From a virus: DNA of 42,472 bases. How positions within the stretch are numbered: position 1 is the stretch's first letter; every line of letters starts with the position of its first letter. Location of the stretch: UHGV virus genome UHGV-0206950; one strand, 5' to 3'. Made by a program: the position numbers and the translations under genes. The notes beneath the pieces are model-generated. The model was not told the origin of the DNA. It saw nothing but the letters and a program-made list of their open reading frames with translations, and made no database searches. Positions 1 to 42,472 of this stretch are shown here, in pieces.

Positions 1-21
1 TTGTATCGAGGAAAGACCAAT

Positions 22-246
22 ATGCAGACATCAACAGACCGCATCACCTGGCGGAATGGCTGGCGTTTAAATGGCGAGCCATCCTGTGCGCATGATGTAC
101 GGGGAATATTTGAAGAACGCCTGTCCGCAAAAAAATGGGAAATCTATGAAAAACGCAAAGCTGAGATGATCGAGACGTGCGTTTTTCTCACACCAAAAGA
201 CTACGAAATAGCCTGTCGTGAACTGGCTGAGCTGCTGGGGATCTGA
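22..246 (+). CDS. hypothetical early protein (75 aa); last gene position of early-right operon if genome is circular
   Basis: ATG at 22 preceded by the phage-specific initiation motif GAGGAAAGACCAATATG (8-24) shared with other early genes; ORF open to 246. Confidence 0.4.
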   Translation: MQTSTDRITWRNGWRLNGEPSCAHDVRGIFEERLSAKKWEIYEKRKAEMIETCVFLTPKDYEIACRELAELLGI

Positions 247-248
247 CT

Positions 249-1232
249 ATGAGCATGACCCTAATGGCCCGGGCGATGGCAATAAAAACCGGAAACCCAA
301 TTCGTAAACTGGTGCTGATTAAACTTGCTGATAACGCCAATGATAATGGCGAATGCTGGCCATCTTATCAGCATATTGCTGATCATTGTGAATGCAGCAG
401 GAGTGCTGTTCGTACGCACATTGACGCGCTTATTGGCATGGGCGTTTTAACAAAAGAAAACCGCATGGGTATAAACAATGGTAAGGGCAATACGTCGAAT
501 GTGTATTACCTGAATCTTGATACCCCTGTGCCACCAAAAAGCACAGCCCCTGTGCCGTCAAAAGTCACAGGTATGCCGTTAGAAAACACACCCCCTATGC
601 CATGTGGTGGCACCAGAACCAGTCACTCTTTTGAACCAGTCAATGAACCTAATGATCCCCCTAACCCCCAGAAGGGGGAGGGTGACGAATGGATCCTTGC
701 TGACGCTAAAAAAGCCCTGGAATTCTACAACGAACAAACCGGTACCCGTTGCCGTGATGTTAAGCCGTTCGTTCTCATGCTTACGCCGACACAAACACGG
801 GAAGCATACACACTGGCTGAGCTGCAATTAGTTATTCGTTGGGTTCTGGCGACATGGCGCCGCCGTGGTTCTGGATTACCTAAACCAGCCAATATCTGCC
901 GCGTAAATCGCTTTGATGGTTATCTCGCAGATGCCGAAGCATGGGCCACTATGGAGGCTGATGTCGATCCGGATGCGGTCATGAACGGCTACAACGAGAT
1001 ATTTGCTGACACACTGCCTGCTGCTGAACTGGATGCAGATCGCCGCCGGATGATTATTCGCCTGGCGGCCCACATGAAAAATAAAACTACGGGAGCATTC
1101 CTGGGTTACTTCGAAAAATTCCGTGCTGATGCTCCTGATTTTTATTTCGGTTCTAACGGTGGATGGCGCGCCAGCTTTGACTATTTGATGAAACCAGAAA
1201 CTTTACGTAATACCCGGGAAGGCTCGCTATGA
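249..1232 (+). CDS. replication initiation protein, lambda O-like organisation (N-terminal HTH domain, linker with iteron-like repeats, C-terminal phage replisome-organiser-type domain)
   Basis: N-terminal winged-HTH-like segment (KLVLIKLADNANDNGECWPSYQHIADHCECSRSAVRTHIDAL), repeated PVPxK linker, conserved phage C-terminus (EWILADAKKALEFYNEQTG...LVIRWVL); sits immediately upstream of a DnaB-type helicase with an ATGA overlap. Confidence 0.65.
   Translation: MSMTLMARAMAIKTGNPIRKLVLIKLADNANDNGECWPSYQHIADHCECSRSAVRTHIDALIGMGVLTKENRMGINNGKGNTSNVYYLNLDTPVPPKSTAPVPSKVTGMPLENTPPMPCGGTRTSHSFEPVNEPNDPPNPQKGEGDEWILADAKKALEFYNEQTGTRCRDVKPFVLMLTPTQTREAYTLAELQLVIRWVLATWRRRGSGLPKPANICRVNRFDGYLADAEAWATMEADVDPDAVMNGYNEIFADTLPAAELDADRRRMIIRLAAHMKNKTTGAFLGYFEKFRADAPDFYFGSNGGWRASFDYLMKPETLRNTREGSL
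523..570. repeat. 2 x 24-bp tandem direct repeats, each an interrupted palindrome CTGTGC-N9-GCACAG; candidate ori iterons inside replication gene
   Basis: cccctgtgccaccaaaaagcacag / cccctgtgccgtcaaaagtcacag read directly; followed by 10-bp direct repeats GAACCAGTCA at 616-625 and 633-642. Confidence 0.4.
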
Positions 1233-2617
1233 CTCCGCAGGAACTGGAAGCGTGTGTGCTGGCAGGATTGCTGAATGGCGGTGCTTCACCTGACGCATTT
1301 GACGTGATCGCATCAACGCCAGAGGAATCATTCAGCATTGGTTTTTATCGCCGTGCATTCAGCGAGATAAAAAAACAGGCACTGACTAACGGCATGATCG
1401 ACATGCTTTTCATCAGTGAAGCGCTGGGCGGTTCAAGCCTGGCTGATTTGTCGGAAATTTCCCGCATACCTGCAACGATTCCGAATCTCAAAGGGTATGC
1501 AGGGAAGATGGTTAAGGCATGGCGCAGCCGTGCGCTGGCGAAACTTTTGCAGGATGGCGCCGACGGCATCCGCAATGCAGCCAACCAGGAACAACGTGAT
1601 CAGGTTGTGGAAAAGGCTGTGGCGCAGCTGCTAGATATGACCGCTGAAAGCGGCGACGTTCAACCGGTACACATTAACGAGCTGTTGCCTGCCTACATGG
1701 ACACCGTACAGAAACGCATGGAAGGCGATGAATCCACGCGTAACCTTCTGACCGGGATTGCGGATCTCGATAACGCTACTGGCGGTATAAACCAAACCGA
1801 TCTTGTGGTCGTGGCAGGTCGCCCAGGAATGGGTAAGACAGAATTTGCTCTGACTGTTGTGGAAGGTGTTACAGCAAAAGGCGGAGGCGCGCTAATTTTC
1901 AGCATGGAAATGGCTGCTGCTCAAATTGTTGAGCGCTCGCTGGCTGGCGCCGGAAACCTGTCTGTTTCCCGTCTGCGTAACCCTCAGGATATGTACGATG
2001 AGGATTGGGCGCGATTAACGGCTGCGATAGGTGAGCTTACGGATCGCGATATCTGGATTGTGGATGCAACCGACCTTACAGTTGAACAGATTCGCGCAAT
2101 TGCCGAAACACACAAACGGCGTCACCCGCATCTGGCAATGATTATGGTCGACTATCTCGGCCTGATAAAAAAGCCAAAATCAGAGCGTAATGATCTCGCT
2201 GTAGCGCATATTTCCCGAAATCTTAAAACGATGGCTATGCGTTTGCATACGCCAACCTTCGCGTTGAGCCAGCTCTCCCGCGCTGTTGATGCGCGCCCGG
2301 CGGCACAGCGCCGCCCGGTAATGTCAGACCTGCGTGATTCAGGCTCTATTGAGCAGGATGCTGACAGCATTCTGTTTCTGTACAGAGATGAAGTTTATAA
2401 CCCCGAAAGCCCGGCTGCAGGTGTAGCTGAGGTCATCCTCGGTAAATGTCGTTTTGCAGCTGCTGGTACCGTAGTTTACCAGGAGTTTAAAAACGGTCAC
2501 TTTCTGCCGATCGACCAGCACATTGGCAAAGAAAAAACACGGATTCAACTGGAGGCCGCAAAACCCAGAAAAACGCACCGTAAGTATGCAGAGAAGTACA
2601 ACACCGACGCATTTTAA
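1229..2617 (+). CDS. replicative DNA helicase, DnaB family
   Basis: Walker A GRPGMGKTEFALTV, DnaB C-terminal motifs (MVDYLGLI, SQLSR, LRDSGSIEQDAD); ATGA overlap with upstream gene. Confidence 0.8.
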   Translation: MTPQELEACVLAGLLNGGASPDAFDVIASTPEESFSIGFYRRAFSEIKKQALTNGMIDMLFISEALGGSSLADLSEISRIPATIPNLKGYAGKMVKAWRSRALAKLLQDGADGIRNAANQEQRDQVVEKAVAQLLDMTAESGDVQPVHINELLPAYMDTVQKRMEGDESTRNLLTGIADLDNATGGINQTDLVVVAGRPGMGKTEFALTVVEGVTAKGGGALIFSMEMAAAQIVERSLAGAGNLSVSRLRNPQDMYDEDWARLTAAIGELTDRDIWIVDATDLTVEQIRAIAETHKRRHPHLAMIMVDYLGLIKKPKSERNDLAVAHISRNLKTMAMRLHTPTFALSQLSRAVDARPAAQRRPVMSDLRDSGSIEQDADSILFLYRDEVYNPESPAAGVAEVILGKCRFAAAGTVVYQEFKNGHFLPIDQHIGKEKTRIQLEAAKPRKTHRKYAEKYNTDAF

Positions 2618-2655
2618 AACGCCTGACCAGCGTGAAATACAATGAGGAAAGACCA

Positions 2656-3336
2656 ATGACCGATTTAATTTATCCTAAAGTAGCGACAGTTGACGATGCC
2701 TGTGACTGGACGAACGTAATCATCTGGCGGATGAACGCAGGTGCCAGGGCTCGCAGCCGTTCGGTTTATGTACCTTGTCCGCGTCCGGTTCCTGTTCCGG
2801 GATTAACTGCTCGCGCGGCCCCAAAAAATAAAAAATCAAAACCTGTTGAAACCAACCCACGGTGTTTCAGTAAGACGCATACCGGAACCGTTATTTATTC
2901 AGGTGGAGAGAAGACAGTAAAACTTCGCGAAACGGCAACTGTGTGGACTTCCGGAAGCAAAGAGAATTACGACAAAAAAACGGGCTATAGGGTAGGTATT
3001 ACCAGCCGCTGTCGTCTGCTTCTGGATACCATAAAACCCATTGAGAACCCCACTGAATCCCAATTACCCCAAAAATCCAGCGAACTGCCGGCTGAATACC
3101 TGGTGGCGATTATGAAGGGTAAAACGCTCTCATATCAGGGGATCATGTCTGCTATTAAAAAATATTACCCGGACATCAAAATAAGTCTGGATCAACTACA
3201 GAAACGCGTCTTTGCGCTTTGCATGTCGAATTTTGTTGGCATTGAGCGGCATGACGACATGCCCGTTACACACTTCACGCTGAAAAGCGTTGATCCCCGT
3301 TTCTACGTTCACTCAGAGAAAAACATGAGGGCTTAA
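2656..3336 (+). CDS. hypothetical early protein (227 aa)
   Basis: ATG at 2656 preceded by GAGGAAAGACCAATG motif (2644-2658); long ORF, no recognisable motifs. Confidence 0.5.
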   Translation: MTDLIYPKVATVDDACDWTNVIIWRMNAGARARSRSVYVPCPRPVPVPGLTARAAPKNKKSKPVETNPRCFSKTHTGTVIYSGGEKTVKLRETATVWTSGSKENYDKKTGYRVGITSRCRLLLDTIKPIENPTESQLPQKSSELPAEYLVAIMKGKTLSYQGIMSAIKKYYPDIKISLDQLQKRVFALCMSNFVGIERHDDMPVTHFTLKSVDPRFYVHSEKNMRA

Positions 3337-3339
3337 GGC

Positions 3340-3588
3340 ATGACCGGGCAATCGGATTATCTCCCGCCCGGTCTCCCGCTCAATCGTGCTAAATGGCCAC
3401 AAGAGTGCCAACTCAAGGAGCATTACGACATGCGCGCCGCCGCGCTCGTTCGTCAGCTCTATGAGCGGAAAGTTACTCGCCAGACGGTTATTCAGCACAT
3501 TGACGCGACGCCGGAGAGTTATCGGGATTTTTTCAGAGAACGTTTGAATTACTGGCGCCAGCAGCACGAAGGGGGAAAGAGTGAATAA
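3340..3588 (+). CDS. hypothetical protein (82 aa)
   Basis: ORF with AAGG SD-like sequence; tightly packed between neighbouring genes. Confidence 0.4.
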   Translation: MTGQSDYLPPGLPLNRAKWPQECQLKEHYDMRAAALVRQLYERKVTRQTVIQHIDATPESYRDFFRERLNYWRQQHEGGKSE

Positions 3589-4183
3589 AAAGTACACGTT
3601 AATTTATGCGGATCCTCCCTGGGAATACAGAGACAAAGCAGCGGATGGTGACCGCGGCGCCGGGTTTAAATATCCGGTGATGAATGTTCTAGATATTTGC
3701 CGTCTTCCTGTGTGGGATCTCGCTGCTGAAAGTAGCCTGCTGGCTATGTGGTGGGTTCCGACGCAGCCGCTTGAAGCACTGAAGGTAGTTGAGGCATGGG
3801 GGTTTCGTTTGATGACAATGAAAGGCTTTACCTGGAACAAGTGCGGAAGCCGTCAGACAGAAAAATTGGTAATGGGAATGGGGCATATGACCCGTGCTAA
3901 TAGTGAAGATTGCCTTTTTGCAATTAAGGGGAAACTCCCTGAGCGTATTGATGCTGGGATTATCCAGTCATTTACAGCGCCTCGTCTGGCTCATTCACAA
4001 AAACCTGACTTTGTGCGTGAAAAGTTAGTTCAACTGTTGGGTGACGTACCACGTATAGAACTATTTGCGCGCCAGTCATCACATGGCTTTGACGTATGGG
4101 GAAATGAGTGTGGTTCGTCTGATGTAATGCTGCTGCCAGGAATAGCTGAATTTATCAAGGAAGATAGGGAGAGTGCTGCATGA
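3581..4183 (+). CDS. N6-adenine DNA methyltransferase, MT-A70 family
   Basis: N-terminal YTLIYADPPWEY (DPPW catalytic motif typical of MT-A70 family phage adenine MTases); GTG start after GGGGGA. Confidence 0.75.
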   Translation: MNKKYTLIYADPPWEYRDKAADGDRGAGFKYPVMNVLDICRLPVWDLAAESSLLAMWWVPTQPLEALKVVEAWGFRLMTMKGFTWNKCGSRQTEKLVMGMGHMTRANSEDCLFAIKGKLPERIDAGIIQSFTAPRLAHSQKPDFVREKLVQLLGDVPRIELFARQSSHGFDVWGNECGSSDVMLLPGIAEFIKEDRESAA

Positions 4184-4935
4184 CAAAGCCAGCAACAATT
4201 CTTGATATGTGCTGCGGCTCCCGCATGTTCTGGTTCAACAAGCATGACACCCGTGCTGTGTTCACTGATATCCGCACCGAAGAGCACGAGCTGTGCGACG
4301 GTCGCCGCCTGGTTATCAGTCCCGACCTGATTGCCGACTTTCGTTCACTGCCGTTCGCTGATTCTTCTTTTCCGGTTGTGGTGTTTGACCCGCCACATCT
4401 GGAGCGTGTGGGCCAGTCTGCCTGGATGGGTAAAAAATACGGGAGACTGAACAAAAAAACGTGGCGTTCTGATTTGCGAACAGGATTCAAAGAAGCTTTC
4501 CGCGTGCTGCGGCCACACGGCGTGCTCATCTTCAAATGGAACGAAACGCAGATACCGGTTAGCCAGATTCTGGCGCTTACAGATGTGAAACCTGCAATTG
4601 GCCAGCGTACCGGAAAGAACGACAAAACCCACTGGATAATATTTACGAAAGAAACTGGTGACGATACCTGCAATCTCAAAAGCGCCCTCCTTGATAGCGC
4701 ATACCGTAGATTACATGAGCTGGAGAGTTTGCTTCTTCCCGAGGTGCCAGAAACAGTCTGGCCAGTTGAGGTCAAGATGATTTTTGAGCAAATAAACAAC
4801 GCCGAGAGTCTGCCTGAACATCACCAAAGGCGACTAAAGCATCATATCAATCGCATGTGGTTAGAAAAAATGTCAGCACAGGAGATTGTGATTGCTGCTC
4901 GTTCGCTAATGAATGCAATGGAGAAATACGCGTGA
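4180..4935 (+). CDS. class I SAM-dependent (probable DNA) methyltransferase with DPPH motif plus about 90-aa C-terminal extension
   Basis: motif I-like ILDMCCGSRMFW followed by VVVFDPPHL (motif IV-like); ATGA overlap with upstream MTase. Confidence 0.55.
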   Translation: MTKPATILDMCCGSRMFWFNKHDTRAVFTDIRTEEHELCDGRRLVISPDLIADFRSLPFADSSFPVVVFDPPHLERVGQSAWMGKKYGRLNKKTWRSDLRTGFKEAFRVLRPHGVLIFKWNETQIPVSQILALTDVKPAIGQRTGKNDKTHWIIFTKETGDDTCNLKSALLDSAYRRLHELESLLLPEVPETVWPVEVKMIFEQINNAESLPEHHQRRLKHHINRMWLEKMSAQEIVIAARSLMNAMEKYA

Positions 4936-7067
4936 GAGAAATCATCGTTGATAATTTTGCTGGTGGTGGCGGTGCGTCAACCGGTATTGAAATGGCGATC
5001 GGTCGCAGTGTTGATATAGCAATCAACCACGATGAGAACGCTGTGGCGATGCACACTACGAATCACCCTGATACGCTGCACTATTGCGAGTCTGTGTATG
5101 AGGTTCGCCCAAAGGTAGCAACTGCGGGGCGCCCGGTGGCGCTGGCGTGGTTTTCTCCTGATTGCCGCCACTTTTCTAAAGCCAAGGGCGCTAAACCTGT
5201 CGAGAAAGCTATCCGTGGACTGGCATGGGTTGTGCTGCGTTGGGGGCTGGATGTTGAACCACGGGTAATGAAACTGGAGAACGTCGAAGAGTTTAAAACG
5301 TGGGGACCATTATTACGTGAAATGCCATTCATCAGTCACGCGGATCGCTTTCTTGATGAATTTATCGGACCACCTGAGCCAGTTGAACAGCGTCCCGACC
5401 CAGCTCGAATTGGTGAAACTTTTAACGCCTTTGTCGCAATGCTTACAACCGGCATTTCTGCAGATCATCCGGCGCTGGCAGAATGCTGTGAGTTTCTGAA
5501 TATTTCGCTTGATAGCGATGACGCCGCGCGGCTGGTAAAAGGCCTGGGCTATGTAGTTGAGTATCGCGAACTGCGCGCCTGTGACTATGGCGCACCGACA
5601 ATCAGAAAGCGTTTCTTCATGGTTATGCGACGTGATGGGAAGCCGATTGTATGGCCGGAACCAACGCATGGGGATCCGAAATCACCTGCGGTTCAGGCTG
5701 GCAGGCTGGCGCCATGGCGTACAGCTGCGGAGTGTATCGACTGGTCAATTCCGGCTCTATCGATATTCGACCGCAAAAAGCCGCTTGCAGAAAATACCCT
5801 GAAGCGGATCGCGCGCGGCATACAGCGCTTTGTTATCGACAGTGCGTCGCCGTTCATCGTGAAGTGCAATCACACCAGCACCAAAACGAGTTACGACTGT
5901 TTCCGAGGTCAAGCGCTGGGCGAACCTTTGCAGACCATTACCAAAACCCACGGCTACGCGTTAGCCGTTCCACATCTGACAAAGTTCCGTACTGGCGCAA
6001 CCGGGCAGCCCGTTACCGAACCGGTACCGACAGTTACCGCTGGCACGTCAAAACGCCCGGGCGGGAATGGGCATGCACTCGGGATTGTTGAGGCTGCACT
6101 GACACCATTCCTGGCGGGTAATGGTGGTAGTGAATACCAGGCTAAACCGCGCCCGCTGGATAAACCTGCTCACACCATTTTGAAGCAATCCCGCGCCTGT
6201 CTGGTTGCGCCAGTGATAGCCCGCCAGTTTGGGGCCAGCATCGGCCACCGGGCAGATGAACCGAGCGCAACTATCACCGCTGGTGGTGGTGGTAAATCTC
6301 AACTGGTAACACCAACGTTGATCCAGATGGGCTATGGGGAACGTCCCGGACAAGAACCGCGTGTGCTGCGACTGGATAACCCGCTGGGTACCGTTACTGC
6401 AGGTGGGAATAAATTCGCGACGGTGAGCGCGTTCCTGGCAAAGCATTACGGCGGCAACTATACGGGCCCGGGCGTCGGTTTAGATGAGCCTGTTCATTCA
6501 GTTACCACGGTTGATCACCACGCAGTTGTCGCTGCGCATTTGATGGTCAATAACACCGGACATCCCGGCGGCACACTGGACAATCCGGCTCATACTGTAA
6601 CGACAGGAAATCATCATGCAGTGGTTGCCTCCCATCTGGTGAAACTGCGAGGTACCTGCCGGGATGGGCAGCCAACCAGTGAACCAGTGCCAACGGTGAC
6701 GGCGGGCGGGCTGCACGTAGGGGAGGTGAAAACCACTCTTGCGGTCGATGAGTACGACGAATATCGCGCTCAGCAGACGCTTGAGTTTCTGCGGGAATAC
6801 TGCGGCGAGGATTGCGACGGGCTGGTGACAGTTGGCGGCATAACTTACCGCATCGTTGATATTGGCATGCGTATGCTGCAACCGCACGAGCTATACCGTG
6901 CGCAGGGCTTCCCGGAGTGGTACATCATCGACCAGGACTATCGGGGCAAGAAGTATGCGAAAGACAAGCAGGTTGCGCGATGCGGTAACGCCGTGCCACC
7001 GCCGTTTGCAGAGGCGCTGGTGAAGGCTAATTTGCCTGAATTATGCGTAAGCAGGGAGGCCGCGTAA
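4932..7067 (+). CDS. DNA (cytosine-5) methyltransferase with greatly expanded variable region containing about 7 tandem TRD-like repeats
   Basis: GTG start overlapping upstream TGA (GTGA); motif I IVDNFAGGGGAS, motif IV-like FSPDCRHFSKA, motif VI KLENVEEF, motif X CGNAVPPPF at C-terminus; repeats PVPTVTAGTS / PSATITAGGGG / PLGTVTAGGNK / PVHSVTTVDHH / PAHTVTTGNHH / PVPTVTAGGLH between motifs VI and X. Confidence 0.75.
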   Translation: MREIIVDNFAGGGGASTGIEMAIGRSVDIAINHDENAVAMHTTNHPDTLHYCESVYEVRPKVATAGRPVALAWFSPDCRHFSKAKGAKPVEKAIRGLAWVVLRWGLDVEPRVMKLENVEEFKTWGPLLREMPFISHADRFLDEFIGPPEPVEQRPDPARIGETFNAFVAMLTTGISADHPALAECCEFLNISLDSDDAARLVKGLGYVVEYRELRACDYGAPTIRKRFFMVMRRDGKPIVWPEPTHGDPKSPAVQAGRLAPWRTAAECIDWSIPALSIFDRKKPLAENTLKRIARGIQRFVIDSASPFIVKCNHTSTKTSYDCFRGQALGEPLQTITKTHGYALAVPHLTKFRTGATGQPVTEPVPTVTAGTSKRPGGNGHALGIVEAALTPFLAGNGGSEYQAKPRPLDKPAHTILKQSRACLVAPVIARQFGASIGHRADEPSATITAGGGGKSQLVTPTLIQMGYGERPGQEPRVLRLDNPLGTVTAGGNKFATVSAFLAKHYGGNYTGPGVGLDEPVHSVTTVDHHAVVAAHLMVNNTGHPGGTLDNPAHTVTTGNHHAVVASHLVKLRGTCRDGQPTSEPVPTVTAGGLHVGEVKTTLAVDEYDEYRAQQTLEFLREYCGEDCDGLVTVGGITYRIVDIGMRMLQPHELYRAQGFPEWYIIDQDYRGKKYAKDKQVARCGNAVPPPFAEALVKANLPELCVSREAA

Positions 7068-7405
7068 TGGCAAAATCAGCAGCAGAGCGCAAAGCAGCAC
7101 AGCGTGCCCGCCAGTCTGCTGCTGGTGGGCGGAAACTTGAACTGGTGCTGGATGCGCAGGAACTGGAAATGCTTGCCCGAAATTGCGCAGATCGTCGACC
7201 AGGCCGCACACCGTATGAAATGGGGGAATATATAGCGCTTCTCATTCGCCAGGATGATGCGCGTGTAAAGGGGCAGATAAAATCAATCCGCGCAAATAAA
7301 TGCAACAAGTGCGGTGACTCATTACCGGTTAAAGCATGCCCATGCGCAGGTGATTCTCAGTGCTGGGTTACACACGGATGGCATGTAGTAAAACTGACAA
7401 CGTGA
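7067..7405 (+). CDS. hypothetical basic/Cys-rich protein (112 aa)
   Basis: TAATG overlap with MTase stop, AGGGAGG SD; C-terminal CNKCGDSLPVKACPCAGDSQC cluster. Confidence 0.45.
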   Translation: MAKSAAERKAAQRARQSAAGGRKLELVLDAQELEMLARNCADRRPGRTPYEMGEYIALLIRQDDARVKGQIKSIRANKCNKCGDSLPVKACPCAGDSQCWVTHGWHVVKLTT

Positions 7406-7413
7406 CATGTCAC
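7400..7413. repeat. perfect 14-bp palindrome CGTGACATGTCACG spanning stop codon of preceding gene
   Basis: read directly. Confidence 0.5.
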
Positions 7414-7436
7414 GATACCCTAACACCTTAAAACGA

Positions 7437-7463
7437 ACCGCCAGAAAATGGCGGTTTTTCTTT
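7437..7463 (+). terminator. rho-independent terminator (7-bp GC stem accgcca/tggcggt, loop gaaaa, T-tract)
   Basis: accgccagaaaatggcggtttttcttt read directly. Confidence 0.7.
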
Positions 7464-7525
7464 ATTAAACAAGTGTGTACAAAATAGCCATGTTTGGTAT
7501 TTTAACGTTTTGTGCCTTTAAAAGT

Positions 7526-7554
7526 TTGCACTTACTGCCACTTGGGAGTATATA
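7526..7554 (+). promoter_or_regulatory. sigma70 promoter: -35 TTGCAC, 17-bp spacer, -10 TATATA
   Basis: near-consensus hexamers with optimal spacing read directly. Confidence 0.6.
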
Positions 7555-7574
7555 TACTGTATGTTTATACAGTA
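7555..7574 (+). promoter_or_regulatory. LexA (SOS) box TACTGTATGTTTATACAGTA abutting the -10 element
   Basis: perfect CTGT-N8-ACAG with TA flanks matching the E. coli LexA consensus taCTGTatatatatACAGta. Confidence 0.7.
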
Positions 7575-7593
7575 TGCTTGTGAGGGAGGGAAC

Positions 7594-7785
7594 GTGTTCA
7601 AAAAGACGGAGGTAGGGGAACATCTCCCCGATAACGGTCGCGTTCTCATAACCTGCAAGAATGGTAAGGTGACGGCACTTAGAAACATCTATGATGATGA
7701 ACATGTCGCGTCACTTAAATCGTTGTTAGAGCTGGCAGAACAAGCAGGTTGTGTCGTTGTTCAAAGAGGCAAAACTAAGATATAA
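7594..7785 (+). CDS. small hypothetical protein (63 aa), first gene downstream of LexA-boxed promoter; candidate SOS-induced antirepressor/regulator
   Basis: GTG start after GAGGGAGGG SD; in-frame ATG at 7561 lies inside the LexA box and lacks SD, so the alternative 74-aa start is less likely. Confidence 0.4.
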   Translation: MFKKTEVGEHLPDNGRVLITCKNGKVTALRNIYDDEHVASLKSLLELAEQAGCVVVQRGKTKI

Positions 7786-7852
7786 TCATGGTATCGGACT
7801 GAACACCCGGAACCTGTATTTCTGAGCAATTGCTGCGCTAAAGGGGAAACCA

Positions 7853-8449
7853 ATGGCGCAGTATTCATTTGTAAAATCAGCAGGCGGAGTATTAATTCCG
7901 GCGACGCCTGACGCACGGGAATTTATCGAGAAAAAATTCCGTCTTGGTGCTGTTTTATATGCTGACTTTAAACAGGCACGTAATGCGGCATTTCACCGTA
8001 AATTTTTTGCACTCCTGAATCTTGGTTTCGATTACTGGCAACCGTCGGGCGGTGCAATATCCCCGGCAGATAAAAAACTGGTTCACGGATATGTTCAGCT
8101 GGTGGCCCATTATGCTGGCCATGAAGAAACACTCCAGGAGCTGGCCGATCAGTATCTGCGTGAAGAAGCAGAAAAACGCGCCGGCAATATCAGCGCTGTA
8201 AAATCCTTTGAAGCATTCAGAGCCTGGGTAACTATCGAGGCGGGTTTTTATACTCAATACGAAATGCCAGACGGTACGACCCGCAACGAACCCAAATCCA
8301 TATCGTTTGCCAAAATGGACGATCTCGAGTTTTCCCAACTTTATAAATCCGTACTTGATGTGCTATGGAATTATATTTTATTCCGCACATTTCCCACCCA
8401 GCAGGCTGCAGAAAACGCCGCCTCACAATTATTCAGTTACGCCGCATGA
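7853..8449 (+). CDS. conserved lambdoid nin-region-type protein (198 aa; DUF1367-like by recollection, function unknown)
   Basis: ORF with AAGGGGAAA SD; position between replication genes and Q; family assignment from memory only. Confidence 0.5.
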   Translation: MAQYSFVKSAGGVLIPATPDAREFIEKKFRLGAVLYADFKQARNAAFHRKFFALLNLGFDYWQPSGGAISPADKKLVHGYVQLVAHYAGHEETLQELADQYLREEAEKRAGNISAVKSFEAFRAWVTIEAGFYTQYEMPDGTTRNEPKSISFAKMDDLEFSQLYKSVLDVLWNYILFRTFPTQQAAENAASQLFSYAA

Positions 8450-8739
8450 AGAAAATCGATCTCACCAAACAGGCTCGCGGTCGCATGTGCACTGTGCGCA
8501 TTCCGGGTATCTGCAATTTTAATCCAGAAACCAGCGTTCTTGCCCATTATCGCATGAGTGACACCTGCGGGATGGGAATCAAACCACATGACATGCAAGG
8601 CGCAATTGCTTGCAACTGTTGTCATGACGTAATCGATGGCCGTGTAAAAACCGATATTGATCAGGACACCCTGAGGCTATATCACGCCGAAGGTGTTTTC
8701 CGTACCCAACAAATCTGGAGAGAGGAGGCGTTTATATGA
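8446..8739 (+). CDS. YbcO-like DUF1364 protein (putative metal-binding nuclease of lambdoid nin regions)
   Basis: MKKIDLTKQARGRMCTVRIPGICNFNPETSVLAHYRM...IACNCCHDVIDGR closely parallels E. coli DLP12 YbcO (AARGRECQVRIPGVCNGNPETSVLAH...IACSACHDEID); ATGA overlap with upstream gene. Confidence 0.65.
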   Translation: MKKIDLTKQARGRMCTVRIPGICNFNPETSVLAHYRMSDTCGMGIKPHDMQGAIACNCCHDVIDGRVKTDIDQDTLRLYHAEGVFRTQQIWREEAFI

Positions 8740-9314
8740 TTAACCCATCAACGACAGGAAAAGGTGGTGAAATGCTGCGATTAAACACCCTCGAGTCAGT
8801 CTGGATTCAGGGTAAACTTCGTATGTGGGGCCGATGGTCATATATTGGATCCGGCTCAGGTGGTCACATGTTTAATAACCTTCTCGCGTCAAAAAAAGTC
8901 AGTAAAACGGCCATTCAGCAGGTGTTGAAGCACCTCAAATCATCAGGCCTGGATCACGGTGAACTGATGTCATATTTTCTGGACATGCTTTCCGGAAAAG
9001 AAAAAAGCAACCTGGCGTTCTGTACCGATGAAGAAGCGTTGACCATCAACGCTGTACTCAGCGGTGTCCTTGTGCAGTCAGGGCATAAGAAGTTATACGC
9101 TCTTATTGAAGATCGTTATATCAAGCGCCTTAGCAAAAAGGCGATGGCCAGAGACTTAAATGAAAAACATCCTGAATGGTGCTTGCGTACATGTGAGAGC
9201 CGGATCGATGTTTGGCTAAATTTTGCAGAATCGATGCTTTACGCGCCAATGTGTGACGCATTCGATAAAAAAGTTGATCGATTCCGGTTGCAAAGTTGCG
9301 CGGGGATTGCTTGA
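8736..9314 (+). CDS. late-gene antitermination protein Q-like
   Basis: position (last early gene before terminator-leader-lysis cassette), size 192 aa, ATGA coupling; family assignment by resemblance only. Confidence 0.5.
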   Translation: MINPSTTGKGGEMLRLNTLESVWIQGKLRMWGRWSYIGSGSGGHMFNNLLASKKVSKTAIQQVLKHLKSSGLDHGELMSYFLDMLSGKEKSNLAFCTDEEALTINAVLSGVLVQSGHKKLYALIEDRYIKRLSKKAMARDLNEKHPEWCLRTCESRIDVWLNFAESMLYAPMCDAFDKKVDRFRLQSCAGIA

Positions 9315-9364
9315 ATTCAGCTATGCTCGCGAAGCTACACCCGCAGCGATAGATAAAAATTAAT

Positions 9365-9394
9365 AACCCGCCATCCAAGCGGGTTTTGTCGTTT
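9365..9394 (+). terminator. rho-independent terminator (tR'-like) 50 nt after Q stop
   Basis: aacccgc-catccaa-gcgggtt followed by ttgtcgtttc. Confidence 0.65.
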
Positions 9395-9813
9395 CTGGAG
9401 GATAGAAAAATGAAATAGCTAAACGGAAAGACCGCGTTGGATGCCATATTTTGGCAACGTGACGACAGCGTTAATCTGGTCGGGCTCCCATGGCGACGTA
9501 GTGAGGGAGAGGAAGCTTAAAGCATCACTTAGTTACGGCTGGCGCCCGGTTTAACGCATCAGTAGCCCGACAAAGAGATAGTGCGCCGCGACACTCACAG
9601 CGGCAACGATTAACGAGCCTCGGTATTTACCGGGGCTTCATCATATTCAGGGCTCGCTGACGGACGGCTCATAACCCAATCCGACAGGCGCTTGCGCAGA
9701 GCCCGCCTCTATATCAGGCTCCGGGTTCCATCTTCGACATTGCCCCGTAGCATATACAGCCCGATAGCCTGATCCCTTACAACACACAGCGCCCCGATTG
9801 CGGAGGTGCGGAT

Positions 9814-10128
9814 ATGCAACGTATGAACCCAACCGATGGACATAACATGCCGTACTGGTGGTCAGGGCTGCTTGGTTTTTTTTCTGTTCTGAGTTTGCAA
9901 GATTATGTATTTATCCTTGGCGCTCTGATCTCGGCTTATTTCACCATTAAGACCTACTACGCGAAGCGGAAAGAAGAACGTGAACGGCTTGATGAAGAGA
10001 AAAAAAGAACGCAGTTATTGGCTAAGTACCTTGCTGATGTGGCCGTTAAACCAGGTCGAGATCGCCCAGCAGCGGCTGAGGTCGTGACAGAGGCAATGAA
10101 ACGCATCTCTGGAGAGGTAGCAAAATAA
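9814..10128 (+). CDS. holin, two-TMD (class II/pinholin-like)
   Basis: GGAGGTG SD; two hydrophobic segments (WWSGLLGFFSVLSL, YVFILGALISAYFTI) then charged C-terminus; immediately upstream of SAR endolysin. Confidence 0.6.
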   Translation: MQRMNPTDGHNMPYWWSGLLGFFSVLSLQDYVFILGALISAYFTIKTYYAKRKEERERLDEEKKRTQLLAKYLADVAVKPGRDRPAAAEVVTEAMKRISGEVAK

Positions 10129-10130
10129 CT

Positions 10131-10670
10131 ATGGCCTCGACAAAAACAAAATTAAGCGCTGCCGTTCTTGGGCTAGTGCTTGCCGGCGCGCCTGCGTCAG
10201 TAATTCTCGACCAGTTTCTTGATGAAAAAGAGGGTAACAGCCTGACGGCGTATCGCGACGGCGGCGGGATCTGGACGATTTGTCGTGGCGCCACGATGGT
10301 TGATGGCAAGCAGGTAGTGCAGGGCATGAAGCTGTCAGCTGAGAAATGCGTCCAGGTAAACGCCATTGAACGCGATAAAGCGCTGGCGTGGGTTGACCGA
10401 AATATCAAAGTACCACTGACCGAACCACAGAAAGCGGGTATCGCGTCATTTTGCCCATACAACATCGGCCCCGGAAAATGTTTCCCTTCCACGTTCTATA
10501 AGCGCATTAACGCTGGCGACCGTAAAGGAGCCTGTGAAGCTATTCGCTGGTGGATTAAAGACGGTGGCCGTGATTGTCGCCTGACGAAAGGCCAGAAAAA
10601 CGGCTGTTATGGACAGGTAGAACGACGAGACCAGGAAAGCGCGCTGGCGTGCTGGGGGATAGACCAGTGA
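10131..10670 (+). CDS. SAR endolysin (T4-lysozyme-like muramidase, GH24) with N-terminal signal-anchor-release domain
   Basis: catalytic E-8aa-D-5aa-T triad in DEKEGNSLTAYRDGGGIWTICRGAT; N-terminal Gly/Ala-rich weakly hydrophobic TMD LSAAVLGLVLAGAPASVIL. Confidence 0.8.
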   Translation: MASTKTKLSAAVLGLVLAGAPASVILDQFLDEKEGNSLTAYRDGGGIWTICRGATMVDGKQVVQGMKLSAEKCVQVNAIERDKALAWVDRNIKVPLTEPQKAGIASFCPYNIGPGKCFPSTFYKRINAGDRKGACEAIRWWIKDGGRDCRLTKGQKNGCYGQVERRDQESALACWGIDQ

Positions 10671-11197
10671 GGGCTTACTGGAAGCCGCTGGCAGAAATAC
10701 TGCTGGTGGCTTTTTTGTTATGCGCGGTCGCGTACTGGTGTTATTCACGCGGGTATCAGGAGGCGGACTCATCCTGGAAATTGCAGTGGGCACAACGTGA
10801 TCTTACTGATGCGACCATCACATTGCAGCGTGAAGTAACCGAAAGAGCAGAAGAGCAGCGCCGCCAGCGCGCCGTTGATGAGGAACGAGAGAAAGCCGAT
10901 GAAGAACTGGCAAAAGTACAGGCTGATGCTGACGCTGCTAAGCGTGCTCGCGGTGGGTTGCAACAGCAGCTCGCCGAAATACAACGGCAACTCGCAACAA
11001 GTGAAACTGGCAGAATTTCCGCAATTGCAGCAGCAAGCCAGGCAAAAGCCGAGGCCGGAATATTGCTCGCCCAGTTGCTTGGCGAAGCTGACGATCTGGC
11101 GGGAAAATTCGCAAAAGAGGCTGATGAGCGTTATGTCGCCGGCAGTACTTGCGAGCGAACCTACGACAAAGTAACGGGGAACGGCAATGGAAATTAA
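10667..11197 (+). CDS. i-spanin (Rz-like): N-terminal TMD plus coiled-coil periplasmic domain
   Basis: GTG start overlapping endolysin TGA (GTGA); TMD LAEILLVAFLLCAVAYWCY; long charged helical region; C-terminal Cys. Confidence 0.7.
   Translation: MRAYWKPLAEILLVAFLLCAVAYWCYSRGYQEADSSWKLQWAQRDLTDATITLQREVTERAEEQRRQRAVDEEREKADEELAKVQADADAAKRARGGLQQQLAEIQRQLATSETGRISAIAAASQAKAEAGILLAQLLGEADDLAGKFAKEADERYVAGSTCERTYDKVTGNGNGN
10899..11174 (+). CDS. o-spanin (Rz1-like lipoprotein) embedded in +1 frame of i-spanin gene
   Basis: MKNWQKYRLMLTLLSVLAVGC signal with lipobox Cys, Pro-rich mature part, fully nested inside Rz. Confidence 0.6.
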   Translation: MKNWQKYRLMLTLLSVLAVGCNSSSPKYNGNSQQVKLAEFPQLQQQARQKPRPEYCSPSCLAKLTIWRENSQKRLMSVMSPAVLASEPTTK

Positions 11198-11597
11198 GTT
11201 GATTAAATACTGGAAGGTTGAATTATTTGATGCTCCCAGATCCAACCCTGGGATCAGTGGAATAATTTGCCATGAAGAAAGGAGACCTTTTTTTACTGGA
11301 TACTCCAACTCTCAATTTGATCTGAGAAAAGCAGTTCTTGATGGGGAAAAATTTACCACCCTTTTTTGTGAGCCTGATTCACTGAAAACTCGCTCCGTCC
11401 GCATCAGTCGCGTTAATGAATTCAGATGCACCCCGATTTATGAGAGCGATAACACTTTTCAGGAGGCAGCCAAACCACTGATGAAATGGCTGGCTGAAAA
11501 TGTGCACCCACATCATCAAGCCATTGTGACCAGTTCACGTGCAGAGCTGCTGGAAAGTCAGATTGTGGATAAGACTGATGAATTTCTGAAGGGCTAA
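11187..11597 (+). CDS. hypothetical protein (136 aa), AT-rich moron between lysis and packaging modules
   Basis: marked drop in GC versus flanks; ORF with several Cys/His; no recognisable family. Confidence 0.4.
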   Translation: MEIKLIKYWKVELFDAPRSNPGISGIICHEERRPFFTGYSNSQFDLRKAVLDGEKFTTLFCEPDSLKTRSVRISRVNEFRCTPIYESDNTFQEAAKPLMKWLAENVHPHHQAIVTSSRAELLESQIVDKTDEFLKG

Positions 11598-11658
11598 GGC
11601 ATTACAGCAGGCATTCTATGAGTGTCTGCGATAATGACAAACAGGCAGGTGATCAGAT

Positions 11659-12630
11659 ATGGCAAAACCGGACTGGGGAGCACTGCAACACCAGTTCCTC
11701 GCCGAGCATGCTAAATCCGGTATTTCCCCCAAAGACTGGTGTGAAGCGCAGGGACTGAATTACACATCTGCCCGCCGCTACATAAAAAAACCGACTGCGC
11801 AAAATGCGCAACAATCTGCGCAGAAAAAAATGCGCACTGCGCAGGCAAGAAAAAGCGCAGAGAAACTTCTTGATAGTGAACTAACTCCCCAACAGAAACG
11901 CTTCGTTGCTGAATATCTCATAGACCAGAACGCGACAGCCGCAGCCGAGCGCGCTGGTTACAGTGACGCAAGTTATGGTAGGCAACTCCTAACAGTACCT
12001 CACGTTGCGCAGGCAATTGCGCAGCAGCAAAGAGATTCACTTGTGCGCACTTTGGCGAGTGCAGATGAAGTGCTCGAAAAGATGTGGCAGCTCGCTACGT
12101 TCGACGCTAACGAAATCTCGCAATATCGCCGGGGATGTTGCCGTTACTGCTGGGGCTTTGGTCATAACTACCAATGGCGTGATGTTATCGAGTTCGAAGA
12201 GAGGGGAGCGGAGGCAAAAGCCAAAAAAGGGAAAGATCCGGACGATGCTGGCGGATATGGCTACAACCACAACCGTGAGCCTAATCCTGATTGCCCTCGC
12301 TGCAATGGTGATGGAGTTGGCAGGCCGTATTTTTCTGACACAACCAAATTATCCTCAATAGCCCGCCTGGCATACTCCGGTACCAAGCTGGTGAAAGGTG
12401 GAATCGAGATATCGACCATCAGCCGCGAAAAAATGTTTGAAGCGATAATGCGGCGTCTGGGCCTGACTGAATCCGAACTGGCGCAACGGCTGCTGGATCT
12501 GGAAATCCGAAAACGCACCGCCGAAGCCGAACGTCTGGAACAGGAAGTTGAGCTTAAGCGTAAGGGCAAGGGCAAAGACGACGAGCCGACAGTGGTCATT
12601 AAACTGGTGAATTCCCCTGATGGCGACTGA
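11659..12630 (+). CDS. terminase small subunit (Terminase_2-type)
   Basis: LTPQQKRFVAEYLIDQNATAAAERAGYS motif typical of this family; position before large subunit. Confidence 0.7.
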   Translation: MAKPDWGALQHQFLAEHAKSGISPKDWCEAQGLNYTSARRYIKKPTAQNAQQSAQKKMRTAQARKSAEKLLDSELTPQQKRFVAEYLIDQNATAAAERAGYSDASYGRQLLTVPHVAQAIAQQQRDSLVRTLASADEVLEKMWQLATFDANEISQYRRGCCRYCWGFGHNYQWRDVIEFEERGAEAKAKKGKDPDDAGGYGYNHNREPNPDCPRCNGDGVGRPYFSDTTKLSSIARLAYSGTKLVKGGIEISTISREKMFEAIMRRLGLTESELAQRLLDLEIRKRTAEAERLEQEVELKRKGKGKDDEPTVVIKLVNSPDGD

Positions 12631-13891
12631 ACATGTTATTGAGTTCCTGCCGTTCCATGCAGGGCAAAAGAAAATTTATCGCTCACCTGCAAAACGAAAA
12701 GTTATCCGTGCCGGACGTCGTTACGGCAAGACAACGATGTTGGAACAGGCTGGAGGGAACTGGGCAGCACGACAGATGCGTGTAGGCTGGTTTGCACCGT
12801 CTTATAAAATTCTGCTGCCGTCGTTTAAAGCTATACGGGACCTGTTAAAGCCAATCACGGTTAGTTCCAGTAAGACCGATGCGATTATCGAAACCATTGG
12901 TGGGGGGCAGGTCGAGTTCTGGACGCTGGATAACCCTGATGCTGGTCGATCCCGTAAATATCACAAAGTCATCATCGATGAAGGCAGCCTGGTAAAAAAG
13001 GGCATGCGTGATATCTGGGAACAGGCAATAGAGCCGACGTTGCTCGACTTTGACGGCGATGCAGTCATGGCCGGTACGCCGAAAGGCGTTGATGACGAGA
13101 ATTTTTTCTATCAGGCCTGTAACGATAAATCGATGGGCTGGGAGGAACATCACGCACCGACCGCTGCCAACCCGACTATTAATCCGGCTGCGCTGGCGCG
13201 AATTATTGATGGTCGCCCGCCGCTGGTGGTTCAGCAGGAATATAACGCTGAATTTGTGGACTGGCGCGGGCAGAACTTTTTCAAACTCGACTGGATTCTG
13301 GAAGATGGCGCGCCGGTCGACTACCCGTTTTCCTGCGATACGGTTTATGGCGTTGTTGACTGTGCGCAGAAGGGGAAGCTCCAGAACGATGGCTCCGCAT
13401 GCATCTGGTTTGCGCTGGATAACCTGCCATCGCCACACCTCGTTATTCTGGACTGGGACATTATCCAAATTGACGGATATTTCCTGAAAGACATTGTTCC
13501 TCAGTGGGAAGGAAAGGCCAAACAGCTTAGCGAAATATGCCGCGCGCGTATGGGGACTACAGGACTGTTCATTGAGGACAAGGCAACCGGAATCACCCTG
13601 TTACAGCAGGGCGCTAATGAGGGGTGGAACGTACACCCTATTGACAGTGATTTAACGTCACTTCCTAAAGAGTCTCGCGCCATCAACATTTCTGGTTATG
13701 TGGCGTCCGGGAAAGTACGCATTTCTAAATACGCCTTTGACAAAATCGTTGAGTACAAGCAATCGAAGAAAAATCATCTTCTGACGCAGGTGCTCAAGTT
13801 CATCATCGGTGAAGAAGACCAGGACGACGATCTGTTTGACTGCTTTAACTACGGCGTCGCGCTTGGCCTTGGTAACGGAGAGGGGTTCTGA
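12620..13891 (+). CDS. terminase large subunit
   Basis: Walker A AGRRYGKTT; overlaps terS end and portal start (TGATG). Confidence 0.75.
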   Translation: MATEHVIEFLPFHAGQKKIYRSPAKRKVIRAGRRYGKTTMLEQAGGNWAARQMRVGWFAPSYKILLPSFKAIRDLLKPITVSSSKTDAIIETIGGGQVEFWTLDNPDAGRSRKYHKVIIDEGSLVKKGMRDIWEQAIEPTLLDFDGDAVMAGTPKGVDDENFFYQACNDKSMGWEEHHAPTAANPTINPAALARIIDGRPPLVVQQEYNAEFVDWRGQNFFKLDWILEDGAPVDYPFSCDTVYGVVDCAQKGKLQNDGSACIWFALDNLPSPHLVILDWDIIQIDGYFLKDIVPQWEGKAKQLSEICRARMGTTGLFIEDKATGITLLQQGANEGWNVHPIDSDLTSLPKESRAINISGYVASGKVRISKYAFDKIVEYKQSKKNHLLTQVLKFIIGEEDQDDDLFDCFNYGVALGLGNGEGF

Positions 13892-15330
13892 TGCAGGACG
13901 ACGACGATATTTGCATGGGCAGCAATGCTGGCGTCCTCAGTAAGATTCTGGAGGGCGGAAGCATTGAACCCGGCGCGCAGGCAGGGTACGAGCTCTGCAA
14001 GCTGATTTATTTGTTTCACCCGCTGGGCGGAAAGATGGTAGATCGCCCTATAAAACTGGCGATGTCAGAACCACGAACTGTACATGTTACTCGTGGACCT
14101 GAAAGACGCCTGCGTGAAGCTTTCGAGCGCGAGTGGAAAGCGATTAAAGCCGATCGCATCATTGCCAACACTGCGCGCCAGTCAAGAATTTACGGTGTAG
14201 GCGCTGTGGTGATGCTCATTGACGGCGAGCCTACGAACGAAGCCGCTGGGTTTGACACACTGTATAAAAAATCCATCACCTTCAACGTGCTGGATCCGAT
14301 GAATACAGCCGGTTCTGTGGTGCTCAATCAGGACCCTAATTCTGCTGATTTCCAGAAGGTGGGAAGCGTGACTGCGGCGGGGCAACCTTACCATCATAGC
14401 CGCTGCTGCGTGATGATGAACGAGGATCCTATTTATCTGGCCTACACTTCGTCGTCCTTCGGTTTTGCCGGGCGCAGCGTTTATCAGCGTGCGCTTTATC
14501 CGCTGAAATCATTCATTCAGTCGATGCGCGCTGATGACATGGTAACGATTAAAGCCGGGCTGCTGGTGGCGTTTATCAAGCAGGCCAGTTCTATCGTCAA
14601 CAATATGATGCAGAAAATGTCCGGCATTAAGCGCTGGATGTTGAAGCGAGGCGGAAACGGCGATGTGTTACAGGTCGGTGAGAATGACAAAATTGAATCG
14701 CTCGATATGCAGAACCTCGAAAAGCCGCTGGATACTGCCCGCAATCACATTCTGGCAAATATCGCTACGGCGGCGGACATGCCCGCCATTCTGCTTAACA
14801 GCGAAACATTCACACGCGGATTTGGCGAAGGTACCGAGGATGCAAAAGCGGTAGCGCAATATATCGATGACGTTCGCAAAGACCTTGAGCCGCTTTACGA
14901 TTTCTTTGTGCGCATCGTGCAATACCGCGCCTGGTCTCGCGAATTTTTTGAGGCATTGAAAAACGACATGCCAGAGTACGAAAAAATCACCTGGGAGGCG
15001 GCATTCAATTCCTGGGTGAACAATTTCGACTACGTCTGGCCGTCAGCGTTGAAAGAGCCTGAAAGCGAAAAGGTCAAAGTTGACGAAACCCGCTTTAAGG
15101 CGATTACTGAGATGCTGAACGTGCTGCTGCCTCAGCTCACTAAAGACCCGCAAAACAGGGCAACGCTCATCAAATGGGGCTGTGAAAACGCCAACATGAA
15201 CGAAAATCTGTTTGCTGATCGGCTTGAGCTGGATTACGAACTGCTGGAGCAATGCCCTCCGGACCCTCCTCCAACAGGCAACGATAACGAGGATAACTAC
15301 GATGGCCTCATTCGTGAAAGAGCTGCGTGA
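13891..15330 (+). CDS. portal protein
   Basis: 479 aa, gene order terL-portal-head morphogenesis; acidic C-terminus. Confidence 0.55.
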   Translation: MQDDDDICMGSNAGVLSKILEGGSIEPGAQAGYELCKLIYLFHPLGGKMVDRPIKLAMSEPRTVHVTRGPERRLREAFEREWKAIKADRIIANTARQSRIYGVGAVVMLIDGEPTNEAAGFDTLYKKSITFNVLDPMNTAGSVVLNQDPNSADFQKVGSVTAAGQPYHHSRCCVMMNEDPIYLAYTSSSFGFAGRSVYQRALYPLKSFIQSMRADDMVTIKAGLLVAFIKQASSIVNNMMQKMSGIKRWMLKRGGNGDVLQVGENDKIESLDMQNLEKPLDTARNHILANIATAADMPAILLNSETFTRGFGEGTEDAKAVAQYIDDVRKDLEPLYDFFVRIVQYRAWSREFFEALKNDMPEYEKITWEAAFNSWVNNFDYVWPSALKEPESEKVKVDETRFKAITEMLNVLLPQLTKDPQNRATLIKWGCENANMNENLFADRLELDYELLEQCPPDPPPTGNDNEDNYDGLIRERAA

Positions 15331-16177
15331 CGCCATTAAACATTTTCTGGAATACGGTTACAGCAGCGAAGAAAGCCTGATCATGTGGACTGAGCGCCTG
15401 CGCAATGCCACGGAAAACAAAGTTGATGGAAATGACCTATACCGATACGTCAGCCGCCGGCTAACTGCAGCCTATGACCTGGAGATTGGACGGGAAAAAG
15501 CGCTGAAACGCCATATAGGTGTGAGTCGCTTCACTCTGAATTACCTTGAACCGAAACTTCGTGCTGAGCTGGACCGCCGGATCATGGCATCCGCCGATCT
15601 GATAAAACTCAACCGTACGCAGGCCATCGATAAAACCATTCAGCGCTTCAGCGGGTGGGCAACCAGTATCCCGCCGATAAGCGAAATGAGCGCCGGCCTG
15701 TCGGCTTCTTCCCGAACCGGGGTAATTGCTACCAGTCAGCACATCGCAAAATCCGCCCGTCAGATTGATTTCGAGCAGCGTCGGGTGATGGTCGATCAGA
15801 CGCATAAGCTTATCGCCAACATAGATAACATCATTGCCACTGAGGGTGGGGCAATTGCTGCTGTCTGGCACAGCCACTGGCGACAACCAAATTATGATTT
15901 TCGTGAACCTCATAAGGAACGAGATTTGCTGGTGTACGCCATTCGTGGCAACTGGGCGATAAAAAAGGGATTTATGAAGGTTGGTCCGGCGGGCTATCTC
16001 GATGAAATCACGCAACCGGGCGAAGAAGTCTTTTGTCGTTGCTACCTGACGTACATCTATAACGTCCGAAGCCTGCCTGATGAAATGAAAACCGAAAAAT
16101 GGCGGAAATTCATTGAAGGCAACAAATCAGTCGGTCGTCGTTCTGCAAACTTCGAGACCATAAAAAACGGAGGATAA
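15302..16177 (+). CDS. head morphogenesis / minor head protein, Mu F / SPP1 gp7-like (291 aa)
   Basis: position after portal; C-terminal conserved block with FCRCYLTY resembling the Mu-F-domain CRC motif (from memory). Confidence 0.45.
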   Translation: MASFVKELRDAIKHFLEYGYSSEESLIMWTERLRNATENKVDGNDLYRYVSRRLTAAYDLEIGREKALKRHIGVSRFTLNYLEPKLRAELDRRIMASADLIKLNRTQAIDKTIQRFSGWATSIPPISEMSAGLSASSRTGVIATSQHIAKSARQIDFEQRRVMVDQTHKLIANIDNIIATEGGAIAAVWHSHWRQPNYDFREPHKERDLLVYAIRGNWAIKKGFMKVGPAGYLDEITQPGEEVFCRCYLTYIYNVRSLPDEMKTEKWRKFIEGNKSVGRRSANFETIKNGG

Positions 16178-17752
16178 GTGAAAACCTACGCTGCCGGGAT
16201 CCTGTTTAAGTCTGGCGGGAAAATATTTCTGGTTAAGCGTGGGGATGATGGTTCGTGGGCGGTACCGGGCGGAAAACTCGAAGAGGGGGAAACGCCGGAA
16301 TTCGCGGCAAGGCGTGAAGTTCTGGAGGAGTGCGGGGTTGATTATTCCGCACCGCTGACGCCTCATACCCTGATTGATGGCTATGTTACTTACCTTGCTG
16401 ATGATGCTGAGCAATTCGACGCGGTTTTGAACGATGAAAATCAGGCCTGTGGCTGGTTTTCTCCAGATGAACTTCCCGATCCGCTACACCCAGGTATGGT
16501 GGCGATGCTTGATGCCGAACCACTCAATGAAATGGATGTTGCCGGGCTTATTGCTGACGGGCAACTCACATCCCCGCAATTTTTCAGAAATATGTACCTG
16601 TGGGCGCTGCGTATCACCGGAACGGGTGTTACATGGCGATCCAAATTCAGGCAATACGCCTACCGCTCCCCTGAAAATTACCTGACGGATGAATTTCTCG
16701 CCCGGTGTTCTGGCTTGCCCGTTATCTGGTGGCATCCAGAAAAAAACACGCTGAATAGTGAAGAATTCGCCTCAAGGACGATCGGGACGATTACGTTTGC
16801 CTGGATCAAAGGTGATGAGGTGTGGGGAATGGCCCGCATTTATGACACCGACGCCGCCGCGAATCTTTCAACGCGGCAACTCAGTACATCCCCCACGGTG
16901 ACGGGCGGCGATGACGTTCTGATCGACGTCGATGGCGAACCGCTACTGCTGGAAGGAACTCCGGTTTTACTGGATCACCTGGCCATTTGTGAGCAGGGCG
17001 TCTGGGACAAGCTAGGGGATCCGACGGGAGTTAAATCCGACACACTTTTGAACGAGGTCCAGAAAATGGATGAAGAAAAAGTATTAGCACTCATTAACCA
17101 GGCGCTGGACGCTCGCGAAGCCCGCGCAAAGGCCGATGCTGAGGAAAAAGCGAAAGCAGATGCCGAAGCAGCAGAAAAGGCGAAAGCTGATGAAGATGCT
17201 GCCCGTCTCAAGGAAGAGGAAGAAAAAACGAAAGCTGACGCTGATGCGAAAGCCAAGGCAGATGCAGAAGCCGAAGAAAAGGCGAAAGCTGATGCTGAAC
17301 TGGAAAAAATCCGGGCGGACATGGAAGAAATGAAAAGCCGTGTACCTCAGGAACTCAGCGACGAAGAACGTAACGAAATCGCTGATACCCAGTGCAAAGC
17401 GGACAGTGTATTTGCTTCTTTCGGAGAGCGAGCACCGCAACCAATGGCGGGTGAACGTGCGATGCCATATCGCCGCCGCATCATGACACGCCTGCAAAAA
17501 TATTCTCCTGATTATAAAGAAGTGGATCTGCATGCCATTGCAGACAGTCAACTCCTGAGCATTGCGGAGAAAAAAATCTATGCCGATGCGCAGGCATCAG
17601 CGGCCTCCAGTCTGGAACCCGGCGCAGGGTTGCGTGAAGTCATTCGCACCGACGCCACCGGGCGCCGTATCAGCACCTTTATCGGTGACCCGTCTGCGAC
17701 GTGGGCTCCGTTCCAGGCAGTCAGCCGTAAGCTCGCTGGCATCAACCAGTAA
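16178..17752 (+). CDS. fusion protein: N-terminal NUDIX hydrolase domain (about 110 aa) + head scaffolding-like domain with A/K/E/D-rich coiled-coil repeats
   Basis: canonical Nudix box [24 protein letters not shown] (Gx5Ex7REUxEExGU); GTG start after GGAGG; central [65 protein letters not shown] repeats typical of scaffold proteins. Confidence 0.6.
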
Positions 17753-17772
17753 TCAACCGGAGAACAATAAAC

Positions 17773-18645
17773 ATGTCGAGCATTCTGTCAGTAAACCCAA
17801 TGCAGACCACAAATGCGCGTGGTACTTTCTACACGAAATCCGATGGTCTCATTCAGGGTGTTGCGCTGGATGATCCAGCTGCGCGCTATGCATTGGCATC
17901 CGGTACCCTCTCCAGCGATGAAGTAAAACCTCTCTGGGGCGGTCTGGCTGTCAATGAACTGGTGCCGGGAGCATCTTCAGCACCACGAGGCAGCGTTATC
18001 AAACGAGCTACCACTCTTTCACAACTGGTGGGGTTCTCTGTATTCAACCAGGCACACAATGGCCTGACCACTCCGCAATCGCCAGTGCCTCTTTTCCTCA
18101 GCAACATGAGTGTGTCGTTCTATCGTCTGGGTTCCGGGATGCGTGTTCCGGTCAAAGCCTCTGATGCCGTGATCTCTCTGGCCAGCGCGGGGATTTCCGT
18201 TAATCAGCCGTTGGTCTGGAACTTTGCTGAGGATTGCCTCGATGTATTCAGCACAGTAGCGGCAGATGTGGCGACCACGGAAATCACATGGACTTCTCCT
18301 ACTTCCAATGCTTCAGGGTTCGCTACCGCGACGACTGCCAGCGCTCATGGACTGAAAGTGGGCGGTTATGTGGATATTACTGGTGCGGCTCCGGCTGCAT
18401 ATAACGGTATCGTTCAGGTGCTCAGTGTTCCTACGGCAACCACATTCACATTTACCCCGGTTTCAGTGCCTACAGGCAATGCAACCACTCAGGGAACGGT
18501 AGGGGCGGCAAAAGTGCAGGACGTCGCCCTTCCGGTAAAAATCATCGAAATGCAGATGGGTAACAGCAAAACCGTTTCTTACGATTCGGCGACGGGCTTT
18601 GCTACCTGGAACGACAGCGGAAACGCTGCGGTAATTCTGCTGTAA
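17773..18645 (+). CDS. putative head decoration / structural protein (290 aa)
   Basis: position between scaffold-like gene and putative major capsid gene (lambda D-like position); Thr/Ala/Ser-rich beta-type composition. Confidence 0.35.
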   Translation: MSSILSVNPMQTTNARGTFYTKSDGLIQGVALDDPAARYALASGTLSSDEVKPLWGGLAVNELVPGASSAPRGSVIKRATTLSQLVGFSVFNQAHNGLTTPQSPVPLFLSNMSVSFYRLGSGMRVPVKASDAVISLASAGISVNQPLVWNFAEDCLDVFSTVAADVATTEITWTSPTSNASGFATATTASAHGLKVGGYVDITGAAPAAYNGIVQVLSVPTATTFTFTPVSVPTGNATTQGTVGAAKVQDVALPVKIIEMQMGNSKTVSYDSATGFATWNDSGNAAVILL

Positions 18646-18662
18646 TCAGGAGAGGCTAAGAG

Positions 18663-19694
18663 ATGCCAGCTATTACACCCGCTTATCAAATTGTAAATCC
18701 GTCGTACATCATGCCGGAAATGATCCTGTCCTATCAGCAGGCATCTGGCGCATTTTCCGTTATGGCCAGTGGTAACCCGCTGGTTCGTCTGTCTGACGGT
18801 GACCAGTACGTTTACATGAAACGTCTGGATATTCGTACTCAGGTTACCTCCAGCCAGTCTGGGAATGCCAACCAGTTGCCATCCGTTGCACTGGATGCAC
18901 GAATGGTTAGTACGCCAACGTATATGTTCCGCGCCCGCGCCATTTACGATCATCATGATATGGCCGCTGCGGGGAACTGGGGGATTGCATTGCCGGAAGC
19001 TCAGCGTCTTGGTACCCGGCAGGCAATTTTCCAGCAACTGCGAAATGCGCTGCTGTACGGCATGAATCCAGCTGGCGGTGAAGGTGTTCTGAATACCAAC
19101 GGTGCGACCACTATCAGTCTTCCGGCAGACAGTGGCGGAAATACTACCGTCCTGACTTACGATCATGGCGAAATGGCTGTATTCCTGCTGGCACAGATTC
19201 AGGCAATCCGCACCCGCACTATGCAAATGGGCCGTCCGTCACGAATGGTTATTCTTGGCCCTCAGCGTACGCTGGGTACGATGGAGATGCAGCAGATTGT
19301 TCAGTTGACCAGTTACCAGCGTCCTGGCGGCGGTACTGCGACAGTTAAAGGGACCGTTGCTGGTGTTGCAGACGATGCAGACTGCGGCATTGACTGGGTT
19401 TATGACGATACACTAATCGGTGCTGGGGCAAATGGTACTGATGCAGTGATTATCGCCATGCCAGAAGTTGAACGGCCGGAGGTGAACGCGAAAATCAACA
19501 CTAACGAATTCGCGAAACTTAGCCCGTCGTTGGAAGCGACATCACTGATGCTGTGTGACATGGCCGCACCGCGAGAAATCCCGACTCCGATTGCGGGTGG
19601 GGCGATCGACGTACTTTCCGAACTGCGCTCCACTTCCGGCTGGGTGCTTCGTCCTGAGGCGCTGACCATCATTTCGATGAAATACAGCAATTAA
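18663..19694 (+). CDS. putative major capsid protein (343 aa)
   Basis: size and position (lambda E-like), strong SD GGAGAGG. Confidence 0.5.
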   Translation: MPAITPAYQIVNPSYIMPEMILSYQQASGAFSVMASGNPLVRLSDGDQYVYMKRLDIRTQVTSSQSGNANQLPSVALDARMVSTPTYMFRARAIYDHHDMAAAGNWGIALPEAQRLGTRQAIFQQLRNALLYGMNPAGGEGVLNTNGATTISLPADSGGNTTVLTYDHGEMAVFLLAQIQAIRTRTMQMGRPSRMVILGPQRTLGTMEMQQIVQLTSYQRPGGGTATVKGTVAGVADDADCGIDWVYDDTLIGAGANGTDAVIIAMPEVERPEVNAKINTNEFAKLSPSLEATSLMLCDMAAPREIPTPIAGGAIDVLSELRSTSGWVLRPEALTIISMKYSN

Positions 19695-19759
19695 TTTTCC
19701 CTCGCAGATTTCCCTGTGTACCTGGTGGTACGCGGGGATTTTTTTAACCAGGAGTACAC

Positions 19760-20245
19760 ATGAAACTGTATATCGCCAATACCACCAAGCAGCGTCACGA
19801 TTTCGCCTATCGTAAACCTGAAACAGGTCGTCTCGTGTATCACCCGATTAATGCTGGTTCACAGGCTGTCGTTATTGACGGAACACGCGCAGAGATCGAC
19901 CTCATTATTCAGCAGCACGCGGAGTACGGCCTGATTGACGCGACAAAAATTGACCAGAACCGTATTTATATCGGGCTGTGTTACAGCATTGATAAACCCG
20001 TGGCGTCAAAAGTGATCGAAAAAGCCATGCGGGATAACGATGGTCACCTGAATCGTGCAGCTCATGACCGTCGGCAGGCGTCAGTACTGGCAACAGACAG
20101 CGTGCTCAGTGAACAAGACAACGGCTATCGGGGAGAGCTGGAGGTGAGCGCAGAGCAACGCCTGAACGCTACGGATGATAAAGATGAAACCGAATTCGTT
20201 GACGAAACACTAGCGGTGAGTGCGGGATCCAAAAAGAAAAAATAA
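19760..20245 (+). CDS. hypothetical head-tail joining region protein (161 aa)
   Basis: GGAG SD, position after capsid gene, acidic/K-rich tail. Confidence 0.4.
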   Translation: MKLYIANTTKQRHDFAYRKPETGRLVYHPINAGSQAVVIDGTRAEIDLIIQQHAEYGLIDATKIDQNRIYIGLCYSIDKPVASKVIEKAMRDNDGHLNRAAHDRRQASVLATDSVLSEQDNGYRGELEVSAEQRLNATDDKDETEFVDETLAVSAGSKKKK

Positions 20246-20257
20246 GTGAGGAACGCC

Positions 20258-20683
20258 ATGCCTGATCTGGCCGGATTTATCCTGTTTATTCGCAATACGA
20301 TGGGTGTAAATATCGACGATCTACCTGATGATGCACCGTCCATTTACCTTACCTGGTCAATGTCACTGGACTGGGTGAACCGCCAGATTGCGTGTATCAG
20401 CCCAGTTCTTTATTCGCAGGCGGTCTATAACCTCGCGGCTTCCTTCCTGATTAATTTCGGTCCTGAGGATGTTTTCGGCCCTGTACGTGAAAAACTGGGC
20501 ATTAATAATTTCACTGCTGGCGTTATCAGTGCTTCCGCTGATGAGTCAACCAGCCAGACCCGGGTAGTCAGCGACGCGCTAAAAAATCTTTCTCTTGCTG
20601 ACCTCCAACAACTCAAAGATCCATACGGTCGCTGGTACCTGGCAATCGCTCAGCAATATGGTGATTTGTGGGGGCTTACATGA
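20258..20683 (+). CDS. putative head-tail connector/adaptor protein
   Basis: ATG with GAGGAA SD 4 nt upstream; position. Confidence 0.4.
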   Translation: MPDLAGFILFIRNTMGVNIDDLPDDAPSIYLTWSMSLDWVNRQIACISPVLYSQAVYNLAASFLINFGPEDVFGPVREKLGINNFTAGVISASADESTSQTRVVSDALKNLSLADLQQLKDPYGRWYLAIAQQYGDLWGLT

Positions 20684-21111
20684 AACTTCACCTGGGCGTG
20701 ATGGATATACCCTACGAAAACGAGAATACGACCACCGGAGATGTGGCCGAAATTCTTGAGGGAAAATATCACATCATGCAGACGTTCTTTGATCGGCATG
20801 GTGAGGAGATTGCTCAACTGATGAGTGATGACCTTGCTGCAGGTCTTGAGAACTTGCTGGCAGGTGCGCCGCCTCCATCCGATCCTTTTGCGGAATCAAT
20901 GTCGCAGGTTCATCACCTTTTTGTCGCTTTTCTCGATAACGCCGAAATGAACGGTACCGAAGGTGTCCCGACAGCCCGGGCGCTTGAAGGAATCAGCAAG
21001 CGTTTCAAAAACAAGAAAGGGGAGCAGCGCCCCTCTTTCATCGATACGGGAATGTTTCAGGCCTCTATGCGGGCCTGGGTAAGCGGGGTGTTGAATGCCT
21101 TCCCTCAGTGA
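20680..21111 (+). CDS. putative head-tail joining protein
   Basis: ATGA overlap with upstream gene; position. Confidence 0.4.
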   Translation: MKLHLGVMDIPYENENTTTGDVAEILEGKYHIMQTFFDRHGEEIAQLMSDDLAAGLENLLAGAPPPSDPFAESMSQVHHLFVAFLDNAEMNGTEGVPTARALEGISKRFKNKKGEQRPSFIDTGMFQASMRAWVSGVLNAFPQ

Positions 21112-22033
21112 GCTATCTCAGGCAAAAACGGAGCTTAATGCTTCGCTGGTTCAGGGGATGGATGATATCAGTCGTTCAGCCTCCGTGACGTTCACAAAAT
21201 ATGTCAGGAAAGTACTTCCTCTGGATGGATTTGTTTTCTGGGTTAAGGCTTCAATTCTGGCTGATGATCCTGATACTGAGCCAGACACAAAAAATGTAAA
21301 AGGTTATCTGCACCTGACAACCGAATCTATCCAGGATGAAGAGCAACTCTACGACAAAAATGTGGTGACCTTCACCGCGCAGGCCGATATCGATCCGTTT
21401 AATGATATTGGTTCAGAGGTACTTTACATCGGGGAGTTTTACGGCATTCAGTTTGCCTTCTCCCGCCGTTCCGGGCTGAACGAACCAGCGAACATCTATC
21501 ATTACACCGGGCATGCAATTTACCCGCATATGCTGTCGCAGATTATCAACTCTGCCGACGACATCGATCTGACTGATGTCGTGGTTTCTAACTCGCTTCC
21601 GATCTGGTTATCACTGAATCAATTCATGCCGATGTATCCGGCTATGTTGTCCCTGCAGAATCTGGCACCGCCTTATGCCACGGTGAAATGTGGCGAGCCG
21701 GTCCCCATTGCGGGAGCATTCTATCTGGACGAAAAATCCAATCAGTACCAGTTGGTTTCAGAGGATGTGACCATTTCGATAACTGGCCTGCGTAATGCGG
21801 CGGTGGAAGATTTTCTCCGGCTTGTCCAGCAGTACACGCTCCGTGATGATGCTGAAATGGGCGTGATGAATATCCCCGTGGTACAGGATGAGCGCGTAAC
21901 GCAAAACGAACTCAACATCATCGCCATGCGGAAAAAAATCAAGTTCAAAGTCAATTATTACCAGCAGCGGATGAGGAACGTCGCCCGCGGGCTGATTACG
22001 TCTGCAATCCCGTCCATTTACGTGGAGAAATAA
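21095..22033 (+). CDS. hypothetical structural protein (312 aa; neck/tail completion position)
   Basis: overlapping start with upstream gene; position before sheath. Confidence 0.4.
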   Translation: MPSLSELSQAKTELNASLVQGMDDISRSASVTFTKYVRKVLPLDGFVFWVKASILADDPDTEPDTKNVKGYLHLTTESIQDEEQLYDKNVVTFTAQADIDPFNDIGSEVLYIGEFYGIQFAFSRRSGLNEPANIYHYTGHAIYPHMLSQIINSADDIDLTDVVVSNSLPIWLSLNQFMPMYPAMLSLQNLAPPYATVKCGEPVPIAGAFYLDEKSNQYQLVSEDVTISITGLRNAAVEDFLRLVQQYTLRDDAEMGVMNIPVVQDERVTQNELNIIAMRKKIKFKVNYYQQRMRNVARGLITSAIPSIYVEK

Positions 22034-22038
22034 TCTAA

Positions 22039-23433
22039 ATGACAATCGTAAATATCAATGTGTCGGTGACCAATCCGCCAAAACCATCTCAGTTATTAAA
22101 GTCTGGTGCGATGATCTCCACTGGAGGGACCACGTTGGCGGCGGGCAGTTATCAGTTGCTGACGTCAAAGGATGATCTAAAAAATATCGTCGCGCCAGCG
22201 AAGACAATTTCTACTCTTACATGGGCTGCCAATGTTGTTACGGTGACTCTTTCAGAAAATCATGGCTGGTCCAGTGGGGACCAAATCCCGGTAGTCATTT
22301 CTGGCGCGACTCCGGAAGCGTATAACGGGGCTTACACTGCCTCCGTTACGGGGAATAAAACCTTTACCTATACGCTAAGCAGCGATCCTGGAACTGCAAC
22401 AGTAATGGGTACGGTGACAACAGTTGCGGCTGGGGAAATCCAGCAAATGAATACCACATACTGGGGGCAGGGTTCTAATCGGGCTGTTTACGTTCTCGAA
22501 CTGGGAGACATAAGTGTTACATCGGCGATTGCGGCATTGAGCGATTTTATCGATAAAGATATTTCCCTCGGCAACACGTACCAGAAATTCTTCTCCTACT
22601 TGGTCCCACGTGAATGGGATACTGAGCCAACGTTTAAGACCATGACGGGCCTGTATACCAGCCCGGCGTCACTGGTGTATTTCTTTGTCACCACCACGAT
22701 CTCGACCTACCCGGCGTGGGTCACCACCAAAAATAAATCGGTCTTTGCAGGTGTCGAATCCCCAAACATCCCTGCAGGCGAGTTTTCCATGGCCGCCTGG
22801 TTCCAGTCCTCTCTGGCAAACGACCCAGGCTCATCAAATATGGTTCCGCCAATGGCGTACCGTTTTGGATACGGCGTAACCGAGTACCCGGTAGAAGGGA
22901 ATGGCACGCTGCTTAAACAACTCCAGGACAACAGCATCAATTACGTTGGCACCGCCGCGGAAGGTGGGCTGAGCAACAAAATGCTGGTGGCTGGTCACAT
23001 GCTGGACGGTAATCCGTTCAATTACTGGTATTCCGTGGCGTGGACTGCAATCAACCTCGAGCTCGATCTGGCTAACGAAATCATCAACGGTTCAAACACC
23101 ACCGTTAACCCGCTGTACTACGAGAAGAACGGCATCGACCGCCTGCAGCGCCGCGCGCTGAAGACTCTGCGCAATGGCATCAGTTACGGACTTATTCTCG
23201 GGCGTGTGATTGGTACTGGTCTGACGCAGCAGGATTTCAACATCGAATACGAGAAAGGCACATATGCCGGGAACGCGGTTATCAACGCTGTGCCGTTCGC
23301 GGATTACACCAGCCTGAATCCGTCCGATTACGCCGATGGCAAATATAACGGCCTGAGCGCCGTAATGACACCGCGCCGCGGCTTCGAATCAATCACGTTT
23401 AACGTGAACGTAACCAACTTTGTAGGGGCGTAA
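22039..23433 (+). CDS. contractile tail sheath protein
   Basis: 464 aa, first of sheath-tube-chaperone-tape measure series. Confidence 0.55.
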   Translation: MTIVNINVSVTNPPKPSQLLKSGAMISTGGTTLAAGSYQLLTSKDDLKNIVAPAKTISTLTWAANVVTVTLSENHGWSSGDQIPVVISGATPEAYNGAYTASVTGNKTFTYTLSSDPGTATVMGTVTTVAAGEIQQMNTTYWGQGSNRAVYVLELGDISVTSAIAALSDFIDKDISLGNTYQKFFSYLVPREWDTEPTFKTMTGLYTSPASLVYFFVTTTISTYPAWVTTKNKSVFAGVESPNIPAGEFSMAAWFQSSLANDPGSSNMVPPMAYRFGYGVTEYPVEGNGTLLKQLQDNSINYVGTAAEGGLSNKMLVAGHMLDGNPFNYWYSVAWTAINLELDLANEIINGSNTTVNPLYYEKNGIDRLQRRALKTLRNGISYGLILGRVIGTGLTQQDFNIEYEKGTYAGNAVINAVPFADYTSLNPSDYADGKYNGLSAVMTPRRGFESITFNVNVTNFVGA

Positions 23434-23436
23434 AAA

Positions 23437-23874
23437 ATGGCAAACCCATTAGTACCGCAGGGATTCCTCAACCGCGTCCGTGGCGCGGTTTCCATCACTG
23501 ATGTTCCGGCTCTGAATGTCACCGCATCTTATCTTGGTAAAGACGGGATCAGCATGCGTCCGGACGGTCCCGCCACGGATATTCTGCCGACCATGACCGG
23601 CACTGTCGGCAGTCAGGTACCGTATCAGCAGGTTACCTTAACCGTACACATGCTGCGCACTCAGGGTCTTGCCGCAAGCTATCAACAGCGCTTTACGACG
23701 GACACAGCGCTTGGCGAGGTGGTCGTTACCCCGGACGCAACCACATTTGGCAACTTCACCTTGCTTAACTGCTATCTGGTCAACTTTAACGAGATGCCAT
23801 TTAACGGCATGGATGCCGGGTACGTGGTAACCATCAGCGGCTACCTCATCACCAACGACAACATGTGGATCTGA
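23437..23874 (+). CDS. tail tube protein
   Basis: 145 aa directly after sheath. Confidence 0.5.
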   Translation: MANPLVPQGFLNRVRGAVSITDVPALNVTASYLGKDGISMRPDGPATDILPTMTGTVGSQVPYQQVTLTVHMLRTQGLAASYQQRFTTDTALGEVVVTPDATTFGNFTLLNCYLVNFNEMPFNGMDAGYVVTISGYLITNDNMWI

Positions 23875-24452
23875 CTGTGAAAATCGATAAAAAACTAAAT
23901 CTGGTCTGTTCGATCAGCCGTGATGACGGTGCTCTCATTTATGTTCACACCTCACCTTTTCCCTATGAGGTGGTGGAAGAGCATTGCCTGATGCTCGGTA
24001 GCCTGTTTACCAGTTTCATTGCTCAGGTTGGTGGGCTTGGCGCGGCCCGGGTAGCGGCAATGATGCTTCGGAAGAAAATTAAAAAGGAACAGGAGGTAAC
24101 CGGGCAGGATGGCCCAAACATTGTTGATGAAATCCAGCGCCAGACAACAGTCATTTTTAATGACAACGGTCAGTGGAAATCTGTGCCGTTAGATTCTGCG
24201 ATGAAACAGGGCATTATTTCCGCTGACGAGTTTCGTGAGGTGGAAGGCGAAATCGTTTTTTTTATGGTTTTCTCTGCCATTCAGAAACCGGATCTCATCA
24301 AACCGACGGTGGGGAGCGTGATCGGTATGTTCGGTGGTCAGTTAACGTTATCGACCGCTACGGAGTGGCGAGGTTCTTTACTGACGTCGAAAACGGATAC
24401 CGATACCCCGAACCAGACTGCCCCGCAGGAAACGTCGTTTATACCCTCCTAG
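23865..24452 (+). CDS. tail assembly chaperone (zero-frame product)
   Basis: position between tube and tape measure; contains T8 run; -1 frame open to 24586. Confidence 0.55.
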   Translation: MDLTVKIDKKLNLVCSISRDDGALIYVHTSPFPYEVVEEHCLMLGSLFTSFIAQVGGLGAARVAAMMLRKKIKKEQEVTGQDGPNIVDEIQRQTTVIFNDNGQWKSVPLDSAMKQGIISADEFREVEGEIVFFMVFSAIQKPDLIKPTVGSVIGMFGGQLTLSTATEWRGSLLTSKTDTDTPNQTAPQETSFIPS

Positions 24453-24586
24453 ACTGGGCCTCTAACGAGGGGTTCAGGGACGTTGTAAGGGAAATAGCTG
24501 GCGAGGAATACGCCAGCCCATCCCAGTTCAGGCAGCGCTTTATCCTCTCCGCCTTAAAAGAAAGGGGTCATTTCAATGGCAGCTAA
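23865..24586 (+). CDS. tail assembly chaperone, -1 frameshift fusion product (about 239 aa; shift at GTTTTTTTTA 24255-24264)
   Basis: slippery T TTT TTT heptamer in zero frame (codons gtt ttt ttt atg); -1 frame has no stop from 24239 to 24586 and ends overlapping tape-measure start. Confidence 0.5.
24256..24263 (+). promoter_or_regulatory. programmed -1 ribosomal frameshift slippery run (T8)
   Basis: read directly; conserved chaperone G/GT-type arrangement. Confidence 0.5.
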
Positions 24587-26402
24587 ATCCATTATTGAAG
24601 TTGATGTAAATGACGAAAAGTTCTTGTCATTTATGGAAAAATTCAACGAATACCAGGCTGCTCTTGAAGATCTTCCCGAAGCATGGCGGGCATCTGCGCA
24701 GGGTATTGGCGACACCGCCCGCGAAACGTCAAAAGCATCCTCAGAAGCAGAGGGGATGACAAAGGCTTTTTTGGATGGCGTTGATGCTTTGAATATGATG
24801 GTGAATAACCTCGATCGCATCAACACCAGCCTTGACGATGCCAATAAGCGTCAGAGTGACCTGAATAAGAAAACTGCTGGCTCTTCCAGCATATTTGGCA
24901 AACTTAAAAAGGACTCAAAAGAGTTCGCCGGCCATATCAAAGACGCCACAGTCAGCCTGCTGTCATGGGGCGGTATTGTTGGGCTGTTTACTGGTGTTCT
25001 CGGCGCTGGTGGGTTGTTCGGACTGAACCGCCTAGCATCCACCGCGAGCGCCCAGCGATTCACCTCTATGGGGTTGAATACCTCGATTGGTGCCCTAGAT
25101 TCAACGGCCATTAACTACCAGCGTGCAGTGGCCAACCCAACAGCGACACTGGGCGCCATTCGTGACACTCAGGCCGATTTATCCCAGCGCTGGAAATTCC
25201 AGGCTATGGGGATCAATAACCCTGACCGTTCACCGGACCAGTTGCTGCCGGAGATGATTCGTGCCGCCAGGAGTATTTTCACGCAAACAGGTGGCACGTT
25301 GCAGGGGGCTAACGCCTACGGGTTGACCAGCTTCTTCAGTATTGATGACCTCAATCGCTTTAAAAATATGAGCGATGCCGAGATCGACGCTATGGAGAAA
25401 CGTGCGAAGCGTGACGCTCAGTTGCTGCAGATCACTGATGAGCAGGCCCGGCAATGGCAGGATTTCAATATTCAACTCGACTACAGCAGTCAGAGCATCA
25501 AAAACACGTTCATCCGTGGACTTGGCCCGCTTACCCCTGGACTGACAAAACTCTCTGATGCGTTGTCTGGTGCTATCGATACCGTTCTTCAATCTCCAGA
25601 ACTTGGAAAATGGATCGACGGGCTCGCTGGTGGTATTCAGCGATTTGGTGATTACCTGGCCTCTCCCGACTTTAAAAATGATGTCGAAAACTTCATGGTA
25701 AAAGTCGAGAAGCTTGGAAAAGTAATTGGGAAGGTTGTCGACTGGATTATTGGTAAAACAGACACCACAGGAATTATTGATGGTGTTAAATCAGAATCGA
25801 CAATTCTTAATGCAAATCCAGTGACAGACCCTAAGACAGGAAAAACGTATACACCTGGTAGCGAGGATGACCCGCATGTTTGGGGGTGGCTAAAAGGGGT
25901 AAAGCGATTCTTTTCTGGCGGAGACATTGCTCCTGTTGATCCTCTGCCAGCTAATGTCAACGCTAAAGGTCGCACGATTGCCGATCGGTTCAACAACCCC
26001 GGAAATCTGAGGTGGGCGGAAGGCTACGAGACTAGCAACACCAAAAGTGGGAAGTTCGCCGTATTTCCAACACTTGATGAAGGCGTTCTGGCGGCAACAA
26101 AGCAACTCCAGATATACGGCCAGCGCGGGACAAACACTGTAAGGGACATCGTCAGTAAATGGGCTCCATCAAATGAAAACAACACGGAGGAGTATATCCG
26201 GCATGTTGTTCGCTCGACCAAATTTAATGAGAACGAAAAACTCAATCTGAACGATCCCTATGTGCTGGCGAAGTTAATTTCTGCAATGGCCTCAAAAGAG
26301 GGGGCAGGAAGCCGAGTTACAGAGGACCGGGTTATTCAGATTTACAACAACACGGGGGGTAACGCGATTGTTACCGGATCACAGTTGGGGGCTATGGGAT
26401 AA
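24576..26402 (+). CDS. tail tape measure protein
   Basis: 608 aa, helical/Gly-rich composition, position after chaperone pair. Confidence 0.55.
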   Translation: MAAKSIIEVDVNDEKFLSFMEKFNEYQAALEDLPEAWRASAQGIGDTARETSKASSEAEGMTKAFLDGVDALNMMVNNLDRINTSLDDANKRQSDLNKKTAGSSSIFGKLKKDSKEFAGHIKDATVSLLSWGGIVGLFTGVLGAGGLFGLNRLASTASAQRFTSMGLNTSIGALDSTAINYQRAVANPTATLGAIRDTQADLSQRWKFQAMGINNPDRSPDQLLPEMIRAARSIFTQTGGTLQGANAYGLTSFFSIDDLNRFKNMSDAEIDAMEKRAKRDAQLLQITDEQARQWQDFNIQLDYSSQSIKNTFIRGLGPLTPGLTKLSDALSGAIDTVLQSPELGKWIDGLAGGIQRFGDYLASPDFKNDVENFMVKVEKLGKVIGKVVDWIIGKTDTTGIIDGVKSESTILNANPVTDPKTGKTYTPGSEDDPHVWGWLKGVKRFFSGGDIAPVDPLPANVNAKGRTIADRFNNPGNLRWAEGYETSNTKSGKFAVFPTLDEGVLAATKQLQIYGQRGTNTVRDIVSKWAPSNENNTEEYIRHVVRSTKFNENEKLNLNDPYVLAKLISAMASKEGAGSRVTEDRVIQIYNNTGGNAIVTGSQLGAMG

Positions 26403-27112
26403 TGGGGTTCACTCGTGAGATGTACAAGCTGGGGTTTGAAATATCCCCGGTTATCCTGTGCGATGGCATCGCGCAGGCAATCCCAGGTGGTATGCTACCG
26501 ATTGTTGCCCTGACCCAAAGTGCCAGTTTTGTTACTGGTCTTTTAGGGGGCGCAATAAATCTTACAGACCTGGATAAGTATTTCTGTCACTGGAAGCCAG
26601 TGCAGGGCGCGACGATAGTAGATTATGACATTGCCCGCTATCCTTTTGCTAACCAGGTTGTGGCCGCGAATGCCTTACTGGCACAACCGTTGCGTGTTGC
26701 TCTGGAAATGAAGGCCCCGGTTAACCAAAACACCGGGGCAATGACAAAGCTGGTAACAATAAGCGCACTCCAGTCTGTCTTACAGGCACACGCCAACTTG
26801 GGCGGAACATTCATCGTTGCTACCCCATCAGTTATCTATAACCGCTGCATTTTGCGCACTGTAAAGGATGTCACCAGCGGAAATGATGCATTACCTCAGC
26901 TGACATGGATGTGGGATTTCGAGCAGCCTCTGATCACCGAAACTGGTGCAGAGCAGGCGGTAAATAACTTTCTTGGGAAAATTGGTGGCGGAGACAAGGT
27001 TACAGAATCAGCCTGGACAAGTACTGTAAACGCCCTTGGTAACACATCTCTTGGAGGTTCTGTCTCTGAGGCTATTACTGGTCTGCTTGGTAAATTGGGA
27101 GTGGCAACATGA
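26402..27112 (+). CDS. tail/baseplate assembly protein (236 aa)
   Basis: position, overlapping stops/starts with neighbours. Confidence 0.35.
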   Translation: MGFTREMYKLGFEISPVILCDGIAQAIPGGMLPIVALTQSASFVTGLLGGAINLTDLDKYFCHWKPVQGATIVDYDIARYPFANQVVAANALLAQPLRVALEMKAPVNQNTGAMTKLVTISALQSVLQAHANLGGTFIVATPSVIYNRCILRTVKDVTSGNDALPQLTWMWDFEQPLITETGAEQAVNNFLGKIGGGDKVTESAWTSTVNALGNTSLGGSVSEAITGLLGKLGVAT

Positions 27113-27384
27113 CAACTCAATATTACCCTTTTACTGGCAACGAACGTCAGAGCATGACCTTCACGCCCGTTCTTGACGGAACGGTTTATAACTGCCAGCT
27201 GAAATGGAATATCGCAGCTCAGCGATGGTATCTGTTAATAACGGACAGTTCCGACAATACCGTTATTAATACGGCATTAGTCGGTTCTCCTGTAACTGGT
27301 GGAATTAACCTTATATCCGGTATTTTCAGTTCTACAGAAATGTACTGGAGGGAAAAAAACGGACAAATTGAGGTAACCAGTTAA
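27109..27384 (+). CDS. small tail protein (91 aa)
   Basis: ATGA coupling; position. Confidence 0.35.
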   Translation: MTTQYYPFTGNERQSMTFTPVLDGTVYNCQLKWNIAAQRWYLLITDSSDNTVINTALVGSPVTGGINLISGIFSSTEMYWREKNGQIEVTS

Positions 27385-28424
27385 TGCGTTATTACGATAT
27401 CCAGATTTTCTCTCCAGCTGAAGGTGATAAACCAGAAAAATTAATCCAGCAGTATTCAAGCCATAAGAACGGTGTTTATAACCCTGGCGCGCTAATGATT
27501 GAATTCGATATTCTCAGGTTTGGTGAGTCGACCCCTCAGGGAGAAACGCATTTAGCAATCTATGGCATTGGCCCAAAAGAAATGCAGCAGGCTCGACAGG
27601 ACCTGTTTGGTAAGAGAATAAAAATATTCCTCGGCATGAAATCGGGTTTACCACTGGCTGGTAAGATTACGGCACCAGGACTGGTGCTGGACGGCACAAT
27701 TAACCAGGTGTTTGGTAACTGGCAAGGTACTGAGTTAAGGCTGGATTTCATAATTGTTGCGGGGCCGGTTACCAGCACACCAAGAGGAAAGTTAGCCCCA
27801 CTACCACTTACGTTTAACTGGAATGTTGGTCAGAAGCTATCTGTAGCATTAACTCAGTGCTTTCAGAGAATTGGCGGTTATACATTTAATATCAATATTA
27901 GCGATCTGCTTGTCCTTTCCTATTACAGGGATCTGTTTTGTGATTCAATTGAAGAGTTGGCAAAAGATCTCAAAGCTTTTTCTTTATCTAAAATAAAAAA
28001 TAAAGGCTATACCGGAGTAGAAATAGCGATAGTCAACGGTAATGAAATAAGGGTATGGGACAATGACTACCCAAACCATCCAGACAAGACATCCAGAGGC
28101 AGCGCAACCGAACGAAGTAAAAAACCAGTTCAAATTCACTTTAATGATCTTATCGGTCAGCCTACCTGGGTAAAGTTCGACGTTATGAGTGTTGCTTGCG
28201 TCATGCGTGGCGATATCCAGGTGGGAGATCATATTCTTATGCCGCAGCAGGCAACCCCGATGATTAAGGCTGCGTCGTATTCTCAGTACCGAAATGACTC
28301 TGCATTCTCTGGGCAATTTGAGGTTTCCTCTGTTCGTTTGCTCGGTAACAGCAGACAACCGTCAGCAGAGTCGTGGATAACAATCATTGAAGCGTATCCG
28401 TTCATTGAGGTAGGTAAAAAATGA
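27384..28424 (+). CDS. baseplate hub-like protein (346 aa)
   Basis: position before spike-like gene; lower GC in C-terminal half. Confidence 0.35.
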   Translation: MRYYDIQIFSPAEGDKPEKLIQQYSSHKNGVYNPGALMIEFDILRFGESTPQGETHLAIYGIGPKEMQQARQDLFGKRIKIFLGMKSGLPLAGKITAPGLVLDGTINQVFGNWQGTELRLDFIIVAGPVTSTPRGKLAPLPLTFNWNVGQKLSVALTQCFQRIGGYTFNINISDLLVLSYYRDLFCDSIEELAKDLKAFSLSKIKNKGYTGVEIAIVNGNEIRVWDNDYPNHPDKTSRGSATERSKKPVQIHFNDLIGQPTWVKFDVMSVACVMRGDIQVGDHILMPQQATPMIKAASYSQYRNDSAFSGQFEVSSVRLLGNSRQPSAESWITIIEAYPFIEVGKK

Positions 28425-29137
28425 GCATCGGCCAGAAATTAAATTTTGGTGCAAACATGAACCGGTTTGCAGAAAGAAAAGTGGAAGCTGCGCTGCAAAA
28501 AGCAGGAAAGGTGCTCCCTGCCAGTGTAGTAAAACAGAGCGGGAAGATGGTTACAGTGGCTTTTGAGCTGCGCGACATCCCTTATGTGCTTCCTCAGGTT
28601 ACCATCCCGCTATTTGGTCCTCAGTACATCCGATACCCAATGCAGCCGGGCGATAAGGGGATAGTCATCCCGGCGGATACTTATCTGGGAGGGGTAAGCG
28701 GGCAGGGAGGTGGTATTGCCGACCTGACACCACCGGCGAACCTTAGCGCGCTGGTATTTTTGCCAATCAGTAATACAGAGTGGGAAGGCGTCGACGGTCA
28801 GGTTGTGACCATTTACGGGCCCGAAGGTGTCACCATTCGGGATGCTGGCAGCAACACAACGTTTTTACTTACTCCTGACAGCATAACCATCGCCACTCCA
28901 ACGCAGTTCAAAGTGACCGTAGGGTCAACAGTTTTCACACTCACGGACGGTATGTGGAATCTGACTGGTCAGGCAGGGAAGTTGCAGGACGGAACAGCCA
29001 GCACAAGCCCGGCGATCATGCACGAGGGCTGGAAGTCGCTTGTTTCCTGGTGCAACAGCCATGTTCACTCCAACGGAAACGGCGGCAGCAATACCGGGAA
29101 CGCGACAGTGCAATTTAACGGGAATATCACTGAATGA
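28421..29137 (+). CDS. baseplate central spike / gpV-like protein
   Basis: OB-fold-like N-terminus (VTVAFELRDIPYVLPQVTIPLFGPQYIRYPMQPGDKGIVI), Gly/Asn-rich C-terminus. Confidence 0.4.
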   Translation: MSIGQKLNFGANMNRFAERKVEAALQKAGKVLPASVVKQSGKMVTVAFELRDIPYVLPQVTIPLFGPQYIRYPMQPGDKGIVIPADTYLGGVSGQGGGIADLTPPANLSALVFLPISNTEWEGVDGQVVTIYGPEGVTIRDAGSNTTFLLTPDSITIATPTQFKVTVGSTVFTLTDGMWNLTGQAGKLQDGTASTSPAIMHEGWKSLVSWCNSHVHSNGNGGSNTGNATVQFNGNITE

Positions 29138-29466
29138 GAACTTACGGCAGGAATTCAGATGGTAAGTGGACTCTGGTCGAAACAGATGAGAATGGATTCA
29201 ACGACGCGGTTTACCTGACTACTCTGGTGCAAAATCTTAAGCTTGCGCCGCAGGAGTCTCCGTTCTTCGCGAACAATGGTATTCCGGCTAACGGATCAGT
29301 AATACAGCAGGTATTGCCGACGTACTACGTTAACCGCCTGCAACAGCAATTTAGTCCCTACTTTTCATCGCTACAAATTGCTTTGGTTAGTGATGATCCA
29401 CCTGTTTATAACATTTCGGCGATAACAAACGCCGGTTCTAAAATTATTGCAACGGTGAACGTATGA
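29134..29466 (+). CDS. baseplate wedge protein, gpW/gp25-like (110 aa)
   Basis: size and position before J-like gene. Confidence 0.4.
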   Translation: MRTYGRNSDGKWTLVETDENGFNDAVYLTTLVQNLKLAPQESPFFANNGIPANGSVIQQVLPTYYVNRLQQQFSPYFSSLQIALVSDDPPVYNISAITNAGSKIIATVNV

Positions 29467-30881
29467 GTGATTTATCTGTTAGCTACACAGCTGCTGGCCC
29501 GGTTCCGCAAACCCCAGAAAGTCTGCGCGAGCAGCTGGTGTCACTGGCCGTTCAAATGGCGCCAGGCATCACCACCGAATTACCAGGCTCACTGATTGAG
29601 GATATCGTGAGTACAGACGTTGGCGCGTTGCTGATTTGCGATCAGGCGAGAGTCGATCTGATTAATTCGGTAGGGCCGCTTAAGGCTAACATTTACATGC
29701 TTAACCTGCTGGCTCAACAGGCTGGTATTGCACCACAGAAGACGCAGGGAGCAACGACTGTTCCTGTGCAATTCGATGGCCCGGCGGGATTTGGTATTCC
29801 TCAGGGGTTTGTAGTGTCCGATGGGACCTATACCTATACGCTTAACGATGCCACAATTATTCCCTCGTCTGGAATTACACCGCAGGTAACCTGTACGGCC
29901 ACCACGACAGGATCATGGGCGGTACCTGCTGGCACCGTTACCCAGATAATTAGCAGCGTTCCTGACGAAATTACATTGACCTGCACAAATCCGGTTGCAG
30001 GAGTTCCTGGCTTAGAACGTGAATCAAACTATCAGTTTCGTGATCGCGTCTGGGAATCCCAGATGTCTACTGTTCAGGGATATCCTGGCTTCATCAGGCA
30101 GAAGCTTACTGATGTTAATGGTGTGCAGGCTCGCCTGGTATCAGTCGTACAGGACGGTAACAGCTGGATAATCATGTGCGGGGGAGGTGATATTTATGAA
30201 ATGGCTGGGGCCATTTTTAAATCTGCCGGAGATATCAGCAGGCTAAAAGGAACGACAGTAGACGTTACTGGTATAACGAATGCTAATCCTGGTGTCGTCA
30301 CCACAGGTATAACTCATGGACTGACTAGCGGGCAGGTGGTCAACATCTCTGGCGTGAATGGTATGACTGGAATTAACAACGTTCCGCTAACCGCAACAGT
30401 GCTCACACCGCATACGTTTTCAATAGGTATAGATACTTCAGCGTCCGGTTCGTGGGCCGGGGGCGGAGAGGTCACGCCCAATGTAAGAAATAGTGTGGTG
30501 ACCATAAACGACTGGCCGGATAACTACCTAATCCCGTTTGTTATACCGTTGCAGCAAAATGTTACGGTGAAATTTGAGTGGGGATCTGAGGGGGTGAATT
30601 ACCTGACCGATGCTACAATTTTAACGCTGGTATCAGCACCTGTAATTCAGTACATAAACGGGATTTATGCGGGTAAGCCGTTAAATATTAATAATCTGAA
30701 AGATACCTTTCTTCAGTCCGTCAATACGGCTATTGATATGAGTTTAATTAGTAAGCTCAATGTTATTATCACTGTTAATGGAATTATTACTAATCCTGAC
30801 CAGAACACAAACATTATAAGTGGCGACCCATTTAGTTACTTCTATATAGCGTCAGATGGCGTAACTGTTGACGGAGTGTGA
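29463..30881 (+). CDS. baseplate J-like protein
   Basis: 472 aa, position in W-J-I order. Confidence 0.45.
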   Translation: MSDLSVSYTAAGPVPQTPESLREQLVSLAVQMAPGITTELPGSLIEDIVSTDVGALLICDQARVDLINSVGPLKANIYMLNLLAQQAGIAPQKTQGATTVPVQFDGPAGFGIPQGFVVSDGTYTYTLNDATIIPSSGITPQVTCTATTTGSWAVPAGTVTQIISSVPDEITLTCTNPVAGVPGLERESNYQFRDRVWESQMSTVQGYPGFIRQKLTDVNGVQARLVSVVQDGNSWIIMCGGGDIYEMAGAIFKSAGDISRLKGTTVDVTGITNANPGVVTTGITHGLTSGQVVNISGVNGMTGINNVPLTATVLTPHTFSIGIDTSASGSWAGGGEVTPNVRNSVVTINDWPDNYLIPFVIPLQQNVTVKFEWGSEGVNYLTDATILTLVSAPVIQYINGIYAGKPLNINNLKDTFLQSVNTAIDMSLISKLNVIITVNGIITNPDQNTNIISGDPFSYFYIASDGVTVDGV

Positions 30882-31587
30882 AATGCTTGAGGATATTATC
30901 CGTTCGTACCTGTACACGCAGTACAATGATGATGACAATATCCGTGCTTTCGTGACTGCGTATAACACGATGGCAAAAAATGTTTATGACTGGATGCGGA
31001 GTGCAAATCTGCCGATTTTTGTTGGTGGTTATAATGTAGGGGATCAACTCAGGTGGATAGCTCGTGGTATCTATGGCGTGAAACCTCCTGTATTGGCAAG
31101 CGGTCGCCAGCTGGTGATCGGGGCATTCAATACATTCACGTTTAACACTGTACCATTTAATACCCGCAAAGTAATAAACCAGTCAGAGCAGGTTGTTGTC
31201 TCTGATGACCTTTTCAAGCGGATTATGACGTGGAATTTCTATAAGGGGGATGGGTTTTACTTCACAATCCCCTGGCTGAAACGTCGGATTATGCGATTTC
31301 TTACGGGGGTGAATGGGGTTGATGTCGTGAACGACCAACACTGGAGTATTTCGGTGTTGTTCTCTGGTAGCGGGGCCAGTGTGTCAATTATCAAGGGCTT
31401 TAGAAAACTGACTAATTCTTCTGTATACAACACACAGACGTTCAATAGCAGGGCTTACAACCAGAAGACAAGCGTTCTAATAAAAAGTAACGAGTATGAG
31501 TACGCATCGCTGTTCAAGCAGGCTTTCGACAGCGGCCTGCTCCACATGCCGTTTTATCAGCCTGTTAGCGTGACTATTGTTGGATGA
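30868..31587 (+). CDS. tail protein I-like
   Basis: 239 aa, follows J-like gene. Confidence 0.4.
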   Translation: MTECEMLEDIIRSYLYTQYNDDDNIRAFVTAYNTMAKNVYDWMRSANLPIFVGGYNVGDQLRWIARGIYGVKPPVLASGRQLVIGAFNTFTFNTVPFNTRKVINQSEQVVVSDDLFKRIMTWNFYKGDGFYFTIPWLKRRIMRFLTGVNGVDVVNDQHWSISVLFSGSGASVSIIKGFRKLTNSSVYNTQTFNSRAYNQKTSVLIKSNEYEYASLFKQAFDSGLLHMPFYQPVSVTIVG

Positions 31588-31630
31588 GTGTTGTAGACTG
31601 CTACAGTCATTTTTAAAACTAGGTACTCTT

Positions 31631-32095
31631 ATGAAACCTTCAGGATTGCTGGTACTGTTTACCTTGACTTTTTCTGGTTTTGTTTTTTCCGGTGTAGATA
31701 ATGTTAATTCACTTGCTGCTCAGGATGAACAACAATTCAAGGACAAAATTAATGAAGTAAAAACTACTGGGTTGAAGCCAACGGATGATAATATTTATAA
31801 TATATGTTTCGCCTCGTCAATGCTGCTTATAAATGCAGCAAATGATGCCGTTAGCGGTCAATATATAGGTGATAAATGGATTGGTGAATTGCTTCTTATT
31901 AATCACAGCGAGTACAGGGATATAGTAAAGAGTTTGATTAAAACTGACAGTGTAATAGAGATAAAAAACAATCCAGAATACTTCAATAAAAATTTTCAGA
32001 TGAAATGCCGCGCATCTCCTGAAGAGTATATTAAAAATTATAAGAATATATTTAGGGTGAAAATGACAAAGGAAGATATAGATAATCAGTGGTGA
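31631..32095 (+). CDS. secreted hypothetical protein (signal peptide), AT-rich moron inside tail module
   Basis: MKPSGLLVLFTLTFSGFVFSG signal-like N-terminus; about 33% GC against about 52% flanks. Confidence 0.45.
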   Translation: MKPSGLLVLFTLTFSGFVFSGVDNVNSLAAQDEQQFKDKINEVKTTGLKPTDDNIYNICFASSMLLINAANDAVSGQYIGDKWIGELLLINHSEYRDIVKSLIKTDSVIEIKNNPEYFNKNFQMKCRASPEEYIKNYKNIFRVKMTKEDIDNQW

Positions 32096-32174
32096 TGATT
32101 CTAGAACGCATTTGATGAAACTGTATAACCTCGCTTCGGCGGGGTTTTTTATTGCCAAAAATCTCGGAGGAAAA

Positions 32175-33284
32175 ATGGCACTATCTCTTTTAGCCGCTAA
32201 CAATGCTCAGACAGTGCTTGCGGCTGGAATTAGCTCAACGGCAACATCTCTTACCGTAAACACTGGAACAGGAACGCTTTTCCCGTCCCCGGTAACAGGA
32301 ACCAGCTTCTTTAAACTGACGATTATCGATGCTGCCACAGGCTCGCTCACTGAGATTGTTCATGTTACCGCCAGAAATGGTGATGTCTTTACTATCCAGC
32401 GCGGACAGGAAGGAACTGTCGCGCGAGCATGGTCTGCAAATGACATTGCGGCAAACATGATGACGGCCGGAACGCTGTCCTACATCCTTGGGAACTTCCA
32501 GCCGCTGGATCCTACATTGACGGCGTTAGCCGCGTTAGTGGGCGTTGCGAATAAATTACCGTATTTCAACGGGAATGATACTGCAGCTTTGACCGACCTC
32601 ACTCAGGTAGGCCGCGACATTATCGGTAAAAGCACTATTGCCGACATTCTCACATACCTTGGTTTGGTGGATGCATCAGGTATCGTTGGTCGTCTGGTGA
32701 ATATTCAGGTGATTACTTCTACCCAACAGTACGTACCAACAACGGGTGCCAGGAGAATTATTTCTATCTTAACTGGCGGTGGCGCAGGCGGGGCGCCGGC
32801 AAACGCAGCGACAACCAGTCAGATCTATTCAGGAGGCGGTGGAGGGGCTGGGGGGACCGCTATTGGTATTTTCACCTTATCTGCAATCAGTAATTTTCTG
32901 GTGACTGTCGGTTCAGGCGGGGCGTCAAATAATGCTGGCGGCAATTCAACGGCGTTTGGGATGACGGCACGCGGTGGCCTTCCGGGCACTAATAATGTCG
33001 GGACCAGTTCGTCAGCCGGAGGATTCGGCTCGGATTCGTCGGGAGGGTTAATCAATATTTCTGGCGGTGATGGCGGCGATGGACAAGCAGCAACAAGACT
33101 TGTCGGAGGTACTGGCGGTTCATCGTTCTGGGGAGGCTCAGGGCGAAGTGGCTCCGGGAATGGTGCACCAGGGAAGGCGCCCGGCTCTGGAGGTGGCGGT
33201 GCGCGTGATGATCAGCTCTCCGGCACGGCTTATACAGGTGGGGCTGGGGCAGATGGAATTTGTTTAATACTGGAGTTTGCATAA
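32175..33284 (+). CDS. tail fibre protein with Gly-rich C-terminal (variable) domain
   Basis: GGAGG SD; N-terminal fibre-like segment; C-terminal 200 aa rich in GGxGG runs; followed by tail-fibre assembly gene and inverted alternative segment. Confidence 0.6.
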   Translation: MALSLLAANNAQTVLAAGISSTATSLTVNTGTGTLFPSPVTGTSFFKLTIIDAATGSLTEIVHVTARNGDVFTIQRGQEGTVARAWSANDIAANMMTAGTLSYILGNFQPLDPTLTALAALVGVANKLPYFNGNDTAALTDLTQVGRDIIGKSTIADILTYLGLVDASGIVGRLVNIQVITSTQQYVPTTGARRIISILTGGGAGGAPANAATTSQIYSGGGGGAGGTAIGIFTLSAISNFLVTVGSGGASNNAGGNSTAFGMTARGGLPGTNNVGTSSSAGGFGSDSSGGLINISGGDGGDGQAATRLVGGTGGSSFWGGSGRSGSGNGAPGKAPGSGGGGARDDQLSGTAYTGGAGADGICLILEFA

Positions 33285-33691
33285 TGAATATTGCGCTGGT
33301 TTTGAACGGGATCGTTATCAACACGATTATTTGTGAATCAGTAGGACTTGCCGAAGAGTTAAACCCTGAGTGCGTGGCCGTCGATATAGACAGCATTCAT
33401 GCAGGAATTGGCTGGTCGTATGACGGTTCGAAATTTATAGCACCGATTATTGAGAAAACGCCTGAGGAACTTGCTGCGGAAAATCTATCCACAGCTCAAT
33501 CAGAATATGACCGGGCTACCGCTGTTATCAACGGTTTAAATGAGCAGATAGAAGACGCTGATTATGCAGGAACTACCGAAGATGAAGTTCGTTCTGCGCT
33601 GACCGCATGGACGGATTACCGCAAGCAGTTGCGTGCATACATCAAAGTGGGTGACGGTAGAGACTCCCTACCGCCTCAGCCAGATAATTAA
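33284..33691 (+). CDS. tail fibre assembly protein (Tfa-like)
   Basis: TAATG overlap with fibre gene; C-terminal ...RSALTAWTDYRKQLRAYI typical of Tfa proteins. Confidence 0.55.
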   Translation: MNIALVLNGIVINTIICESVGLAEELNPECVAVDIDSIHAGIGWSYDGSKFIAPIIEKTPEELAAENLSTAQSEYDRATAVINGLNEQIEDADYAGTTEDEVRSALTAWTDYRKQLRAYIKVGDGRDSLPPQPDN

Positions 33692-33897
33692 GCAGTTCCC
33701 CACGTGGGTAGCCCATTGCTACCCACAACACGCTTCATTCCCTCCGGTGGTACACCTAAAAACTCCAGAGCCATATCGTCATCGACGGGCTTAATATCAT
33801 CAGGCAAAACGCCATTTGCACGGTATGCGTCGAGTAACACTGTCGGGTAAAATTGATTCGTTGACGCGCTATAAAAGTAAATATTCATTATCACCAC
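33688..33897 (-). CDS. alternative tail fibre assembly protein (inverted orientation; U'-like)
   Basis: N-terminus MNIYFYSASTNQFYP matches common Tfa N-termini; convergent with and overlapping Tfa by 4 nt. Confidence 0.5.
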   Translation of the reverse strand: MVIMNIYFYSASTNQFYPTVLLDAYRANGVLPDDIKPVDDDMALEFLGVPPEGMKRVVGSNGLPTWGTA

Positions 33898-34265
33898 CCC
33901 TTCGCATACCAGTTACATGTCAAATTCGCCGGATTGACGTTATTACCCTCTGCGGTTGCGCAGCCAACTCTGAATTTTGAGTTACTGACAGGGAATGCCT
34001 GTGAAATCTCAGCATATGACGTGTCATTCGGATCTGAGCTAATCAAAACGAACGCACAACGGTTCGGGAACGGGATGACGAAATCCCCATCGCCGTTTCC
34101 ATAATTACCGCGCCCCCACTGCTCCAGAAATCCGTCTGGAGTCAATCGCCACCCGTAATCCGCTTTCAGCGATGTCCACTTGCTCATGTCGGGGATCTGG
34201 TTTGTCCCGGTCCCTACATCCCTTTTTGCCGCTTCTCCCAGACCAACGTTTTTAATAATGATCAT
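33891..34265 (-). CDS. alternative tail fibre C-terminal variable segment (S'v-like) in inverted orientation
   Basis: ORF opposite the fibre gene, lacks own N-terminal constant part; in-frame TAA immediately upstream of its ATG; lies between Tfa' and invertase as in Mu/P1 invertible segments. Confidence 0.45.
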   Translation of the reverse strand: MIIIKNVGLGEAAKRDVGTGTNQIPDMSKWTSLKADYGWRLTPDGFLEQWGRGNYGNGDGDFVIPFPNRCAFVLISSDPNDTSYAEISQAFPVSNSKFRVGCATAEGNNVNPANLTCNWYAKGW

Positions 34266-34312
34266 TTATCGCTCAGATGGCATGATTCCGGCCTTTTGCA
34301 GGAAGAAAACTC

Positions 34313-34733
34313 ATGCTGATTGGCTATGTACGCGTGTCAACAAATGACCAGAACACTGCACTCCAGCGAAACGCGCTCGAGAGTGCAGGATGTGAACTGA
34401 TATTCGAAGATAAGATCAGCGGTAAGGTGTCCGACAGACCAGGATTAAAATACGAGTACGCCTATGGGGAGATTCTTCTTTCATGTTATGGGTGCACTGG
34501 CCGAAATGGAAAGGGAGCTTATTGTCGAACGCACCCGCGCCGGTTTAGCAGCCGCACGCGCAGAAGGGCGGATAGGTGGAAGGCGCCCGAAGTTTAGTAG
34601 TGAAGAATGGGCGCAAATGGGACGATTGATAAAAAATGGAATGGCGCGAAAGCAGGTTTCAATTATTTACGATGTTGGAGTATCTACACTGTACAAAAAA
34701 TTCCCTGTGTCTATATGTGAGGTCGGAAACTAG
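34313..34733 (+). pseudogene. Gin/Hin/Cin-family serine DNA invertase disrupted by internal deletion of about 140 bp with frameshift
   Basis: N-terminus MLIGYVRVSTNDQNTALQRNALESAGCELIFEDKISGKVSDRPGLK matches invertases; after RPGLK the frame is lost; downstream ORF in another frame resumes MGRFFFHVMGALAEMERELIVERTRAGLAAARAEGRIGGRRPKF...YDVGVSTLYKK; about 50 residues of the catalytic domain missing. Confidence 0.7.
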
Positions 34734-34993
34734 TTGAACCTACCGTGGGGGTTATCAATACCTGCATCCATGTAGTTTATTGCTTTCTGTAACTCCTTTA
34801 TCAGTTCTTCTGCACGAGTACGTGAGATACACATAAACTGATCTGGGAATTCCTTTACTGGCCAATGTGGGATGCATGCCATGTTATCGATGAATGATGC
34901 AGACAGATAGACTTCATTTGTGAGCAGGGAATAGCTGACGTTAAAACCAGCTAATTCTTGTAGGCTGCTGACATTGGATTCTCTGTTTTTCAT
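34730..34993 (-). CDS. hypothetical protein (87 aa), AT-rich moron adjacent to attP
   Basis: low-GC ORF with AT-rich upstream region 34994-35170. Confidence 0.35.
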   Translation of the reverse strand: MKNRESNVSSLQELAGFNVSYSLLTNEVYLSASFIDNMACIPHWPVKEFPDQFMCISRTRAEELIKELQKAINYMDAGIDNPHGRFN

Positions 34994-35182
34994 GATAGTC
35001 TCGGTACTGTGTTTTTATACAGCTACTATCCTCAATAGCAGATAATCAGTCAAGACATAGTGCATAATTTAGAAGAATATCGACGTTTGCGTTGTACCTA
35101 ATGTATTGTTTTTGAGGTGCTTTTTGTATTGATGTTATTCTTTTTTATTATGTTATAATTTTGATTTTTAAGTGTTATTTTT

Positions 35183-35242
35183 CGGTCTTGAAAACCGGCG
35201 ACCCGAAAGGGTTCTAGAGTTCGAATCTCTACGCTTCCGCCA
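35183..35242 (+). other. attP core: 60 nt matching the 3' part of tRNA-Ser(UGA) (anticodon stem-loop, long variable arm, T-arm, acceptor 3' strand, CCA); not a complete tRNA
   Basis: CGGTCTTGAAAACCGGCGACCCGAAAGGGTTCTAGAGTTCGAATCTCTACGCTTCCGCCA versus E. coli serT 3' end ...CCGGTCTTGAAAACCGGCGACCCGAAAGGGTTCCAGAGTTCGAATCTCTGCGCTTCCGCCA (from memory); 5' acceptor/D-arm absent. Confidence 0.7.
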
Positions 35243-35250
35243 AATTTAAC

Positions 35251-35286
35251 AAGGGGTTAGCTAAATGCTAACCCCTTTGTTTTTTG
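35251..35286 (+). terminator. rho-independent terminator (11-bp stem aaggggttagc/gctaacccctt, T6 tract) just after tRNA-like core
   Basis: read directly. Confidence 0.65.
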
Positions 35287-35349
35287 AGCGGAAGAATAAA
35301 GAAAGAATATTCGAAAAGAATATCCACTCCCTCCCAATTGCATAAAAAA

Positions 35350-36369
35350 TCACTTCTTACCTATTACCGGGCGATCAAGCGTCGGGCTAATTTGTACCTT
35401 CCTGTCATAAATAAGCACCTGGCTTTCAGTCTTGTGTCCGCTAAATATCTGCTTATCCCTGCTGCTCCCTTCAAAATCTGAGATGGCTTTTGCCTTAATG
35501 TCGTGGAATGTGTAATCCAGTTGCCGGTTAAGTTCACTCTGTGCGGCCCGCACGGCCTTTAGCCAGCGATTATTGAATGTCTTGCGGATGAACTGCCCGC
35601 GATCGCTGTTATAGAGAACCAATGCGTCAGGTGAAAGCTTCGGGCATGCTGCCTGTGCCGTTTCCAGTGCTTCCCGCAGGCGAGGTGTCCAGACCTTTAT
35701 CTGTTTTTTCCCGGTTTTGCCCTGTTGGATAAAAATCCCTTTATCAGATATTTGCATCCAACGTAGCTCGAGTACGTCAGCTTGTCGCGCGGCGCATAAG
35801 TAAGATATTTCCATTGCAGCTCTGACGACGTGATCAGCATGTTTATAGATAGCCAGATAGTCTTCGTCAGTGATGTATTGCTCACGAGCCTTGAGAGAGA
35901 ATTTGCTGACGCCGGCACAGGGGTTTCCCTTAACGTATCCACGCTCATATCCCCAGCGGTAAACGCGAGACATGCTGCTCATTTCCTGGTTGGCCTGGTT
36001 CTTACTTTGCAGACCACGACGATCCATAAACTGGCGCACGTCTTCAGGTTTGATTACGTCAGCTTTAACCTTGCCGAATACAGCGAGTAGTTTTTTCTGA
36101 TGTTGTAGATAGTCACGCTGGGTTCGTATTGCCAACTCTGTGTAGTAGGCGCTTTTGAGAAACATTCCCCAGAGCTTTTCGAACGTCATTACATCTGAGT
36201 AATTCCGTCGTTCTTCCTCATACCGTTTCCATAACGCTGACATAGTGAGAGTGATTGGCCCCAGTGTCACGGTCTCCCGTGACGTGGGTTTGTAGTAGTA
36301 ACGCGTTTTTGTTTTGGATACGCGCGGCGGCAGTCTGTTATCTCCAGGATCCTTTCTTCTGCGCCCCAT
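35350..36369 (-). CDS. int: tyrosine integrase (P4-type, tRNA-targeting)
   Basis: C-terminal catalytic region with H-x-x-R and terminal Y (HDIKAKAISDF...SGHKTESQVLIYDRK); adjacent to tRNA-derived att core. Confidence 0.85.
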   Translation of the reverse strand: MGRRRKDPGDNRLPPRVSKTKTRYYYKPTSRETVTLGPITLTMSALWKRYEEERRNYSDVMTFEKLWGMFLKSAYYTELAIRTQRDYLQHQKKLLAVFGKVKADVIKPEDVRQFMDRRGLQSKNQANQEMSSMSRVYRWGYERGYVKGNPCAGVSKFSLKAREQYITDEDYLAIYKHADHVVRAAMEISYLCAARQADVLELRWMQISDKGIFIQQGKTGKKQIKVWTPRLREALETAQAACPKLSPDALVLYNSDRGQFIRKTFNNRWLKAVRAAQSELNRQLDYTFHDIKAKAISDFEGSSRDKQIFSGHKTESQVLIYDRKVQISPTLDRPVIGKK

Positions 36370-36594
36370 TTAAATAGCTCCGAAATCAGGTTTTTCTTCT
36401 GTGCTAGTCTGTACGGTGATCTGTCCGTTTAATACAGCGTTAATGTGCGTCCAGGTAACCATCGGGCGACCTTCCCTATCGGGTATGTACGAGACGCCGC
36501 CACGGTCGAGAATTTCCCTTTGTTTGGATGCCTTCTGATAACCGGTAAACTCAATCAGTTCTGCGTCTGTTAGCAGATCGTTTTCTCTGGTCAT
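36370..36594 (-). CDS. putative excisionase / small DNA-binding protein
   Basis: 74-aa ORF immediately upstream of int in same operon. Confidence 0.45.
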   Translation of the reverse strand: MTRENDLLTDAELIEFTGYQKASKQREILDRGGVSYIPDREGRPMVTWTHINAVLNGQITVQTSTEEKPDFGAI

Positions 36595-36787
36595 GTTGGT
36601 CTTTCCTCATCATCCGGTACACGGCGTCATCAGCATCACTGCATGCGCGTTCGATGTCGGACTGGGTCAGAGTCTTCTTTCGTACGCTTGCCGATAACCG
36701 GCCAATCTTTATATCGAAATCTGTGAGCAGAGTAGCTCCGGGTTGCCATCGCAGCATTGCAGCCTCCAGTGTTTGGTGAGGCCACAA
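36551..36787 (-). CDS. hypothetical protein (78 aa)
   Basis: ORF in early-left operon; 44-nt overlap with downstream gene makes extent uncertain. Confidence 0.3.
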   Translation of the reverse strand: MWPHQTLEAAMLRWQPGATLLTDFDIKIGRLSASVRKKTLTQSDIERACSDADDAVYRMMRKDQHDQRKRSANRRRTD

Positions 36788-36806
36788 TGCTAGCGATAGT
36801 ATGGTT

Positions 36807-36989
36807 TTATTTCTGATTACGCTTAATCAGGTTTTCGGGTAGGAATGCGCCTTTCTCACGAGTCACTTTAACGCTTTTCGGCAGGTGCATTCCCAACTCG
36901 CAACGGCTACGCGCTTCAATAATGCCGTTACTTCCATCTGAAAATACTACGTGAACCGCATCGCCACGTTTTAGGGATAGTTTCAGCAT
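36807..36989 (-). CDS. hypothetical protein (60 aa); 3' end lies within 25-bp repeat
   Basis: ORF; C-terminal ENLIKRNQK encoded by the repeat copy at 36812-36836. Confidence 0.3.
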   Translation of the reverse strand: MLKLSLKRGDAVHVVFSDGSNGIIEARSRCELGMHLPKSVKVTREKGAFLPENLIKRNQK

Positions 36990-36991
36990 AG

Positions 36992-37546
36992 TTAACGTAC
37001 CTGTAGTGAGCGTTCGCCGATCTCAAGGTGAGCACCCGGTACCGGATTTAACAATTCTGCTGGTACTTCACCACCATCAGCCGTGATTTGCGCTGCGGCA
37101 GCTTCCGCAGCCTCGATCGCTTCTTTGATGGCTTTTTTGTCCGGAGCGACAATCGTCTGAACAGTAACCAACTCATCCGGTAATAGCTTTTCGTTGTCGA
37201 TAACAACGCTGACGCTACCTTTTCGGGCGGTAAAGCTATTCTTAGGGGTCTTGAGTTTGTCCAGATTGGCAGCAAGCAGGCAAGACAGAATATATTTACG
37301 AAGCGTTTTATCTTTATTTTCGAAAGACTTTTTACGCTCAGCCAGGCGCTTTATTTCTTCATCGCATGTTTTGGCATGGCCAAGGTTATTACGTGCAATG
37401 ACCATGATGGCATCCAGCTTATCCGCCAGTTCCCCTTCAATTCCTTCCAGTGTATCGGTGATCATCTCCGGAGTTAGTTCATCAGAGCTTTCCAGCAATT
37501 GCAGAAGGTTGGTGTAGTCAGCAGCTAATGCGATTGCAGTAGTCAT
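36992..37546 (-). CDS. Gp157-family protein (recombination-module associated)
   Basis: resembles siphovirus Gp157-family proteins by recollection; sits directly downstream of Erf-like gene with ATGA-type coupling. Confidence 0.45.
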   Translation of the reverse strand: MTTAIALAADYTNLLQLLESSDELTPEMITDTLEGIEGELADKLDAIMVIARNNLGHAKTCDEEIKRLAERKKSFENKDKTLRKYILSCLLAANLDKLKTPKNSFTARKGSVSVVIDNEKLLPDELVTVQTIVAPDKKAIKEAIEAAEAAAAQITADGGEVPAELLNPVPGAHLEIGERSLQVR

Positions 37547-39819
37547 TATGCATTCTCCTGGGATTTGTTCAGTTCAGCGATACGTTCATCTTTGATGGTT
37601 GTCAGGCGACGCAGGCGCCCACTTAAATAGCGCGCATGTTGCGTGTCACCCTTCGCCTCTGCGTCCTTGCGATGCACCTCTGCTTCACGGGCAATCGAAG
37701 AATAAACCTTGTTGATCTCGTTCTCTGACACAGCTGATGCAAGGGTGTTTGCGACTTTGGTCAGTTTATCGTCCAGTTCCTGACGTACGCGGGCTGCATC
37801 CTCTGCGTTTTCGCTGGCGTTTTTGAGCGCAAATTCAGCTTTATTTTTCTGGCGATATTCCGGGTTATCGTACAGTCCCATGAAAATGTCAGCGCAGAAA
37901 CCAAGTGCAGACAGCGCTTTTTTGGTTGCGTCAGTCAGTGATTTTTTTGTCGCTTCACCATCGCAGATAGGGCCGTATTTACTGCCGTAGATATACGGGG
38001 TACACCCGAATGAAATCTCTTCACCGCGCGCACCATTCCGGATGTACCAAAGTCTGATTTTGATAACGTGGTGTTTCTCTGTCAGGATGCCGCCTACACC
38101 GTCGGGGATAAACTCCCATGTATTGTTACCGTCAGTCCCTTTGACTGTGCGAGTAATTGGCGCGCCATCGTCAAAGCGTTCCTCCAGAATATCGACACCC
38201 CAGCCGATACCTTTCGGACCAAATTCGCGGGTGGCGATCATGGTCATGTAGGTGCCATTGATTGAGGTTCCACCGCCATTCACAGAGAACGCGGAGGTAA
38301 AGCGTTCGTCTGTTTTGAATACTTCTTTCCACAACTCCAGGTTGTCGCTTTCGCCAGCCTGCATTTCATTAATGCTTTTAACCAGTTCGGACGCCTGGGG
38401 AAGCTGTTCTTCACGCTTAACACGCTCGACGAGCTGATCCGCATCCTGAACAATTGTTTTCACTTTATCACTCAGATTTTCATCCTGTTGAACGGTTGTA
38501 TCTTGGCTGGTCGCATATACTCCGTACCCCATATTATTTAGCGTTTCACGAGCTTGTTCCGCCTGGTCTTCTGTAACTCTTTCCTGTTCTGCCACTTCCG
38601 TTTTTTCACCTTCATTTGAGGCTGTTTCAGGCATAGTTCCATCACGCGAAAGCGTTTTGTCATCTTGGGTTGAATCCTGGGGTTGGGTATTGGTTTTAAC
38701 CCATTTAGGATCATCAGAGTCGCTGATACCGTCCACATATTCGCCGCGTTCTGCCGCAAGCTGCTTGCCGGTTCTTTCTGCATCCGTTTCGGCACATTCG
38801 AGTTGACCATGTTCAGCCAGCCATGAATCAATATGGCGTCGCAGTGACTCAGGGAAATGGTATGTATCTTTAGATGGGACATTCTGAATAACCCCAAAGA
38901 TACTCGGGCGGTCATATTTGAGAATCTGCACGGTAGTACGCAATGCAGCTGACCAACGTTTGAAATCCTCCCGGTCATCGGAAATCATTTTTTCTGCATC
39001 ACGGAGATTGCCTGATAACACAGGCGCATCAGGCGCGATGGGAAGTAGGGCAACGGCAATTTCCTGATCCAGTGTTGCGTAGGTGTGTTTATAACTACGT
39101 TGTGGCGCTACAGCTACATTGTCATTTTTAACGCAGGTACTGAGTGATGATGTTTTGTTTGGTACCATCTCATCACGCTTACCTGGGTTTTCCAGCCAGC
39201 GTTTAATAAATTGTGAAATCGCAGCTTTACCCGGTGTCTGATCTTCAAAGTTTGCGTAAATGGCCTGAATGAGATTATTAAGGCCTTCAACATGCATATG
39301 CTGCACGGGTTCGTTATTGTGCAGCGCGTGGAGAATATTGAGATTAACCCGATCATCCTCATCAAAGGATTCATCGTTATTTTCCAGATTATCGAGATAA
39401 TCCAGCACCTGAGAGTAAAGAACTCCATCGATGGGAGAATCGCTGAACATAAGGACGGCCGCGAAGCGTTCCCGGGATGGTAGCTTTGCCAGATCGATAA
39501 TCTCGTTACTGGCTGGCAGGTTTGAAACGTTGGTCTCCGGCTCGTTGATGATCCATTTTTCCCCATCGAATGTGTGTGCCAGGGCAAATTGTTCATCGAA
39601 CTTACCAACAGCCGGCAGCGGCAGACCTTCAGCATGTTCCCATAACTTGGGTTTGAAATAGTTGTCACCGTTGGCAGGGTAGGCTTCCCAGAGTTTGCCG
39701 GTCATGATGCTTTCTGCCACTTTTTTGTTTGGCGCATCAATTGCGATCGCCAGTTGAACGGCCCCGCAATCTTTAACCGCTGATTTTTTTGGCTCAAATA
39801 AGCCGTTGTAGATGGTCAT
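37546..39819 (-). CDS. Erf-family single-strand annealing protein with about 480-aa N-terminal extension of unknown function
   Basis: C-terminal third carries Erf-like block (…KSLTDATKKALSALGFCADIFMGLYD; cf. P22 Erf …SSYARKYCLNGLFGIDD); start preceded by GAGGAAAGACCAATG motif. Confidence 0.5.
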   Translation of the reverse strand: MTIYNGLFEPKKSAVKDCGAVQLAIAIDAPNKKVAESIMTGKLWEAYPANGDNYFKPKLWEHAEGLPLPAVGKFDEQFALAHTFDGEKWIINEPETNVSNLPASNEIIDLAKLPSRERFAAVLMFSDSPIDGVLYSQVLDYLDNLENNDESFDEDDRVNLNILHALHNNEPVQHMHVEGLNNLIQAIYANFEDQTPGKAAISQFIKRWLENPGKRDEMVPNKTSSLSTCVKNDNVAVAPQRSYKHTYATLDQEIAVALLPIAPDAPVLSGNLRDAEKMISDDREDFKRWSAALRTTVQILKYDRPSIFGVIQNVPSKDTYHFPESLRRHIDSWLAEHGQLECAETDAERTGKQLAAERGEYVDGISDSDDPKWVKTNTQPQDSTQDDKTLSRDGTMPETASNEGEKTEVAEQERVTEDQAEQARETLNNMGYGVYATSQDTTVQQDENLSDKVKTIVQDADQLVERVKREEQLPQASELVKSINEMQAGESDNLELWKEVFKTDERFTSAFSVNGGGTSINGTYMTMIATREFGPKGIGWGVDILEERFDDGAPITRTVKGTDGNNTWEFIPDGVGGILTEKHHVIKIRLWYIRNGARGEEISFGCTPYIYGSKYGPICDGEATKKSLTDATKKALSALGFCADIFMGLYDNPEYRQKNKAEFALKNASENAEDAARVRQELDDKLTKVANTLASAVSENEINKVYSSIAREAEVHRKDAEAKGDTQHARYLSGRLRRLTTIKDERIAELNKSQENA

Positions 39820-39864
39820 TGGTCTTTCCTCTTTGGTTACTGGCGCTGGTCTGGCGCCGGCTGA

Positions 39865-40188
39865 TCAAAATGGGATGTCGCTTTCCTGAACAGGGGTATG
39901 ATCAATGCACAGCAGTTGCTGAATTTTGTCGTCGACACGGTCAATCTGACGTTGTGCTTCTGCCGCAATCGTCTCTTTCTGTCCGCGCAGCTGGTCGACC
40001 TGCAGAGCAATGATGTCGAATGGTTCAGGCTGGTTTATATCGATGGTAATTTCACGGGTTTCCAACAAAACGTAGGTGTCCGGAAAGTTGCGTGACATGT
40101 CACAGGTGGCAACGATGTATTTATCCGAAGAAAACGTTTGAGTGTGGTAGTGAATGTACAGTTTTACTGGAATGGCAAGCGCTTCCAT
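39865..40188 (-). CDS. hypothetical early-left protein (107 aa)
   Basis: ORF with AAGGAG SD. Confidence 0.4.
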   Translation of the reverse strand: MEALAIPVKLYIHYHTQTFSSDKYIVATCDMSRNFPDTYVLLETREITIDINQPEPFDIIALQVDQLRGQKETIAAEAQRQIDRVDDKIQQLLCIDHTPVQESDIPF

Positions 40189-40352
40189 AGCGGCTCCTTA
40201 GTGATGTATACTCAGAGCCGATCAGTGTTGGCTCTGTCCTGCATTGGTCTTTCCTCGCTACAGGGTTGGTCCCCTGTGGCACCTTCCTGGCGGATTGGTC
40301 TCCGCTGGGGTAAATCAGCCCACTCAGGTGGGCTTTTTTACGTCTAAAGTTT

Positions 40353-40368
40353 GCCGGTCTTTCCCGGC
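40353..40368 (-). promoter_or_regulatory. RNA hairpin GCCGG-GAAAGA-CCGGC (leftward-transcript sense)
   Basis: read directly; one of three hairpins sharing loop GAAAGA. Confidence 0.45.
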
Positions 40369-40401
40369 AGTCAGGGCTGGTCATGCCCATTGGTCTTTCC
40401 T

Positions 40402-40417
40402 CCCGGTCTTTCCCGGG
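40402..40417 (-). promoter_or_regulatory. RNA hairpin CCCGG-GAAAGA-CCGGG immediately 5' of a GAGGAAAGACCAATG initiation motif
   Basis: read directly. Confidence 0.45.
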
Positions 40418-40901
40418 GTCAGAGCAGGTCAGGCTCTTTGGTCTTTCCTCGCCGCTTCCCTCTCTTCGAGGGCTTCGGTTTTCACCGAAGGGTCACAAAA
40501 TAGTTACTGTGTAAAAAAGGAGCCCATCGTAGGGACTGGGCAAAGACTACACACAGCAATGGCGATATATGAATGTGGCGCCAGATGCTTATCTTCTGGT
40601 TGCCGTCTAAGCGGCTGCAATTCACCACAATCAAAAAGAGCGAGCCGCGCCCAATTACACGCCGGGATTGGGATTCCCTAATTACAGACGTTGGCCACTA
40701 TGGTTTTTAACGCCCGCGCTCTTTGATTGTGGTGCTCCGTTAACGGGGAGCAGGCGGCTCTTTAAGCCTCACGGGGCGTTCTATGCGCGGGATACTGAGC
40801 GAAACCGCGTTCACTGCCGTGACAGGGGGCTTGTGTGGCGTTACGCACCCATTGCTCTTACCTTCCACCACTGCAACGAATCGAATTCAGTTGCGGTCTT
40901 T

Positions 40902-40917
40902 CCCGCATGTCATCGTA
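40902..40917 (-). promoter_or_regulatory. RNA hairpin UGCGG-GAAAGA-CCGCA
   Basis: read directly. Confidence 0.4.
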
Positions 40918-40943
40918 CTGTCGGCGACCCGAGGCAATTCTCG

Positions 40944-41090
40944 TTAAATAAGTCCGCTTGCCAAGTCTTCGCGGATACATGCTGAAGCCATCCAGAAGAC
41001 CCATTCTGATTCCCAAAGGTACTGATACGCGGTTTCCCACGAGACCCCATGAGATCTGATCAGCATATCGGTCATGTCTTTCTTGGTCAT
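40944..41090 (-). CDS. small ORF (48 aa), first ORF of early-left transcript
   Basis: ATG preceded by TTGAGGAAAGACCAATATG, identical in form to the motif in front of the gene at 22; below the 60-aa ORF-track cutoff. Confidence 0.3.
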   Translation of the reverse strand: MTKKDMTDMLIRSHGVSWETAYQYLWESEWVFWMASACIREDLASGLI

Positions 41091-41187
41091 ATTGGTCTTT
41101 CCTCAATTCGGCGTCTGTCTTTCCAGACCGTCAGAACGTTTTTCTGAACAACTGCCGCGTGGTTAGTGCGTCGTTGATGGATTGAAG

Positions 41188-41203
41188 CTTAACTAAAGGT
41201 AAG
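41188..41203. promoter_or_regulatory. operator OL1: CTTAACTAAAGGTAAG (reverse complement CTTACCTTTAGTTAAG)
   Basis: 16-bp interrupted palindrome, 14/16 identical to the site in the cI-cro intergenic region. Confidence 0.55.
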
Positions 41204-41222
41204 CTAATGGTCAACGGTTTTG

Positions 41223-41238
41223 CTTAAAAAAAGTTAAG
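41223..41238. promoter_or_regulatory. operator OL2: CTTAAAAAAAGTTAAG, a 16-bp interrupted palindrome sharing half-site GTTAAG
   Basis: read directly; 19 bp from OL1; -35-like TTGACC (rc of 41209-41214) just upstream on leftward strand. Confidence 0.45.
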
Positions 41239-41276
41239 TTAAGGCGCTATGTTCTGTAACCTGCTGAAAATTTTAT

Positions 41277-41678
41277 TTATTTTTTTTGTGATTTTTTTCT
41301 GGCAGCTAATAGCTCTTCGAAAAGAGCGTTGAAGTCATCAACCTTTTGCTCTAATTCAGCCAAATGCCGGTCTTTTTCTGACTCAGGAAGGGAATCGAAA
41401 AGCTCAAGTAGTTTGAGTTGGCGATCGTCTAACTCTGTGGGAATTTCCGATGGGGGTAATGGAGTTTGGTCATCATCTCCATAAAGTAGCCACGTAGGAG
41501 AGCACTTCAGGACTTTACTTAATGCGAATAGATTCTTGCCACGGGGCTGCGTTTCACCGCTTTCCCATTTAAATATAGTGACGTGTGAAACCTTCACAGC
41601 ATCCGCGAGTTTCTGCTGTGACATATCTAATTGTGTTCTTCTGCTGCGGATACGGTCGTTCAGTTCGATGTTCTTCAT
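41277..41678 (-). CDS. CI-like repressor, XRE-family HTH only (no S24 peptidase domain)
   Basis: HTH QQKLADAVKVSHVTIFKWESGETQP; 133 aa, acidic helical C-terminus without Ser/Lys protease motifs; divergent from cro-like gene. Confidence 0.7.
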   Translation of the reverse strand: MKNIELNDRIRSRRTQLDMSQQKLADAVKVSHVTIFKWESGETQPRGKNLFALSKVLKCSPTWLLYGDDDQTPLPPSEIPTELDDRQLKLLELFDSLPESEKDRHLAELEQKVDDFNALFEELLAARKKSQKK

Positions 41679-41701
41679 AGGGTTAATGTAAATTAATTTG
41701 A

Positions 41702-41717
41702 CTTACCTTATGTTAAG
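41702..41717. promoter_or_regulatory. operator OR: CTTACCTTATGTTAAG overlapping -35 TTGACT (41698-41703) of rightward promoter
   Basis: read directly; near-identical to reverse complement of OL1. Confidence 0.55.
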
Positions 41718-41756
41718 TTGTAGTTTCCAAACAAACGTTAATACCTGGAGGTGTGT

Positions 41757-41960
41757 GTGCTTACAAAAGATGCAATAAATTATTTTGGTAGTAAGGCCAA
41801 ATTGGCAAAAGCACTGGGTGTATCTCAGCCCGCAGTTTCTCGTTGGGGATTGCATATCCCAGAAAAGAGGGCCGCTCGTCTGGCTCTTATGACTGCTGGT
41901 GAGCTTGTATACGATCCATGCGAATACCAGGACATTTCAAAGACTGATGACGCAGCTTAA
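41757..41960 (+). CDS. Cro-like / YdaS-family HTH regulator
   Basis: KDAINYFGSKAKLAKALGVSQPAVSRWG...PEKRAARLALMTAGELVYDP matches YdaS/Cro-family pattern; GTG start 6 nt after GGAGGT. Confidence 0.55.
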   Translation: MLTKDAINYFGSKAKLAKALGVSQPAVSRWGLHIPEKRAARLALMTAGELVYDPCEYQDISKTDDAA

Positions 41961-41979
41961 CAAAGGGCGTATTTGAAAT

Positions 41980-42003
41980 CTGATTACGCTTAATCAGGTT
42001 TTC
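41980..42003 (+). terminator. tR1-like rho-independent terminator between cro-like and next gene (stem ctgatta/taatcag, loop cgct, GTTTTC)
   Basis: read directly; part of 25-bp repeat also present at 36812-36836. Confidence 0.5.
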
Positions 42004-42024
42004 AGCGACAGGAGACGCGACGAA

Positions 42025-42471
42025 GTGGAAAACCTCGACGAACTGAAAAGAGAAATCTTCAATTGGGCTGCTGAGCGCGGGCAGGAGCATGTTGCTATCG
42101 AGATCACTCGCATGTGGTTTCGAATGGGTGGCAATACCAGCTGCGTAAAACTTCACCCGATGGAGGATTCGAAAGGTAATGCTGACTGGCGGGCAATCAA
42201 CAACAACCGGCAGCAGATTTTTCGCTGGCTACGTGGTGAGACGAAAGCGGCAAGAATCAAAACTAAAGCGCTGGCCATGGCGATGGAAGCTGCATTGCCT
42301 GCGGAACGGTATGCACAGCTGGGAATGACCACTCAGCAGTTAATTTGCATTGCGATTCGTGATTTTGCCGCGGCGATTATTGCTCTGTTGCTTGATGCAA
42401 GGGATCGACCCCAGCGGATAGCACAGGCATTACAAGCCATACAGGAAACACAGCGCCTGACCAGCGTTTAA
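42025..42471 (+). CDS. YdaT-like / cII-position regulatory protein (148 aa)
   Basis: GTG start with GGAGA upstream; follows YdaS-like gene as in Rac ydaS-ydaT. Confidence 0.45.
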   Translation: MENLDELKREIFNWAAERGQEHVAIEITRMWFRMGGNTSCVKLHPMEDSKGNADWRAINNNRQQIFRWLRGETKAARIKTKALAMAMEAALPAERYAQLGMTTQQLICIAIRDFAAAIIALLLDARDRPQRIAQALQAIQETQRLTSV

Positions 42472-42472
42472 C

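Follow-up and report, generated by a model that had tools for sequence, protein, structure and literature searches.

The window analysed here, the whole 42,472-nt stretch of the virus genome UHGV-0206950, carries three methyltransferase genes that overlap start-to-stop, as seen from the ORF calls and the junctions read from the sequence (Table 1). Genes 1 and 2 are joined by ATGA at 4180–4183, with GGGAGAG ahead, and gene 2 and the C5 gene by GTGA at 4932–4935, with GGAGA ahead, which bears out the chaining of the three genes noted in a preliminary description. The discrete three-gene operon proposed there does not hold, since the chain also takes in a theta-like gene upstream, which shares its last 8 nt with the beginning of the MT-A70 gene (GTGAATAA at 3581–3588, with the Shine–Dalgarno sequence AAGGGGGA 5′ of the start), and a 112-aa gene downstream, whose ATG overlaps the C5 stop by 1 nt (TAATG at 7065–7069, with GGGAGG ahead). 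For gene 3, the mechanical ORF (4857–7067) comprises 736 aa, and a start at the coupled GTG at 4932 yields 711 aa.

The theta-like product matches PHROG 1105 (E 5.3e-30) and, weakly, Pfam DNA_pol3_theta. The downstream 112-aa gene shows no consistent linkage to the cassette, being present at just 5 of 81 genome loci and at 1 of 120 viral loci. Overlaps of 4 nt or 1 nt are the norm in this genome (at least eight of the ATGA type and four of 1 nt between adjacent + strand ORFs, as counted in the ORF table), and coupling therefore does not set the three methyltransferase genes apart. The exact methyltransferase trio is rare, being found in 1 of 200 related loci. A terminator-like hairpin marks the end of the block, before the NinB/Q-like genes.

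Table 1. Features of the methyltransferase locus and of its C5 enzyme (nucleotide positions in the window)
Position	Strand	Residues	Feature
249–1232			O-like initiator; upstream, same transcription direction as the cassette
1229–2617			DnaB helicase; upstream, same transcription direction as the cassette
3340–3588	+	82 aa	DNA polymerase III theta-like, similar to phage P1 Hot; not a methyltransferase
3581–4183	+	200 aa	Gene 1, MT-A70-family methyltransferase
4180–4935	+	251 aa	Gene 2, DPPH amino-methyltransferase fused to helical module
4180–4659	+	N-terminal ~160 aa	Gene 2, small class I SAM-dependent amino-methyltransferase core
4675–4935	+	C-terminal ~85 aa	Gene 2, helical module, core VWPxEV...LPxHHQxxLxxHINRMWLE
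4932–7067	+	711 aa	Gene 3, C5-cytosine DNA methyltransferase
		aa 9–14	C5 motif I, FAGGGG
5163–5165		Cys78	C5 motif IV, SPDC; position of the catalytic Cys
		aa 116–118	C5 motif VI, ENV (LENVEE)
5316–5381	+	around aa 129–150	Variable insert of ~21–22 aa between motifs VI and VIII
		aa 223–227	C5 motif VIII, TIRKR
5913–6752	+	aa 328–607	Eight tandem units of 32–48 aa between motifs VIII and IX
6111–6215	+	aa 394–428	Unit 3, whole 35-aa block present or absent in close relatives
6516–6611	+	aa 529–560	32-aa block, one of two 'HHAVV' units (6/7), present or absent in close relatives
		aa 685–688	C5 motif X, GNAV (CGNAVPP)
7067–7405	+	112 aa	Coupled gene, Cys-rich C-terminus, transcriptional regulator family annotation (PHROG 536, E 3.4e-49)
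7435–7457	+		Terminator-like hairpin, 9-bp stem, 5 GC pairs, T-rich tail

The genome encodes an integrase, an excisionase, a repressor, a CII-like protein, an O-like initiator, DnaB and a Q-like antiterminator, and the phage is of the temperate lambdoid type, from Citrobacter or related Enterobacteriaceae. With the replication genes on one side and the NinB/Q-like genes on the other, the cassette belongs to the rightward early operon to which it had been assigned. Its expression before replication, as also claimed, is unsupported, as the methyltransferase genes lie downstream of, and codirectional with, the genes for the O-like initiator and DnaB; their position 3′ of the replication genes and the hairpin beyond them indicate expression with or after these genes. 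The neighbours of the cassette are replication, theta-like, regulator and NinB-like genes. No restriction endonuclease was detected with PHROGs or Pfam in the 36 non-structural ORFs scanned (those of at least 70 aa), and within this set the methyltransferases are indeed orphans.

Gene 1 and the C5 enzyme

Gene 1 matches the Pfam MT-A70 family (PF05063) over the whole profile (1–172/172; E 2.5e-22; 80 bits, curated cut-off 23.9) as well as PHROG 359 (E 1e-112), and its DPPW is found at aa 11–14, within YADPPWEY (aa 9–16). The nearest solved relatives are chains of the Tetrahymena DNA 6mA methyltransferase MTA1 (E 1.4e-12), with DPPW aligned. The catalytic domain with DPPW is common to METTL3, MTA1 and the full length of gene 1, although the phage protein consists of that domain alone (200 aa), and no partner subunit is apparent. 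Gene 1 is predicted to encode an adenine N6 methyltransferase, with the genomic context pointing to DNA as its probable target.

Gene 3 matches Pfam DNA_methylase (PF00145; E 1.7e-19), and its motif residues are invariant in family alignments of 77 and 127 members. Motif IV contains Asp-Cys rather than the canonical Pro-Cys, a departure that weighs against the methylation reading; Cys78 itself is invariant, and the PPC-Q cysteine of 3g7u is its counterpart in the alignment. The SPDC variant occurs in 105 of 150 family representatives, and the C5 enzyme is a member of a very large SPDC-motif family. The catalytic domain was modelled by AlphaFold2 with a pLDDT of 70–98 outside the repeat region, and the Foldseek matches of this domain include the prophage CP-933R methyltransferase 3g7u, DNMT1, M.HhaI and M.HaeIII (E 1e-9 to 1e-6). 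The insert between motifs VI and VIII, modelled with a pLDDT of about 40, is shared by a minority of relatives (occupancy 0.16–0.17). Inactivating substitutions in SAM-binding motifs, which would have refuted the preliminary description, are absent, the SAM-binding and catalytic motifs being intact in all three ORFs, apart from the unusual Asp ahead of the catalytic Cys of the C5 enzyme. A literature search found no methylation data for this phage or any SPDC-family member.

The position usually held by the target-recognition domain of C5 enzymes is occupied by an array of eight tandem units, each of which opens with (L)(D)(E/N)-P-x-x-T-[VI]-T-[AT]-G-G. The corresponding regular expression matched eight times, compared with 0.17 expected (5000 shuffles, maximum 3), and the unit HMM scored 27–37 bits on each of the eight units. 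With a DNA-level similarity of only ~71 %, the units are old. Whole-unit indels are found in all combinations (alignment and counts, 120 homologues with at least 84 % identity), and the number of units ranges from 1 to 12 over 150 family representatives. The occupancy of unit 3 across the family is 0.35–0.39, and that of units 1 and 4–8 is 0.63–1.0 among family members of about 50 % identity; such wide conservation fits a fixed multi-unit scaffold as well as independent specificity modules.

Similar arrays are known from Bacillus phages, in which the SPR, rho11s and H2 enzymes carry three or four SPT[IL]TT / EPAFTVNT units at the equivalent position; the TRDs mapped by Trautner et al. 1996 are reportedly about 40 aa each. 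Like the window enzyme, M.SPRI, M.Phi3TI, M.Rho11sI and M.H2I are orphan phage-borne C5 enzymes with short tandem P/S-x-x-T-[LIV]-T units between motifs VIII and IX and a presumed anti-restriction role. The window enzyme differs in having eight units instead of three or four, SPDC instead of SPC-Q in motif IV, a Gram-negative host and a conserved 85-aa module upstream. The best BLASTP segment pairs window unit 6 (DEPVHSVTTVDHHAV) with the last rho11s unit (DEPAFTVNTIDRHGV) at E 0.023. With the unit HMM, the Bacillus TRDs scored no higher than shuffled controls and no C5 enzyme was found in the PDB, which leaves it unproven that the units are homologous to mapped TRDs; the likeness is one of signature, size and position. 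SPR-like multispecific methylation is plausible but unproven.

Alternatively, the eight units may form one extended DNA-gripping scaffold or flexible linker with a single or near non-specific specificity, which we consider possible, if doubtful. The high occupancy of units 1 and 4–8, the near invariance of many unit positions, the lack of significant similarity between the unit HMM and mapped Bacillus TRDs or PDB C5 enzymes, and the Gly-, Thr-, Pro- and His-rich composition of the array, for which AlphaFold2 gave no confident fold (aa 306–607; array pLDDT 21–35), are all compatible with a single scaffold. However, near-identical relatives gain and lose whole units with the reading frame kept, and the units match those of SPR, rho11s and H2 in the P-x-x-T-[LIV]-T signature, in size and in position, and both points count against the scaffold reading.

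Gene 2 and the 85-aa module

Gene 2 is a fusion of a DPPH core with a module of ~85 aa. The core, with LDMCCGS as motif I and FDPPH as motif IV, is common as a stand-alone protein of ~157–162 aa, and D70-P71-P72-H73 are invariant among 37 homologues. The module has no match in Pfam or the PDB and is predicted by AlphaFold2 to form four helices (pLDDT 66–83). In the E. coli prophage L001, it is encoded by a separate 90-aa ORF (64 % identical) that follows an N6_N4 enzyme. The module is located directly 5′ of the C5 gene in 69 of 69 Enterobacterales loci, where it ends 4–8 nt inside the C5 start or just ahead of it. In the reverse test, based on 115 IMG/VR contigs picked by the module motif alone, the C5 gene came next after the module in 110, 67–73 nt past the motif, while the five exceptions are truncated or rearranged remnants.

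The stable evolutionary unit is thus the pair formed by the ~85-aa module and the C5 enzyme that follows it, and not the three genes taken together in the preliminary description. The amino-methyltransferase slot ahead of the module is exchangeable, as it may hold an MT-A70, phage Dam, N6_N4 or DPPH-type enzyme, or none. The slot gene is often joined to the module through the loss of the intervening stop, and the fusion partners of the module comprise MT-A70, Dam PF05869, PAPS_reduct+Dam, ParB-HTH, Cro/YdaS-HTH and, in the window, the DPPH core. Purely from this gene linkage and these fusions, we infer that the module may serve the C5 enzyme as an accessory or docking element and be able to tether a partner adenine methyltransferase to it.

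The earlier count of three DNA methyltransferases holds in that all three products are methyltransferases with intact motifs, but for the DPPH protein DNA is only the presumed target. Gene 2 matches PHROG 954 (E 1e-85), whose name, 'DNA methyltransferase', is an annotation. Its Pfam matches are weak and generic (Methyltransf_11, 22.7 bits; Methyltransf_25, below cut-off), the curated DNA-methyltransferase families N6_N4_Mtase, Dam, MethyltransfD12 and N6_Mtase gave no match, and NCBIfam yielded UbiE-like families only, far below cut-off. AlphaFold2 modelled the protein poorly (pLDDT 62; aa 1–58 below 50), and the model's top Foldseek match, the DNA N6-adenine methyltransferase M.BceJIV, is weak (E 2e-4, TM 0.26), as are further matches to Trm11, an N4-cytosine methyltransferase and protein methyltransferases.

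It is unlikely that the core acts on RNA, protein or a small molecule, which would leave two DNA methyltransferases rather than three. The Pfam and NCBIfam matches at or below threshold, the failure to find a sequence relative in the PDB and the fold matches to the tRNA enzyme Trm11 and to protein methyltransferases would suit such a substrate; on the other hand, DPPH after strand 4 is an invariant amino-methyltransferase signature, the best fold match is a DNA enzyme, the members of PHROG 954 carry a DNA methyltransferase annotation, and elsewhere bona fide DNA adenine methyltransferases share both the slot and the fusion to the module with this core.

Probable role of the cassette

The locus is probably a variable methylation cassette of three orphan enzymes, in which a stable pair of module and C5 enzyme is combined with an exchangeable slot and a unit array, and which serves in anti-restriction. 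Phage self-protection by methyltransferases without a restriction enzyme is of an ordinary kind; less ordinary is a C5 enzyme with eight recognition-like repeats and a small module ahead of it. Anti-restriction self-methylation, as put forward in the preliminary description, is the standard role of such genes and the most likely one (PMC12707154). The EcoSal review describes temperate-phage orphan methyltransferases as anti-restriction devices that are silent in the lysogen (PMC12707154), and the multi-domain Bacillus phage enzymes are likewise described as anti-restriction devices (PMC12707154, 2025 review).

In the lysogen, the cassette would be silent under repressor control, while induction or infection would give rise to a rightward early transcript and to the three enzymes. 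With SAM as the donor, these would methylate the N6 of adenine and the C5 of cytosine in phage DNA during its replication, and the progeny DNA would be pre-protected against type I–III restriction on entering the next host. The unit array may confer several or relaxed C5 target specificities, as in the multispecific enzymes of Bacillus phages. Restriction of the McrBC/Mrr type is common in the hosts concerned, and a phage with heavily C5-methylated DNA would be exposed to it, which counts against the protection reading.

A role in the phage's own biology, such as expression timing, replication or packaging signals, or the reprogramming of host gene expression, is quite improbable. In its favour, a regulatory function in the viral cycle may hold for many orphan methyltransferases of phages, P1 requires Dam methylation at pac (PMC12707154), and a coupled regulator-like gene comes after the cassette. 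However, the free swapping of unrelated enzyme families in the upstream methyltransferase slot and the scarcity of the regulator-like gene (5/81 loci) form the pattern of an arms-race cassette rather than that of a fixed regulatory circuit.

The addition of a non-methyl group by the C5-like enzyme as a hypermodification handle, e.g. carboxymethyl from carboxy-SAM, is highly improbable. The natural carboxymethyltransferase CmoX (8yf3) does figure among the structures matched by the catalytic domain, and enterobacterial hosts make carboxy-SAM, but the window enzyme and its whole family retain G685-N686 in motif X, and the scanned ORFs of the window gave no sign of a CmoA, ligase, TET or glycosyltransferase gene. 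In CmoX, which shares the phage C5-methyltransferase fold with the window enzyme, the Asn of motif X (HhaI N304) is substituted by Arg, as its selectivity requires, and CmoA and CmoY accompany it; an engineered M.MpeI requires N374K (PMC12783734). The window enzyme keeps Asn686 where CmoX has Arg and is without CmoA/CmoY partners; the retained Asn indicates SAM, not carboxy-SAM, as the donor (PMC12783734).

With regard to other phage methyltransferases, the cassette resembles the orphan methyltransferases of enterobacterial prophages, such as M.EcoGII and the phage Dam family PF05869, which belong to the early region of temperate phages, are silent in the lysogen and lack an endonuclease partner. 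These are single adenine enzymes, whereas the cassette described here links an adenine-type slot to a large C5 enzyme by chaining and often also by fusion via the module. The Dmt protein of phage P1 unites adenine and cytosine methyltransferases in a single polypeptide; N6-adenine and C5-cytosine methylation are thus combined in one phage locus in both cases, although in the window the genes are separate and coupled, and any physical link would be provided by the 85-aa module.

More speculatively, and with a rather low probability, the SPDC enzymes may constitute an uncharacterised and very large class of multispecific cytosine enzymes, mostly of Gram-negative phages, in which the module docks a heteromeric adenine-plus-cytosine complex. 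If so, the list of protected sites would be variable and dictated by arrays of 2–12 plug-in recognition units, and a docking subunit would explain the repeated fusion of the module to at least five unrelated partner domains.

Coupled genes and their phage setting

Three methyltransferase ORFs are coupled through their start and stop codons at 3581-7067, an observation of the preliminary description that was confirmed by reading the junction overlaps and by family matches; its statement that no restriction endonuclease partner is present also holds for the 36 ORFs scanned. The upstream 82-aa and downstream 112-aa ORFs likewise overlap their neighbours, and therefore the chain comprises five genes rather than the three that had been described as an operon. 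At least eight further neighbouring ORF pairs on the + strand of the window are joined by ATGA-type overlaps and at least four by 1-nt overlaps (ORF table count); start/stop coupling is a genome-wide habit in the window and no special mark of the methyltransferase cassette. Few related loci have the downstream 112-aa gene next to the cassette (5 of 81 genome loci, 1 of 120 viral loci). The upstream 82-aa protein recalls the Hot protein of phage P1.

Judging from its sequence, the window looks like a complete temperate phage. No near-identical phage was found in the INPHARED collection, where the cassette region matches piecewise only. An E. coli prophage (L001) has the flanks and the C5 methyltransferase gene in common with the window and carries a different upstream methyltransferase. 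The nearest C5 protein is from Citrobacter (97 % identity). The methyltransferase genes lie 3' of the replication genes, so the earlier proposal that they are expressed before replication lacks support. Elsewhere in the window, the C-terminal 80 aa of the 234-aa ORF give a sub-threshold match (E 4e-5) to Pfam PF25716, the family of the Bordetella phage BPP-1 late promoter-activating protein, and an apparently split DNA invertase adjoining an inverted tail-fibre fragment has the appearance of an invertible host-range segment that has decayed.

Features of the window and of the methyltransferase gene chain
Feature	Position	Strand	Description
Left arm			Integrase, excisionase, Mu Gam-like protein, 757-aa exonuclease, repressor
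Right arm, early			CII-like, O-like initiator, DnaB helicase, 234-aa unknown, theta-like, three methyltransferases, regulator-like
Right arm, later			NinB-like, DUF1364/HNH-like and Q-like genes, leading to lysis, terminase and structural genes
234-aa ORF	2632-3336	+	PHROG 4183, function not assigned
82-aa ORF	3340-3588	+	DNA polymerase III theta subunit homologue, PHROG 1105, E 5e-30; coupled to the MT-A70 gene
Gene 1	3581-4183	+	200 aa; GTG start, 8-nt overlap with the stop of the upstream 82-aa ORF (GTGAATAA)
Gene 2	4180-4935	+	251 aa; ATG start within an ATGA overlap
Gene 3	4932-7067	+	711 aa from the GTG at 4932 (GTGA overlap, GGAGA Shine-Dalgarno ahead), taken as start instead of 4857, where the mechanical ORF begins
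112-aa ORF	7067-7405	+	Regulator family PHROG 536, Cys-rich C-terminus; ATG overlaps the gene 3 stop by one base (TAATG, GGGAGG ahead)
Terminator-like hairpin	7435-7457	+	3' of the 112-aa ORF; strongest such hairpin within the first 10 kb of the window
Tail-fibre C-terminal fragment	33891-34265	-	Inverted; adjoins the split invertase
Gin/Cin-type DNA invertase	34313-34733	+	Two overlapping frames: 34313-34597, N-terminus; 34464-34733, residues ~120-202
Early-left operon	36992-39819	-	Mu Gam-like end-protection protein and 757-aa exonuclease (PHROG 2489), replacing lambda-type Exo/Bet

Putative DNA amino-methyltransferases and the 85-aa module

The product of gene 1 is a bare catalytic domain with a full-length MT-A70 match (E 2.5e-22; PHROG 359), whose nearest solved relatives are chains of the Tetrahymena DNA 6mA methyltransferase, with the DPPW motif aligned. 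Gene 2 is a fusion of a methyltransferase core (residues 1-160) and a separate helical module (residues ~166-251). The core is a small methyltransferase of class I in which LDMCCGS occurs together with an FDPPH motif that does not vary; it belongs to PHROG 954, and enterobacterial prophages very commonly encode it as an independent protein of ~157-162 aa. It matched neither the curated DNA-methyltransferase families nor the PDB sequences, and the AlphaFold2 model of gene 2 was poor (pLDDT 62, with the N-terminal 58 aa unmodelled), giving weak fold matches in which DNA N6-adenine and N4-cytosine enzymes are mixed with Trm11 and protein methyltransferases; a DNA target is therefore suggested by the motif and by the slot in the genome. 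MT-A70, DPPH core and C5 enzyme occur together in just one other locus of 200, a near-identical viral contig. In IMG/VR, contig L188 matches the window at 99-100 % identity over three genes (MT-A70, gene 2 and the 112-aa ORF) and is probably this same phage or the sequence from which the window derives.

The C-terminal module of gene 2, of ~85 aa, is encoded in the L001 prophage by an independent 90-aa ORF that is 64 % identical to it. Across a sample of 80 genome loci with a relative of the C5 enzyme, the module was located directly 5' of the C5 start in 69/69 Enterobacterales loci (L001 and the window counted), with one module in each, ending 4-8 nt inside or just ahead of the C5 gene; it was absent from 13 non-Enterobacterales loci with a C5 relative (Paenibacillus, Cohnella, Clostridia, Achromobacter and others). 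In ~30 loci the module has its own ORF (85-98 aa), and in the remaining ones it makes up the C-terminal part of a larger protein, its fusion partners being MT-A70, phage-type Dam (PF05869), PAPS-reductase plus Dam, ParB-HTH, Cro/YdaS-type HTH and the DPPH core. Triple fusions of a PAPS-reductase-like domain, phage Dam and the module precede the C5 enzyme in Erwiniaceae (L036:3217-5001) and Symbiopectobacterium (L039:3268-5001) prophages, and phages Flotzy and Eeyore carry PAPS-reductase-like genes beside the C5 gene.

The reverse test, in which IMG/VR was scanned with a degenerate DNA pattern for the module motif HHINRMWLE and the closer subgroup was sampled only, placed the C5 start 67-73 nt past the motif in 110 of the 115 contigs with enough downstream DNA among the matches listed; the other five of these matches, which have no C5 gene after the module, are truncated or rearranged remnants. 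Two of the five exceptions (L137:3303-4505 and L202:2-604) have other genes in the C5 position, a 401-aa ATPase-like ORF in one and a Dam-type (FRYPGGK) methyltransferase in the other. The position following the module is suggested to be a hotspot for cassette replacement. Thus, the stable unit consists of the module and the C5 enzyme, and the slot ahead of them is an exchangeable amino-methyltransferase position. No match to the module was found among Pfam families and PDB sequences, and no functional study of it in the literature searched. A Pfam match to the Cro/YdaS HTH, confined to one locus, belongs to a different N-terminal fusion partner and was rejected as the identity of the module.

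The C5 enzyme and its repeat units

Gene 3 encodes motifs I (FAGGGG), VI (ENV), VIII (TIRKR) and X (GNAV), all invariant in its family, as well as the catalytic cysteine, which occurs in an SPDC context as opposed to the canonical Pro-Cys; among 150 representatives of the family, 105 have SPDC[KRT]HFS in common. Comprising 2541 clusters (50 % identity, E <= 1e-30; lengths of 470-1190 aa), this family is very large, ranges over Proteobacteria and Firmicutes and occurs in many sequenced phages, such as phiNP, ZF40, phi105 and phages of Pseudomonas, Vibrio and Aeromonas; the literature searched contained no functional study or published specificity for any member. AlphaFold2, with a 127-sequence alignment, modelled the catalytic domain confidently, and its fold matches include the CP-933R prophage methyltransferase, DNMT1, M.HhaI, M.HaeIII and CmoX, a natural phage C5-carboxymethyltransferase. 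The use of carboxy-SAM by CmoX depends on Arg in place of the motif X Asn (PMC12783734). This Asn is kept by the window enzyme and its family, and carboxymethyl transfer was rejected for that reason; no gene for CmoA, a ligase, TET or a glycosyltransferase was found among the ORFs scanned, and the expectation is plain methyl transfer.

Residues 328-607 comprise eight tandem units of 32-48 aa, situated between motifs VIII and IX, the site of the target-recognition domain in C5 enzymes. Each starts with (L)(D)(E/N)-P-x-x-T-[VI]-T-[AT]-G-G, followed by a short hydrophobic stretch; this pattern has eight matches versus 0.17 expected from shuffling, and every unit of the window enzyme reaches 27-37 bits with a unit HMM. 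The repeats must be old because their DNA copies are only ~71 % alike, a value on which recent DNA duplication was rejected as their origin. Three segments come and go in all combinations when homologues with 84 % identity or more are compared: unit 3 (35 aa), one HH unit of the two (units 6 and 7; 32 aa) and an insert of 21 aa. The 150 family representatives have between 1 and 12 units each; units 1 and 4-8 occur widely in the family, with units 2 and 3 as accessory elements.

Two findings favour recognition domains. Three Bacillus phages, SPR, rho11s and H2, have multispecific enzymes that contain, in sequences taken from the original records, three or four units (e.g. GLSPTITTNKGEG, GVSPTLTTMGEG, DEPAFTVNTIDRHGVA) at the position where the window enzyme contains eight. 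In the best segment that BLASTP aligns between the window and rho11s enzymes, unit 6 faces the final unit of rho11s (E 0.023). Other results speak against recognition domains. Unit HMMs derived from the eight units of the window or from 916 family units scored the three Bacillus phage enzymes no higher than shuffled controls, profile-profile alignment of the rho11s enzyme to the family covered only motifs IV-VIII (probability 84 %), and the unit profile found no C5 enzyme among PDB sequences, only chance glucanase matches. The repeat region (residues 306-607) has a pLDDT of 21-35, so AlphaFold2 says nothing structural on the units; a scrambled repeat alignment could be all that lies behind the low value. 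With the evidence on the units mixed, multispecificity of the C5 enzyme, with the units as recognition domains, is therefore put forward as a reasoned hypothesis rather than a result, and is considered a tentative possibility. The rival reading, that the units instead constitute one conserved multi-unit DNA-binding scaffold, is considered slightly less likely.

Proposed role and significance

The restriction-escape interpretation of the preliminary description is, as a whole, partly supported. From its place in the repressed rightward operon, the cassette would be silent in the lysogen. During lytic growth, the coupled genes would be translated off a single transcript, and the enzymes would add methyl groups to adenine N6 and cytosine C5 of the phage DNA as it replicates, presumably shielding progeny DNA from restriction in the next host. 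On linkage and repeated fusions only, the module might dock the adenine enzyme onto the C5 enzyme or be an accessory subunit of the latter. Protection from restriction is the role given for orphan methyltransferases of temperate phages (PMC12707154), and both the exchange of genes in the upstream slot and the unit indels resemble the variation of an arms race.

As phage orphan methyltransferases are a well-known means of restriction escape, the cassette as such is ordinary. Two of its features were not met in the literature searched, namely the obligate, unannotated 85-aa partner module and the array of eight recognition-like units, which are gained and lost as modules, in a very large C5 family. 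The genomic behaviour of the module predicts, without a family assignment, a protein-protein or regulatory role. If the units are independent recognition domains, they would amount to a modular, naturally occurring means of programming cytosine methylation, and the largest known multispecific enzymes would be those of the C5 family.

What the first reader, a model, noticed from the sequence alone, without database searches (positions are those of the whole stretch)
4932..7067. C5-cytosine methyltransferase with about seven tandem TRD-like repeats (possible multispecific MTase)
All catalytic C5-MTase motifs are present in one 711-aa ORF: FAGGGG (motif I), PDC..FS (IV), ENV (VI) and GNAVPP (X). 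The region between ENV and GNAV is about 500 aa instead of about 150. It contains at least seven spaced copies of P-x-[HPA]-T-[VI]-T-[AT]-G(G) (PVPTVTAGTS, PSATITAGGGG, PLGTVTAGGNK, PVHSVTTVDHH, PAHTVTTGNHH, PVPTVTAGGLH, PAHTILKQ). This resembles the T-L..GG core of C5-MTase target-recognition domains, such as M.HhaI TLSAYGGG. The layout recalls Bacillus phage multispecific MTases (SPR, phi3T, rho11s) with tandem TRDs. That architecture is rarely described in enterobacterial phages.
Basis: partly seen in the sequence, partly recalled or inferred. Interest (0 to 1): 0.7.

Follow-up and report, generated by a model that had tools for sequence, protein, structure and literature searches.

The report
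Prophage cytosine methylase with eight recognition-like modules
A prophage gene encodes a DNA cytosine-C5 methyltransferase with eight tandem ~33-residue modules that each repeat the signature of a target-recognition domain; it probably lets one enzyme shield phage DNA from many restriction enzymes, and it belongs to a very large phage family whose repeat layout I found described nowhere.

Summary
ORF 4932-7067 (+), 711 aa, has C5-MTase motifs I, IV, VI, VIII, IX and X. It carries eight, not seven, copies of [D/E]-x-P-x-x-T-[VI]-T spaced 32-48 aa apart (0.15 expected by chance).

An HMM finds 1-12 such modules per protein (mode 8) in 377 relatives. Close homologs differ by whole-module indels. 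The array is as conserved as the catalytic domain. Two loop segments flanking the invariant P-x-x-T define the module types.

In most relatives the last module sits just before motif IX. It aligns with the canonical TRD "TL" motif of a monospecific enzyme and with the TRD core shared by the four Bacillus phage multispecific enzymes.

The protein is 40% identical to Paracoccus phage Pyei1_p05. A paper puts that protein ~69% identical to two P. aminophilus prophage MTases that partly protected DNA against 16 of 28 restriction enzymes, reported as "relaxed specificity".

Best reading: an orphan multispecific anti-restriction C5-MTase with tandem mini-TRDs (confidence 0.58). Still unproven: AlphaFold2 gave no confident fold for the array (two attempts), and similarity to Bacillus TRDs is weak. 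A new variant of a known kind; moderately high interest.

The parts
4932..7067 (+). Complete C5-cytosine DNA methyltransferase gene (711 aa; GTG start overlapping the upstream stop)
   Evidence: fold match of the confident part of the model to DNMT1, MET1, 3g7u, M.HaeIII and M.HhaI
4932..5837 (+). N-terminal catalytic part (aa 1-302): motif I FAGGGG (4956-4973), motif IV SPDCRHFS (5154-5177), motif VI ENV (5277-5285), motif VIII region (about 5589-5624), and a conserved pre-array segment (aa 241-302)
   Evidence: sequence; AF2 block-mean pLDDT mostly 74-98, with dips at aa 81-90, 131-150 and after 270; invariant columns
5316..5381 (+). Variable 21-22 aa insertion in the catalytic domain (aa 129-150), absent in many 85-97% identical homologs
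5895..5996 (+). Module 1 (type C; aa 322-355; GEPLQTITKTHGYALAV).
5991..6101 (+). Module 2 (type E; aa 354-390; TEPVPTVTAGTSKRPGGNGHALGIV), with a longer loop after T-V-T
6135..6227 (+). Module 3 (type I; aa 402-432; DKPAHTILKQSRACLVAPV). The whole 35-aa unit is absent in homologs P0038, P0088 and P0091
6237..6338 (+). Module 4 (type G; aa 436-469; DEPSATITAGGGGKSQLVTPTLIQMGYG). One of the two most conserved module cores among orthologs
6357..6452 (+). Module 5 (type B; aa 476-507; DNPLGTVTAGGNKFATVSAFLAKHYG). Widespread type, found in 182 of 377 family proteins
6459..6560 (+). Module 6 (type F; aa 510-543; DEPVHSVTTVDHHAVVAAHL). Best local BLASTP match to the SPR TRD core EPAFTVNTIDRHGV (7 of 14 identical, E 0.09)
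6555..6650 (+). Module 7 (type H; aa 542-573; DNPAHTVTTGNHHAVVASHL). Paralog of module 6; one of the pair is absent in P0051, P0084, P0088, P0093 and P0110
6654..6740 (+). Module 8 (type A; aa 575-603; SEPVPTVTAGGLHVGEV). Most widespread type, found in 289 of 377 proteins
6744..6818 (+). Acidic helical insert (aa 605-629; VDEYDEYRAQQTLEFLREYCGEDCD). It stands where most relatives have the TL half of a ninth, terminal module (type D); the D strand GLVTV is retained
6864..7001 (+). C-terminal catalytic part: motif IX (GMRMLQPHELYRAQGFP, 6864-6914) and motif X (GNAVPP, 6984-7001)
   Evidence: AF2 block-mean pLDDT 63-93 over aa 641-700
3581..4183 (+). Upstream MT-A70 family methyltransferase (200 aa, DPPW), first of three MTase genes with overlapping stops and starts. 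Context, not part of the enzyme
4180..4935 (+). Second upstream SAM-dependent DNA MTase-like gene (251 aa, FDPPH). Its stop overlaps the C5-MTase start codon

Best explanation
The gene encodes an orphan, phage-borne, multispecific DNA cytosine-C5 methyltransferase.

One catalytic core (motifs I-VIII at the N-terminus, IX-X at the C-terminus) is interrupted between motifs VIII and IX by eight tandem mini target-recognition modules of about 32-48 aa. Each module has:
- a type-specific loop;
- the invariant P-x-x-T-[VI]-T strand, the counterpart of the TRD "TL" motif that sits against the flipped cytosine in M.HhaI (T250);
- a second type-specific loop;
- a conserved hydrophobic strand plus a glycine-containing linker.

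Inferred mechanism. Modules take turns docking beside the active site, and each presents its own two loops to the major groove. One polypeptide then methylates several unrelated short sequences.

Inferred biology. The gene lies in the delayed-early region of a lambdoid prophage, between the replication genes and the Q antiterminator, behind two other MTase genes. It would therefore be made after induction or infection. It would pre-methylate progeny DNA so that it survives the type II restriction systems of the next host.

What is shown: the anatomy, the family-wide modularity, the conservation, and homology to phage enzymes that a paper relates to tested ones giving broad protection. What is inferred: one module equals one specificity, alternate docking, and the timing of expression.
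For: (1) Complete C5-MTase. The motifs are in the sequence. Pfam E 1.7e-19. The model matches the C5-MTase fold.

(2) Eight in-frame signature copies against 0.15 expected. The spacing equals that of TL motifs in SPR and rho11s, 30-48 aa.

(3) Modularity across the family.
- A module HMM finds 2,789 modules in 377 relatives, 1-12 per protein.
- Protein length is about 445 + 28 aa per module.
- Close homologs differ by exact single-module indels.
- Architectures such as CEIGBFHA, CEGBFHA, MJQBKAD and CNBPAD show gain, loss and hybrid modules.

(4) Constraint. Among 82 colinear orthologs the array varies 0.062 per site, against 0.027-0.069 in the catalytic segments.

(5) Column entropy.
- P11 and T14 are invariant.
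- Columns 1-6, 12-13 and 17-22 differ strongly between module types and little within a type.
- These columns flank the TL strand. From my memory of the M.HhaI structure, its two recognition loops lie in the same places.

(6) Link to a bona fide TRD.
- The family's terminal module D plus motifs IX-X aligns continuously with the TL region of the monospecific M_MAGs_10 (hhalign prob 72%, E 3.5e-5).
- It also aligns with the SPR TRD core DDGEPAFTVNTIDRHGVAV (prob 84%, E 7e-6). From memory of the Trautner work this is the GGCC domain.
- An HMM built only from the window's eight modules scores D modules at a median of 14.3 bits. Shuffled controls score -0.8, maximum 7.3.

(7) Experiments on relatives.
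- JCM7686_0772 and JCM7686_2655 partly protected plasmid DNA against AluI, BglI, Bme1390I, BsuRI, CaiI, EcoO109I, EcoRII, Hin6I, HpaII, HpyF10VI, MspI, NciI, PauI, PvuII, TaiI and XhoI (PMC3925955).
- They gave no protection at CGCG, TCGCGA, ACGCGT, GGNNCC, CCWWGG, CCATGG, CCGCTC and others. No single short degenerate motif obviously explains that pattern.
- Pyei1_p05, reported ~69% identical to those enzymes, has 8 modules. It is 40% identical to the window protein over the full length (E 2e-161).
- ARM81mr_p29, reported as having relaxed specificity, has 5 modules and is 46-50% identical.

(8) Context. No nuclease was recognisable among the neighbours scanned against Pfam. The gene is third in a run of three MTase genes with overlapping stops and starts.
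Against: - AlphaFold2 gave no confident structure for the array. pLDDT was 25-42 for aa 304-639 with 118 sequences. It was 30-55 in a compact 5-module homolog with 95 sequences. TRD-like folding is therefore not shown.
- Module-to-Bacillus-TRD similarity is in register but not significant. BLASTP against SPR has a best E of 0.09.
- The module profile matches nothing solved.
- Module order is largely colinear across the family. A single integrated repeat domain could also produce that.
- The window subfamily has lost the TL half of the terminal module D, the module that best matches canonical TRDs.
- Protection in the tested homologs was only partial, and their authors read it as relaxed specificity.
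- I did not hold the sequence of the tested Paracoccus proteins. The link rests on identities reported in the papers.
- Nothing was measured for this protein.
Confidence: 0.58

Rival explanations
1. Composite array with relaxed specificity. The eight modules fold together, or wrap DNA together, as one extended beta-hairpin repeat domain. That domain holds DNA loosely, so the enzyme methylates a short degenerate context, as the authors of the homolog studies proposed. Modules would tune affinity or processivity rather than each encoding a separate target.
For: - Homologs were reported as having relaxed substrate specificity, with only partial protection.
- Module order is colinear and three module types (C/M, A, D) are near-universal.
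- A regular conserved scaffold (hydrophobic strand plus K-x-Y-G linker) recurs in every unit.
- The C-part of a module co-varies with the next module.
Against: - The protected and unprotected sites in the homolog do not fit one short motif. GGCC, GCGC, AGCT, CCGG, CCWGG, ACGT and CTCGAG were protected. CGCG, CCATGG, CCWWGG, GGNNCC and CCGCTC were not.
- Every module keeps its own invariant P-x-x-T. From my knowledge of M.HhaI, that motif matters only next to the catalytic pocket.
- Single modules are lost or gained among otherwise >85% identical proteins.
- The loop positions are type-specific.
- AlphaFold2 predicts no solenoid or other integrated fold.
Confidence: 0.24
2. Mostly relic modules. 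Only one or two modules, for example the last one beside motif IX, work as the TRD. The others are inactive pseudo-TRDs or spacers left by past duplications, like the silent domains described in rho11s. The enzyme would then have one or two specificities.
For: - rho11s carries two TL-motif cores (VSPTLTTMGEGH and LSPTLTTNKGEG) beyond the two targets I recall for that enzyme. From memory these are silent pseudodomains, and rho11s MGEGH differs by one residue from the MGGGH of phi3T and H2.
- The canonical position of a TRD TL motif is directly before motif IX.
Against: - The array is under purifying selection as strong as that on the catalytic domain. The inner modules G and B are the most conserved of all, at 0.015-0.02 variability.
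- Module types are conserved across distant taxa.
- Homologs protect many unrelated sites.
Confidence: 0.13
3. The gene is inactive, or acts on something other than double-stranded DNA cytosines, for example RNA or single-stranded DNA. The repeats would then be unrelated to DNA sequence recognition.
For: - One relative, Phi2LM21_p23, showed no activity in E. coli.
- AlphaFold2 sees the array as unstructured.
Against: - The ORF is intact and all catalytic motifs are conserved.
- Orthologs are strongly conserved in hundreds of genomes.
- Tested homologs methylate plasmid DNA in vivo.
Confidence: 0.05

Closest known systems
Multispecific C5-MTases of Bacillus temperate phages (M.SPRI, M.Phi3TI, M.Rho11sI, M.H2I)
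   Same: - One catalytic core with a tandem array of short modules between motifs VIII and IX.
- Each module has its own T-[LIV] dipeptide, and TL-to-TL spacing is 30-48 aa.
- Orphan enzymes of temperate phages.
- Related enzymes differ in module content: 2-4 TL-motif cores among the four proteins.
- The family's terminal module aligns with the SPR TRD core.
   Different: - No significant overall sequence similarity; best BLASTP E is 0.09.
- Different catalytic lineage: SPDC-x-HFS rather than PCQ-x-FS in motif IV.
- Eight modules here, up to 12 in relatives, against 2-4 TL-motif cores in the Bacillus enzymes.
- A regular ~33-aa periodic scaffold.
- Hosts are mainly Proteobacteria.
- No module has been assigned to a target.
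Large prophage m5C MTases with 'relaxed specificity' (P. aminophilus JCM7686_0772 and _2655; Aeromonas phage ARM81mr_p29 and ARM81ld_p31; Paracoccus phage Pyei1_p05)
   Same: - Same protein family: 40% identity over the full length to Pyei1_p05 and 46-50% to ARM81mr_p29.
- The same module HMM finds 8 and 5 modules in them.
- They are also encoded next to phage replication genes.
- The P. aminophilus pair gave broad partial protection from restriction enzymes; the ARM81 enzymes are cited as having relaxed specificity.
   Different: - Different module composition, and the terminal D module is intact in them.
- The papers describe the phenotype. In the passages I read they do not mention the tandem TRD-like repeats, and the word 'multispecific' is absent from one of them.
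- The window protein itself has not been tested.
Monospecific bacterial C5-MTases (M.HhaI, M.HaeIII; PF00145)
   Same: - Same catalytic fold and motif set.
- A single TRD with one P-x-x-T-[LIV] or TL motif before motif IX. This corresponds to the family's terminal module.
   Different: - One TRD of roughly 80-150 aa, against eight ~33-48 aa modules.
- The gap between motifs VIII and IX is ~415 aa here, against roughly 100 aa in M.HhaI (sequence recalled from memory).
3g7u, putative C5-MTase of E. coli prophage CP-933R (the best solved-structure sequence match)
   Same: A prophage-encoded C5-MTase. The N-terminal motifs align at E 5.6e-9, and it ranks second in the fold search.
   Different: It is 376 aa with an ordinary variable region and no module array.

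Membership tests
DNA cytosine-C5 methyltransferase (PF00145) | SAM-binding motif I (F-x-G-x-G) and the catalytic Cys of motif IV | tested here: met
   FAGGGG at aa 9-14. SPDCRHFS at aa 75-82, a P-D-C variant of the P-C dipeptide. Both are invariant in the family alignments.
DNA cytosine-C5 methyltransferase (PF00145) | Motifs VI (ENV), VIII (R-x-R), IX and X (GN-x-V) in canonical order; profile score above the curated cutoff; C5-MTase fold | tested here: met
   ENV at 116-118, TIRKRF at 223-228, RMLQPHE at 647-653, GNAVPP at 685-690. Pfam 70.8 bits against a cutoff of 22. Foldseek matches to DNMT1, MET1, 3g7u, HaeIII and HhaI at E 1e-8 to 1e-6. TIGR00675 scored below its cutoff, 45.6 against 100.65.
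Multispecific C5-MTase (Bacillus phage SPR/phi3T type) | Two or more tandem, non-overlapping TRD units between motifs VIII and IX, each with its own T-[LIV] core | tested here: met
   Eight units with P-x-x-T-[VI]-[TL], spaced 32-48 aa. Bacillus enzymes show a spacing of 30-48 aa.
Multispecific C5-MTase (Bacillus phage SPR/phi3T type) | Each TRD independently confers one DNA target; deleting one removes one specificity only | not testable with these tools
   Indirect evidence only. Natural single-module indels occur. Relatives protect many unrelated sites.
Multispecific C5-MTase (Bacillus phage SPR/phi3T type) | Sequence homology of the modules to characterised TRDs | tested here: inconclusive
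   The terminal family module D aligns with the SPR TRD core (hhalign prob 84%, E 7e-6) and with a monospecific TL region (prob 72%). The generic module HMM hits Bacillus TRD cores in register, but with i-Evalues of only 0.08-2. Whole-protein BLASTP against SPR is not significant.
Multispecific C5-MTase (Bacillus phage SPR/phi3T type) | Modules adopt a TRD-like fold that docks beside the catalytic pocket | tested here: inconclusive
   Two AlphaFold2 runs gave pLDDT 25-55 over the arrays. The module profile has no solved relative.
Large prophage m5C MTases with broad or relaxed protection (JCM7686_0772-like) | Full-length homology, including the variable region | tested here: met
   40% identity over aa 4-709 to Pyei1_p05 (E 2e-161), which is reported ~69% identical to JCM7686_0772. 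46-50% identity to ARM81mr_p29, and 38% to RR1-A gp60. The sequence of JCM7686_0772 itself was not retrieved.
Large prophage m5C MTases with broad or relaxed protection (JCM7686_0772-like) | Protection of DNA against many m5C-sensitive restriction enzymes | not testable with these tools
   Shown for the Paracoccus enzymes only.
Type II restriction-modification system | A cognate restriction endonuclease gene next to the MTase | tested here: not met
   Neighbours are a replication initiator, a DnaB helicase, two other MTases, DUF1367, YbcO and an antiterminator Q-like protein. None of the neighbours scanned matched a nuclease of a restriction type. ORF 7043-7405 (120 aa) has no family match.

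The most novel reading that the evidence does not exclude
A very large, phage-borne family of C5-MTases uses a ~33-aa cassette as a minimal, self-contained DNA-reading unit. The family has more than 2,500 clusters (50% identity) at E<=1e-30. The cassette has two specificity loops around an invariant P-x-x-T strand, which would make it smaller than any TRD I know of.

Arrays of 1-12 cassettes are reshuffled by recombination at the conserved strand between units. Each prophage would thus carry a combinatorial, evolvable set of methylation specificities served by one catalytic core. The 'relaxed specificity' reported for the Paracoccus and Aeromonas enzymes would then be the sum of many discrete specificities.
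Probability: 0.4. Interest if true: 0.78.

Novelty: new variant of a known kind. Interest (0 to 1): 0.62.

Why it matters
Multispecific cytosine methyltransferases are a classic finding, but to my knowledge they are described almost only for a handful of Bacillus phages. I know of no solved structure of one, and the question of how several TRDs share one catalytic pocket is still open as far as I know. A 2025 expert review still credits multi-TRD enzymes to Bacillus temperate phages only.

If the reading is right:
- The same strategy, in a different enzyme lineage and with two to three times more modules, is widespread in prophages of Enterobacteriaceae, Pseudomonas, Vibrio, Aeromonas, Rhodobacterales, Paenibacillus and others.
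- It would explain the puzzling "relaxed specificity" measured for the Paracoccus relatives and reported for the Aeromonas ones.
- It would supply hundreds of natural module-deletion and module-swap variants for mapping module to motif.
- It matters for phage host range, phage therapy and horizontal transfer, because prophages could pre-arm their DNA against many restriction systems.
- It could give compact, swappable DNA-reading cassettes for engineered methylation.

Tried and rejected
- AlphaFold2 on the window protein with a diverse 118-sequence alignment. The catalytic domain was confident and the array was not.
- AlphaFold2 on a compact 487-aa, 5-module homolog with 95 sequences. The array was again at low confidence. 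No beta-solenoid or other fold was predicted, so the fold question stays open.
- Fold search. Only the catalytic fold is informative.
- HMMER of the whole protein and of the terminal module plus C-terminus against PDB sequences. Only motifs I, VIII, IX and X align.
- HMMER of a 74-sequence module profile against PDB sequences. Chance hits only.
- Module HMM against SPR, rho11s, H2, phi3T and HhaI. It hits TL cores in register, but not significantly.
Only motifs IX-X aligned.
- DNA-level repeats. Only 21-nt stretches at ~71% identity. The duplications are therefore old. Slippage-type phase variation is rejected.
- Literature searches for an enterobacterial multi-TRD C5-MTase. None was found. 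The K. pneumoniae bisulfite methylome paper shows only Dcm and one R-M enzyme.
- Trautner 1996 (PMC450048) is not held. TRD sizes and specificities of the Bacillus enzymes therefore rest on my own knowledge plus the fetched sequences.
- A genome scan for the tested P. aminophilus genes returned 55 Rhodobacterales and other loci, but not that strain.
- A linked restriction enzyme (R-M system). Rejected from the neighbourhood.


Full report
**1. The observation**

The ORF list shows one long + strand frame ending at 7067.
- The start that fits the orthologs is the GTG at 4932. It overlaps the stop of the upstream gene (GTGA) and is preceded by GGAG.
- The product is 711 aa.
- It contains FAGGGG (aa 9-14), SPDCRHFS (75-82), ENV (116-118), PTIRKRF (222-228), RMLQPHELYRAQGFP (647-661) and GNAVPP (685-690).
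- Pfam PF00145 matches at E 1.7e-19 in three separated stretches.
- PHROG families annotated as DNA methyltransferase match strongly. One of them, phrog_23072, covers just aa 318-708.
- The confident parts of an AlphaFold2 model match DNMT1, MET1, 3g7u, M.HaeIII and M.HhaI.

- An eighth was missed: GEPLQTITKTHG at aa 332.
- PAHTILKQ is third in order.
- The P of P-x-x-[TS]-[VIL]-[TSL] falls at aa 332, 364, 412, 444, 484, 520, 552 and 585.
- That makes eight matches, against a mean of 0.15 and a maximum of 4 in 20,000 shuffles of the region.

**2. What the repeats are: anatomy**

I built an HMM from the eight modules and iterated it over relatives.
- The consensus is TGSRGQPLDEPLHTVTAGGRHALVVAALLKKYYG.
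- Across 37 module types the Pro and the first Thr are invariant.
- A second Thr, a hydrophobic strand (L-V-x-A-x-L) and flanking Gly residues are well conserved.
- Two segments vary strongly between types but little within a type: columns 1-6 upstream, and columns 17-22 just after T-V-T, plus 12-13.
- From my own knowledge of the M.HhaI structure, that is where its two recognition loops lie, on either side of T250-L251. T250 packs against the flipped base. A T250G mutant structure, 1fjx, appears among the fold hits.

**3. The family**

The protein is not an oddity.
- Word-indexed search returned thousands of near-identical prophage proteins from Citrobacter, Salmonella, Enterobacter, Klebsiella and E. 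coli, 644-714 aa long.
- An exhaustive HMMER scan of 1.84 billion cluster representatives gave 8,293 hits at E<=1e-3 and 2,541 at E<=1e-30. Among the best 150, lengths ran from 403 to 1,191 aa.
- A profile search added Bordetella, Achromobacter, Paenibacillus, Brevibacillus and others.
- tblastn with the repeat region alone hit 93 phage records. They include Pseudomonas F116 and phiC725A, Vibrio, Aeromonas, Rhizobium, Pectobacterium ZF40, Klebsiella, E. coli, Myxococcus Mx4 and Nostoc phages.

In the 377 proteins I held:
- The module HMM finds 2,789 modules, 1-12 per protein, with a mode of 8.
- Length fits about 445 + 28 aa per module.

Close homologs (85-97% identical) differ by exact unit indels:
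- The 35-aa unit holding module 3 is missing in P0038, P0088 and P0091.
- One of the paralogous modules 6 and 7 is missing in P0051, P0084, P0088, P0093 and P0110.

Typing the modules gives architecture strings.
- The window is CEIGBFHA, the same as 81 other proteins in the set (82 counting the window).
- Others are CEGBFHA, CEIGBPA, MJQBKAD, CNBPAD, CEZJBKFOAD and more.
- Order is broadly colinear. The first (C/M) and last (A, D) types are conserved and the inner ones vary.
- Hybrid types occur. P has the front of F and the back of H. K combines G and H. Q combines H and G.
- Their junction lies in the hydrophobic strand after the second loop. This points to unequal recombination between units.

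DNA repeats are only about 71% identical over 21 nt, so the duplications are old.

The array is not drifting. Among 82 colinear orthologs its per-site variability is 0.062, against 0.027-0.069 for the catalytic segments. Modules 4 and 5 are the most conserved stretches of all.

**4. Link to genuine TRDs**

Most family members end the array with a module D (GQxLDEPLHTVTTKDRFGLVT) directly before motif IX.
- A profile of D plus motifs IX-X aligns in one continuous stretch with the TL region (EWDKPSPTITT) of the monospecific M_MAGs_10 enzyme printed in PMC11954522 (hhalign prob 72%, E 3.5e-5).
- It also aligns with the SPR segment DDGEPAFTVNTIDRHGVAV (prob 84%, E 7e-6).
- All four Bacillus enzymes share that core. 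From memory of the Trautner work, it is the GGCC domain.
- An HMM made only from the window's modules recognises D modules at a median of 14.3 bits. Shuffles score -0.8, maximum 7.3.

This gives a chain from the canonical TL motif, to D, to the window's modules. The chain is weak in places:
- The generic module HMM hits the Bacillus cores (PTITT, PTLTTMGGG, EPAFTVNT) in register, but at i-Evalues of 0.08-2.
- Whole-protein BLASTP against SPR is not significant. Its best local hit is module 6 against the SPR core, 7 of 14 residues, E 0.09.
- With HhaI and HaeIII only motifs IX-X align.
- The module profile has no relative among solved structures.

The window subfamily has replaced the TL half of D with an acidic helix (VDEYDEYRAQQTLEFLREYCGEDCD) and kept the GLVTV strand. 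A related insert follows D in Pyei1_p05 and RR1-A gp60.

**5. Structure prediction**

Two AlphaFold2 runs were made.
- The window protein with 118 diverse sequences. The catalytic domain was mostly confident (pLDDT about 75-98), but aa 304-639 scored 25-42.
- A compact 487-aa homolog, P0229, whose variable region is essentially five modules, with 95 sequences. The array scored 30-55.

So the test of whether a module folds like a TRD is inconclusive. No solenoid or linker fold was predicted either. The cause could be real conformational freedom without DNA, or misalignment of repeats in the MSA.

**6. Experimental data on relatives**

PMC3925955 cloned two P. aminophilus prophage m5C MTases, JCM7686_0772 and JCM7686_2655.
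- It reports "relaxed substrate specificity".
- Its Additional file 8 lists partial protection against 16 of 28 enzymes: AGCT, CAGCTG, CAGN3CTG, GGCC, RGGNCCY, GCCN5GGC, GCGC, GCGCGC, CCGG (both HpaII and MspI), CCNGG, CCWGG, CCSGG, GCN7GC, ACGT and CTCGAG.
- Cleavage was complete at CGCG, TCGCGA, ACGCGT, GATC, GGNNCC, CCWWGG, CCATGG, CTAG, CATG, GANTC and CCGCTC.

PMC5537653 adds three points:
- These proteins of about 700 aa have homologs in Rhizobium phage RR1-A and in Gammaproteobacteria.
- Aeromonas phage ARM81mr_p29 and ARM81ld_p31 also have relaxed specificity.
- One relative, Phi2LM21_p23, was inactive in E. coli.

PMC6536676 puts Pyei1_p05 at ~69% identity to the Paracoccus enzymes.

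I fetched three of these relatives:

| Protein | Length | Modules | Identity to the window protein |
|---|---|---|---|
| Pyei1_p05 | 673 aa | 8 | 40% over the full length, E 2e-161 |
| ARM81mr_p29 | 565 aa | 5 | 46-50% |
| RR1-A gp60 | 697 aa | 9 | 38% |

No single short motif obviously explains the protected and unprotected sets. For example, GCGC is protected but CGCG is not, and CCGG and CCWGG are protected but CCATGG and CCWWGG are not. Several discrete specificities fit better. The number of site classes, roughly 7-9, is close to the module count.

In the passages I read, those papers do not mention the repeats. A 2025 review credits multi-TRD enzymes to Bacillus temperate phages only.

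**7. Context**

The gene is third in a run of three MTase genes with overlapping stops and starts: MT-A70 at 3581-4183, a SAM MTase at 4180-4935, and this one.
- Upstream are a replication initiator and a DnaB helicase.
- Downstream are DUF1367, YbcO and an antiterminator Q-like protein.
- No restriction enzyme was recognisable.
- This is the delayed-early region of a lambdoid prophage. Expression on induction is an inference.
- The window matches no deposited phage closely.

**8. Verdict**

The most likely reading, at about 0.58, is an orphan multispecific anti-restriction C5-MTase. Its eight modules would be mini-TRDs used alternately by one catalytic core.

The rivals are:
- a composite array that gives relaxed specificity (0.24);
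- mostly silent modules (0.13);
- an inactive or non-DNA enzyme (0.05).

It works like the Bacillus phage multispecific enzymes but is not a member of their sequence family. It is a member of the large prophage family whose Paracoccus members (and, by citation, Aeromonas members) were shown to protect broadly.

I rate it a new variant of a known kind. The enzyme class and the broad-protection phenotype are known. I found no description of the modular architecture, its scale (1-12 units, thousands of clusters) or its presence in enterobacterial prophages.

Noticed in passing
window 3581-4183, 4180-4935, 4932-7067: Three DNA methyltransferase genes in a row with overlapping stop and start codons: MT-A70 family with DPPW, a 251-aa SAM-MTase with FDPPH, and the C5-MTase. 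This looks like a translationally coupled anti-restriction cassette. Phage adenine MTases with no sequence specificity have been described, but whether the MT-A70 protein here is related to them was not tested.
   Followed up: partly
window 5316-5381 (aa 129-150 of the MTase): A 21-22 aa insertion (REMPFISHADRFLDEFIGPPEPV) after motif VI is present or absent among 85-97% identical homologs. It is the most variable segment (0.21 per site), and AlphaFold2 confidence is low there.
   Followed up: partly
relatives P0121-P0493 (module strings); window modules 6/7 at 6459-6650: Hybrid modules in relatives (front of one type joined to the back of another) place recombination junctions in the conserved hydrophobic strand after the second loop. 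A module's back half co-varies more with the next module's front than with its own (excess MI 1.8 against 1.2 bits; partly inflated by a 1-2 aa window overlap). The natural unit may be phase-shifted relative to the motif-centred module.
   Followed up: partly
window 6744-6818 (aa 605-629): An acidic helix (VDEYDEYRAQQTLEFLREYCGEDCD) replaces the TL half of the terminal module D that most of the family has. Related helical inserts occur after D in Pyei1_p05 and RR1-A gp60. Its function is unknown.
   Followed up: partly
window about 11600-24700: E. coli prophages similar to this stretch are annotated with NUDIX hydrolase and anti-CBASS Acb1 family proteins. The phage may therefore carry further anti-defence genes.
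   Followed up: no
Bacillus phage phi105, KY197768.1 29431-29757 (hit H52): An unannotated tblastn match (41% identity, two pieces) to the C-terminal half of the repeat array in a classic B. subtilis temperate phage. It could be a remnant or an unannotated gene of this family.
   Followed up: no
window 7043-7405: A 120-aa ORF with no Pfam match overlaps the 3' end of the MTase gene by 25 nt. It is basic at the N-terminus and Cys-rich at the C-terminus. Its function is unknown.
   Followed up: no
window 3340-3588: An 82-aa ORF with a weak, below-cutoff similarity to DNA polymerase III theta subunit (E 1.8e-4). It overlaps the start of the MT-A70 gene by 8 nt (3581-3588).
   Followed up: no
window 6001-7000: GC content is 58%, against about 49-50% for the window as a whole. 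This coincides with the Gly/Ala/Pro/Thr-rich module array.
   Followed up: no

Follow-up and report, generated by a model that had tools for sequence, protein, structure and literature searches.

A LexA-boxed gene of the Rem/FsoA family as the probable SOS input of a Gifsy-type induction switch in phage genome UHGV-0206950

How does DNA damage reach a prophage whose lysogeny repressor carries no self-cleavage domain? The question is raised by a small, LexA-boxed gene in the UHGV virus genome UHGV-0206950 (42,472 nt; this whole stretch of DNA is called the window, and all coordinates are window positions). The window appears to hold the whole genome of a temperate phage in circularly permuted form, because the order YdaT-like gene, small open reading frame (ORF), replication gene, which is contiguous in relatives, is split between its last and first bases, and because an integrase gene with a tRNA-like att core lies inside it without host flanks. 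Our answer, which we consider probable, is that induction runs through a Gifsy-type switch of two modules, in which this locus provides the SOS input. A preliminary description of this DNA had proposed that a LexA-repressed antirepressor induces a phage with a non-cleavable repressor; homology and comparative genomics support that proposal (Rem/FsoA and DicA families, conserved box).

The locus opens with an intrinsic terminator on the plus strand (7435..7465; a 9-bp stem with 5 G-C pairs at 7435-7457, then a T run), which closes the early-right transcription unit 5' of the LexA-controlled promoter. This terminator is kept in relatives, and the Gifsy LexA locus is arranged likewise. The promoter-like site, TTGCAC-17-TATATA, lies on the same strand at 7526..7554 (-35 at 7526-7531; -10 at 7549-7554), and its hexamers are kept in the upstream regions of 7 of the 9 aligned relatives. 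Hexamers and spacer are present as previously described, but the label of a near-consensus sigma70 promoter was overstated: TTGCAC matches TTGACA at 3/6 positions and TATATA matches TATAAT at 4/6 (7/12 in total), the -10 lacks a T at position 6, and a consensus promoter scan of 7000-10000 called no promoter, the proposed site included. Among alternative -10 choices, TATACT (7553-7558) would require a 21-nt spacer from TTGCAC.

The LexA (SOS) box TACTGTATGTTTATACAGTA (7555..7574, plus strand) begins directly after the -10 and spans the expected transcription start. Both of its 8-nt arms are perfect (0 mismatches to the pattern), it is a palindrome of the CTGT-N8-ACAG type, and it agrees with the textbook TACTG(TA)5CAGTA at 18/20 positions, with both differences in the central spacer. 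Shuffles of the window gave an expectation of 0.03 matches at ≤3 mismatches, against the 0-mismatch site found, so the box is no chance match. Elsewhere in the window, the same pattern search (≤3 mismatches) returned a second, weaker LexA-type site at 35005. The Shine-Dalgarno (SD) sequence GAGGGAGG (7582..7589, plus strand) stands 4 nt 5' of a GTG at 7594, from which a 63-aa ORF runs to the stop at 7783-7785; the GGGAGG core is kept in relatives. We took GTG 7594 as the start in preference to the ATG that the box contains (7561), because SD and GTG are kept in all relatives, the in-box ATG is absent from the Salmonella relatives, and the NCBI-annotated homologues are 63 aa long. On the box beside the promoter, and on a small ORF with a strong SD as the first gene after it, the preliminary description is borne out.

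To place the box in a wider context, relatives were collected by exact-protein look-ups, and a scan of genome contigs gave two loci. Besides the window, we examined 12 loci in which the homologue precedes a NinB-type gene (L001, L003, L005-L010, BUCT708 and L022-L024), and a LexA box is kept upstream of the homologue gene in all 12, at protein identities down to 38%. The eight closest (L001, L003, L005-L010; proteins 59-98% identical; from E. coli, Citrobacter, Salmonella, Yokenella and sequencing-run assemblies) all carry a CTG-N10-CAG box in the same place. The CTG and CAG do not vary among the 9 aligned upstream regions, whose columns average 69% identity, and each of the eight 20-kb loci contains one strong LexA box only, upstream of the Rem-like gene. 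The box is kept even in L009 and L010, whose promoter is of another, Gifsy-like kind (TTGAAT; -10 and box overlap). It also accompanies distant proteins (BUCT708, 47% identity; L022 and L023, 40%; L024, 38%). The 568-bp contig L025 shows no LexA box.

The gene under this box (7594..7785, plus strand) encodes a predicted antirepressor. It had been described as having no obvious similarity to known antirepressors, which is wrong. Searched against PHROGs, the 63-aa protein matched phrog_340 at 2.1e-18, the same family that K-12 Rem (4.4e-21) and FsoA (1.1e-26) match, and its weaker matches fell on the C-terminal ends of two PHROGs labelled anti-repressor. Of 28 close homologues, 26 bear the precomputed Pfam family PF27490, named "Rem"; the 63-aa protein itself, scanned against Pfam and NCBIfam, matched no family, the Pfam result being empty because the PF27490 model was absent from the set scanned. 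FsoA was identified as Fels-1 STM0898.2n through the published primers le154 and le162 (PMC3121763), which encode its N-terminus MNSQQMM and its C-terminus EAGIRFEEISNVG. The 63-aa protein aligned to FsoA with 42% identity and 70% positives over 43 aa (E 3e-12) and to Rem with 36% identity over 42 aa (E 3e-5). By its sequence it is a member of the Rem/FsoA family (PF27490, phrog_340), and the implied novelty of the protein does not survive.

A profile search of 1.8 billion representatives returned 86 relatives, mostly proteins of 55-100 aa. In alignments the family core reads LPxxGRVxxTxxNGxVxxxRxxxxDEHVASLxxFxELAxxAGY; single-domain proteins of ~55-85 aa carry it, the 63-aa protein as LPDNGRVLITCKNGKV...DDEHVASLKSLLELAEQAG. 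The ~50-aa Rem-like core is also found as the C-terminal domain of some larger Ant-type proteins, whose N-terminal domains are Bro-N, KilA-N, P22_AR_N, pRha or ORF6N. Those large modular proteins share with the 63-aa protein the core and the PHROG label "anti-repressor"; the difference is that in the 63-aa protein the core stands alone. The protein is under clear purifying selection. At the nucleotide level, megablast against phages gave a match limited to the neighbouring ninB region.

The predicted target is encoded at 41277..41678 on the minus strand, a DicA-family lysogeny repressor of 133 aa with a helix-turn-helix (HTH) domain and a C-terminal LLELFxxLPESEK...FEELLAARK module. Pfam placed HTH_3 at residues 10-64 and returned HTH families only, with no Peptidase_S24, as the preliminary description had held for this CI-like repressor; a CI-like self-cleavage route to induction is ruled out, since the repressor has no S24 domain. 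It scored 192.6 bits against the NCBIfam DicA model NF007257 (cut-off 101), and shares 55% identity with E. coli K-12 DicA along the full length and 33% with Gifsy-2 GtgR (E 3e-12). Divergent from it lies the gene for a Cro-like regulator of the P22_Cro family (41757..41960, plus strand; Pfam P22_Cro 8.5e-20), which is matched by 67-aa relatives and followed by a YdaT/CII-like gene. A 16-bp quasi-palindrome occurs three times around the repressor gene: CTTACCTTATGTTAAG in the repressor-cro intergenic region (41702..41717), 88% complementary to the copy at 41188-41203, and CTTAACTAAAGGTAAG and GCTTAAAAAAAGTTAAG beyond the 3' end of that gene, where the leftward promoter is presumed to lie (41188..41238; copies at 41188-41203 and 41222-41238; families D1, I2 and I3). 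We infer that these three are candidate operators of the repressor. Scans of part of the window's ORFs against Pfam, PHROGs and NCBIfam matched no other antirepressor family.

The pair that results, a Rem-family protein and a DicA-family repressor, has a close precedent in the cryptic Qin prophage of E. coli K-12, where ectopic expression of Rem raised the DicA-repressed dicBp 165-fold (PMC10448788, Ragunathan & Vanderpool 2023). Both proteins are homologous to those of UHGV-0206950, and in both phages the gene sits between the replication genes and Q. Rem differs in being 83 aa long against 63 aa (36% core identity), and Qin is a defective prophage whereas UHGV-0206950 looks intact. The regulation differs as well: the Qin gene has no LexA box, whereas that of UHGV-0206950 has a conserved, high-quality one. 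The signal that induces Qin Rem was stated to be unknown by the authors (PMC10448788), and our literature search for a LexA-controlled Rem returned only that 2023 paper.

The association of the two families extends beyond these two phages. All eight DicA-type phages or prophages considered (the window, BUCT708, mEp460_ev081, Qin, PhiR42_1, PPompW_EH2246, Klebsiella ST405-OXA48phi1.2 and Cronobacter phiES15) carry, in the interval from the replication genes to Q, an ORF of the Rem family, at E-values from 9e-38 to 2e-9; two of the eight ORFs are unannotated, and in the records examined Rem-family ORFs are unannotated or "hypothetical". Qin-type rem genes lack a LexA box and lie 3' of a hok/mok cassette, so LexA control is no family-wide trait. 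In phiES15 and ST405phi1.2 the LexA box has another location, ahead of a 79-aa gene and a UmuD-like gene.

FsoA, the closest characterised homologue and a member of the same PHROG, acts on GtgR, which is related to the 133-aa repressor (33%) and shares with it the LLxLFxxLPExEK motif. It derepresses Gifsy-2 lytic genes under GtgR (PMC3121763, 2011) and is dispensable for induction of its own phage, Fels-1 (PMC3121763). Unlike the gene studied here, fsoA lies in the left operon and is controlled by the S24-type repressor of Fels-1, not by LexA.

The arrangement of the locus is that of the Gifsy phages. There, LexA controls the antirepressor promoters, which lie 3' of the replication genes with terminators ahead of them; dinI opens the LexA operon, and GfoA and GftA bind their own repressors (GtgR for GftA) and release them from operator DNA (PMC3121763). 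Reading the Gifsy-2 locus, we found two terminators, TTGAAT, 15 nt, TATACTGTGTTTATATACAGTG, an SD and dinI, followed by STM1020.1n, which is gftA, its start agreeing with the published primer. Gifsy-1, -2 and -3 (GfoA, GftA and GfhA) and UHGV-0206950 share a short, non-cleavable DicA/RacR-like repressor, a small antirepressor, and a LexA box overlapping the promoter behind terminator(s), 3' of the replication genes and outside the immunity region; L009 and L010 share even the TTGAAT-15-TATACTGT arrangement. The gene order differs, being dinI, antirepressor, irsA in Gifsy, whereas UHGV-0206950 has neither dinI nor irsA and the 63-aa gene comes first, with ninB next (Pfam found no DinI match in the 63-aa ORF and the three following genes). 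The antirepressors themselves are at best remote relatives: BLASTP gave no alignment of the 63-aa protein with GftA, which belongs to phrog_4847, and hhalign of the Rem-family profile against GftA gave a marginal match (probability 50%, E 1.6e-4, 43 columns, same register). The logic of a LexA-repressed antirepressor acting on a non-cleavable immunity repressor is also that of 186 Tum and N15 AntC (as cited in PMC3121763). Judged from descriptions, no family common to the 63-aa protein and to Tum or AntC was found: Tum has 146 aa and a DinI-like C-terminal half (PMC3121763), against 63 aa and no Pfam or NCBIfam match here, hence none of the DinI type.

Taken through the steps of these systems, the switch would work as follows. 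In the lysogenic state, host LexA would occupy the box at 7555-7574, which adjoins the -10 and includes the expected start site, and would so keep the promoter off; the 133-aa DicA-family repressor would hold the divergent early promoters around 41188-41717. Upon DNA damage, RecA would become active, LexA would cleave itself and the promoter would fire. The 63-aa Rem/FsoA-family protein would then build up, bind the 133-aa repressor and remove it from its operators, and with the operators cleared the lytic programme would start. That the 63-aa protein switches the 133-aa repressor off is, by analogy, very likely; binding of the repressor and its release from DNA would proceed as in the experiments on Rem-DicA, FsoA-GtgR and GfoA-GfoR/GftA.

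The repressors that accompany LexA-boxed rem genes bear on whether the phage's own repressor is the target. Among 11 LexA-rem loci with a repressor gene in the sequence, 9 have a short, non-S24 repressor with a common C-terminal module: a 133-aa DicA type (the window, L005, L010, L022 and BUCT708), a 151-aa HTH protein (L001, L003 and L006) or a 121-aa type (L024). The other two (L007 and L009) have a 241-aa S24 repressor, which is presumably self-cleaving. One identical Rem-like protein (P0007) is paired with both the 133-aa and the 151-aa type, and another (P0025) with both the 133-aa and the S24 type. The Rem-like gene therefore does not always go with a non-cleavable repressor, nor, as P0025 shows, does the sequence of the protein track immunity type. 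Phages with S24-type repressors should not need the identical protein that they carry, which would fit an FsoA-like antirepressor acting in trans on the DicA/GtgR-type repressors of co-resident prophages and not needed by its own phage; FsoA itself acts so (PMC3121763), and in Stx phages homologues occupy an FsoA-like position in the left operon. For UHGV-0206950 we nevertheless consider such pure crosstalk unlikely, because its own repressor falls in exactly the family targeted by Rem and FsoA and has no self-cleavage domain, and because no other induction route is visible among the ORFs scanned (part of the window).

The C-terminal module offers a possible reason why one antirepressor sequence is found with several repressors. 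The 151-aa and DicA-type repressors are alike only in their C-terminal ~41 aa (58-63% identity), the 121-aa repressor ends in the same module, GtgR carries its first motif (LLxLFxxLPExEK), and the S24-type repressors are without it. As a tentative idea, which we think may well be wrong, this ~45-aa module (LLELFxxLPESEK...FEELLAARK) could be a dedicated receiver domain, a docking site for Rem-family antirepressors, in the heteroimmune 133-aa DicA type, the 151-aa type, the 121-aa type and Gifsy-2 GtgR. Were it so, one LexA-controlled 63-aa protein could induce the whole set of heteroimmune prophages together, immunity regions would be freely swappable while the SOS input in the nin region stayed constant, and in S24-repressor phages the retained LexA-rem module would serve for nothing but the induction of neighbouring prophages.

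Downstream of the 63-aa ORF, all on the plus strand, follow a NinB/DUF1367 gene (7853..8449; Pfam DUF1367 5e-84), a YbcO-type nuclease gene that overlaps the ninB stop (8446..8739; Pfam YbcO 1.4e-40; start set from the 97-aa homologues of L005 and L006) and a Q-like late antiterminator gene (8736..9314; DUF1133/Phage_antitermQ, phrog_753 8e-62), 3' of which stand a terminator (9365-9385) and then a holin gene. No terminator-like hairpin with a U tract was found in 7786-7852, nor anywhere from 7785 to the end of the Q-like gene at 9314; an Rfam search of the window found nothing. Since a terminator lies just upstream of the promoter and none follows the small gene, ninB, ybcO and the Q-like gene are probably co-transcribed with it from the LexA promoter and so would be carried on the transcript of the proposed switch.

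The strong terminator immediately 5', the free passage from 7785 to 9314 and the order rem-like gene, ninB, nuclease, Q, which is conserved in relatives, would also be expected if the promoter served mainly to transcribe ninB, ybcO and Q past the terminator in an SOS-dependent manner, with the small ORF as an accessory leader gene. We give this slightly less weight still than action on co-resident prophages alone: Q without inactivation of the repressor would bring late transcription without replication or excision, and the 63-aa protein is an antirepressor-family member kept by purifying selection. Such transcription would add to the switch and not replace it, and read-through to Q is likely an additional effect of the antirepressor promoter.

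The structure of the small protein was predicted with AlphaFold2 (AF2). From a 60-sequence alignment, the model reached a pLDDT of 90.1, with a helix at residues 4-10, a hairpin at 16-32 and a helix at 41-50; an earlier model from a shallow alignment had been poor (pLDDT 62.8). Foldseek of the AF2 model against PDB and BFVD gave no significant match, so the fold offers no functional lead, and PDB sequence searches with two family profiles gave chance-level matches only. Although the fold has no solved relative, and many LexA-controlled prophage genes encode DinI-like RecA/LexA modulators, division inhibitors or toxins (the Gifsy operon itself starts with dinI; PMC3121763), it is very improbable that the 63-aa protein has such an SOS role and leaves the repressor untouched: DinI and the other Pfam/NCBIfam families gave no match, and the similarity to Rem/FsoA proteins, and to large Ant-type antirepressors in their C-terminal domain, is significant.

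With this locus, a known induction mechanism gains a further example, in a family already shown to act so in E. coli and Salmonella prophages. Antirepressors that LexA controls and that act on non-cleavable repressors became known with 186 Tum and the Gifsy phages, and a specialist would not be surprised, because the protein family already has a Pfam name. What is new is modest: from the conserved box, Rem-family genes appear able to come under LexA control. DNA damage is the likely original signal for Rem, because the rem genes of intact relatives, in the same position, follow a conserved LexA box; in Qin-type phages, where rem lies 3' of a hok-type toxin gene, that signal is likely no longer present. 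Spotting the pair of a DicA-type repressor and a LexA-boxed rem gene may allow better prediction of which prophages DNA-damaging antibiotics can induce in Citrobacter, Salmonella, Klebsiella and E. coli.

The LexA-rem module (a LexA box and a Rem-family gene ahead of a NinB-type gene) was not confined to phages with a DicA-family repressor. In a Yokenella prophage (L007) and a Salmonella prophage (L009) it stands alongside a 241-aa S24-type repressor, and an identical Rem-like protein, P0025, was found among these S24-repressor prophages as well as in the related locus L010. The pairing in L007 and L009 reflects either a recent exchange of the immunity region or retention of the gene to act on other prophages.

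Two published phages of the DicA type each have, in a gap of the nin region, a Rem-family ORF that had been left unannotated: 10173-10475 in Cronobacter phage phiES15 (L014) and 12169-12417 in Klebsiella phage ST405-OXA48phi1.2 (L018). No LexA box was detected at either ORF; a strong box lies instead at the right end of each genome (39118-39137 in phiES15 and 39734-39753 in ST405-OXA48phi1.2), where it precedes a gene for a 79-aa protein and one that is UmuD-like. The database record of phiES15 gives UV induction as its source.

A C-terminal module, LLELFxxLPESEKxRHLxELxxKVxxFxxLFEELLAARK, recurs in repressors that otherwise have little in common, their HTH halves being unrelated or no more than ~30% identical. 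It occupies residues about 89-133 of the window repressor (41277-41410) and was located in two relatives carrying the LexA-rem module (L006, 2964-3086, and L024, 3740-3880); its first motif is found in the Gifsy-2 repressor GtgR too. The module could be the dimerisation element, the antirepressor docking site, or both.

Between the 63-aa Rem-family ORF and ninB, the untranslated gap (7786-7852) has kept ~89% identity to the corresponding segment of phage BUCT708 (1684-1752 of locus L012), in contrast to the adjoining small gene, which in BUCT708 is only 47% identical as protein. The gap folds somewhat better than its shuffles (z = -2.0) and returned no Rfam match; possibly it serves to control ninB at the level of translation or RNA. 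The records of phages BUCT708 and BUCT709 (OM816834 and OM816835) name Stenotrophomonas as the host; in both phages the DicA repressor is of enterobacterial type (59% identical) and is accompanied by a Rem-like gene and a LexA box of the E. coli type. The LexA of Xanthomonadales recognises a motif that differs from the E. coli type, so either the host assignment or the regulation of these two phages needs checking. Directly upstream of the LexA module in the window, the early-right operon holds a run of three DNA methyltransferase genes (3581-7067), encoding an MT-A70-like enzyme (3581-4183), a second DNA methyltransferase (4180-4935) and a 736-aa cytosine methyltransferase (4857-7067), which is an unusually heavy anti-restriction load.

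A second predicted LexA-controlled unit was observed on the minus strand of the window (34730-35053). The promoter scan called TTGACT-17-GATAGT at 35053-35025 (minus strand), directly followed by a LexA box, TACTGTGTTTTTATACAGCT in plus-strand letters (35005-35024), and by a minus-strand 87-aa ORF (34730-34993) that matched phrog_17793 and had no Pfam match. The ORF is flanked by a broken invertase gene on one side and the att/integrase region on the other, a typical moron position. Homologues of it are frequently found in both Citrobacter and Salmonella, and a Salmonella homologue adjoining sopA has kept a CTG-N10-CAG box (TACTGTACAAAAAACCAGTA). The Pin/Hin-like invertase gene is apparently split into two ORFs (34313-34597 and 34464-34733), and the minus-strand ORF beside the pieces (33891-34265) matches tail-fibre proteins at their C-terminal ends only; taken together, 33891-34733 has the look of a decayed host-range switch that worked by inverting tail-fibre sequence. 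Beside the integrase gene, 35180-35277 contains a tRNA 3'-end-like sequence (…GGTTCTAGAGTTCGAATCTCTACGCTTCCGCCA) and then an 11-bp hairpin, together probably the attP core; ARAGORN found no complete tRNA.

Rem-family proteins 46-48% identical were also found in Stx1a/Stx2a-converting phages (records LC567818-LC567842), where their genes map to the early-left region, about 4.4-7.1 kb from the left end, the same position that fsoA, the Rem-family antirepressor gene, occupies in Fels-1. Some of the same strains harbour the DicA-type prophage PPompW, which has its own rem, and cross-induction between prophages of EHEC by way of the Stx-phage Rem-family proteins is possible.

What the first reader, a model, noticed from the sequence alone, without database searches (positions are those of the whole stretch)
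16178..17752. NUDIX hydrolase domain fused to a head scaffolding-like protein, next to a Mu-F-like head protein
A textbook Nudix box, [24 protein letters not shown], sits at the N-terminus of a 524-aa protein. The remainder has the charged (EEKAKADA)n coiled-coil character of scaffolding proteins and lies in the portal-to-capsid interval. The upstream gene (15302-16177) resembles Mu F / SPP1 gp7 minor head proteins, a family proposed to have an ADP-ribosyltransferase-like fold. A virion-associated NUDIX activity (ADP-ribose/NAD pyrophosphatase or RNA decapping) delivered or matured with the capsid would be unusual. Together with an ART-like neighbour, this suggests an NAD/ADP-ribose-directed function, possibly against host defence.
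Basis: partly seen in the sequence, partly recalled or inferred. Interest (0 to 1): 0.75.

Follow-up and report, generated by a model that had tools for sequence, protein, structure and literature searches.

The report
Nudix enzyme fused to head protease-scaffold
A temperate phage's head-assembly gene encodes three parts, a small nucleotide-cleaving (Nudix) enzyme, the protease that matures the capsid and the scaffold; this layout is common in phages and was already noted in print, but nobody has tested what the enzyme does.

Summary
The ORF (16178-17752, 524 aa) and its perfect Nudix box are real. Residues 116-290 are a capsid-maturation serine protease: Pfam DUF2213, T4 gp21/herpesvirus assemblin fold, invariant His186/Ser238/His267. 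So the gene encodes Nudix + prohead protease + coiled-coil scaffold, possibly with a nested scaffold start at Met297.

The fusion is not rare. 80 of the 149 closest 50%-identity clusters of this protease carry the same Nudix clade at the N-terminus. The same clade also occurs:
- on Burkholderia phage BcepB1A gp26, at the protease N-terminus;
- on the Bcep781 portal, at the C-terminus;
- as a stand-alone gene between MuF and the protease in phage Bm1.

Some relatives carry an ADP-ribosyltransferase, a GNAT acetyltransferase, a PBECR1 RNase or a ferritin-like domain in the same N-terminal position, which therefore behaves like a cargo slot.

Iyer et al. 2022 (PMC9503650) already reported Nudix fusions to MuF, portal and the capsid-processing serine peptidase, and proposed packaging into the head and injection.

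The neighbouring gene is MuF-like, but I found no evidence that it is ART-like. Substrate, encapsidation and ejection remain untested.

Verdict: a real, ordinary member of a published but experimentally unexplored architecture.

The parts
16178..17752 (+). Whole gene: Nudix + prohead protease + scaffold polyprotein (524 aa, GTG start)
   Evidence: ORF list. Full-length match to PHROG 6216, E = 7e-259. Homologues at 88-96% identity in Citrobacter, Serratia and Salmonella prophages.
16169..16173 (+). Shine-Dalgarno GGAGG, 4 nt before the GTG start; the stop codon of the upstream gene is at 16175-16177
   Evidence: Read directly from the sequence. Homologues start at the same residue (M-[KE]-T-Y-A-A-G).
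16178..16522 (+). Nudix hydrolase domain (aa 1-115)
   Evidence: Pfam PF00293, aa 5-110, E = 2.4e-17. Homologues without Nudix begin exactly at the residue equivalent to L116.
16271..16339 (+). Nudix box, G32-V54 (GX5EX7REUXEEXGU)
   Evidence: Every defined position is met (sequence). E38, R46, E47, E50, E51 and G53 are 87-95% conserved across 80 diverse fusion proteins. The clade-specific residues E87 and W93 are 100% conserved.
16523..17047 (+). Capsid-maturation (prohead) serine protease domain, DUF2213/COG3566 (aa 116-290)
16733..16735 (+). His186, candidate catalytic histidine
   Evidence: Invariant in 105 diverse family members.
16889..16891 (+). Ser238 (in the T-S-P motif), candidate nucleophile
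   Evidence: T237, S238 and P239 are invariant in 105 members.
16976..16978 (+). His267 (in D266-H267), candidate third triad residue
   Evidence: D266 and H267 are invariant in 105 members. The order His...Ser...His matches assemblin-type proteases (established knowledge).
17054..17057 (+). GAGG, possible internal Shine-Dalgarno 8 nt before ATG 17066
   Evidence: Sequence. PdC23 has GAGG and Rac-SA53 has AGGTG at the same spacing before the equivalent Met. The motif also lies within conserved codons, so this is only suggestive.
17066..17752 (+). Scaffold portion (aa 297-524), possibly also made on its own from Met297 (228 aa)
   Evidence: M297 is invariant among close homologues. BcepB1A annotates an in-frame nested scaffold gene (gp25, 226 aa) inside its Nudix-DUF2213 gene gp26. 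No other scaffold candidate lies between the portal and the capsid gene.
17090..17332 (+). Charged Ala/Glu/Lys/Asp low-complexity, coiled-coil-like stretch (about aa 305-385), variable in length
   Evidence: Alignment A1 shows indels confined to this stretch. It produces spurious TolA matches.
17333..17749 (+). Conserved C-terminal domain of the scaffold part (aa 386-524)
   Evidence: Many invariant columns in A1, and conserved in the 105-sequence set. Its function (capsid-protein binding) is inferred, not shown.
15302..16177 (+). Upstream neighbour: MuF/SPP1 gp7-like head morphogenesis protein (291 aa)
   Evidence: PHROG 324, E = 5e-38. A 99% identical 291-aa protein in Citrobacter freundii confirms the start. 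Motif shared with PF04233-positive Bcep proteins. The protein itself has no Pfam or TIGR01641 hit.
13891..15330 (+). Portal protein
   Evidence: Pfam PF06381 and PHROG 146.
18663..19694 (+). Major capsid protein, the presumed substrate and partner of the protease-scaffold
   Evidence: Pfam PF09950, PHROG 6671 and PHROG 264.

Best explanation
The gene encodes a three-part head-assembly polyprotein.

Shown by computation here:
- aa 1-115 is a Nudix pyrophosphohydrolase with a complete, conserved catalytic box.
- aa 116-290 is a capsid-maturation serine protease of the T4 gp21 / herpesvirus assemblin fold, with invariant His186, Ser238 and His267.
- aa 297-524 is a coiled-coil scaffold with a conserved C-terminal domain.

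Inferred from the known behaviour of protease-scaffold fusions (herpesvirus UL26/UL26.5, lambda C/Nu3, P2 gpO):
- The scaffold end co-assembles with the capsid protein, so the whole protein, Nudix included, is built into the procapsid.
- The protease then cuts scaffold and itself.
- A shorter scaffold-only product may also be made from Met297.

More speculative:
- The folded 13-kDa Nudix domain stays trapped in the mature head and enters the next host cell with the DNA, as T4 Alt and the internal proteins do.
- There it hydrolyses an ADP-X type compound before any phage gene is expressed. Candidates are ADP-ribose, NAD-derived immune signals such as cyclic ADPR isomers, or NAD caps on RNA.

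My confidence by step is about 0.9 for the domain architecture, about 0.55 for encapsidation, and about 0.3 for ejection with a counter-defence or ADP-X role.
For: Domain architecture:
- Pfam NUDIX and DUF2213.
- AF2 model with pLDDT 89.
- H186, S238, D266 and H267 are invariant in 105 sequences.
- PHROG 530 'head maturation protease' matches aa 162-389.
- BcepB1A gp26 has NUDIX + DUF2213 (E = 1.6e-35), is annotated as head maturation protease, and contains the nested scaffold gene gp25.

Active enzyme: the Nudix-box residues are 87-95% conserved and E87/W93 100% conserved across 80 diverse fusions.

Linkage to the head interior: the same Nudix clade, with the signature F..lNDEh.a.gWf....P.PLHPG, sits in three places:
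- at the protease N-terminus (this window and BcepB1A);
- at the portal C-terminus (Bcep781 gp17, 98.9 bits against the clade HMM);
- as a stand-alone gene between MuF and the protease (phage Bm1).

Cargo-slot behaviour: relatives carry other domains in the same N-terminal position:
- a PBECR1 RNase (P0137);
- an ADPrib_exo_Tox ART inserted into the Nudix (P0222);
- a GNAT acetyltransferase (P0178);
- a ferritin-like domain (P0216).

PBECR and ART domains are typical of head-packaged effectors (PMC5512222; PMC9503650).

ADP-X chemistry:
- 34% identity over 68 aa to T4 NudE (pairwise E = 2e-8).
- The T4 record annotates NudE as active on FAD, ApnA, ADP-ribose and NADH.
- T4 NudE.1 decaps NAD-RNA in vitro (bioRxiv 10.1101/2024.04.04.588121).

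The same packaging-and-injection proposal for such fusions was published by Iyer et al. 2022.
Against: - There is no virion proteomics or biochemistry for any member. Encapsidation, survival of the Nudix domain after proteolysis, and ejection are all inferred.
- The stand-alone Nudix gene in phage Bm1 has no obvious capsid anchor. Conserved gene position and easy fusion to a self-cleaving neighbour could therefore explain the architecture without packaging.
- About 40% of the closest protease clusters, and phage Rac-SA53, lack the domain. It is accessory.
- The substrate is unassigned. The best NCBIfam and PDB matches are generic MutT-type hits far below family cut-offs. Similarity to T4 NudE covers only the N-terminal half.
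- Spatial proximity of H186, S238 and H267 in the model could not be checked because no coordinates were available.
- The internal start at Met297 rests on a GAGG that is also part of conserved codons.
Confidence: 0.55

Rival explanations
1. The Nudix domain works only in the producing cell, late in infection. It is made in scaffold-like amounts together with the head genes. It might degrade ADPR-type signals or products released when defence systems sense late structural proteins, or do nucleotide housekeeping. The fusion to the self-cleaving protease is a tolerated by-product of gene adjacency, and the domain is lost or degraded during head maturation.
For: The same clade exists as a free 142-aa gene at the same position in phage Bm1, and as a free gene among virion genes in Ralstonia phage PQ43W. 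A fusion to a protease that cuts itself out is easy to evolve and harmless. The domain is accessory, absent from about 40% of close relatives.
Against: Fusions to two different capsid-interior proteins, the portal C-terminus and the protease N-terminus, are kept across distant phages. Iyer et al. 2022 also report fusions to MuF. The same slot hosts ART and PBECR domains that are otherwise typical of packaged effectors. The fusion is stable across 80 clusters at 50% identity or less.
Confidence: 0.27
2. One reading: a Nudix-scaffold protein works as a pair with an ADP-ribosyltransferase-like MuF neighbour in an NAD/ADP-ribose-directed function.
For: The neighbour is MuF-like. One relative of the Nudix-protease carries a true ART domain (P0222, PF03496). 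Phage ARTs are often encoded in or fused to head modules (PMC9503650).
Against: The window's MuF-like protein has no ART or Phage_Mu_F Pfam hit even at E <= 10. It has no NCBIfam hit and no PDB profile hit. Its structure model failed. The literature treats MuF as a structural anchor with an RNase-like (PBECR) C-terminal domain, and ARTs as separate fused domains.
Confidence: 0.08
3. The Nudix domain is a MutT-like sanitising enzyme (8-oxo-dGTP or other non-canonical dNTPs) that protects phage DNA synthesis.
For: The best NCBIfam and PDB matches are MutT-type enzymes.
Against: These matches are far below family cut-offs (36 bits against 148) and cover mainly the shared Nudix box. The gene lies in the late head operon, not with the replication genes at 249-2617. 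Fusion to a capsid protease makes no sense for a replication-phase role.
Confidence: 0.06
4. Artefact or dead domain: two genes joined by a sequencing frameshift, or a catalytically inactive relic.
For: None found.
Against: The reading frame is continuous and the junction (…HPG…PLNE…) is conserved in independent genomes and isolated phages. The catalytic residues are under clear conservation.
Confidence: 0.02

Closest known systems
Burkholderia phage BcepB1A gp26/gp25 (head maturation protease, COG3566, with nested scaffold)
   Same: Same three-part order. NUDIX (aa 46-118) is followed by DUF2213 (aa 167-337, E = 1.6e-35) and a C-terminal scaffold annotated as an in-frame nested gene. It lies downstream of a MuF gene and upstream of a small virion protein and the major head protein. 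Its Nudix belongs to the same clade (80 bits against the clade HMM).
   Different: It is a virulent Burkholderia phage and only distantly related in sequence. Its DUF2213 matches the Pfam model much better than the window's does. It has a 45-aa leader before the Nudix domain.
Nudix fusions to head proteins described by Iyer, Burroughs, Anantharaman and Aravind 2022 (Viruses 14:1977)
   Same: [quoted passage not shown] This is the same architecture class and the same hypothesis.
   Different: It is a purely computational survey. It gives no census for this protease family, no structural assignment of DUF2213, and no mention that I found of ART, GNAT, PBECR or ferritin-like domains in the same slot.
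Herpesvirus UL26/UL26.5, lambda C/Nu3 and P2 gpO protease-scaffold genes (established knowledge)
   Same: An N-terminal assemblin-fold serine protease is joined to a C-terminal scaffold. In UL26/UL26.5 and C/Nu3 an in-frame nested gene produces the scaffold alone. The protease enters the procapsid through the scaffold part.
   Different: None of these carries an extra enzyme ahead of the protease. The nested start here is only inferred.
T4 Alt and internal proteins (capsid-targeted, gp21-processed, injected with the DNA)
   Same: Enzymes are loaded into the prohead, processed by a gp21-fold protease and delivered into the host. Alt acts on NAD (cited in PMC9503650 and PMC5512222).
   Different: T4 uses a short N-terminal capsid-targeting sequence on separate proteins. 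Here the cargo is covalently part of the protease-scaffold. Nothing has been shown experimentally for this family.
T4 NudE (gene e.1) Nudix hydrolase
   Same: 34% identity over the N-terminal 68 residues, including the first strand and the Nudix box. T4 nudE is encoded next to the lysozyme gene e and the internal virion protein genes ipII and ipIII.
   Different: T4 NudE is a free 151-aa protein. The clade-specific C-terminal signature of the window's domain is not matched: the HMM alignment stops at model position 63 of 124.
Bcep781 gp17 (portal with C-terminal Nudix) and MuF-fused effectors
   Same: The same Nudix clade (98.9 bits) is attached to another capsid-interior protein, within the same type of head module: PF06381 portal, PF04233 MuF, DUF2213 protease.
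   Different: The attachment point is the portal C-terminus, so at most 12 copies per virion are expected, against the higher copy number expected for a protease-scaffold.

Membership tests
Nudix hydrolase superfamily (PF00293) | Nudix box GX5EX7REUXEEXGU | tested here: met
   G32-V54 matches every defined position (sequence). Conserved across 80 relatives.
Nudix hydrolase superfamily (PF00293) | Full-domain profile match above the curated cut-off | tested here: met
   63.6 bits against a cut-off of 21.1. aa 5-110 cover profile positions 6-130 of 134.
Nudix hydrolase superfamily (PF00293) | Pyrophosphohydrolase activity on a nucleoside-diphosphate-X substrate | not testable with these tools
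   Needs enzyme assays.
T4 NudE-like clade / ADP-ribose-type specificity | Specific sequence relationship to T4 NudE over the whole domain | tested here: inconclusive
   BLASTP gives 34% identity over 68 aa (pairwise E = 2e-8). The clade HMM aligns only to the N-terminal half of T4 NudE (37.8 bits). The NCBIfam NudE, ADPR-diphosphatase and NudC models are not matched by the window protein at E <= 0.1.
Capsid-maturation serine proteases of the assemblin / T4 gp21 / HK97 gp4 fold | The fold | tested here: met
Capsid-maturation serine proteases of the assemblin / T4 gp21 / HK97 gp4 fold | Conserved His and Ser (plus a third residue) in the order His...Ser...His/acid | tested here: met
   H186, S238, D266-H267 and E259 are invariant in 105 sequences. 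Their proximity in three dimensions was not checked.
Capsid-maturation serine proteases of the assemblin / T4 gp21 / HK97 gp4 fold | Gene located between the portal and the major capsid protein | tested here: met
Capsid-maturation serine proteases of the assemblin / T4 gp21 / HK97 gp4 fold | Cleaves scaffold or capsid protein during maturation | not testable with these tools
   Needs expression and mutagenesis.
DUF2213 / COG3566 (PF09979) | Profile match above the gathering score | tested here: met
   25.3 bits against 22, aa 160-274. Strong matches in Bcep781 gp14 (176 bits) and BcepB1A gp26 (123 bits).
Scaffolding protein (protease-scaffold fusion type) | Helical or coiled-coil C-terminal region encoded just upstream of the capsid gene, with no separate scaffold gene in the module | tested here: met
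   Charged low-complexity stretch plus a conserved C-terminal domain. The only other ORFs between the portal and the capsid gene are the MuF-like gene and a 290-aa protein of unknown function.
Scaffolding protein (protease-scaffold fusion type) | Nested in-frame start giving a scaffold-only product | tested here: inconclusive
   Invariant Met297 with GAGG 8 nt upstream, and the same pattern in PdC23 and Rac-SA53. Annotated precedent in BcepB1A. There are no expression data.
MuF / SPP1 gp7 head morphogenesis family (neighbour 15302-16177) | Match to PF04233 or TIGR01641 | tested here: not met
   No hit at E <= 10 (Pfam) or E <= 0.1 (NCBIfam). Membership rests on PHROG 324 (E = 5e-38) and a shared C-terminal motif with PF04233-positive proteins.
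ADP-ribosyltransferase fold (claimed for the neighbour) | ART fold or catalytic motif | tested here: inconclusive
   No ART family hit. The AF2 model was too poor to search (pLDDT 38.5).
Head-packaged, injected effectors (T4 Alt/IP type; MuF- or portal-fused effectors) | Physical link to a capsid-interior component | tested here: met
   Covalent fusion to the protease-scaffold. The same clade is fused to the portal in Bcep781.
Head-packaged, injected effectors (T4 Alt/IP type; MuF- or portal-fused effectors) | Presence in mature virions and ejection into the host | not testable with these tools
   I found no proteomic data for any member (paper searches).

The most novel reading that the evidence does not exclude
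The N-terminus of this widespread prohead protease-scaffold family may be a general cargo slot. Through it, temperate phages would load ready-made enzymes into the capsid and deliver them with the DNA. The cargo is mostly one dedicated Nudix clade, but also ART, GNAT, PBECR RNase and ferritin-like domains. On this reading the Nudix cargo destroys ADP-ribose-based immune signals (for example Thoeris cyclic ADPR or His-ADPR) or NAD caps in the first moments of infection. That would make it an enzymatic, virion-delivered counter-defence of a kind not yet demonstrated.
Probability: 0.25. Interest if true: 0.7.

Novelty: new member of a known kind. Interest (0 to 1): 0.4.

Why it matters
If the Nudix domain is delivered inside the capsid, it would be a pre-made enzyme acting before any phage gene is transcribed, and it occurs in hundreds of prophage lineages of Enterobacterales and Burkholderia. 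Its chemistry, cleavage of the pyrophosphate in ADP-X compounds, is suited to destroying ADPR-derived defence signals or NAD caps.

A May 2026 preprint abstract returned by my search (PMC13232231) says phage proteins are known to sequester Thoeris signals and presents RyR-domain proteins that degrade ADPR-based signals. I found no Nudix described in that role.

The family is easy to test. Isolated phages are available (PdC23, Chronis, the Yersinia vB_YenM phages), and natural Nudix-less variants such as Rac-SA53 show that the domain can be removed cleanly at residue 116.

As it stands, the window adds one more member to an architecture already noted in the literature.

Tried and rejected
- Megablast of the two genes against 50,697 phage records found no match. 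Relatives are detectable only at protein level.
- The AlphaFold2 model of the MuF-like neighbour was unusable (14-sequence alignment, pLDDT 38.5), so no fold search was run on it.
- hhalign of the family alignments against single BcepB1A sequences was uninformative: probabilities were below 2% because the templates had one sequence each. Pfam on those proteins settled the question instead.
- A PDB profile search with the MuF alignment gave only chance hits.
- TRF on the coiled-coil region found no DNA-level tandem repeat.
- Summer et al. 2006, the paper on BcepB1A and Bcep781 that may hold virion protein data, is not in the library. Searches for virion proteomics of Nudix fusions found nothing relevant.
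- The genomic context of the ART-bearing relative P0222 is only a 6.2-kb metagenome contig and shows little.
- I considered an L-x-E (T4 gp21-type) cleavage site at L116-N117-E118, the Nudix/protease junction, with similar N-E pairs at 292-293 and 399-400. I did not adopt it. E118 is equally conserved in Nudix-less homologues that begin M-x-E-L, so it is probably structural.
- Substrate markers recalled from memory (a proline about 15-16 residues after the box for ADP-ribose pyrophosphatases; SQPWPFPxS for NADH pyrophosphatases) are absent. I give this little weight.
Full report
**1. The observation**

The window holds a single uninterrupted ORF at 16178-17752 on the + strand (524 aa, GTG start). 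A GGAGG Shine-Dalgarno lies 4 nt upstream, and the stop codon of the preceding gene ends at 16177.

Residues G32-V54 ([23 protein letters not shown]) satisfy every defined position of the Nudix box GX5EX7REUXEEXGU. Pfam NUDIX matches aa 5-110 with E = 2.4e-17.

It varies in length among near-identical homologues of 490-524 aa but is not a DNA-level tandem repeat.

The surrounding genes, in order, are:
- TerS (11659);
- TerL (12620);
- portal, PF06381 (13891);
- a MuF-like head morphogenesis gene, PHROG 324 (15302);
- this ORF;
- a 290-aa ORF of unknown function (17773);
- the major capsid protein, PF09950 (18663).

**2.

Between the Nudix domain and the coiled coil lies a third domain. Pfam DUF2213 matches aa 160-274 just above its cut-off, and PHROG 530 'head maturation protease' matches aa 162-389.

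I searched 1.84 billion representative proteins with aa 116-300. This gave 818 clusters with E <= 0.001, of which 498 had E <= 1e-30.

An alignment of 105 diverse members shows an invariant core: H186, T237-S238-P239, E259, D266-H267 and G274-V275-W276.

The order His...Ser...His matches the assemblin type of catalytic triad (established knowledge).

The protein is therefore Nudix + prohead serine protease + scaffold, not Nudix + scaffold.

**3. The scaffold part and a possible nested gene**

Met297 is invariant among close homologues and is preceded at 8 nt by GAGG. The equivalent Met in Pantoea phage PdC23 and E. coli phage Rac-SA53 has GAGG or AGGTG at the same spacing.

In Burkholderia phage BcepB1A the homologous gene gp26 is annotated 'head maturation protease, COG3566'. 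It contains an annotated in-frame nested gene gp25, 'scaffold protein' (226 aa).

This is the layout of herpesvirus UL26/UL26.5 and lambda C/Nu3 (established knowledge). The internal start in the window is plausible but not shown, because the GAGG also lies within conserved codons.

**4. How common the fusion is**

- PHROG 6216 matches the whole protein (E = 7e-259).
- tblastn finds the full architecture in Pantoea phage PdC23, Klebsiella phages Chronis, RothC and RothD, five Yersinia phages and a Shewanella phage. PdC23 has the same gene order.
- The large protein database holds homologues at 88-96% identity in Citrobacter freundii, Serratia and Salmonella. Many more at about 55% identity occur in Klebsiella, Enterobacter and others.
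- Among the 149 best representative clusters of the protease domain, 80 carry an N-terminal domain homologous to the window's aa 1-115, 9 carry some other extension, and about 60 carry none.
- Homologues without Nudix begin M-[NDT]-E-L, exactly at the residue equivalent to L116. The Nudix module is therefore a clean N-terminal addition.

Across the 80 fusions the catalytic residues E38, R46, E47, E50, E51 and G53 are 87-95% conserved. Clade-specific residues are even more conserved: T71, F80, P100, H104 and P105 at 91-97%, and E87 and W93 at 100%.

This argues for an active enzyme.

**5. The same Nudix clade elsewhere in head modules**

A profile of the clade scores 98.9 bits on the C-terminus of the Bcep781 portal gp17 and 80.1 bits on the N-terminus of BcepB1A gp26. 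Both matches cover the whole domain, including the signature lNDEh.a.gWf....P.PLH.

Pfam confirms portal + NUDIX in Bcep781 gp17, NUDIX + DUF2213 in BcepB1A gp26, and PF04233 MuF proteins next to both.

In Burkholderia phage Bm1 the matching Nudix is a free 142-aa gene between the MuF gene and the protease gene. In Ralstonia phage PQ43W it is a free gene among virion genes.

The domain is thus stably tied to the head module. It is found free, on the portal, or on the protease.

**6. A cargo slot**

Some relatives have other enzymes ahead of the protease domain:

| Relative | Domains ahead of the protease |
|---|---|
| P0137 | PBECR1 RNase |
| P0222 | Nudix interrupted by an ADPrib_exo_Tox ADP-ribosyltransferase (24.7 bits against a cut-off of 23.4) |
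| P0178 | Nudix interrupted by a GNAT acetyltransferase |
| P0216 | Rubrerythrin/EncFtn-like ferritin domain + Nudix |
| P0128 | DUF5710 + Nudix |

Eleven of the 149 representatives carry a short motif HPRxxDG(K/R)F. In ten of them it lies in the N-terminal extension, ahead of the protease domain. The motif is absent from the window.

PBECR and ART domains are typical of effectors fused to MuF or portal proteins and thought to be packaged and injected (Iyer et al. 2017, PMC5512222; Iyer et al. 2022, PMC9503650). This makes physical loading into the capsid the more likely reading, though it is not proof.

**7. Prior knowledge**

I found no experimental work on any member.

**8. Substrate**

The domain is a minimal Nudix. 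NCBIfam and PDB matches are generic MutT-type hits far below family cut-offs.

Against T4 NudE the identity is 34% over the N-terminal 68 residues (pairwise E = 2e-8), but the clade profile does not align beyond the Nudix box. The T4 record lists NudE as active on FAD, diadenosine polyphosphates, ADP-ribose and NADH. A preprint describes its NAD-RNA decapping activity in vitro.

An ADP-X substrate is therefore the best guess, helped a little by the ART-bearing relative. It remains a guess.

**9. The neighbour**

The 291-aa protein (15302-16177) has a 99% identical 291-aa homologue in Citrobacter freundii, which confirms its start.

It matches PHROG 324 'head morphogenesis'. It shares a W-H-S...R..H...PGxxxxCxC motif with BcepB1A gp27 and Bcep781 gp16, both of which match PF04233. 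BcepB1A gp27 also passes the TIGR01641 cut-off, while Bcep781 gp16 matches it only weakly, below the cut-off.

The protein itself matches neither model. Its structure model failed and no ART family or PDB relative was found.

It is MuF-like, but the 'ART-like neighbour' argument has no support here.

**10. Context**

The window looks like a complete temperate myovirus genome:
- replication initiator and DnaB helicase (249-2617);
- three DNA methyltransferase genes (3581-7067);
- NinB, Q antiterminator and endolysin;
- the head module described above;
- tail sheath (22039), tape measure with a transglycosylase domain (24576), baseplate and tail fibre;
- on the minus strand, integrase (35350-36369), Gam, a 757-aa exonuclease and a repressor.

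No other NAD/ADPr-related gene turned up among the 27 ORFs I scanned.

**11. Verdict**

The finding is real and well described as far as it goes, but it is incomplete because the protease was missed, and it overstates rarity.

The most likely mechanism is a protease-scaffold polyprotein that carries a Nudix enzyme into the procapsid. Delivery into the next host and action on ADP-X compounds are plausible, previously proposed and untested.

I rate it a new member of a known kind, of moderate interest. Its value lies in being a tractable test case for virion-delivered enzymatic counter-defence.

Noticed in passing
Relatives P0222, P0178, P0137, P0216 and P0128: The position ahead of the DUF2213 protease hosts other enzymes. 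P0222 has an ADPrib_exo_Tox ART and P0178 a GNAT, each inserted into a loop of the Nudix domain. P0137 has a PBECR1 RNase, P0216 a rubrerythrin/EncFtn-like ferritin domain and P0128 a DUF5710. The ferritin-like case recalls encapsulin cargo.
   Followed up: partly
11 of 149 representative proteins (e.g. P0137 aa 34, P0222 aa 85, P0250 aa 34 and 100): A short motif HPRxxDG(K/R)F occurs in 11 of 149 representatives. In ten of them it lies in the N-terminal extension, ahead of the protease domain. It is absent from the window's head proteins. Its role (docking peptide, processing site or recombination scar) is unknown.
   Followed up: partly
window 17773-18645 (+): A 290-aa ORF lies between the scaffold and the major capsid gene. 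It matches PHROG 6268 (unknown function). Its C-terminal part (aa 164-243) resembles segments of virion structural and tail-fibre proteins. It occupies the place of the small 'minor head / virion structural' proteins of Bcep781, BcepB1A and Bm1. Its PdC23 counterpart is annotated 'endosialidase'. It may be a head decoration or cement protein.
   Followed up: no
window 3581-7067 (+): Three consecutive DNA methyltransferase genes (200, 251 and 736 aa) lie in the early region. That is an unusually heavy anti-restriction load for a 42-kb temperate phage.
   Followed up: no
window 1-42472: The window appears to be a whole temperate myovirus genome in permuted order. It holds replication genes at the start, integrase (35350-36369), Gam, a 757-aa exonuclease and a repressor on the minus strand near the end, and a contractile tail module at 22039-33691. 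The closest proteins are from Citrobacter freundii prophages.
   Followed up: partly
L002 (Escherichia phage Rac-SA53), locus 210-1350 and 5995-7287: Rac-SA53 has the same head module but its protease-scaffold lacks the Nudix domain, although the record's note still says 'nudix'. It carries the heat-labile enterotoxin IIa genes (an ART toxin) directly upstream of the terminase genes. Iyer et al. 2022 also remark on this.
   Followed up: no
window 17090-17332 (+): The charged coiled-coil stretch is a length-polymorphic region. Homologues at 89-96% identity are 490, 498, 506, 508 or 524 aa long, and all indels fall in this stretch. No DNA tandem repeat is detectable.
   Followed up: partly
window 24576-26402 (+): The tape-measure-like protein (608 aa) carries a C-terminal lytic transglycosylase/endolysin-like domain (PHROG 873 and 7182, aa 456-586). 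It is another virion-borne enzyme in this phage.
   Followed up: no

Follow-up and report, generated by a model that had tools for sequence, protein, structure and literature searches.

Both orientations of a phage tail-fibre cassette accompany the same deleted Gin/Pin-family invertase gene, suggesting inversion in trans

The tail-fibre gene of the temperate phage UHGV-0206950 runs into a 1,588-bp segment that is found in both orientations among sequences that all carry one and the same internal deletion in the adjacent invertase gene. We consider it likely that this is a non-autonomous inversion switch of the Din family (Gin/Cin/Pin/Hin type), which acts on the receptor-binding end of the tail fibre and is flipped in trans. 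The anatomy of the cassette, the deletion, the crossover sites, and the two isomers that carry the deletion can be read directly from the sequences. All coordinates refer to the window, by which we mean the whole stretch of DNA that was analysed (42,472 nucleotides), which is the excised form of the phage.

Based on open reading frames (ORFs) and Pfam and PHROG matches, the gene order is fibre (+), Tfa (+), Tfa' (-), alternative fibre end (-), and invertase (+), as the first-pass annotation had given it. Its description of the region as an invertible tail-fibre cassette resembling the Mu G segment is likewise supported, the cassette being of the Mu G/e14 P type. The fibre and Tfa features are the following.

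32175-33284, + strand: tail-fibre gene, 369 aa, with a Gly_rich_2 C terminus and PHROG tail-fibre matches
32175-32658, + strand: constant 5' part of the fibre gene (about residues 1 to 161), outside the invertible segment; from the ORF and PHROG matches
32659-33284, + strand: variable fibre C terminus A, glycine rich (PF21722 Gly_rich_2, E = 1.5e-7, residues 182 to 365)
33284-33691, + strand: Tfa, 135 aa, cognate to variable end A (phrog_188 and phrog_136, tail fibre assembly)
33688-33888, - strand: short Tfa', 66 aa, cognate to variable end B (phrog_188, E = 1e-14)
33891-34246, - strand: variable fibre C terminus B, gp53-like (Gp53-like_C, PF21882, E = 3.6e-11), silent in the window orientation

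In the window orientation, variable end A is the one that is expressed. The fibre gene overlaps the 135-aa Tfa gene in the sequence TAATG, and this Tfa also matches Caudo_TAP with an E value of 5.5e-4, which is slightly under the Pfam cut-off. The short Tfa' begins at the ATG at 33888, and a longer ORF extends to a GTG at 33897 (69 aa). We rejected the interpretation that the 69-aa Tfa' is a truncation: this short form is represented by a PHROG family of its own, and Tfa' is 86% identical to a 67-aa protein that is annotated as a tail fibre assembly protein in the matching location of a P2-like E. coli prophage. Tfa' is thus a natural short form. As a free-standing ORF, variable end B spans 33891-34265 on the - strand (124 aa, ATG at 34265) and has an in-frame TAA directly upstream; it is expressible solely after fusion to the constant part of the fibre. 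This dependence on fusion had been read from the TAA, which we also see, and the fusion itself is present as a 279-aa fibre in the public contig L003, described below.

Immediately to the right of the segment, the invertase gene consists of two remnants in different frames.

34313-34450, + strand: invertase remnant, codons 1 to 46, with the catalytic Ser9 in YVRVSTNDQ (tblastn, 100% identity to residues 1 to 46 of the E. coli 44 invertase)
34449/34450: junction of a 146-bp deletion, TTAAA/ATACGAG, with 1 nt of microhomology, as aligned to the intact homologue
34451-34733, + strand: invertase remnant, residues 95 to 188, in a different frame (tblastn, 96.8% identity to the E. coli 44 invertase)

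The reference for the deletion was the intact 188-aa invertase gene of a related prophage in E. coli strain 44, to which the gene has 91% nucleotide identity. Compared with this gene there is a single gap of 146 bp, which is 48 codons plus 2 nt, so that residues 47 to 94 are gone and the frame is shifted. Alignment and tblastn thus bear out the earlier estimate of about 50 missing codons with a frameshift, and the N terminus that had been described as intact is indeed complete through codon 46. The frameshifted N-terminal remnant forms an ORF of 94 aa (34313-34597, +) that matches Pfam Resolvase at positions 2 to 53. The C-terminal remnant encodes the end of the catalytic domain, helix E, and the HTH_7 DNA-binding domain (Pfam HTH_7, E = 4.6e-14), and within it an 89-aa ORF (34464-34733, +, ATG at 34464), which contains part of helix E and the HTH domain, is conserved in all copies. 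In the alignment, the DRLGR motif falls within the missing residues 47 to 94. The arginines of this motif are conserved active-site residues in serine recombinases, including gamma-delta resolvase and Gin. The intact sibling invertase from E. coli 44 matches the Gin structures 3UJ3 and 4M6F with an E value of 1e-88, and the gene is also intact in the relatives L001, L009, and L021 to L031.

With residues 47 to 94, including DRLGR, lost and the frame shifted, the phage's own Gin/Pin-family invertase gene is, judged from its sequence, a dead pseudogene. There is accordingly no functional small serine invertase beside the segment, and a tblastn search with the intact homologue detected no second serine invertase in the 42.5-kb window. 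It is scarcely conceivable that the two fragments are still active, either as a split enzyme or through translational frameshifting. Although the catalytic Ser9 segment and a complete HTH DNA-binding domain are still encoded, a frameshift would not be able to restore residues 47 to 94 because they are physically absent. We also considered whether the deletion was made by an invertase acting at secondary sites, and rejected this, since the breakpoints are not centred on gix-like sequence and share 1 nt of microhomology.

Crossover sites were sought by scoring all 42,447 26-mers of the window, on both halves, against the Din half-site consensus TTMTCNNAAACC. The two best 26-mers bound the segment.

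32647-32672: left 26-bp crossover site, TTCTCACATACC TT GGTTTGGTGGAT, second-best 26-mer, 16/20
34233-34258: right 26-bp crossover site, TTCTCCCAGACC AA CGTTTTTAATAA, best 26-mer, 17/20
32659-34246: invertible segment, 1,588 bp from central dinucleotide to central dinucleotide, the in silico inversion of which reproduces L003

The central TT of the left site lies at 32659-32660, with the site in frame within the fibre gene, and the central AA of the right site lies at 34245-34246. The third-ranked 26-mers score no higher than 14/20 and are outside the invertible segment. With only two high-scoring sites in the window, this is a simple switch, in contrast to multiple-inversion, shufflon-like arrays with more than two sites, such as p15B Min and the R64 shufflon. 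The central dinucleotides match: both read TT, the left one on the + strand and the right one on the - strand, which places the two sites in inverted orientation. As in other Din systems, they are inverted sites of about 26 bp that have imperfect dyad symmetry and share a central dinucleotide. Both are similar to Mu gixL and gixR (compared with NC_000929), and the right site is conserved in E. coli 44, L008, and L009. A generic inverted-repeat search of the window missed both crossover sites because their identical core is only 5 bp; they were found by the consensus half-site scan and by comparison with the opposite isomer. The first-pass annotation had reported no clean 26-bp sites and had named two degenerate candidates. 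The sites do exist, and one candidate (32620-32670) overlaps the left site, but the other (34266-34300) is just to the right of the true right site.

Public copies were found by exact look-up of the 89-aa remnant ORF, which returned six contigs. L003 (SRR8652843, 7,090 bp) is in the inverted orientation, with the gp53-like end fused to the constant part of the fibre and the glycine-rich end facing the invertase. When positions 32659-34246 of the window are reverse complemented, the result is L003, with 0 mismatches over 7,090 bp. L004 (SRR20302200, 2,033 bp) and L005 (ERR15650389, 1,863 bp) are contained without any difference in the inverted window, and L006 (ERZ27238309, 1,096 bp) and L007 (ERR4405750, 995 bp) are likewise contained in the uninverted one. 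These five independent assemblies, L003 to L007, are 100% identical to the window in one or the other orientation, and all have the same deletion junction. The opposite orientation is thus present in 3 of the 6 deletion-bearing sequences (the window and L003 to L007), whereas a locked switch is expected to have a single fixed orientation among the carriers of the mutation.

The position of the exchange is also evident in these contigs. The hybrid site TTCTCACATACCTTGGTCTGGGAGAA is seen in L003, and the hybrid site ATCCACCAAACCAACGTTTTTAATAA is seen in L003, L004, and L005; together they confine the exchange to the 5-bp common core TTGGT, which includes the central dinucleotide. Both orientations of the segment therefore occur, and the exchange between them lies at the centres of the sites, which is the behaviour of a Din segment. 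The reading frame is kept at the core (TAC CTT GGT versus AAC GTT GGT), and the fibre in the L003 orientation is a 279-aa protein with a Gp53-like_C end, compared with the 369-aa protein with a Gly_rich_2 end in the window orientation. The outcome is the in-frame swap of fibre C termini, each with its own chaperone, on a constant N terminus that is typical of Din systems.

At 5 bp, the TTGGT core could support neither RecA-dependent homologous recombination nor a k-mer assembly chimera. This bears on the possibility that the deletion or the inversion is a mis-assembly, or a chimera with a cassette-sharing phage such as the Mu-like prophages L008 and L009. The contigs are short-read assemblies, and a near-identical cassette is present in other prophages that are able to co-occur in metagenomes. 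However, phage-specific constant sequence is joined to the opposite cassette end over 5 shared bases only, a join that assemblers run at k = 31 or k = 111 could make only if real reads spanned it. In addition, the same structures appear in independent runs and with different assemblers, and the deletion junction appears in six sequences. We regard an artefact as very improbable. In particular, the deletion, which had been flagged as a possible assembly error, is not one, because its junction recurs in five independent assemblies.

The loss of the invertase had been taken to mean that the cassette is frozen and that a single host-range variant can be expressed. This is not supported. Detection of both orientations had been named as grounds for refuting it, and both are seen with the identical deletion across different samples (L003 to L005 versus L006 and L007). 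Since both isomers belong to one clone and have the same dead invertase, we conclude that the deletion is real and that the switch has flipped since the deletion arose. It still operates, presumably by means of an invertase encoded elsewhere, and would be locked only in hosts without such a trans-acting invertase.

A truly frozen switch would require that the two orientations are an older polymorphism and that the deletion either spread between them by homologous recombination with an intact sibling or arose twice. The cis invertase is certainly dead, and relatives with an intact invertase are present in the same kinds of samples, including runs of the SRR86528xx accession series. There may have been an intact sibling allele, in which case the deletion could have passed from one isomer to the other by recombination on the right-hand side of the segment. 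Against this, an independent origin of the deletion is very unlikely because the identical junction, with only 1 nt of microhomology, is found in six sequences. There are zero substitutions between the isomers across 7,090 bp, and so any spread of the deletion must have been very recent. Furthermore, no exact intact version of the deleted allele was found among the two candidate sequences tested, and a co-infecting intact sibling would itself supply invertase in trans. We consider a frozen switch unlikely and favour flipping in trans after the deletion arose. Two other contigs that end at crossover sites, L013 and L014, were examined as cases of mixed orientation within one sample and were rejected; they have single-nucleotide polymorphisms or other flanks and are other copies of the cassette.

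Inversion by Din-family enzymes involves a recombinational enhancer with two Fis sites in the 5' part of the invertase gene, and a candidate for this element lies in the corresponding, intact part of the broken gene.

34330-34405: putative Fis-bound recombinational enhancer stretch, matching by homology the 5' part of gin and hin where their enhancer lies

Over its first 138 nt, the invertase gene has 78% identity to Mu gin, and within this part the candidate G-N13-C cores at 34334-34348 and 34383-34397 are identical to Mu at 14/15 and 15/15 positions, respectively. About 95 bp lie between the centre of the right site and the start of the putative enhancer stretch, and a further 45 bp or so separate its end from the deletion. 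In the Hin system, the enhancer is about 100 bp from hixL (PMC3798978), and the spacing from the right site observed here is consistent with that arrangement. By homology, then, a gin-like enhancer appears to be retained, and it would be expected to bind Fis and to function in inversion.

Taken as a mechanism, the fibre promoter and the first ~161 codons stay fixed while the segment between the inverted 26-bp sites turns over. The segment presents one or the other of its two convergent modules, which are (A) the glycine-rich domain with the 135-aa Tfa and (B) the gp53-like domain with the 66-aa Tfa. Exchange at the central TT/AA fuses either A (369-aa fibre) or B (279-aa fibre) in frame to the constant part, and the choice between them would be expected to affect host range. 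The cis invertase is dead, and both crossover sites and the gin-like enhancer region survive. Without a working invertase in the phage genome, inversion has to occur in trans; we infer that the enzyme would be a Din-family invertase supplied by the host or by another prophage in the same cell, acting with Fis. Of 5,426 complete E. coli genomes, 2,677 (about half) have a homologue that spans at least 80% of the length of the invertase gene. Relatives with an intact invertase also occur in both orientations (L021 and L026 versus L022 and L025). Such action in trans is well established in the family, in that PinQ, PinR, and PinE all invert the e14 P segment (PMC12529663), and e14 is cited there as carrying a function that complements Mu gin (reference 65 of PMC12529663). 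Control of the host-range switch might even have been outsourced, and the 89-aa remnant might additionally bind the crossover sites and modulate or damp inversion in trans, although we offer this as a speculative and rather doubtful extension.

The closest parallel in gene order is the P segment of e14 with PinE in E. coli K-12 (stfP-tfaP-tfaE-stfE-pinE), which is arranged in the same way as the cassette described here and is of similar size (1,797 bp versus 1,588 bp; PMC12529663). Both systems have two convergent pairs of fibre end and Tfa, a crossover inside the fibre gene, and a Din-family invertase gene immediately downstream, and the e14 P segment can also be inverted by the invertases PinQ and PinR, which are encoded elsewhere (PMC12529663). 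Unlike in e14, the cis invertase here is internally deleted and the variable domains are Gly_rich_2 and Gp53-like_C; in addition, e14 is a cryptic prophage, whereas the present sequence is a complete excised phage genome with attP. The Mu G segment with Gin shares with the present cassette the 26-bp sites with AAACC-type half-sites and the layout of a constant (Sc) and a variable (Sv) fibre part, and the two invertase remnants are 83% and 68% identical to Mu Gin. In contrast to Mu, the segment here is half the size of G, the phage backbone is unrelated, the invertase is inactive, the core dinucleotide is TT/AA rather than TC/GA, and the crossover sites are imperfect inverted repeats rather than 34-bp identical repeats.

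Downstream (3') of the invertase are a conserved 87-aa ORF, the attP region with the 3' half of a tRNA-Ser, and the integrase, and related prophages are located at serT-yccA in E. coli (L001 and L031). No near-identical copy of the phage was found in the 5,426 complete E. coli genomes or in the INPHARED phage collection, and the exact deletion junction was not found in IMG/VR, the GTDB species-representative genomes, or the JGI metagenomes. The deleted allele is known only from Logan, ENA, and NCBI TPA records. Exact-protein look-ups with the 94-aa frameshifted N-terminal ORF and with the 369-aa fibre gave no match; only the 89-aa ORF is on record.

The cassette itself is distributed more widely. 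It is nearly identical in the Mu-like prophages L008 and L009, which have an identical 135-aa Tfa at the same position, and the limits of this identity are exactly the two crossover sites. Similarity to related E. coli prophages ends at about 32663, at the crossover core, and it is at this core that at least four other variable ends are attached to the same constant part of the fibre (L032 to L036). These joins between constant and variable parts are classical mosaic behaviour of phage tail-fibre genes. Work by Sandmeier, Iida, and Arber reportedly described the exchange of tail-fibre-end cassettes at inversion crossover sites in the P1 C segment and p15B Min. As in the P1 C and p15B Min cassette exchange, the cassette here is shared between phages and is bounded by crossover sites.

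The system is a member of the well-known Din-type tail-fibre inversion systems, and it is notable only as a natural example that lacks an invertase and depends on one in trans. Because Din-family invertases, which act in trans, are commonly encoded by enterobacterial genomes, a deleted invertase beside an invertible segment does not amount to a locked switch; both fibre variants should be considered in the annotation and host-range prediction of such phages. The public isomers, which agree to the base, are enough to locate the crossover point within 5 bp with no experiment. The cassette has also moved between unrelated phage types (the present phage and Mu-like and P2-like prophages), its limits coinciding exactly with the crossover sites. 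On the more doubtful reading that control of the switch has been outsourced, inversion would be confined to lysogens that have another Din invertase, and the fibre type of the released virions would be set by the prophage content of the last host.

The features of the window discussed here are as follows.
31577-32095, + strand: AT-rich ORF of 172 aa, flanked by the baseplate and fibre genes
33703-33725: hairpin with a 9-bp stem, GTGGGTAGC-CCATT-GCTACCCAC, at the meeting point of the two convergent Tfa genes
34730-34993, - strand: ORF of 87 aa, function unknown (phrog_17793, E = 7e-46)
35184-35243: attP core, within the attP region 34994-35349

The nearest E. coli relative of the tail module of this phage is L031, a prophage of an ST536 strain (NZ_CM174221.1; locus 5935-8228), in which the invertase is intact (188 aa) and is preceded by just one fibre gene and one Tfa gene, with no alternative cassette annotated in the locus. 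In contrast with the window phage, L031 shows the reverse pattern of decay, in which the invertase is kept with a single fibre/Tfa set. The 87-aa ORF has a 4-bp overlap with the stop codon of the invertase gene and accompanies the invertase in all related loci seen (L001 and L021 to L031).

A near-identical invertible cassette is found in two Mu-like prophages from one metagenome (ERZ28602776; L008 and L009, locus coordinates about 9360-10980). The L009 invertase is intact (184 aa). In L008 the right crossover site is present, the invertase gene is wholly absent and DinI is next, and this cassette is a further invertase-less example. A few kilobases from this Mu-like prophage, at L008 coordinates 12126-14249, lie a flagellin gene and, after it, a gene for an FljA-like protein (PF03614), the repressor of the other flagellin; no hin-like gene was called upstream of the pair.

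The hairpin between the Tfa genes may be a bidirectional terminator. The start of L004, a contig identical to the window phage with the segment inverted, falls within it.

The attP core consists of the 3' half of a tRNA-Ser gene (serT type), which runs from the anticodon arm through CCA, together with the terminator hairpin, and its T-stem carries a compensatory C:G to T:A change relative to the E. coli copy (ttcTagag...ctctAcgc). Three independent contigs (L004, L005 and L007) end at ...cgaaagggt, immediately before the first difference between the two copies, a position that fits a branching of the assembly where the phage and host versions of the core part. Based on this difference and these contig ends, we conclude that the window represents an excised or circular form of the phage.

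The 172-aa ORF has a GC content of 33%, compared with 50% window-wide, a signal-peptide-like N-terminus and no match in Pfam or PHROG. Inserted between the baseplate and fibre genes, it looks like a moron; in L032 its slot is filled by a different, lipoprotein-like ORF. In L032 to L036 (IMG/VR and metagenome contigs), at least four unrelated variable ends follow the same fibre constant part, which extends through ...ACATACCTTGGT, and the junctions fall exactly on the crossover core. This makes the inversion site a hotspot of module exchange as well.

Follow-up and report, generated by a model that had tools for sequence, protein, structure and literature searches.

An antisense small RNA encoded opposite the pL leader of a lambdoid phage and its complementarity to a block repeated at early gene starts

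What recognizes the 9-mer GGAAAGACC, which recurs in the early operons of this phage and above all in its leftward pL operon? The window (i.e., the whole stretch of 42,472 nucleotides analyzed, UHGV virus genome UHGV-0206950) is the genome of a lambdoid temperate phage of enterobacteria, containing cI, cro, a YdaT/CII-like gene, repO, dnaB, Q, the late genes, and int/xis. A sequence-only reading had described the 9-mer as far more frequent than expected by chance, as lying in the sense of the local transcript throughout, and as occurring in two contexts, namely an SD-type block and a GC-stem hairpin. These points were borne out by an exact scan of the whole window: 12 exact copies were found against 0.26 expected, a number reached in none of 100 shuffles, and both contexts exist. 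Three copies are on the + strand in the rightward operons (10, 2646, and 9425), and the leftward pL operon, on the − strand, has the other nine (36598, 39821, 40246, 40356, 40392, 40405, 40440, 40895, and 41094); all 12 read in transcript sense. The copies belong to separate elements, the blocks at ribosome-binding sites (RBS) and the hairpins with a GAAAGA loop, which are treated in turn below.

The block at early gene starts and its copies without a start codon

A block of 13-15 nt, GAGGAAAGACCAA(TG), spans the SD and the start codon of five early genes, and the initiation block in mRNA reads GAGGAAAGACCAA(U)(A)UG. The block-led genes are a subset of the early genes and are spread over both early operons. 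On the + strand, the block CGAGGAAAGACCAAT (7-21) heads the 74-aa gene (22-246), which is the first of the closely spaced 74aa-repO-dnaB genes, and a second block (2644-2658) heads the 226-aa gene starting at 2656. On the − strand, the blocks at 36596-36608 and 39817-39831 head the excisionase gene (start 36594; PHROG excisionase) and the 757-aa exonuclease gene (start 39819; phrog_2489), respectively. All four sites are kept in relatives, that of the 74-aa gene as an orthologous site. The fifth block (41091-41104, −) heads a 48-aa ORF (41090-40944), which is the first gene of pL, accessory in kind and shared by some relatives only; this ORF looks genuine, because most of the differences in relative L166 are synonymous. 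The starts at 22, 2656, 39819, and 41090 had been recognized beforehand, while the excisionase copy (36598-36606) was absent from that list. On the other hand, the "gene" at 40390 and the micro-ORF at 40244, both on the list, are not translation starts: relatives carry AAAG, AACG, or AACGAC in place of their ATG, with the block kept. As these two ATGs are not conserved, the motif-led starts are the five given above.

Three block copies are non-coding, in a leader that indeed lacks a long ORF. The copy at 40388-40402 (−), a "decoy" in the pL leader, retains the block in relatives but not the ATG (AAAG, AACG, or AATG). A second copy in the pL leader (40438-40452, −), previously noted at 40440-40450 as having no ATG, does lack one and belongs to a tandem duplication of the decoy unit. 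The third, at 40244-40256 on the − strand, is the template of the seed of a small RNA encoded on the + strand (see the next section).

One account of the block would be especially efficient SD or enhancer pairing with 16S rRNA, copied before genes needing high expression. GAGG is present in the block at a normal distance from the ATG, and the SAS elements of Cluster K mycobacteriophages were first discussed in such terms (PMC3203893). The three conserved copies without a start codon speak against this account, as does the conservation of the block positions 3' of GAGG, which equals that of the SD itself.

A structured small RNA on the opposite strand

The + strand encodes a conserved and structured small RNA (sRNA) of ~120 nt, antisense to the pL leader, that has not been described before. 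We place it at 40220-40339 (the 5' end is inferred) on the basis of a covariance model, the fold, covariation, and a terminator. From 5' to 3', it comprises helix P1, an open UUUCCUC, hairpins H2 and H3, GGGUAA, and an intrinsic terminator. The covariance model matched 40243-40339 (+) with 94.9 bits (E 3e-24), the sole strong match in the window, and the predicted fold has a free energy of -62.1 kcal/mol (z = -6.3). In an alignment of 20 distinct versions, 94.4% of the stem cells were paired, compared with 83% in shuffles and ~46-53% with the partners slid. Double changes were found at 12 pairs, and none of 500 shuffles was equally good. The RNA folds on the + strand, since G·U cells numbered 70 and A·C cells only 1.

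Both hairpins carry the loop UUGGUC, which is invariant while the stems covary. H2 (40257-40280, +) has nine pairs, seven of them with compensatory changes, and 100% of its cells are paired; H3 (40286-40310, +) also has nine pairs, with 99.4% of the cells paired and 58 G·U cells, each an A·C cell when read on the other strand. The intrinsic terminator detected by a terminator scan (40317-40339, +) consists of AGCCCAC-TCAG-GTGGGCT followed by T6; its stems vary among relatives and the T run is always on the + strand. Upstream, a -10 element (TATACT; 40207-40212, +) reads TATACT, TATAAT, or TAAAAT in all relatives. It is kept even in phages with an altered seed (the G-seed phages described below) and a different gene downstream. 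On the opposite strand, the same element adjoins the SD/ATG of a 107-aa gene, and its last base varies on the pL strand. The consensus promoter scan made no call for the sRNA promoter, and the -35 element is weak.

The seed of the sRNA, TTGGTCTTTCCTC (40244-40256, +), is the exact complement of GAGGAAAGACCAA and invariant in the 20 distinct T-seed versions; as RNA it reads UUGGUCUUUCCUC. Its UUUCCUC half is predicted to be unpaired. The UUGGUC half is predicted to pair with the 5' end of the sRNA in helix P1, and strand displacement or loop-loop nucleation would thus be required for target pairing.

Joint change of seed and block, and the leader elements outside it

By construction, the seed complements one block copy. 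Outside that copy, perfect complementarity of 13 nt or more was found at seven sites in trans, all against sRNA nt 23-39, and five of the seven cover real start regions. The perfect complement amounts to 15 nt at the 74-aa gene (sRNA nt 24-38), the 226-aa gene, and the exonuclease gene, 14 nt at the 48-aa ORF, 13 nt at the excisionase gene, and 15 nt at each of the non-coding copies at 40388-40402 and 40438-40452. When duplexes were restricted to the seed, the five block-led starts were the top five of 43 start regions (-23.4 to -34.6 kcal/mol), whereas the remaining start regions averaged -12.0 kcal/mol. The sRNA was present in every examined locus with at least three blocks. The isolated GGAAAGACC copy in the late leader (9425-9433, +) exists as had been reported, albeit without a hairpin of the GAAAGA type. 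Its complementarity to the sRNA is limited to 9 nt, it is kept together with its flanks in two relatives only, and its significance is uncertain; with ~0.26 copies per genome expected from chance alone, it may be a coincidence, and the sRNA leaves it unaccounted for.

Seed and block differ jointly between two groups of phages. The 72 T-seed loci (...CTTTCC...) hold 401 blocks of the GAGGAAAGACC type and no GAGGCAAGACC, while the 11 G-seed loci (...CTTGCC..., a T-to-G change) hold no GAGGAAAGACC-type block and 45 GAGGCAAGACC. These counts are not independent events, as they represent a single evolutionary switch between the two groups and as many of the loci come from related contigs and overlap each other. 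The variant blocks of the G-seed group occupy gene starts of both operons as well as the leader decoys; the equivalents of the decoy at 40388-40402 read GGCAAGACC. The A-to-C change in every copy of the second group, along with the seed, further disfavors plain SD pairing, as the hosts, presumably similar enterobacteria, should share one 16S 3' end. We consider it highly improbable that the block is merely an efficient SD or enhancer, and the earlier suggestion of a plain translational enhancer is set aside because relatives keep the non-coding copies and the block varies together with the seed.

The joint change needs to be weighed against a protein. A phage or host RNA-binding protein might read the GAGGAAAGACC block in the mRNA sense, as at a T4 RegA-like translational operator, with the + strand RNA being incidental or serving another role. 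The blocks at start sites are strictly in mRNA sense, a recognizer co-evolving with the block would give the same concerted change of all copies, and several small early proteins (74, 107, and 60 aa) are conserved but have no known function. However, a search of the window's proteins gave no RNA-binding candidate, and such a protein accounts neither for a structured, terminated RNA that has its own -10 and bears the anti-block in an open region, nor for the invariant UUGGUC loops complementary to the block. We therefore regard this explanation as unlikely. The signal is at the RNA level, as had been anticipated, and is tied to translation initiation. A translational regulator, among the functions suggested earlier, comes nearest, but the regulator indicated is not a protein; it is an antisense RNA with a seed that complements the block exactly.

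Many block-led targets are preceded by hp1, a small predicted intercistronic hairpin with the loop CTGACCA, which is found at 42452-42468 (+), 13-16 nt upstream of an SD-type block. Other copies are at 2619-2633 (+), 39842-39858 (−), 40374-40388 (−), and 40421-40437 (−). Among 59 distinct versions in relatives, the stems differ (GCGC, GGGC, AGAGC, ACGC, GGTGT, and others) and the loop core GACC(A) is kept. Judged from complementarity, GACCA of hp1 may be linked to the UUGGUC loops of the sRNA. The repeats as a whole could alternatively be module-boundary or linker sequences that promote cassette recombination and are kept uniform by gene conversion, with no RNA function. A deletion in relative L019 joins the 41094 block exactly to the hairpin copy at 40895, hp1 and the block precede different genes in relatives, and the immunity regions are mosaic. 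Nevertheless, conversion would have very little length to act on in repeats of 13-17 nt, and recombination accounts neither for the strict placement in transcript sense and at SD distance nor for the structured sRNA or the hp1 stems that differ while the loops are kept. A linker role in place of an RNA function is very unlikely in our view, but as a side effect it is compatible with an antisense sRNA.

The pL leader also contains an RprA-like sRNA module with a strong intrinsic terminator found by a terminator scan (40512-40600, −). It matched Rfam RF00034 over the full model length with 47.1 bits (E 2.7e-5), under the gathering score of 70. The 3' half, AUUGCUGUGUGUAGUCUUUGCCC, and the terminator are nearly identical to those of RprA, whereas only 5 nt stand in place of the central part of the model. 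The 5' end of the pL transcript (41130-41178, −) is near-identical in all relatives, though the promoters upstream differ, and includes ACUAACCACGCGGCAGU (41151-41167), which is complementary to the RprA-type seed. RNAalifold predicted 15 bp between the two; both sides are invariant, so that covariation cannot test this helix. In this complementarity, the leader recalls the phage "anti-sRNAs" AgvB and AsxR, which mimic or antagonize host sRNAs (PMC4104026).

The GAAAGA-loop hairpins of the pL leader, all predicted on the − strand, form a separate conserved RNA element that does not follow the seed. Hairpin #1 (GGTCTG-GAAAGA-CAGAC after CTGAC; 41113-41129) is near the 5' end of the pL transcript, holds a one-mismatch copy, GGAAAGACA, and is shared by nearly all relatives, among which a compensatory C-G/U-A change is seen. 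Hairpin #2 (TGCGG-GAAAGA-CCGCA) is at 40892-40907, #3 (CCCGG-GAAAGA-CCGGG) at 40402-40417, and #4 (TGCCGG-GAAAGA-CCGGCA) at 40352-40369. The last has stems of GCCCG/CGGGC, GCCGG/CCGGC, and GCTCG/CGGGC in relatives. The three hairpins reported beforehand are thus real, but one of them is at 40892-40907 instead of 40902-40917, and the hairpin at 41113-41129 is a fourth. The stems covary, with the purine-rich loop invariant. Hairpin and RBS copies had been taken as one signal, but the hairpin loops remain GAAAGA where the RBS block and the seed have changed, as in #2 of the G-seed phage L113.

For this class only, the CUGAC and GAAAGA hairpins may be nut/put-like antitermination signals for read-through of the RprA-like terminator, which lies ~170 nt (short-form relatives) to ~650 nt (the window) downstream of pL. 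Within the pL leader they are promoter-proximal and precede a strong intrinsic terminator, through which transcription has to read to reach any of the downstream pL genes. The short GC stems covary, the loop is purine-rich, G-A-A-rich, invariant, and independent of the sRNA seed, and the 5' flank is conserved, as in the boxA/boxB logic of lambda N/nut. Unlike lambda, however, the loop is 6 nt and not a GNRA-like pentaloop, boxA is absent, the early ORFs yielded no N-like protein, an equivalent site downstream of pR is absent, and up to four copies are present, two of the four after the terminator. Such a role appears doubtful, and these hairpins are left unexplained by the antisense sRNA. For the repeated signal as a whole, the evidence points away from the proposed antiterminator binding site and to the antisense RNA encoded opposite, within the same interval.

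Known phage RNAs and the proposed regulation

RNA-based immunity is known from satellite phage P4, in which a short sequence of the small CI RNA pairs with repeated complements in the early-operon leader. CI RNA is excised from this same leader and makes transcription terminate prematurely, while the sRNA here is encoded in antisense and has start regions as most of its targets. The c4 RNA of P1/P7 is processed from a same-strand transcript and controls one operon (icd-ant). The sRNA here is instead encoded on the opposite strand under a promoter of its own, and at least five genes, spread over the two early operons, carry the complementary block at their starts. No Rfam C4 match was found in the window. 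Nevertheless, c4 (immI) is likewise a phage small RNA pairing sequence-specifically around an RBS, with the complementary sequences shown in loops, repeated complementary elements in the same region, and sequence differences that set specificity (P1/P7 heteroimmunity), comparable to the two seed classes (PMC12197685). The sar RNA of P22 and OOP RNA of lambda are also small antisense RNAs of temperate-phage early/immunity regions that lower the expression of lysis-lysogeny genes (PMC12197685), but they act only on the overlapping cis transcript, while identical targets of 13-15 nt are present genome-wide in trans here. The SAS/ESAS of Cluster K mycobacteriophages resemble the block as uniform SD-containing stretches of ~13 nt a few nt before start codons, restricted to non-structural genes and one orientation, with one odd copy off the gene starts and an upstream inverted repeat at about half of the copies, as with hp1 (PMC3203893). 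Their function is still unverified (PMC12699233). The SAS sequence (GGGATAGGAGCCC) and the phages are unrelated, no regulator is known for SAS, and the odd copy here is the template of a complementary RNA.

Altogether, the evidence makes it probable that the antisense sRNA acts as a repressor of an early-gene regulon, masking the RBS common to these genes. On each block-led mRNA, a duplex of 13-15 nt with the sRNA would cover the SD and start codon and keep the 30S subunit from binding, and the replication, recombination, and excision functions would be repressed together. Its UUGGUC loops, complementary to GACCAA of the block and to GACCA of the hp1 loops, may make a kissing contact. Upon firing of pL, convergent transcription would yield a fully complementary leader with two or three extra non-coding block copies, which may titrate the sRNA away or bring about its destruction, freeing the regulon. 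We infer the expression of the sRNA, the repressive direction, the kissing-loop step, and the sponge role of the leader copies, as well as a role in lysogeny or immunity. For the phage, the sRNA most likely serves to silence the block-led early genes together.

Start-site blocks in the phage genome and its relatives

The window is a complete lambdoid temperate phage, in which cI (41277-41678, minus strand) lies next to cro (41751-41960, plus strand) and the YdaT/CII-like gene (42025-42471). From the latter, a 74-aa gene (22-246) is reached across the window ends, followed by repO, dnaB, methyltransferases, a NinB-like gene, a Q-like antiterminator (8736-9314), and the lysis and structural genes. 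Leftward from pL, the minus strand carries int, xis, a Gam-like gene, a 757-aa exonuclease gene and a 107-aa gene. In 23 relatives, the window end and the window start are contiguous sequence, in the order of the ydaT end, hp1 (a small hairpin with a GACCA-type loop), the block (the repeated SD-type sequence treated below) and the 74-aa gene; thus, the window represents a circularly permuted or complete phage genome. Closely related sequences come from E. coli, Citrobacter and Raoultella prophages and from IMG/VR contigs, and the only isolated phages that matched were the 'Stenotrophomonas' phages BUCT708 and BUCT709. The early region and att-side genes of BUCT708 look enterobacterial. A contig search with the 107-aa protein retrieved only 2 loci.

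The genome-wide count of GGAAAGACC returned 12 exact copies against 0.26 expected, and each copy is oriented with the local transcript, so that the enrichment and the sense orientation proposed in the sequence-only reading both hold. Its list of copies overlooked the one at xis (36598), and the third hairpin copy, which it placed 10 nt away, lies at 40892-40907. By context, the copies fall into two classes. The SD-type class comprises eight copies reading GAGGAAAGACCAA, with T(A)TG next in most of them, while the hairpin class comprises three exact copies in GC stems with a GAAAGA loop; a fourth GAAAGA-loop hairpin (41113-41129) holds a copy with one mismatch. The copy at 9425 belongs to neither class.

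The same gene starts (xis, the exonuclease gene, the 74-aa gene and the gene following dnaB) carry the block in 34 related loci, where extra genes are also led by it. The block-led genes head close or overlapping gene pairs, namely 74aa-repO-dnaB, exonuclease-gam and xis-int. The copies at 40244 and 40390 had also been read as preceding start codons, but the relatives keep the block and lose the ATG (AACGAC, AAAG or AACG instead), indicating that neither is a translation start. The block-led 48-aa ORF (41090-40944, minus strand) looks like a real accessory gene, judging from its sequence comparison: it was found in only some relatives, and its differences in the related locus L166 are mostly synonymous. 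The protein scans of the PHROGs/Pfam type found no family match for this ORF. In one IMG/VR contig (L019; 3300038405_000017), the region equivalent to 41104-40895 bears a deletion junction reading GAGGAAAGACCgcaac, in which an SD-type copy is fused to GAAAGA hairpin #2 and the 48-aa ORF is removed. This junction implies that the repeats also serve as recombination or deletion points.

A putative antisense RNA and its match to the block

Adjoining the 40244 copy, a hairpin with a T-run terminator is found on the plus strand (40317-40339). The terminator recurs in the relatives, its stem differing widely in sequence and its T run falling on the plus strand in every case. We aligned 20 distinct versions of this putative sRNA gene in the plus sense (alignment A1). 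Every version has the hexamer TATACT or TATAAT, and the conserved 5' segment is followed by invariant TGGTCTTTCCTC, two hairpins (H2 and H3) with invariant TTGGTC loops, GGGTAA and the terminator. Compensatory changes occur in 7 of the 9 pairs of H2. Over the entire structure, 94.4% of the cells were paired, compared with 83% in column shuffles and ~46-53% with the partners slid, 12 pairs had double changes, and none of the 500 shuffles did as well. The non-Watson-Crick cells were G·U in 70 cases and A·C in one, a bias which places the structure on the plus strand, antisense to pL. RNAalifold further predicted a 5' helix, P1, that pairs GAUCAG(U/C)G with C(A/G)UUGGUC, includes a compensatory U-A/C-G switch and leaves UUUCCUC open. 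The fold of the window sRNA has an energy of -62.1 kcal/mol (z = -6.3). The predicted RNA would be ~120 nt long, from near 40220 to near 40339, and the -10 hexamer (40207-40212) lies next to the SD of the 107-aa gene.

The covariance model built from 29 diverse versions matched the window once, at 40243-40339 on the plus strand (94.9 bits, E 3e-24). In the search of all 4227 Rfam families, including the C4 antisense RNA (RF01695), no match in the window reached the gathering score, and for the plus strand at 40253-40341 the permissive Rfam scan returned nothing above chance level (isrB, rsmX and anti-hemB; E 0.67-5.8). The sRNA gene is positioned between cI and the first conserved pL gene. The region carries no annotation in the RefSeq prophages and is mis-annotated as a protein gene in BUCT708 (OM816834.1; L001 20573-20686), in which a 'hypothetical protein' CDS lies beneath the BLAST match to the sRNA region.

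Full-length RNAduplex comparison with the start regions gave energies inflated by large interior loops and was replaced by a search for exact complements and by seed-restricted duplexes. Leaving out its own locus, nt 23-39 of the sRNA (the seed) are perfectly complementary, over 13 nt or more, to seven sites in the window: 7-21, 2644-2658, 36596-36608, 39817-39831, 41091-41104, 40388-40402 and 40438-40452. At five of the seven (13-15 nt perfect), the complement spans both the SD and the start codon of a real gene. When 43 start regions were paired with a 24-nt seed fragment, these five gene sites gave the most stable duplexes, ranging from -23.4 to -34.6 kcal/mol, as against an average of -12.0 and a best value of -21.3 kcal/mol for the rest. 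An eighth match of 13 nt, GACCAATCCGCCA (22068-22080, plus strand), is complementary to the loop and 3' stem of H3 rather than to the seed, and lies 30 nt inside the gene starting at 22039. As H3 varies between relatives and about 0.14 matches of this type are expected by our estimate, this match is probably due to chance.

The IMG/VR scan, in which only the H2/H3 architecture was prescribed and the seed was left free, recovered homologues with the seed TTGGTCTTGCCTC. The loci with this seed have zero GGAAAGACC blocks; instead, (A/G)AGGCAAGACCAATG stands at the early genes of both operons and at the leader decoys (the non-coding block copies). Among the 72 loci with the T-seed (...CTTTCC...), 401 blocks are of the GAGGAAAGACC type and none of the GAGGCAAGACC type, while the 11 loci with the G-seed (...CTTGCC...) have 45 blocks of the GAGGCAAGACC type and none of the GAGGAAAGACC type, although the loci are not independent and the counts reflect a single evolutionary switch. 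A smaller locus set gave the same split. In the switch, four to six separate sites per genome changed along with the seed. All loci with at least three blocks contained the sRNA; a pattern recovered it in 80 of them, and inspection and the model in the remaining 5. In the G-seed phages, the -10 element (TAAAAT or TATACT) again precedes the predicted sRNA 5' end by 6-7 nt and likewise adjoins the SD/ATG of the first pL gene downstream, though the gene differs. A more specific viral scan, over-fitted to the T-seed group, found no new seed class. Since the seed and the blocks switch together, we regard this natural variation as the equivalent of a compensatory-mutation experiment.

We also considered whether the blocks could be CsrA-binding sites. 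The GGA core that such sites require is gone in the G-seed group, in which the block is GAGGCAAGACC, and this reading was rejected. The comparative evidence suggests one phage sRNA with a predicted regulon set by an identical start-site block, which stands before key early genes of the two divergent early operons.

GAAAGA hairpins and the RprA-like module of the pL leader

The sequence-only reading treated the start-site and hairpin copies as one signal. The GAAAGA hairpins, one to four of which occur per pL leader, have the consensus of CUGAC, 0-1 nt, a 4-6-bp stem, GAAAGA and the closing stem. The stems differ in sequence (GUCUG/CAGRC, UGCGG/CCGCA, GCCCG/CGGGC, CCGG/CCGG, GAGG/CUUC and others). 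The loop variants include GAAAGU and GGAAGA, so the conserved feature is not the exact 9-mer. Furthermore, the G-seed phages (L053, L068, L101, L113 and L126) keep the GAAAGA loops; thus, the hairpins do not track the seed and are an element separate from the block. Hairpins #1 and #2 are part of the conserved 5' leader.

An antitermination signal of the boxB/put type had been proposed for the repeats. A nut/put-like role of the GAAAGA hairpins in the read-through of the RprA-like terminator (see below) is possible, but the features testable against lambda N/nut do not agree with it. Instead of a GNRA-like pentaloop on a 5-bp stem, as in boxB, 32 distinct copies have the hexamer loop GAAAGA, and the conserved 5' flank CUGAC, which directly abuts the hairpin stem, does not qualify as boxA. 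The hairpins are in the pL sense in 32 of the 35 distinct copies, and no hairpin of this type was found between cro and the next gene, whereas lambda nut occurs in both operons. No N-like arginine-rich protein was detected among 20 early ORFs scanned against PHROGs (ten also against Pfam), scans that a divergent, unrecognisable protein would escape, and the Q-like protein was the only antiterminator. Membership in boxB/N was considered for the GAAAGA loops, for hp1, which resembles P22 boxB, and for the hairpin CCCTC-GAAGA-GAGGG at 40458-40472, and was rejected on the lack of an N-like protein and boxA, the 6-nt loop and the many copies. The last hairpin (CCCUC-GAAGA-GAGGG in the RNA, minus strand) lies just downstream of the RprA-like terminator; its pentaloop GAAGA is that of lambda nutL boxB, and some relatives have the variant loop GUAGA or GAGGA.

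In the permissive Rfam scan of the window, the sole match above chance was to RprA (RF00034; 40512-40600, minus strand), which spans the full model with 47.1 bits and an E of 2.7e-5. The score is below the gathering threshold of 70 bits, and 23 positions in the model centre are replaced by 5 nt in the window copy, while the 3' half AUUGCUGUGUGUAGUCUUUGCCC and the terminator (40513-40540) are nearly identical to those of E. coli RprA. The module is best called RprA-like. Parts of the leader (about 40507-41236) match 524 of the 5426 complete E. coli genomes, and the RprA-like stretch has matches in some Stx and Klebsiella phages as well; none of the matching sequences is annotated. The RprA-like seed GUCUUUGCC can pair only in part with the motif or the hairpin loops. 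The first ~50 nt of the pL transcript (41130-41178, minus strand) are near-identical in all relatives (alignment A2), while the promoters and operators upstream are unrelated. Within this 5' end, ACUAACCACGCGGCAGU is complementary to the RprA-like seed (40538-40560, minus strand) over 15 bp, and the predicted helix is invariant. In the short-form relatives, the leader extends from the pL start to the RprA-like seed and terminator as a terminated RNA unit of 169-175 nt with several small covarying hairpins. A ~290-nt segment confined to the long-form leaders contains a 23-nt inverted repeat (40623-40645 and 40712-40734), the arms of which are 87% complementary, lie 66 nt apart and contain boxA-like CGCTCTTT.

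Known systems and the proposed mechanism

Antisense control in temperate phages is known chiefly from cases of one RNA acting on one overlapping gene (sar and OOP) or one operon (c4 and P4 CI). The CI RNA of P4 is among the closest mechanistic relatives of the sRNA, and so are c4 of P1/P7, sar of P22 and OOP of lambda (PMC12197685). Like c4, sar and P4 CI, the sRNA is a small structured RNA gene in the early/immunity region (with a conserved -10, covarying hairpins and a terminator) and is complementary to the RBS region of phage genes. The sRNA differs from c4, sar, OOP and P4 CI in its putative trans regulon with a uniform start-site block in both early operons and in being a regulator encoded antisense. 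Our literature search found no paper on the motif, on the sRNA or on an RprA homologue in phages.

In descriptive terms, the block most resembles the SAS/ESAS of the Cluster K mycobacteriophages, the function of which is still unverified (PMC3203893, PMC12699233). Both are uniform blocks a few nt upstream of the start codons of non-structural genes only, in one orientation, with an inverted repeat upstream at part of the sites (PMC3203893). In contrast, the block does not share the SAS consensus GGGATAGGAGCCC and belongs to an enterobacterial lambdoid phage; it is an analogue of SAS/ESAS, not a member. In Mycobacterium phage Anaya, gp96 and gp97 are separated by a 385-nt gap that has no genes and contains the single reversed SAS (L285 34845-34905; record 59844-59904). 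On the transcribed strand, this copy reads GGCCUCCUAUCCC and lies in the loop (10 nt) of a stable hairpin (z = -4.8). The segment is kept at the same place in 122 mycobacteriophages, and in seven diverse members (L285-L291) the loop CCUCCUAUCCC is invariant while the stems have compensatory and G·U changes. By analogy to the sRNA seed, the reversed SAS of Cluster K1 may represent an anti-SAS RNA. The same sRNA/address logic may account for the Cluster K SAS elements, a lead only; the K2 and K3 phages TM4 and Pixie have no reversed SAS copy (PMC3203893).

In the proposed mechanism, the sRNA would occlude the SD and AUG of the block-led genes. As these genes head close or overlapping pairs, one RNA could restrain replication, recombination and excision at once. 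Many blocks have an hp1 hairpin 13-16 nt upstream, with a stem that differs between copies and a loop that is kept, and the UUGGUC loops of the sRNA may nucleate pairing on the block GACCAA or on these GACCA loops. The sRNA loops start with UUGG, which fits the YUNR loop motif common in antisense RNAs. Transcription from pL would cross the sRNA gene in the opposite direction and yield its full complement plus two extra non-coding blocks, which might remove the sRNA once pL is on. The sign and timing of the regulation and the sponge role of the leader blocks are inferences.

More broadly, temperate phages might place a private, uniform RBS 'address' on a set of early genes together with an sRNA reading it, so that one RNA gates replication, recombination and excision and the seed/address pair confers immunity specificity at the RNA level; with two seed/address classes seen, we rate this generalization as rather improbable. 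If confirmed, the sRNA would give the lysis-lysogeny switch in a cI/cro phage a second, post-transcriptional layer. It would also supply a simple rule for regulon prediction from sequence, namely that where an RBS block is repeated, the one 'orphan' copy should be located and the strand opposite it examined for an RNA gene, and the unexplained SAS/ESAS elements of mycobacteriophages, with the function of SAS open since 2011, would become directly testable.
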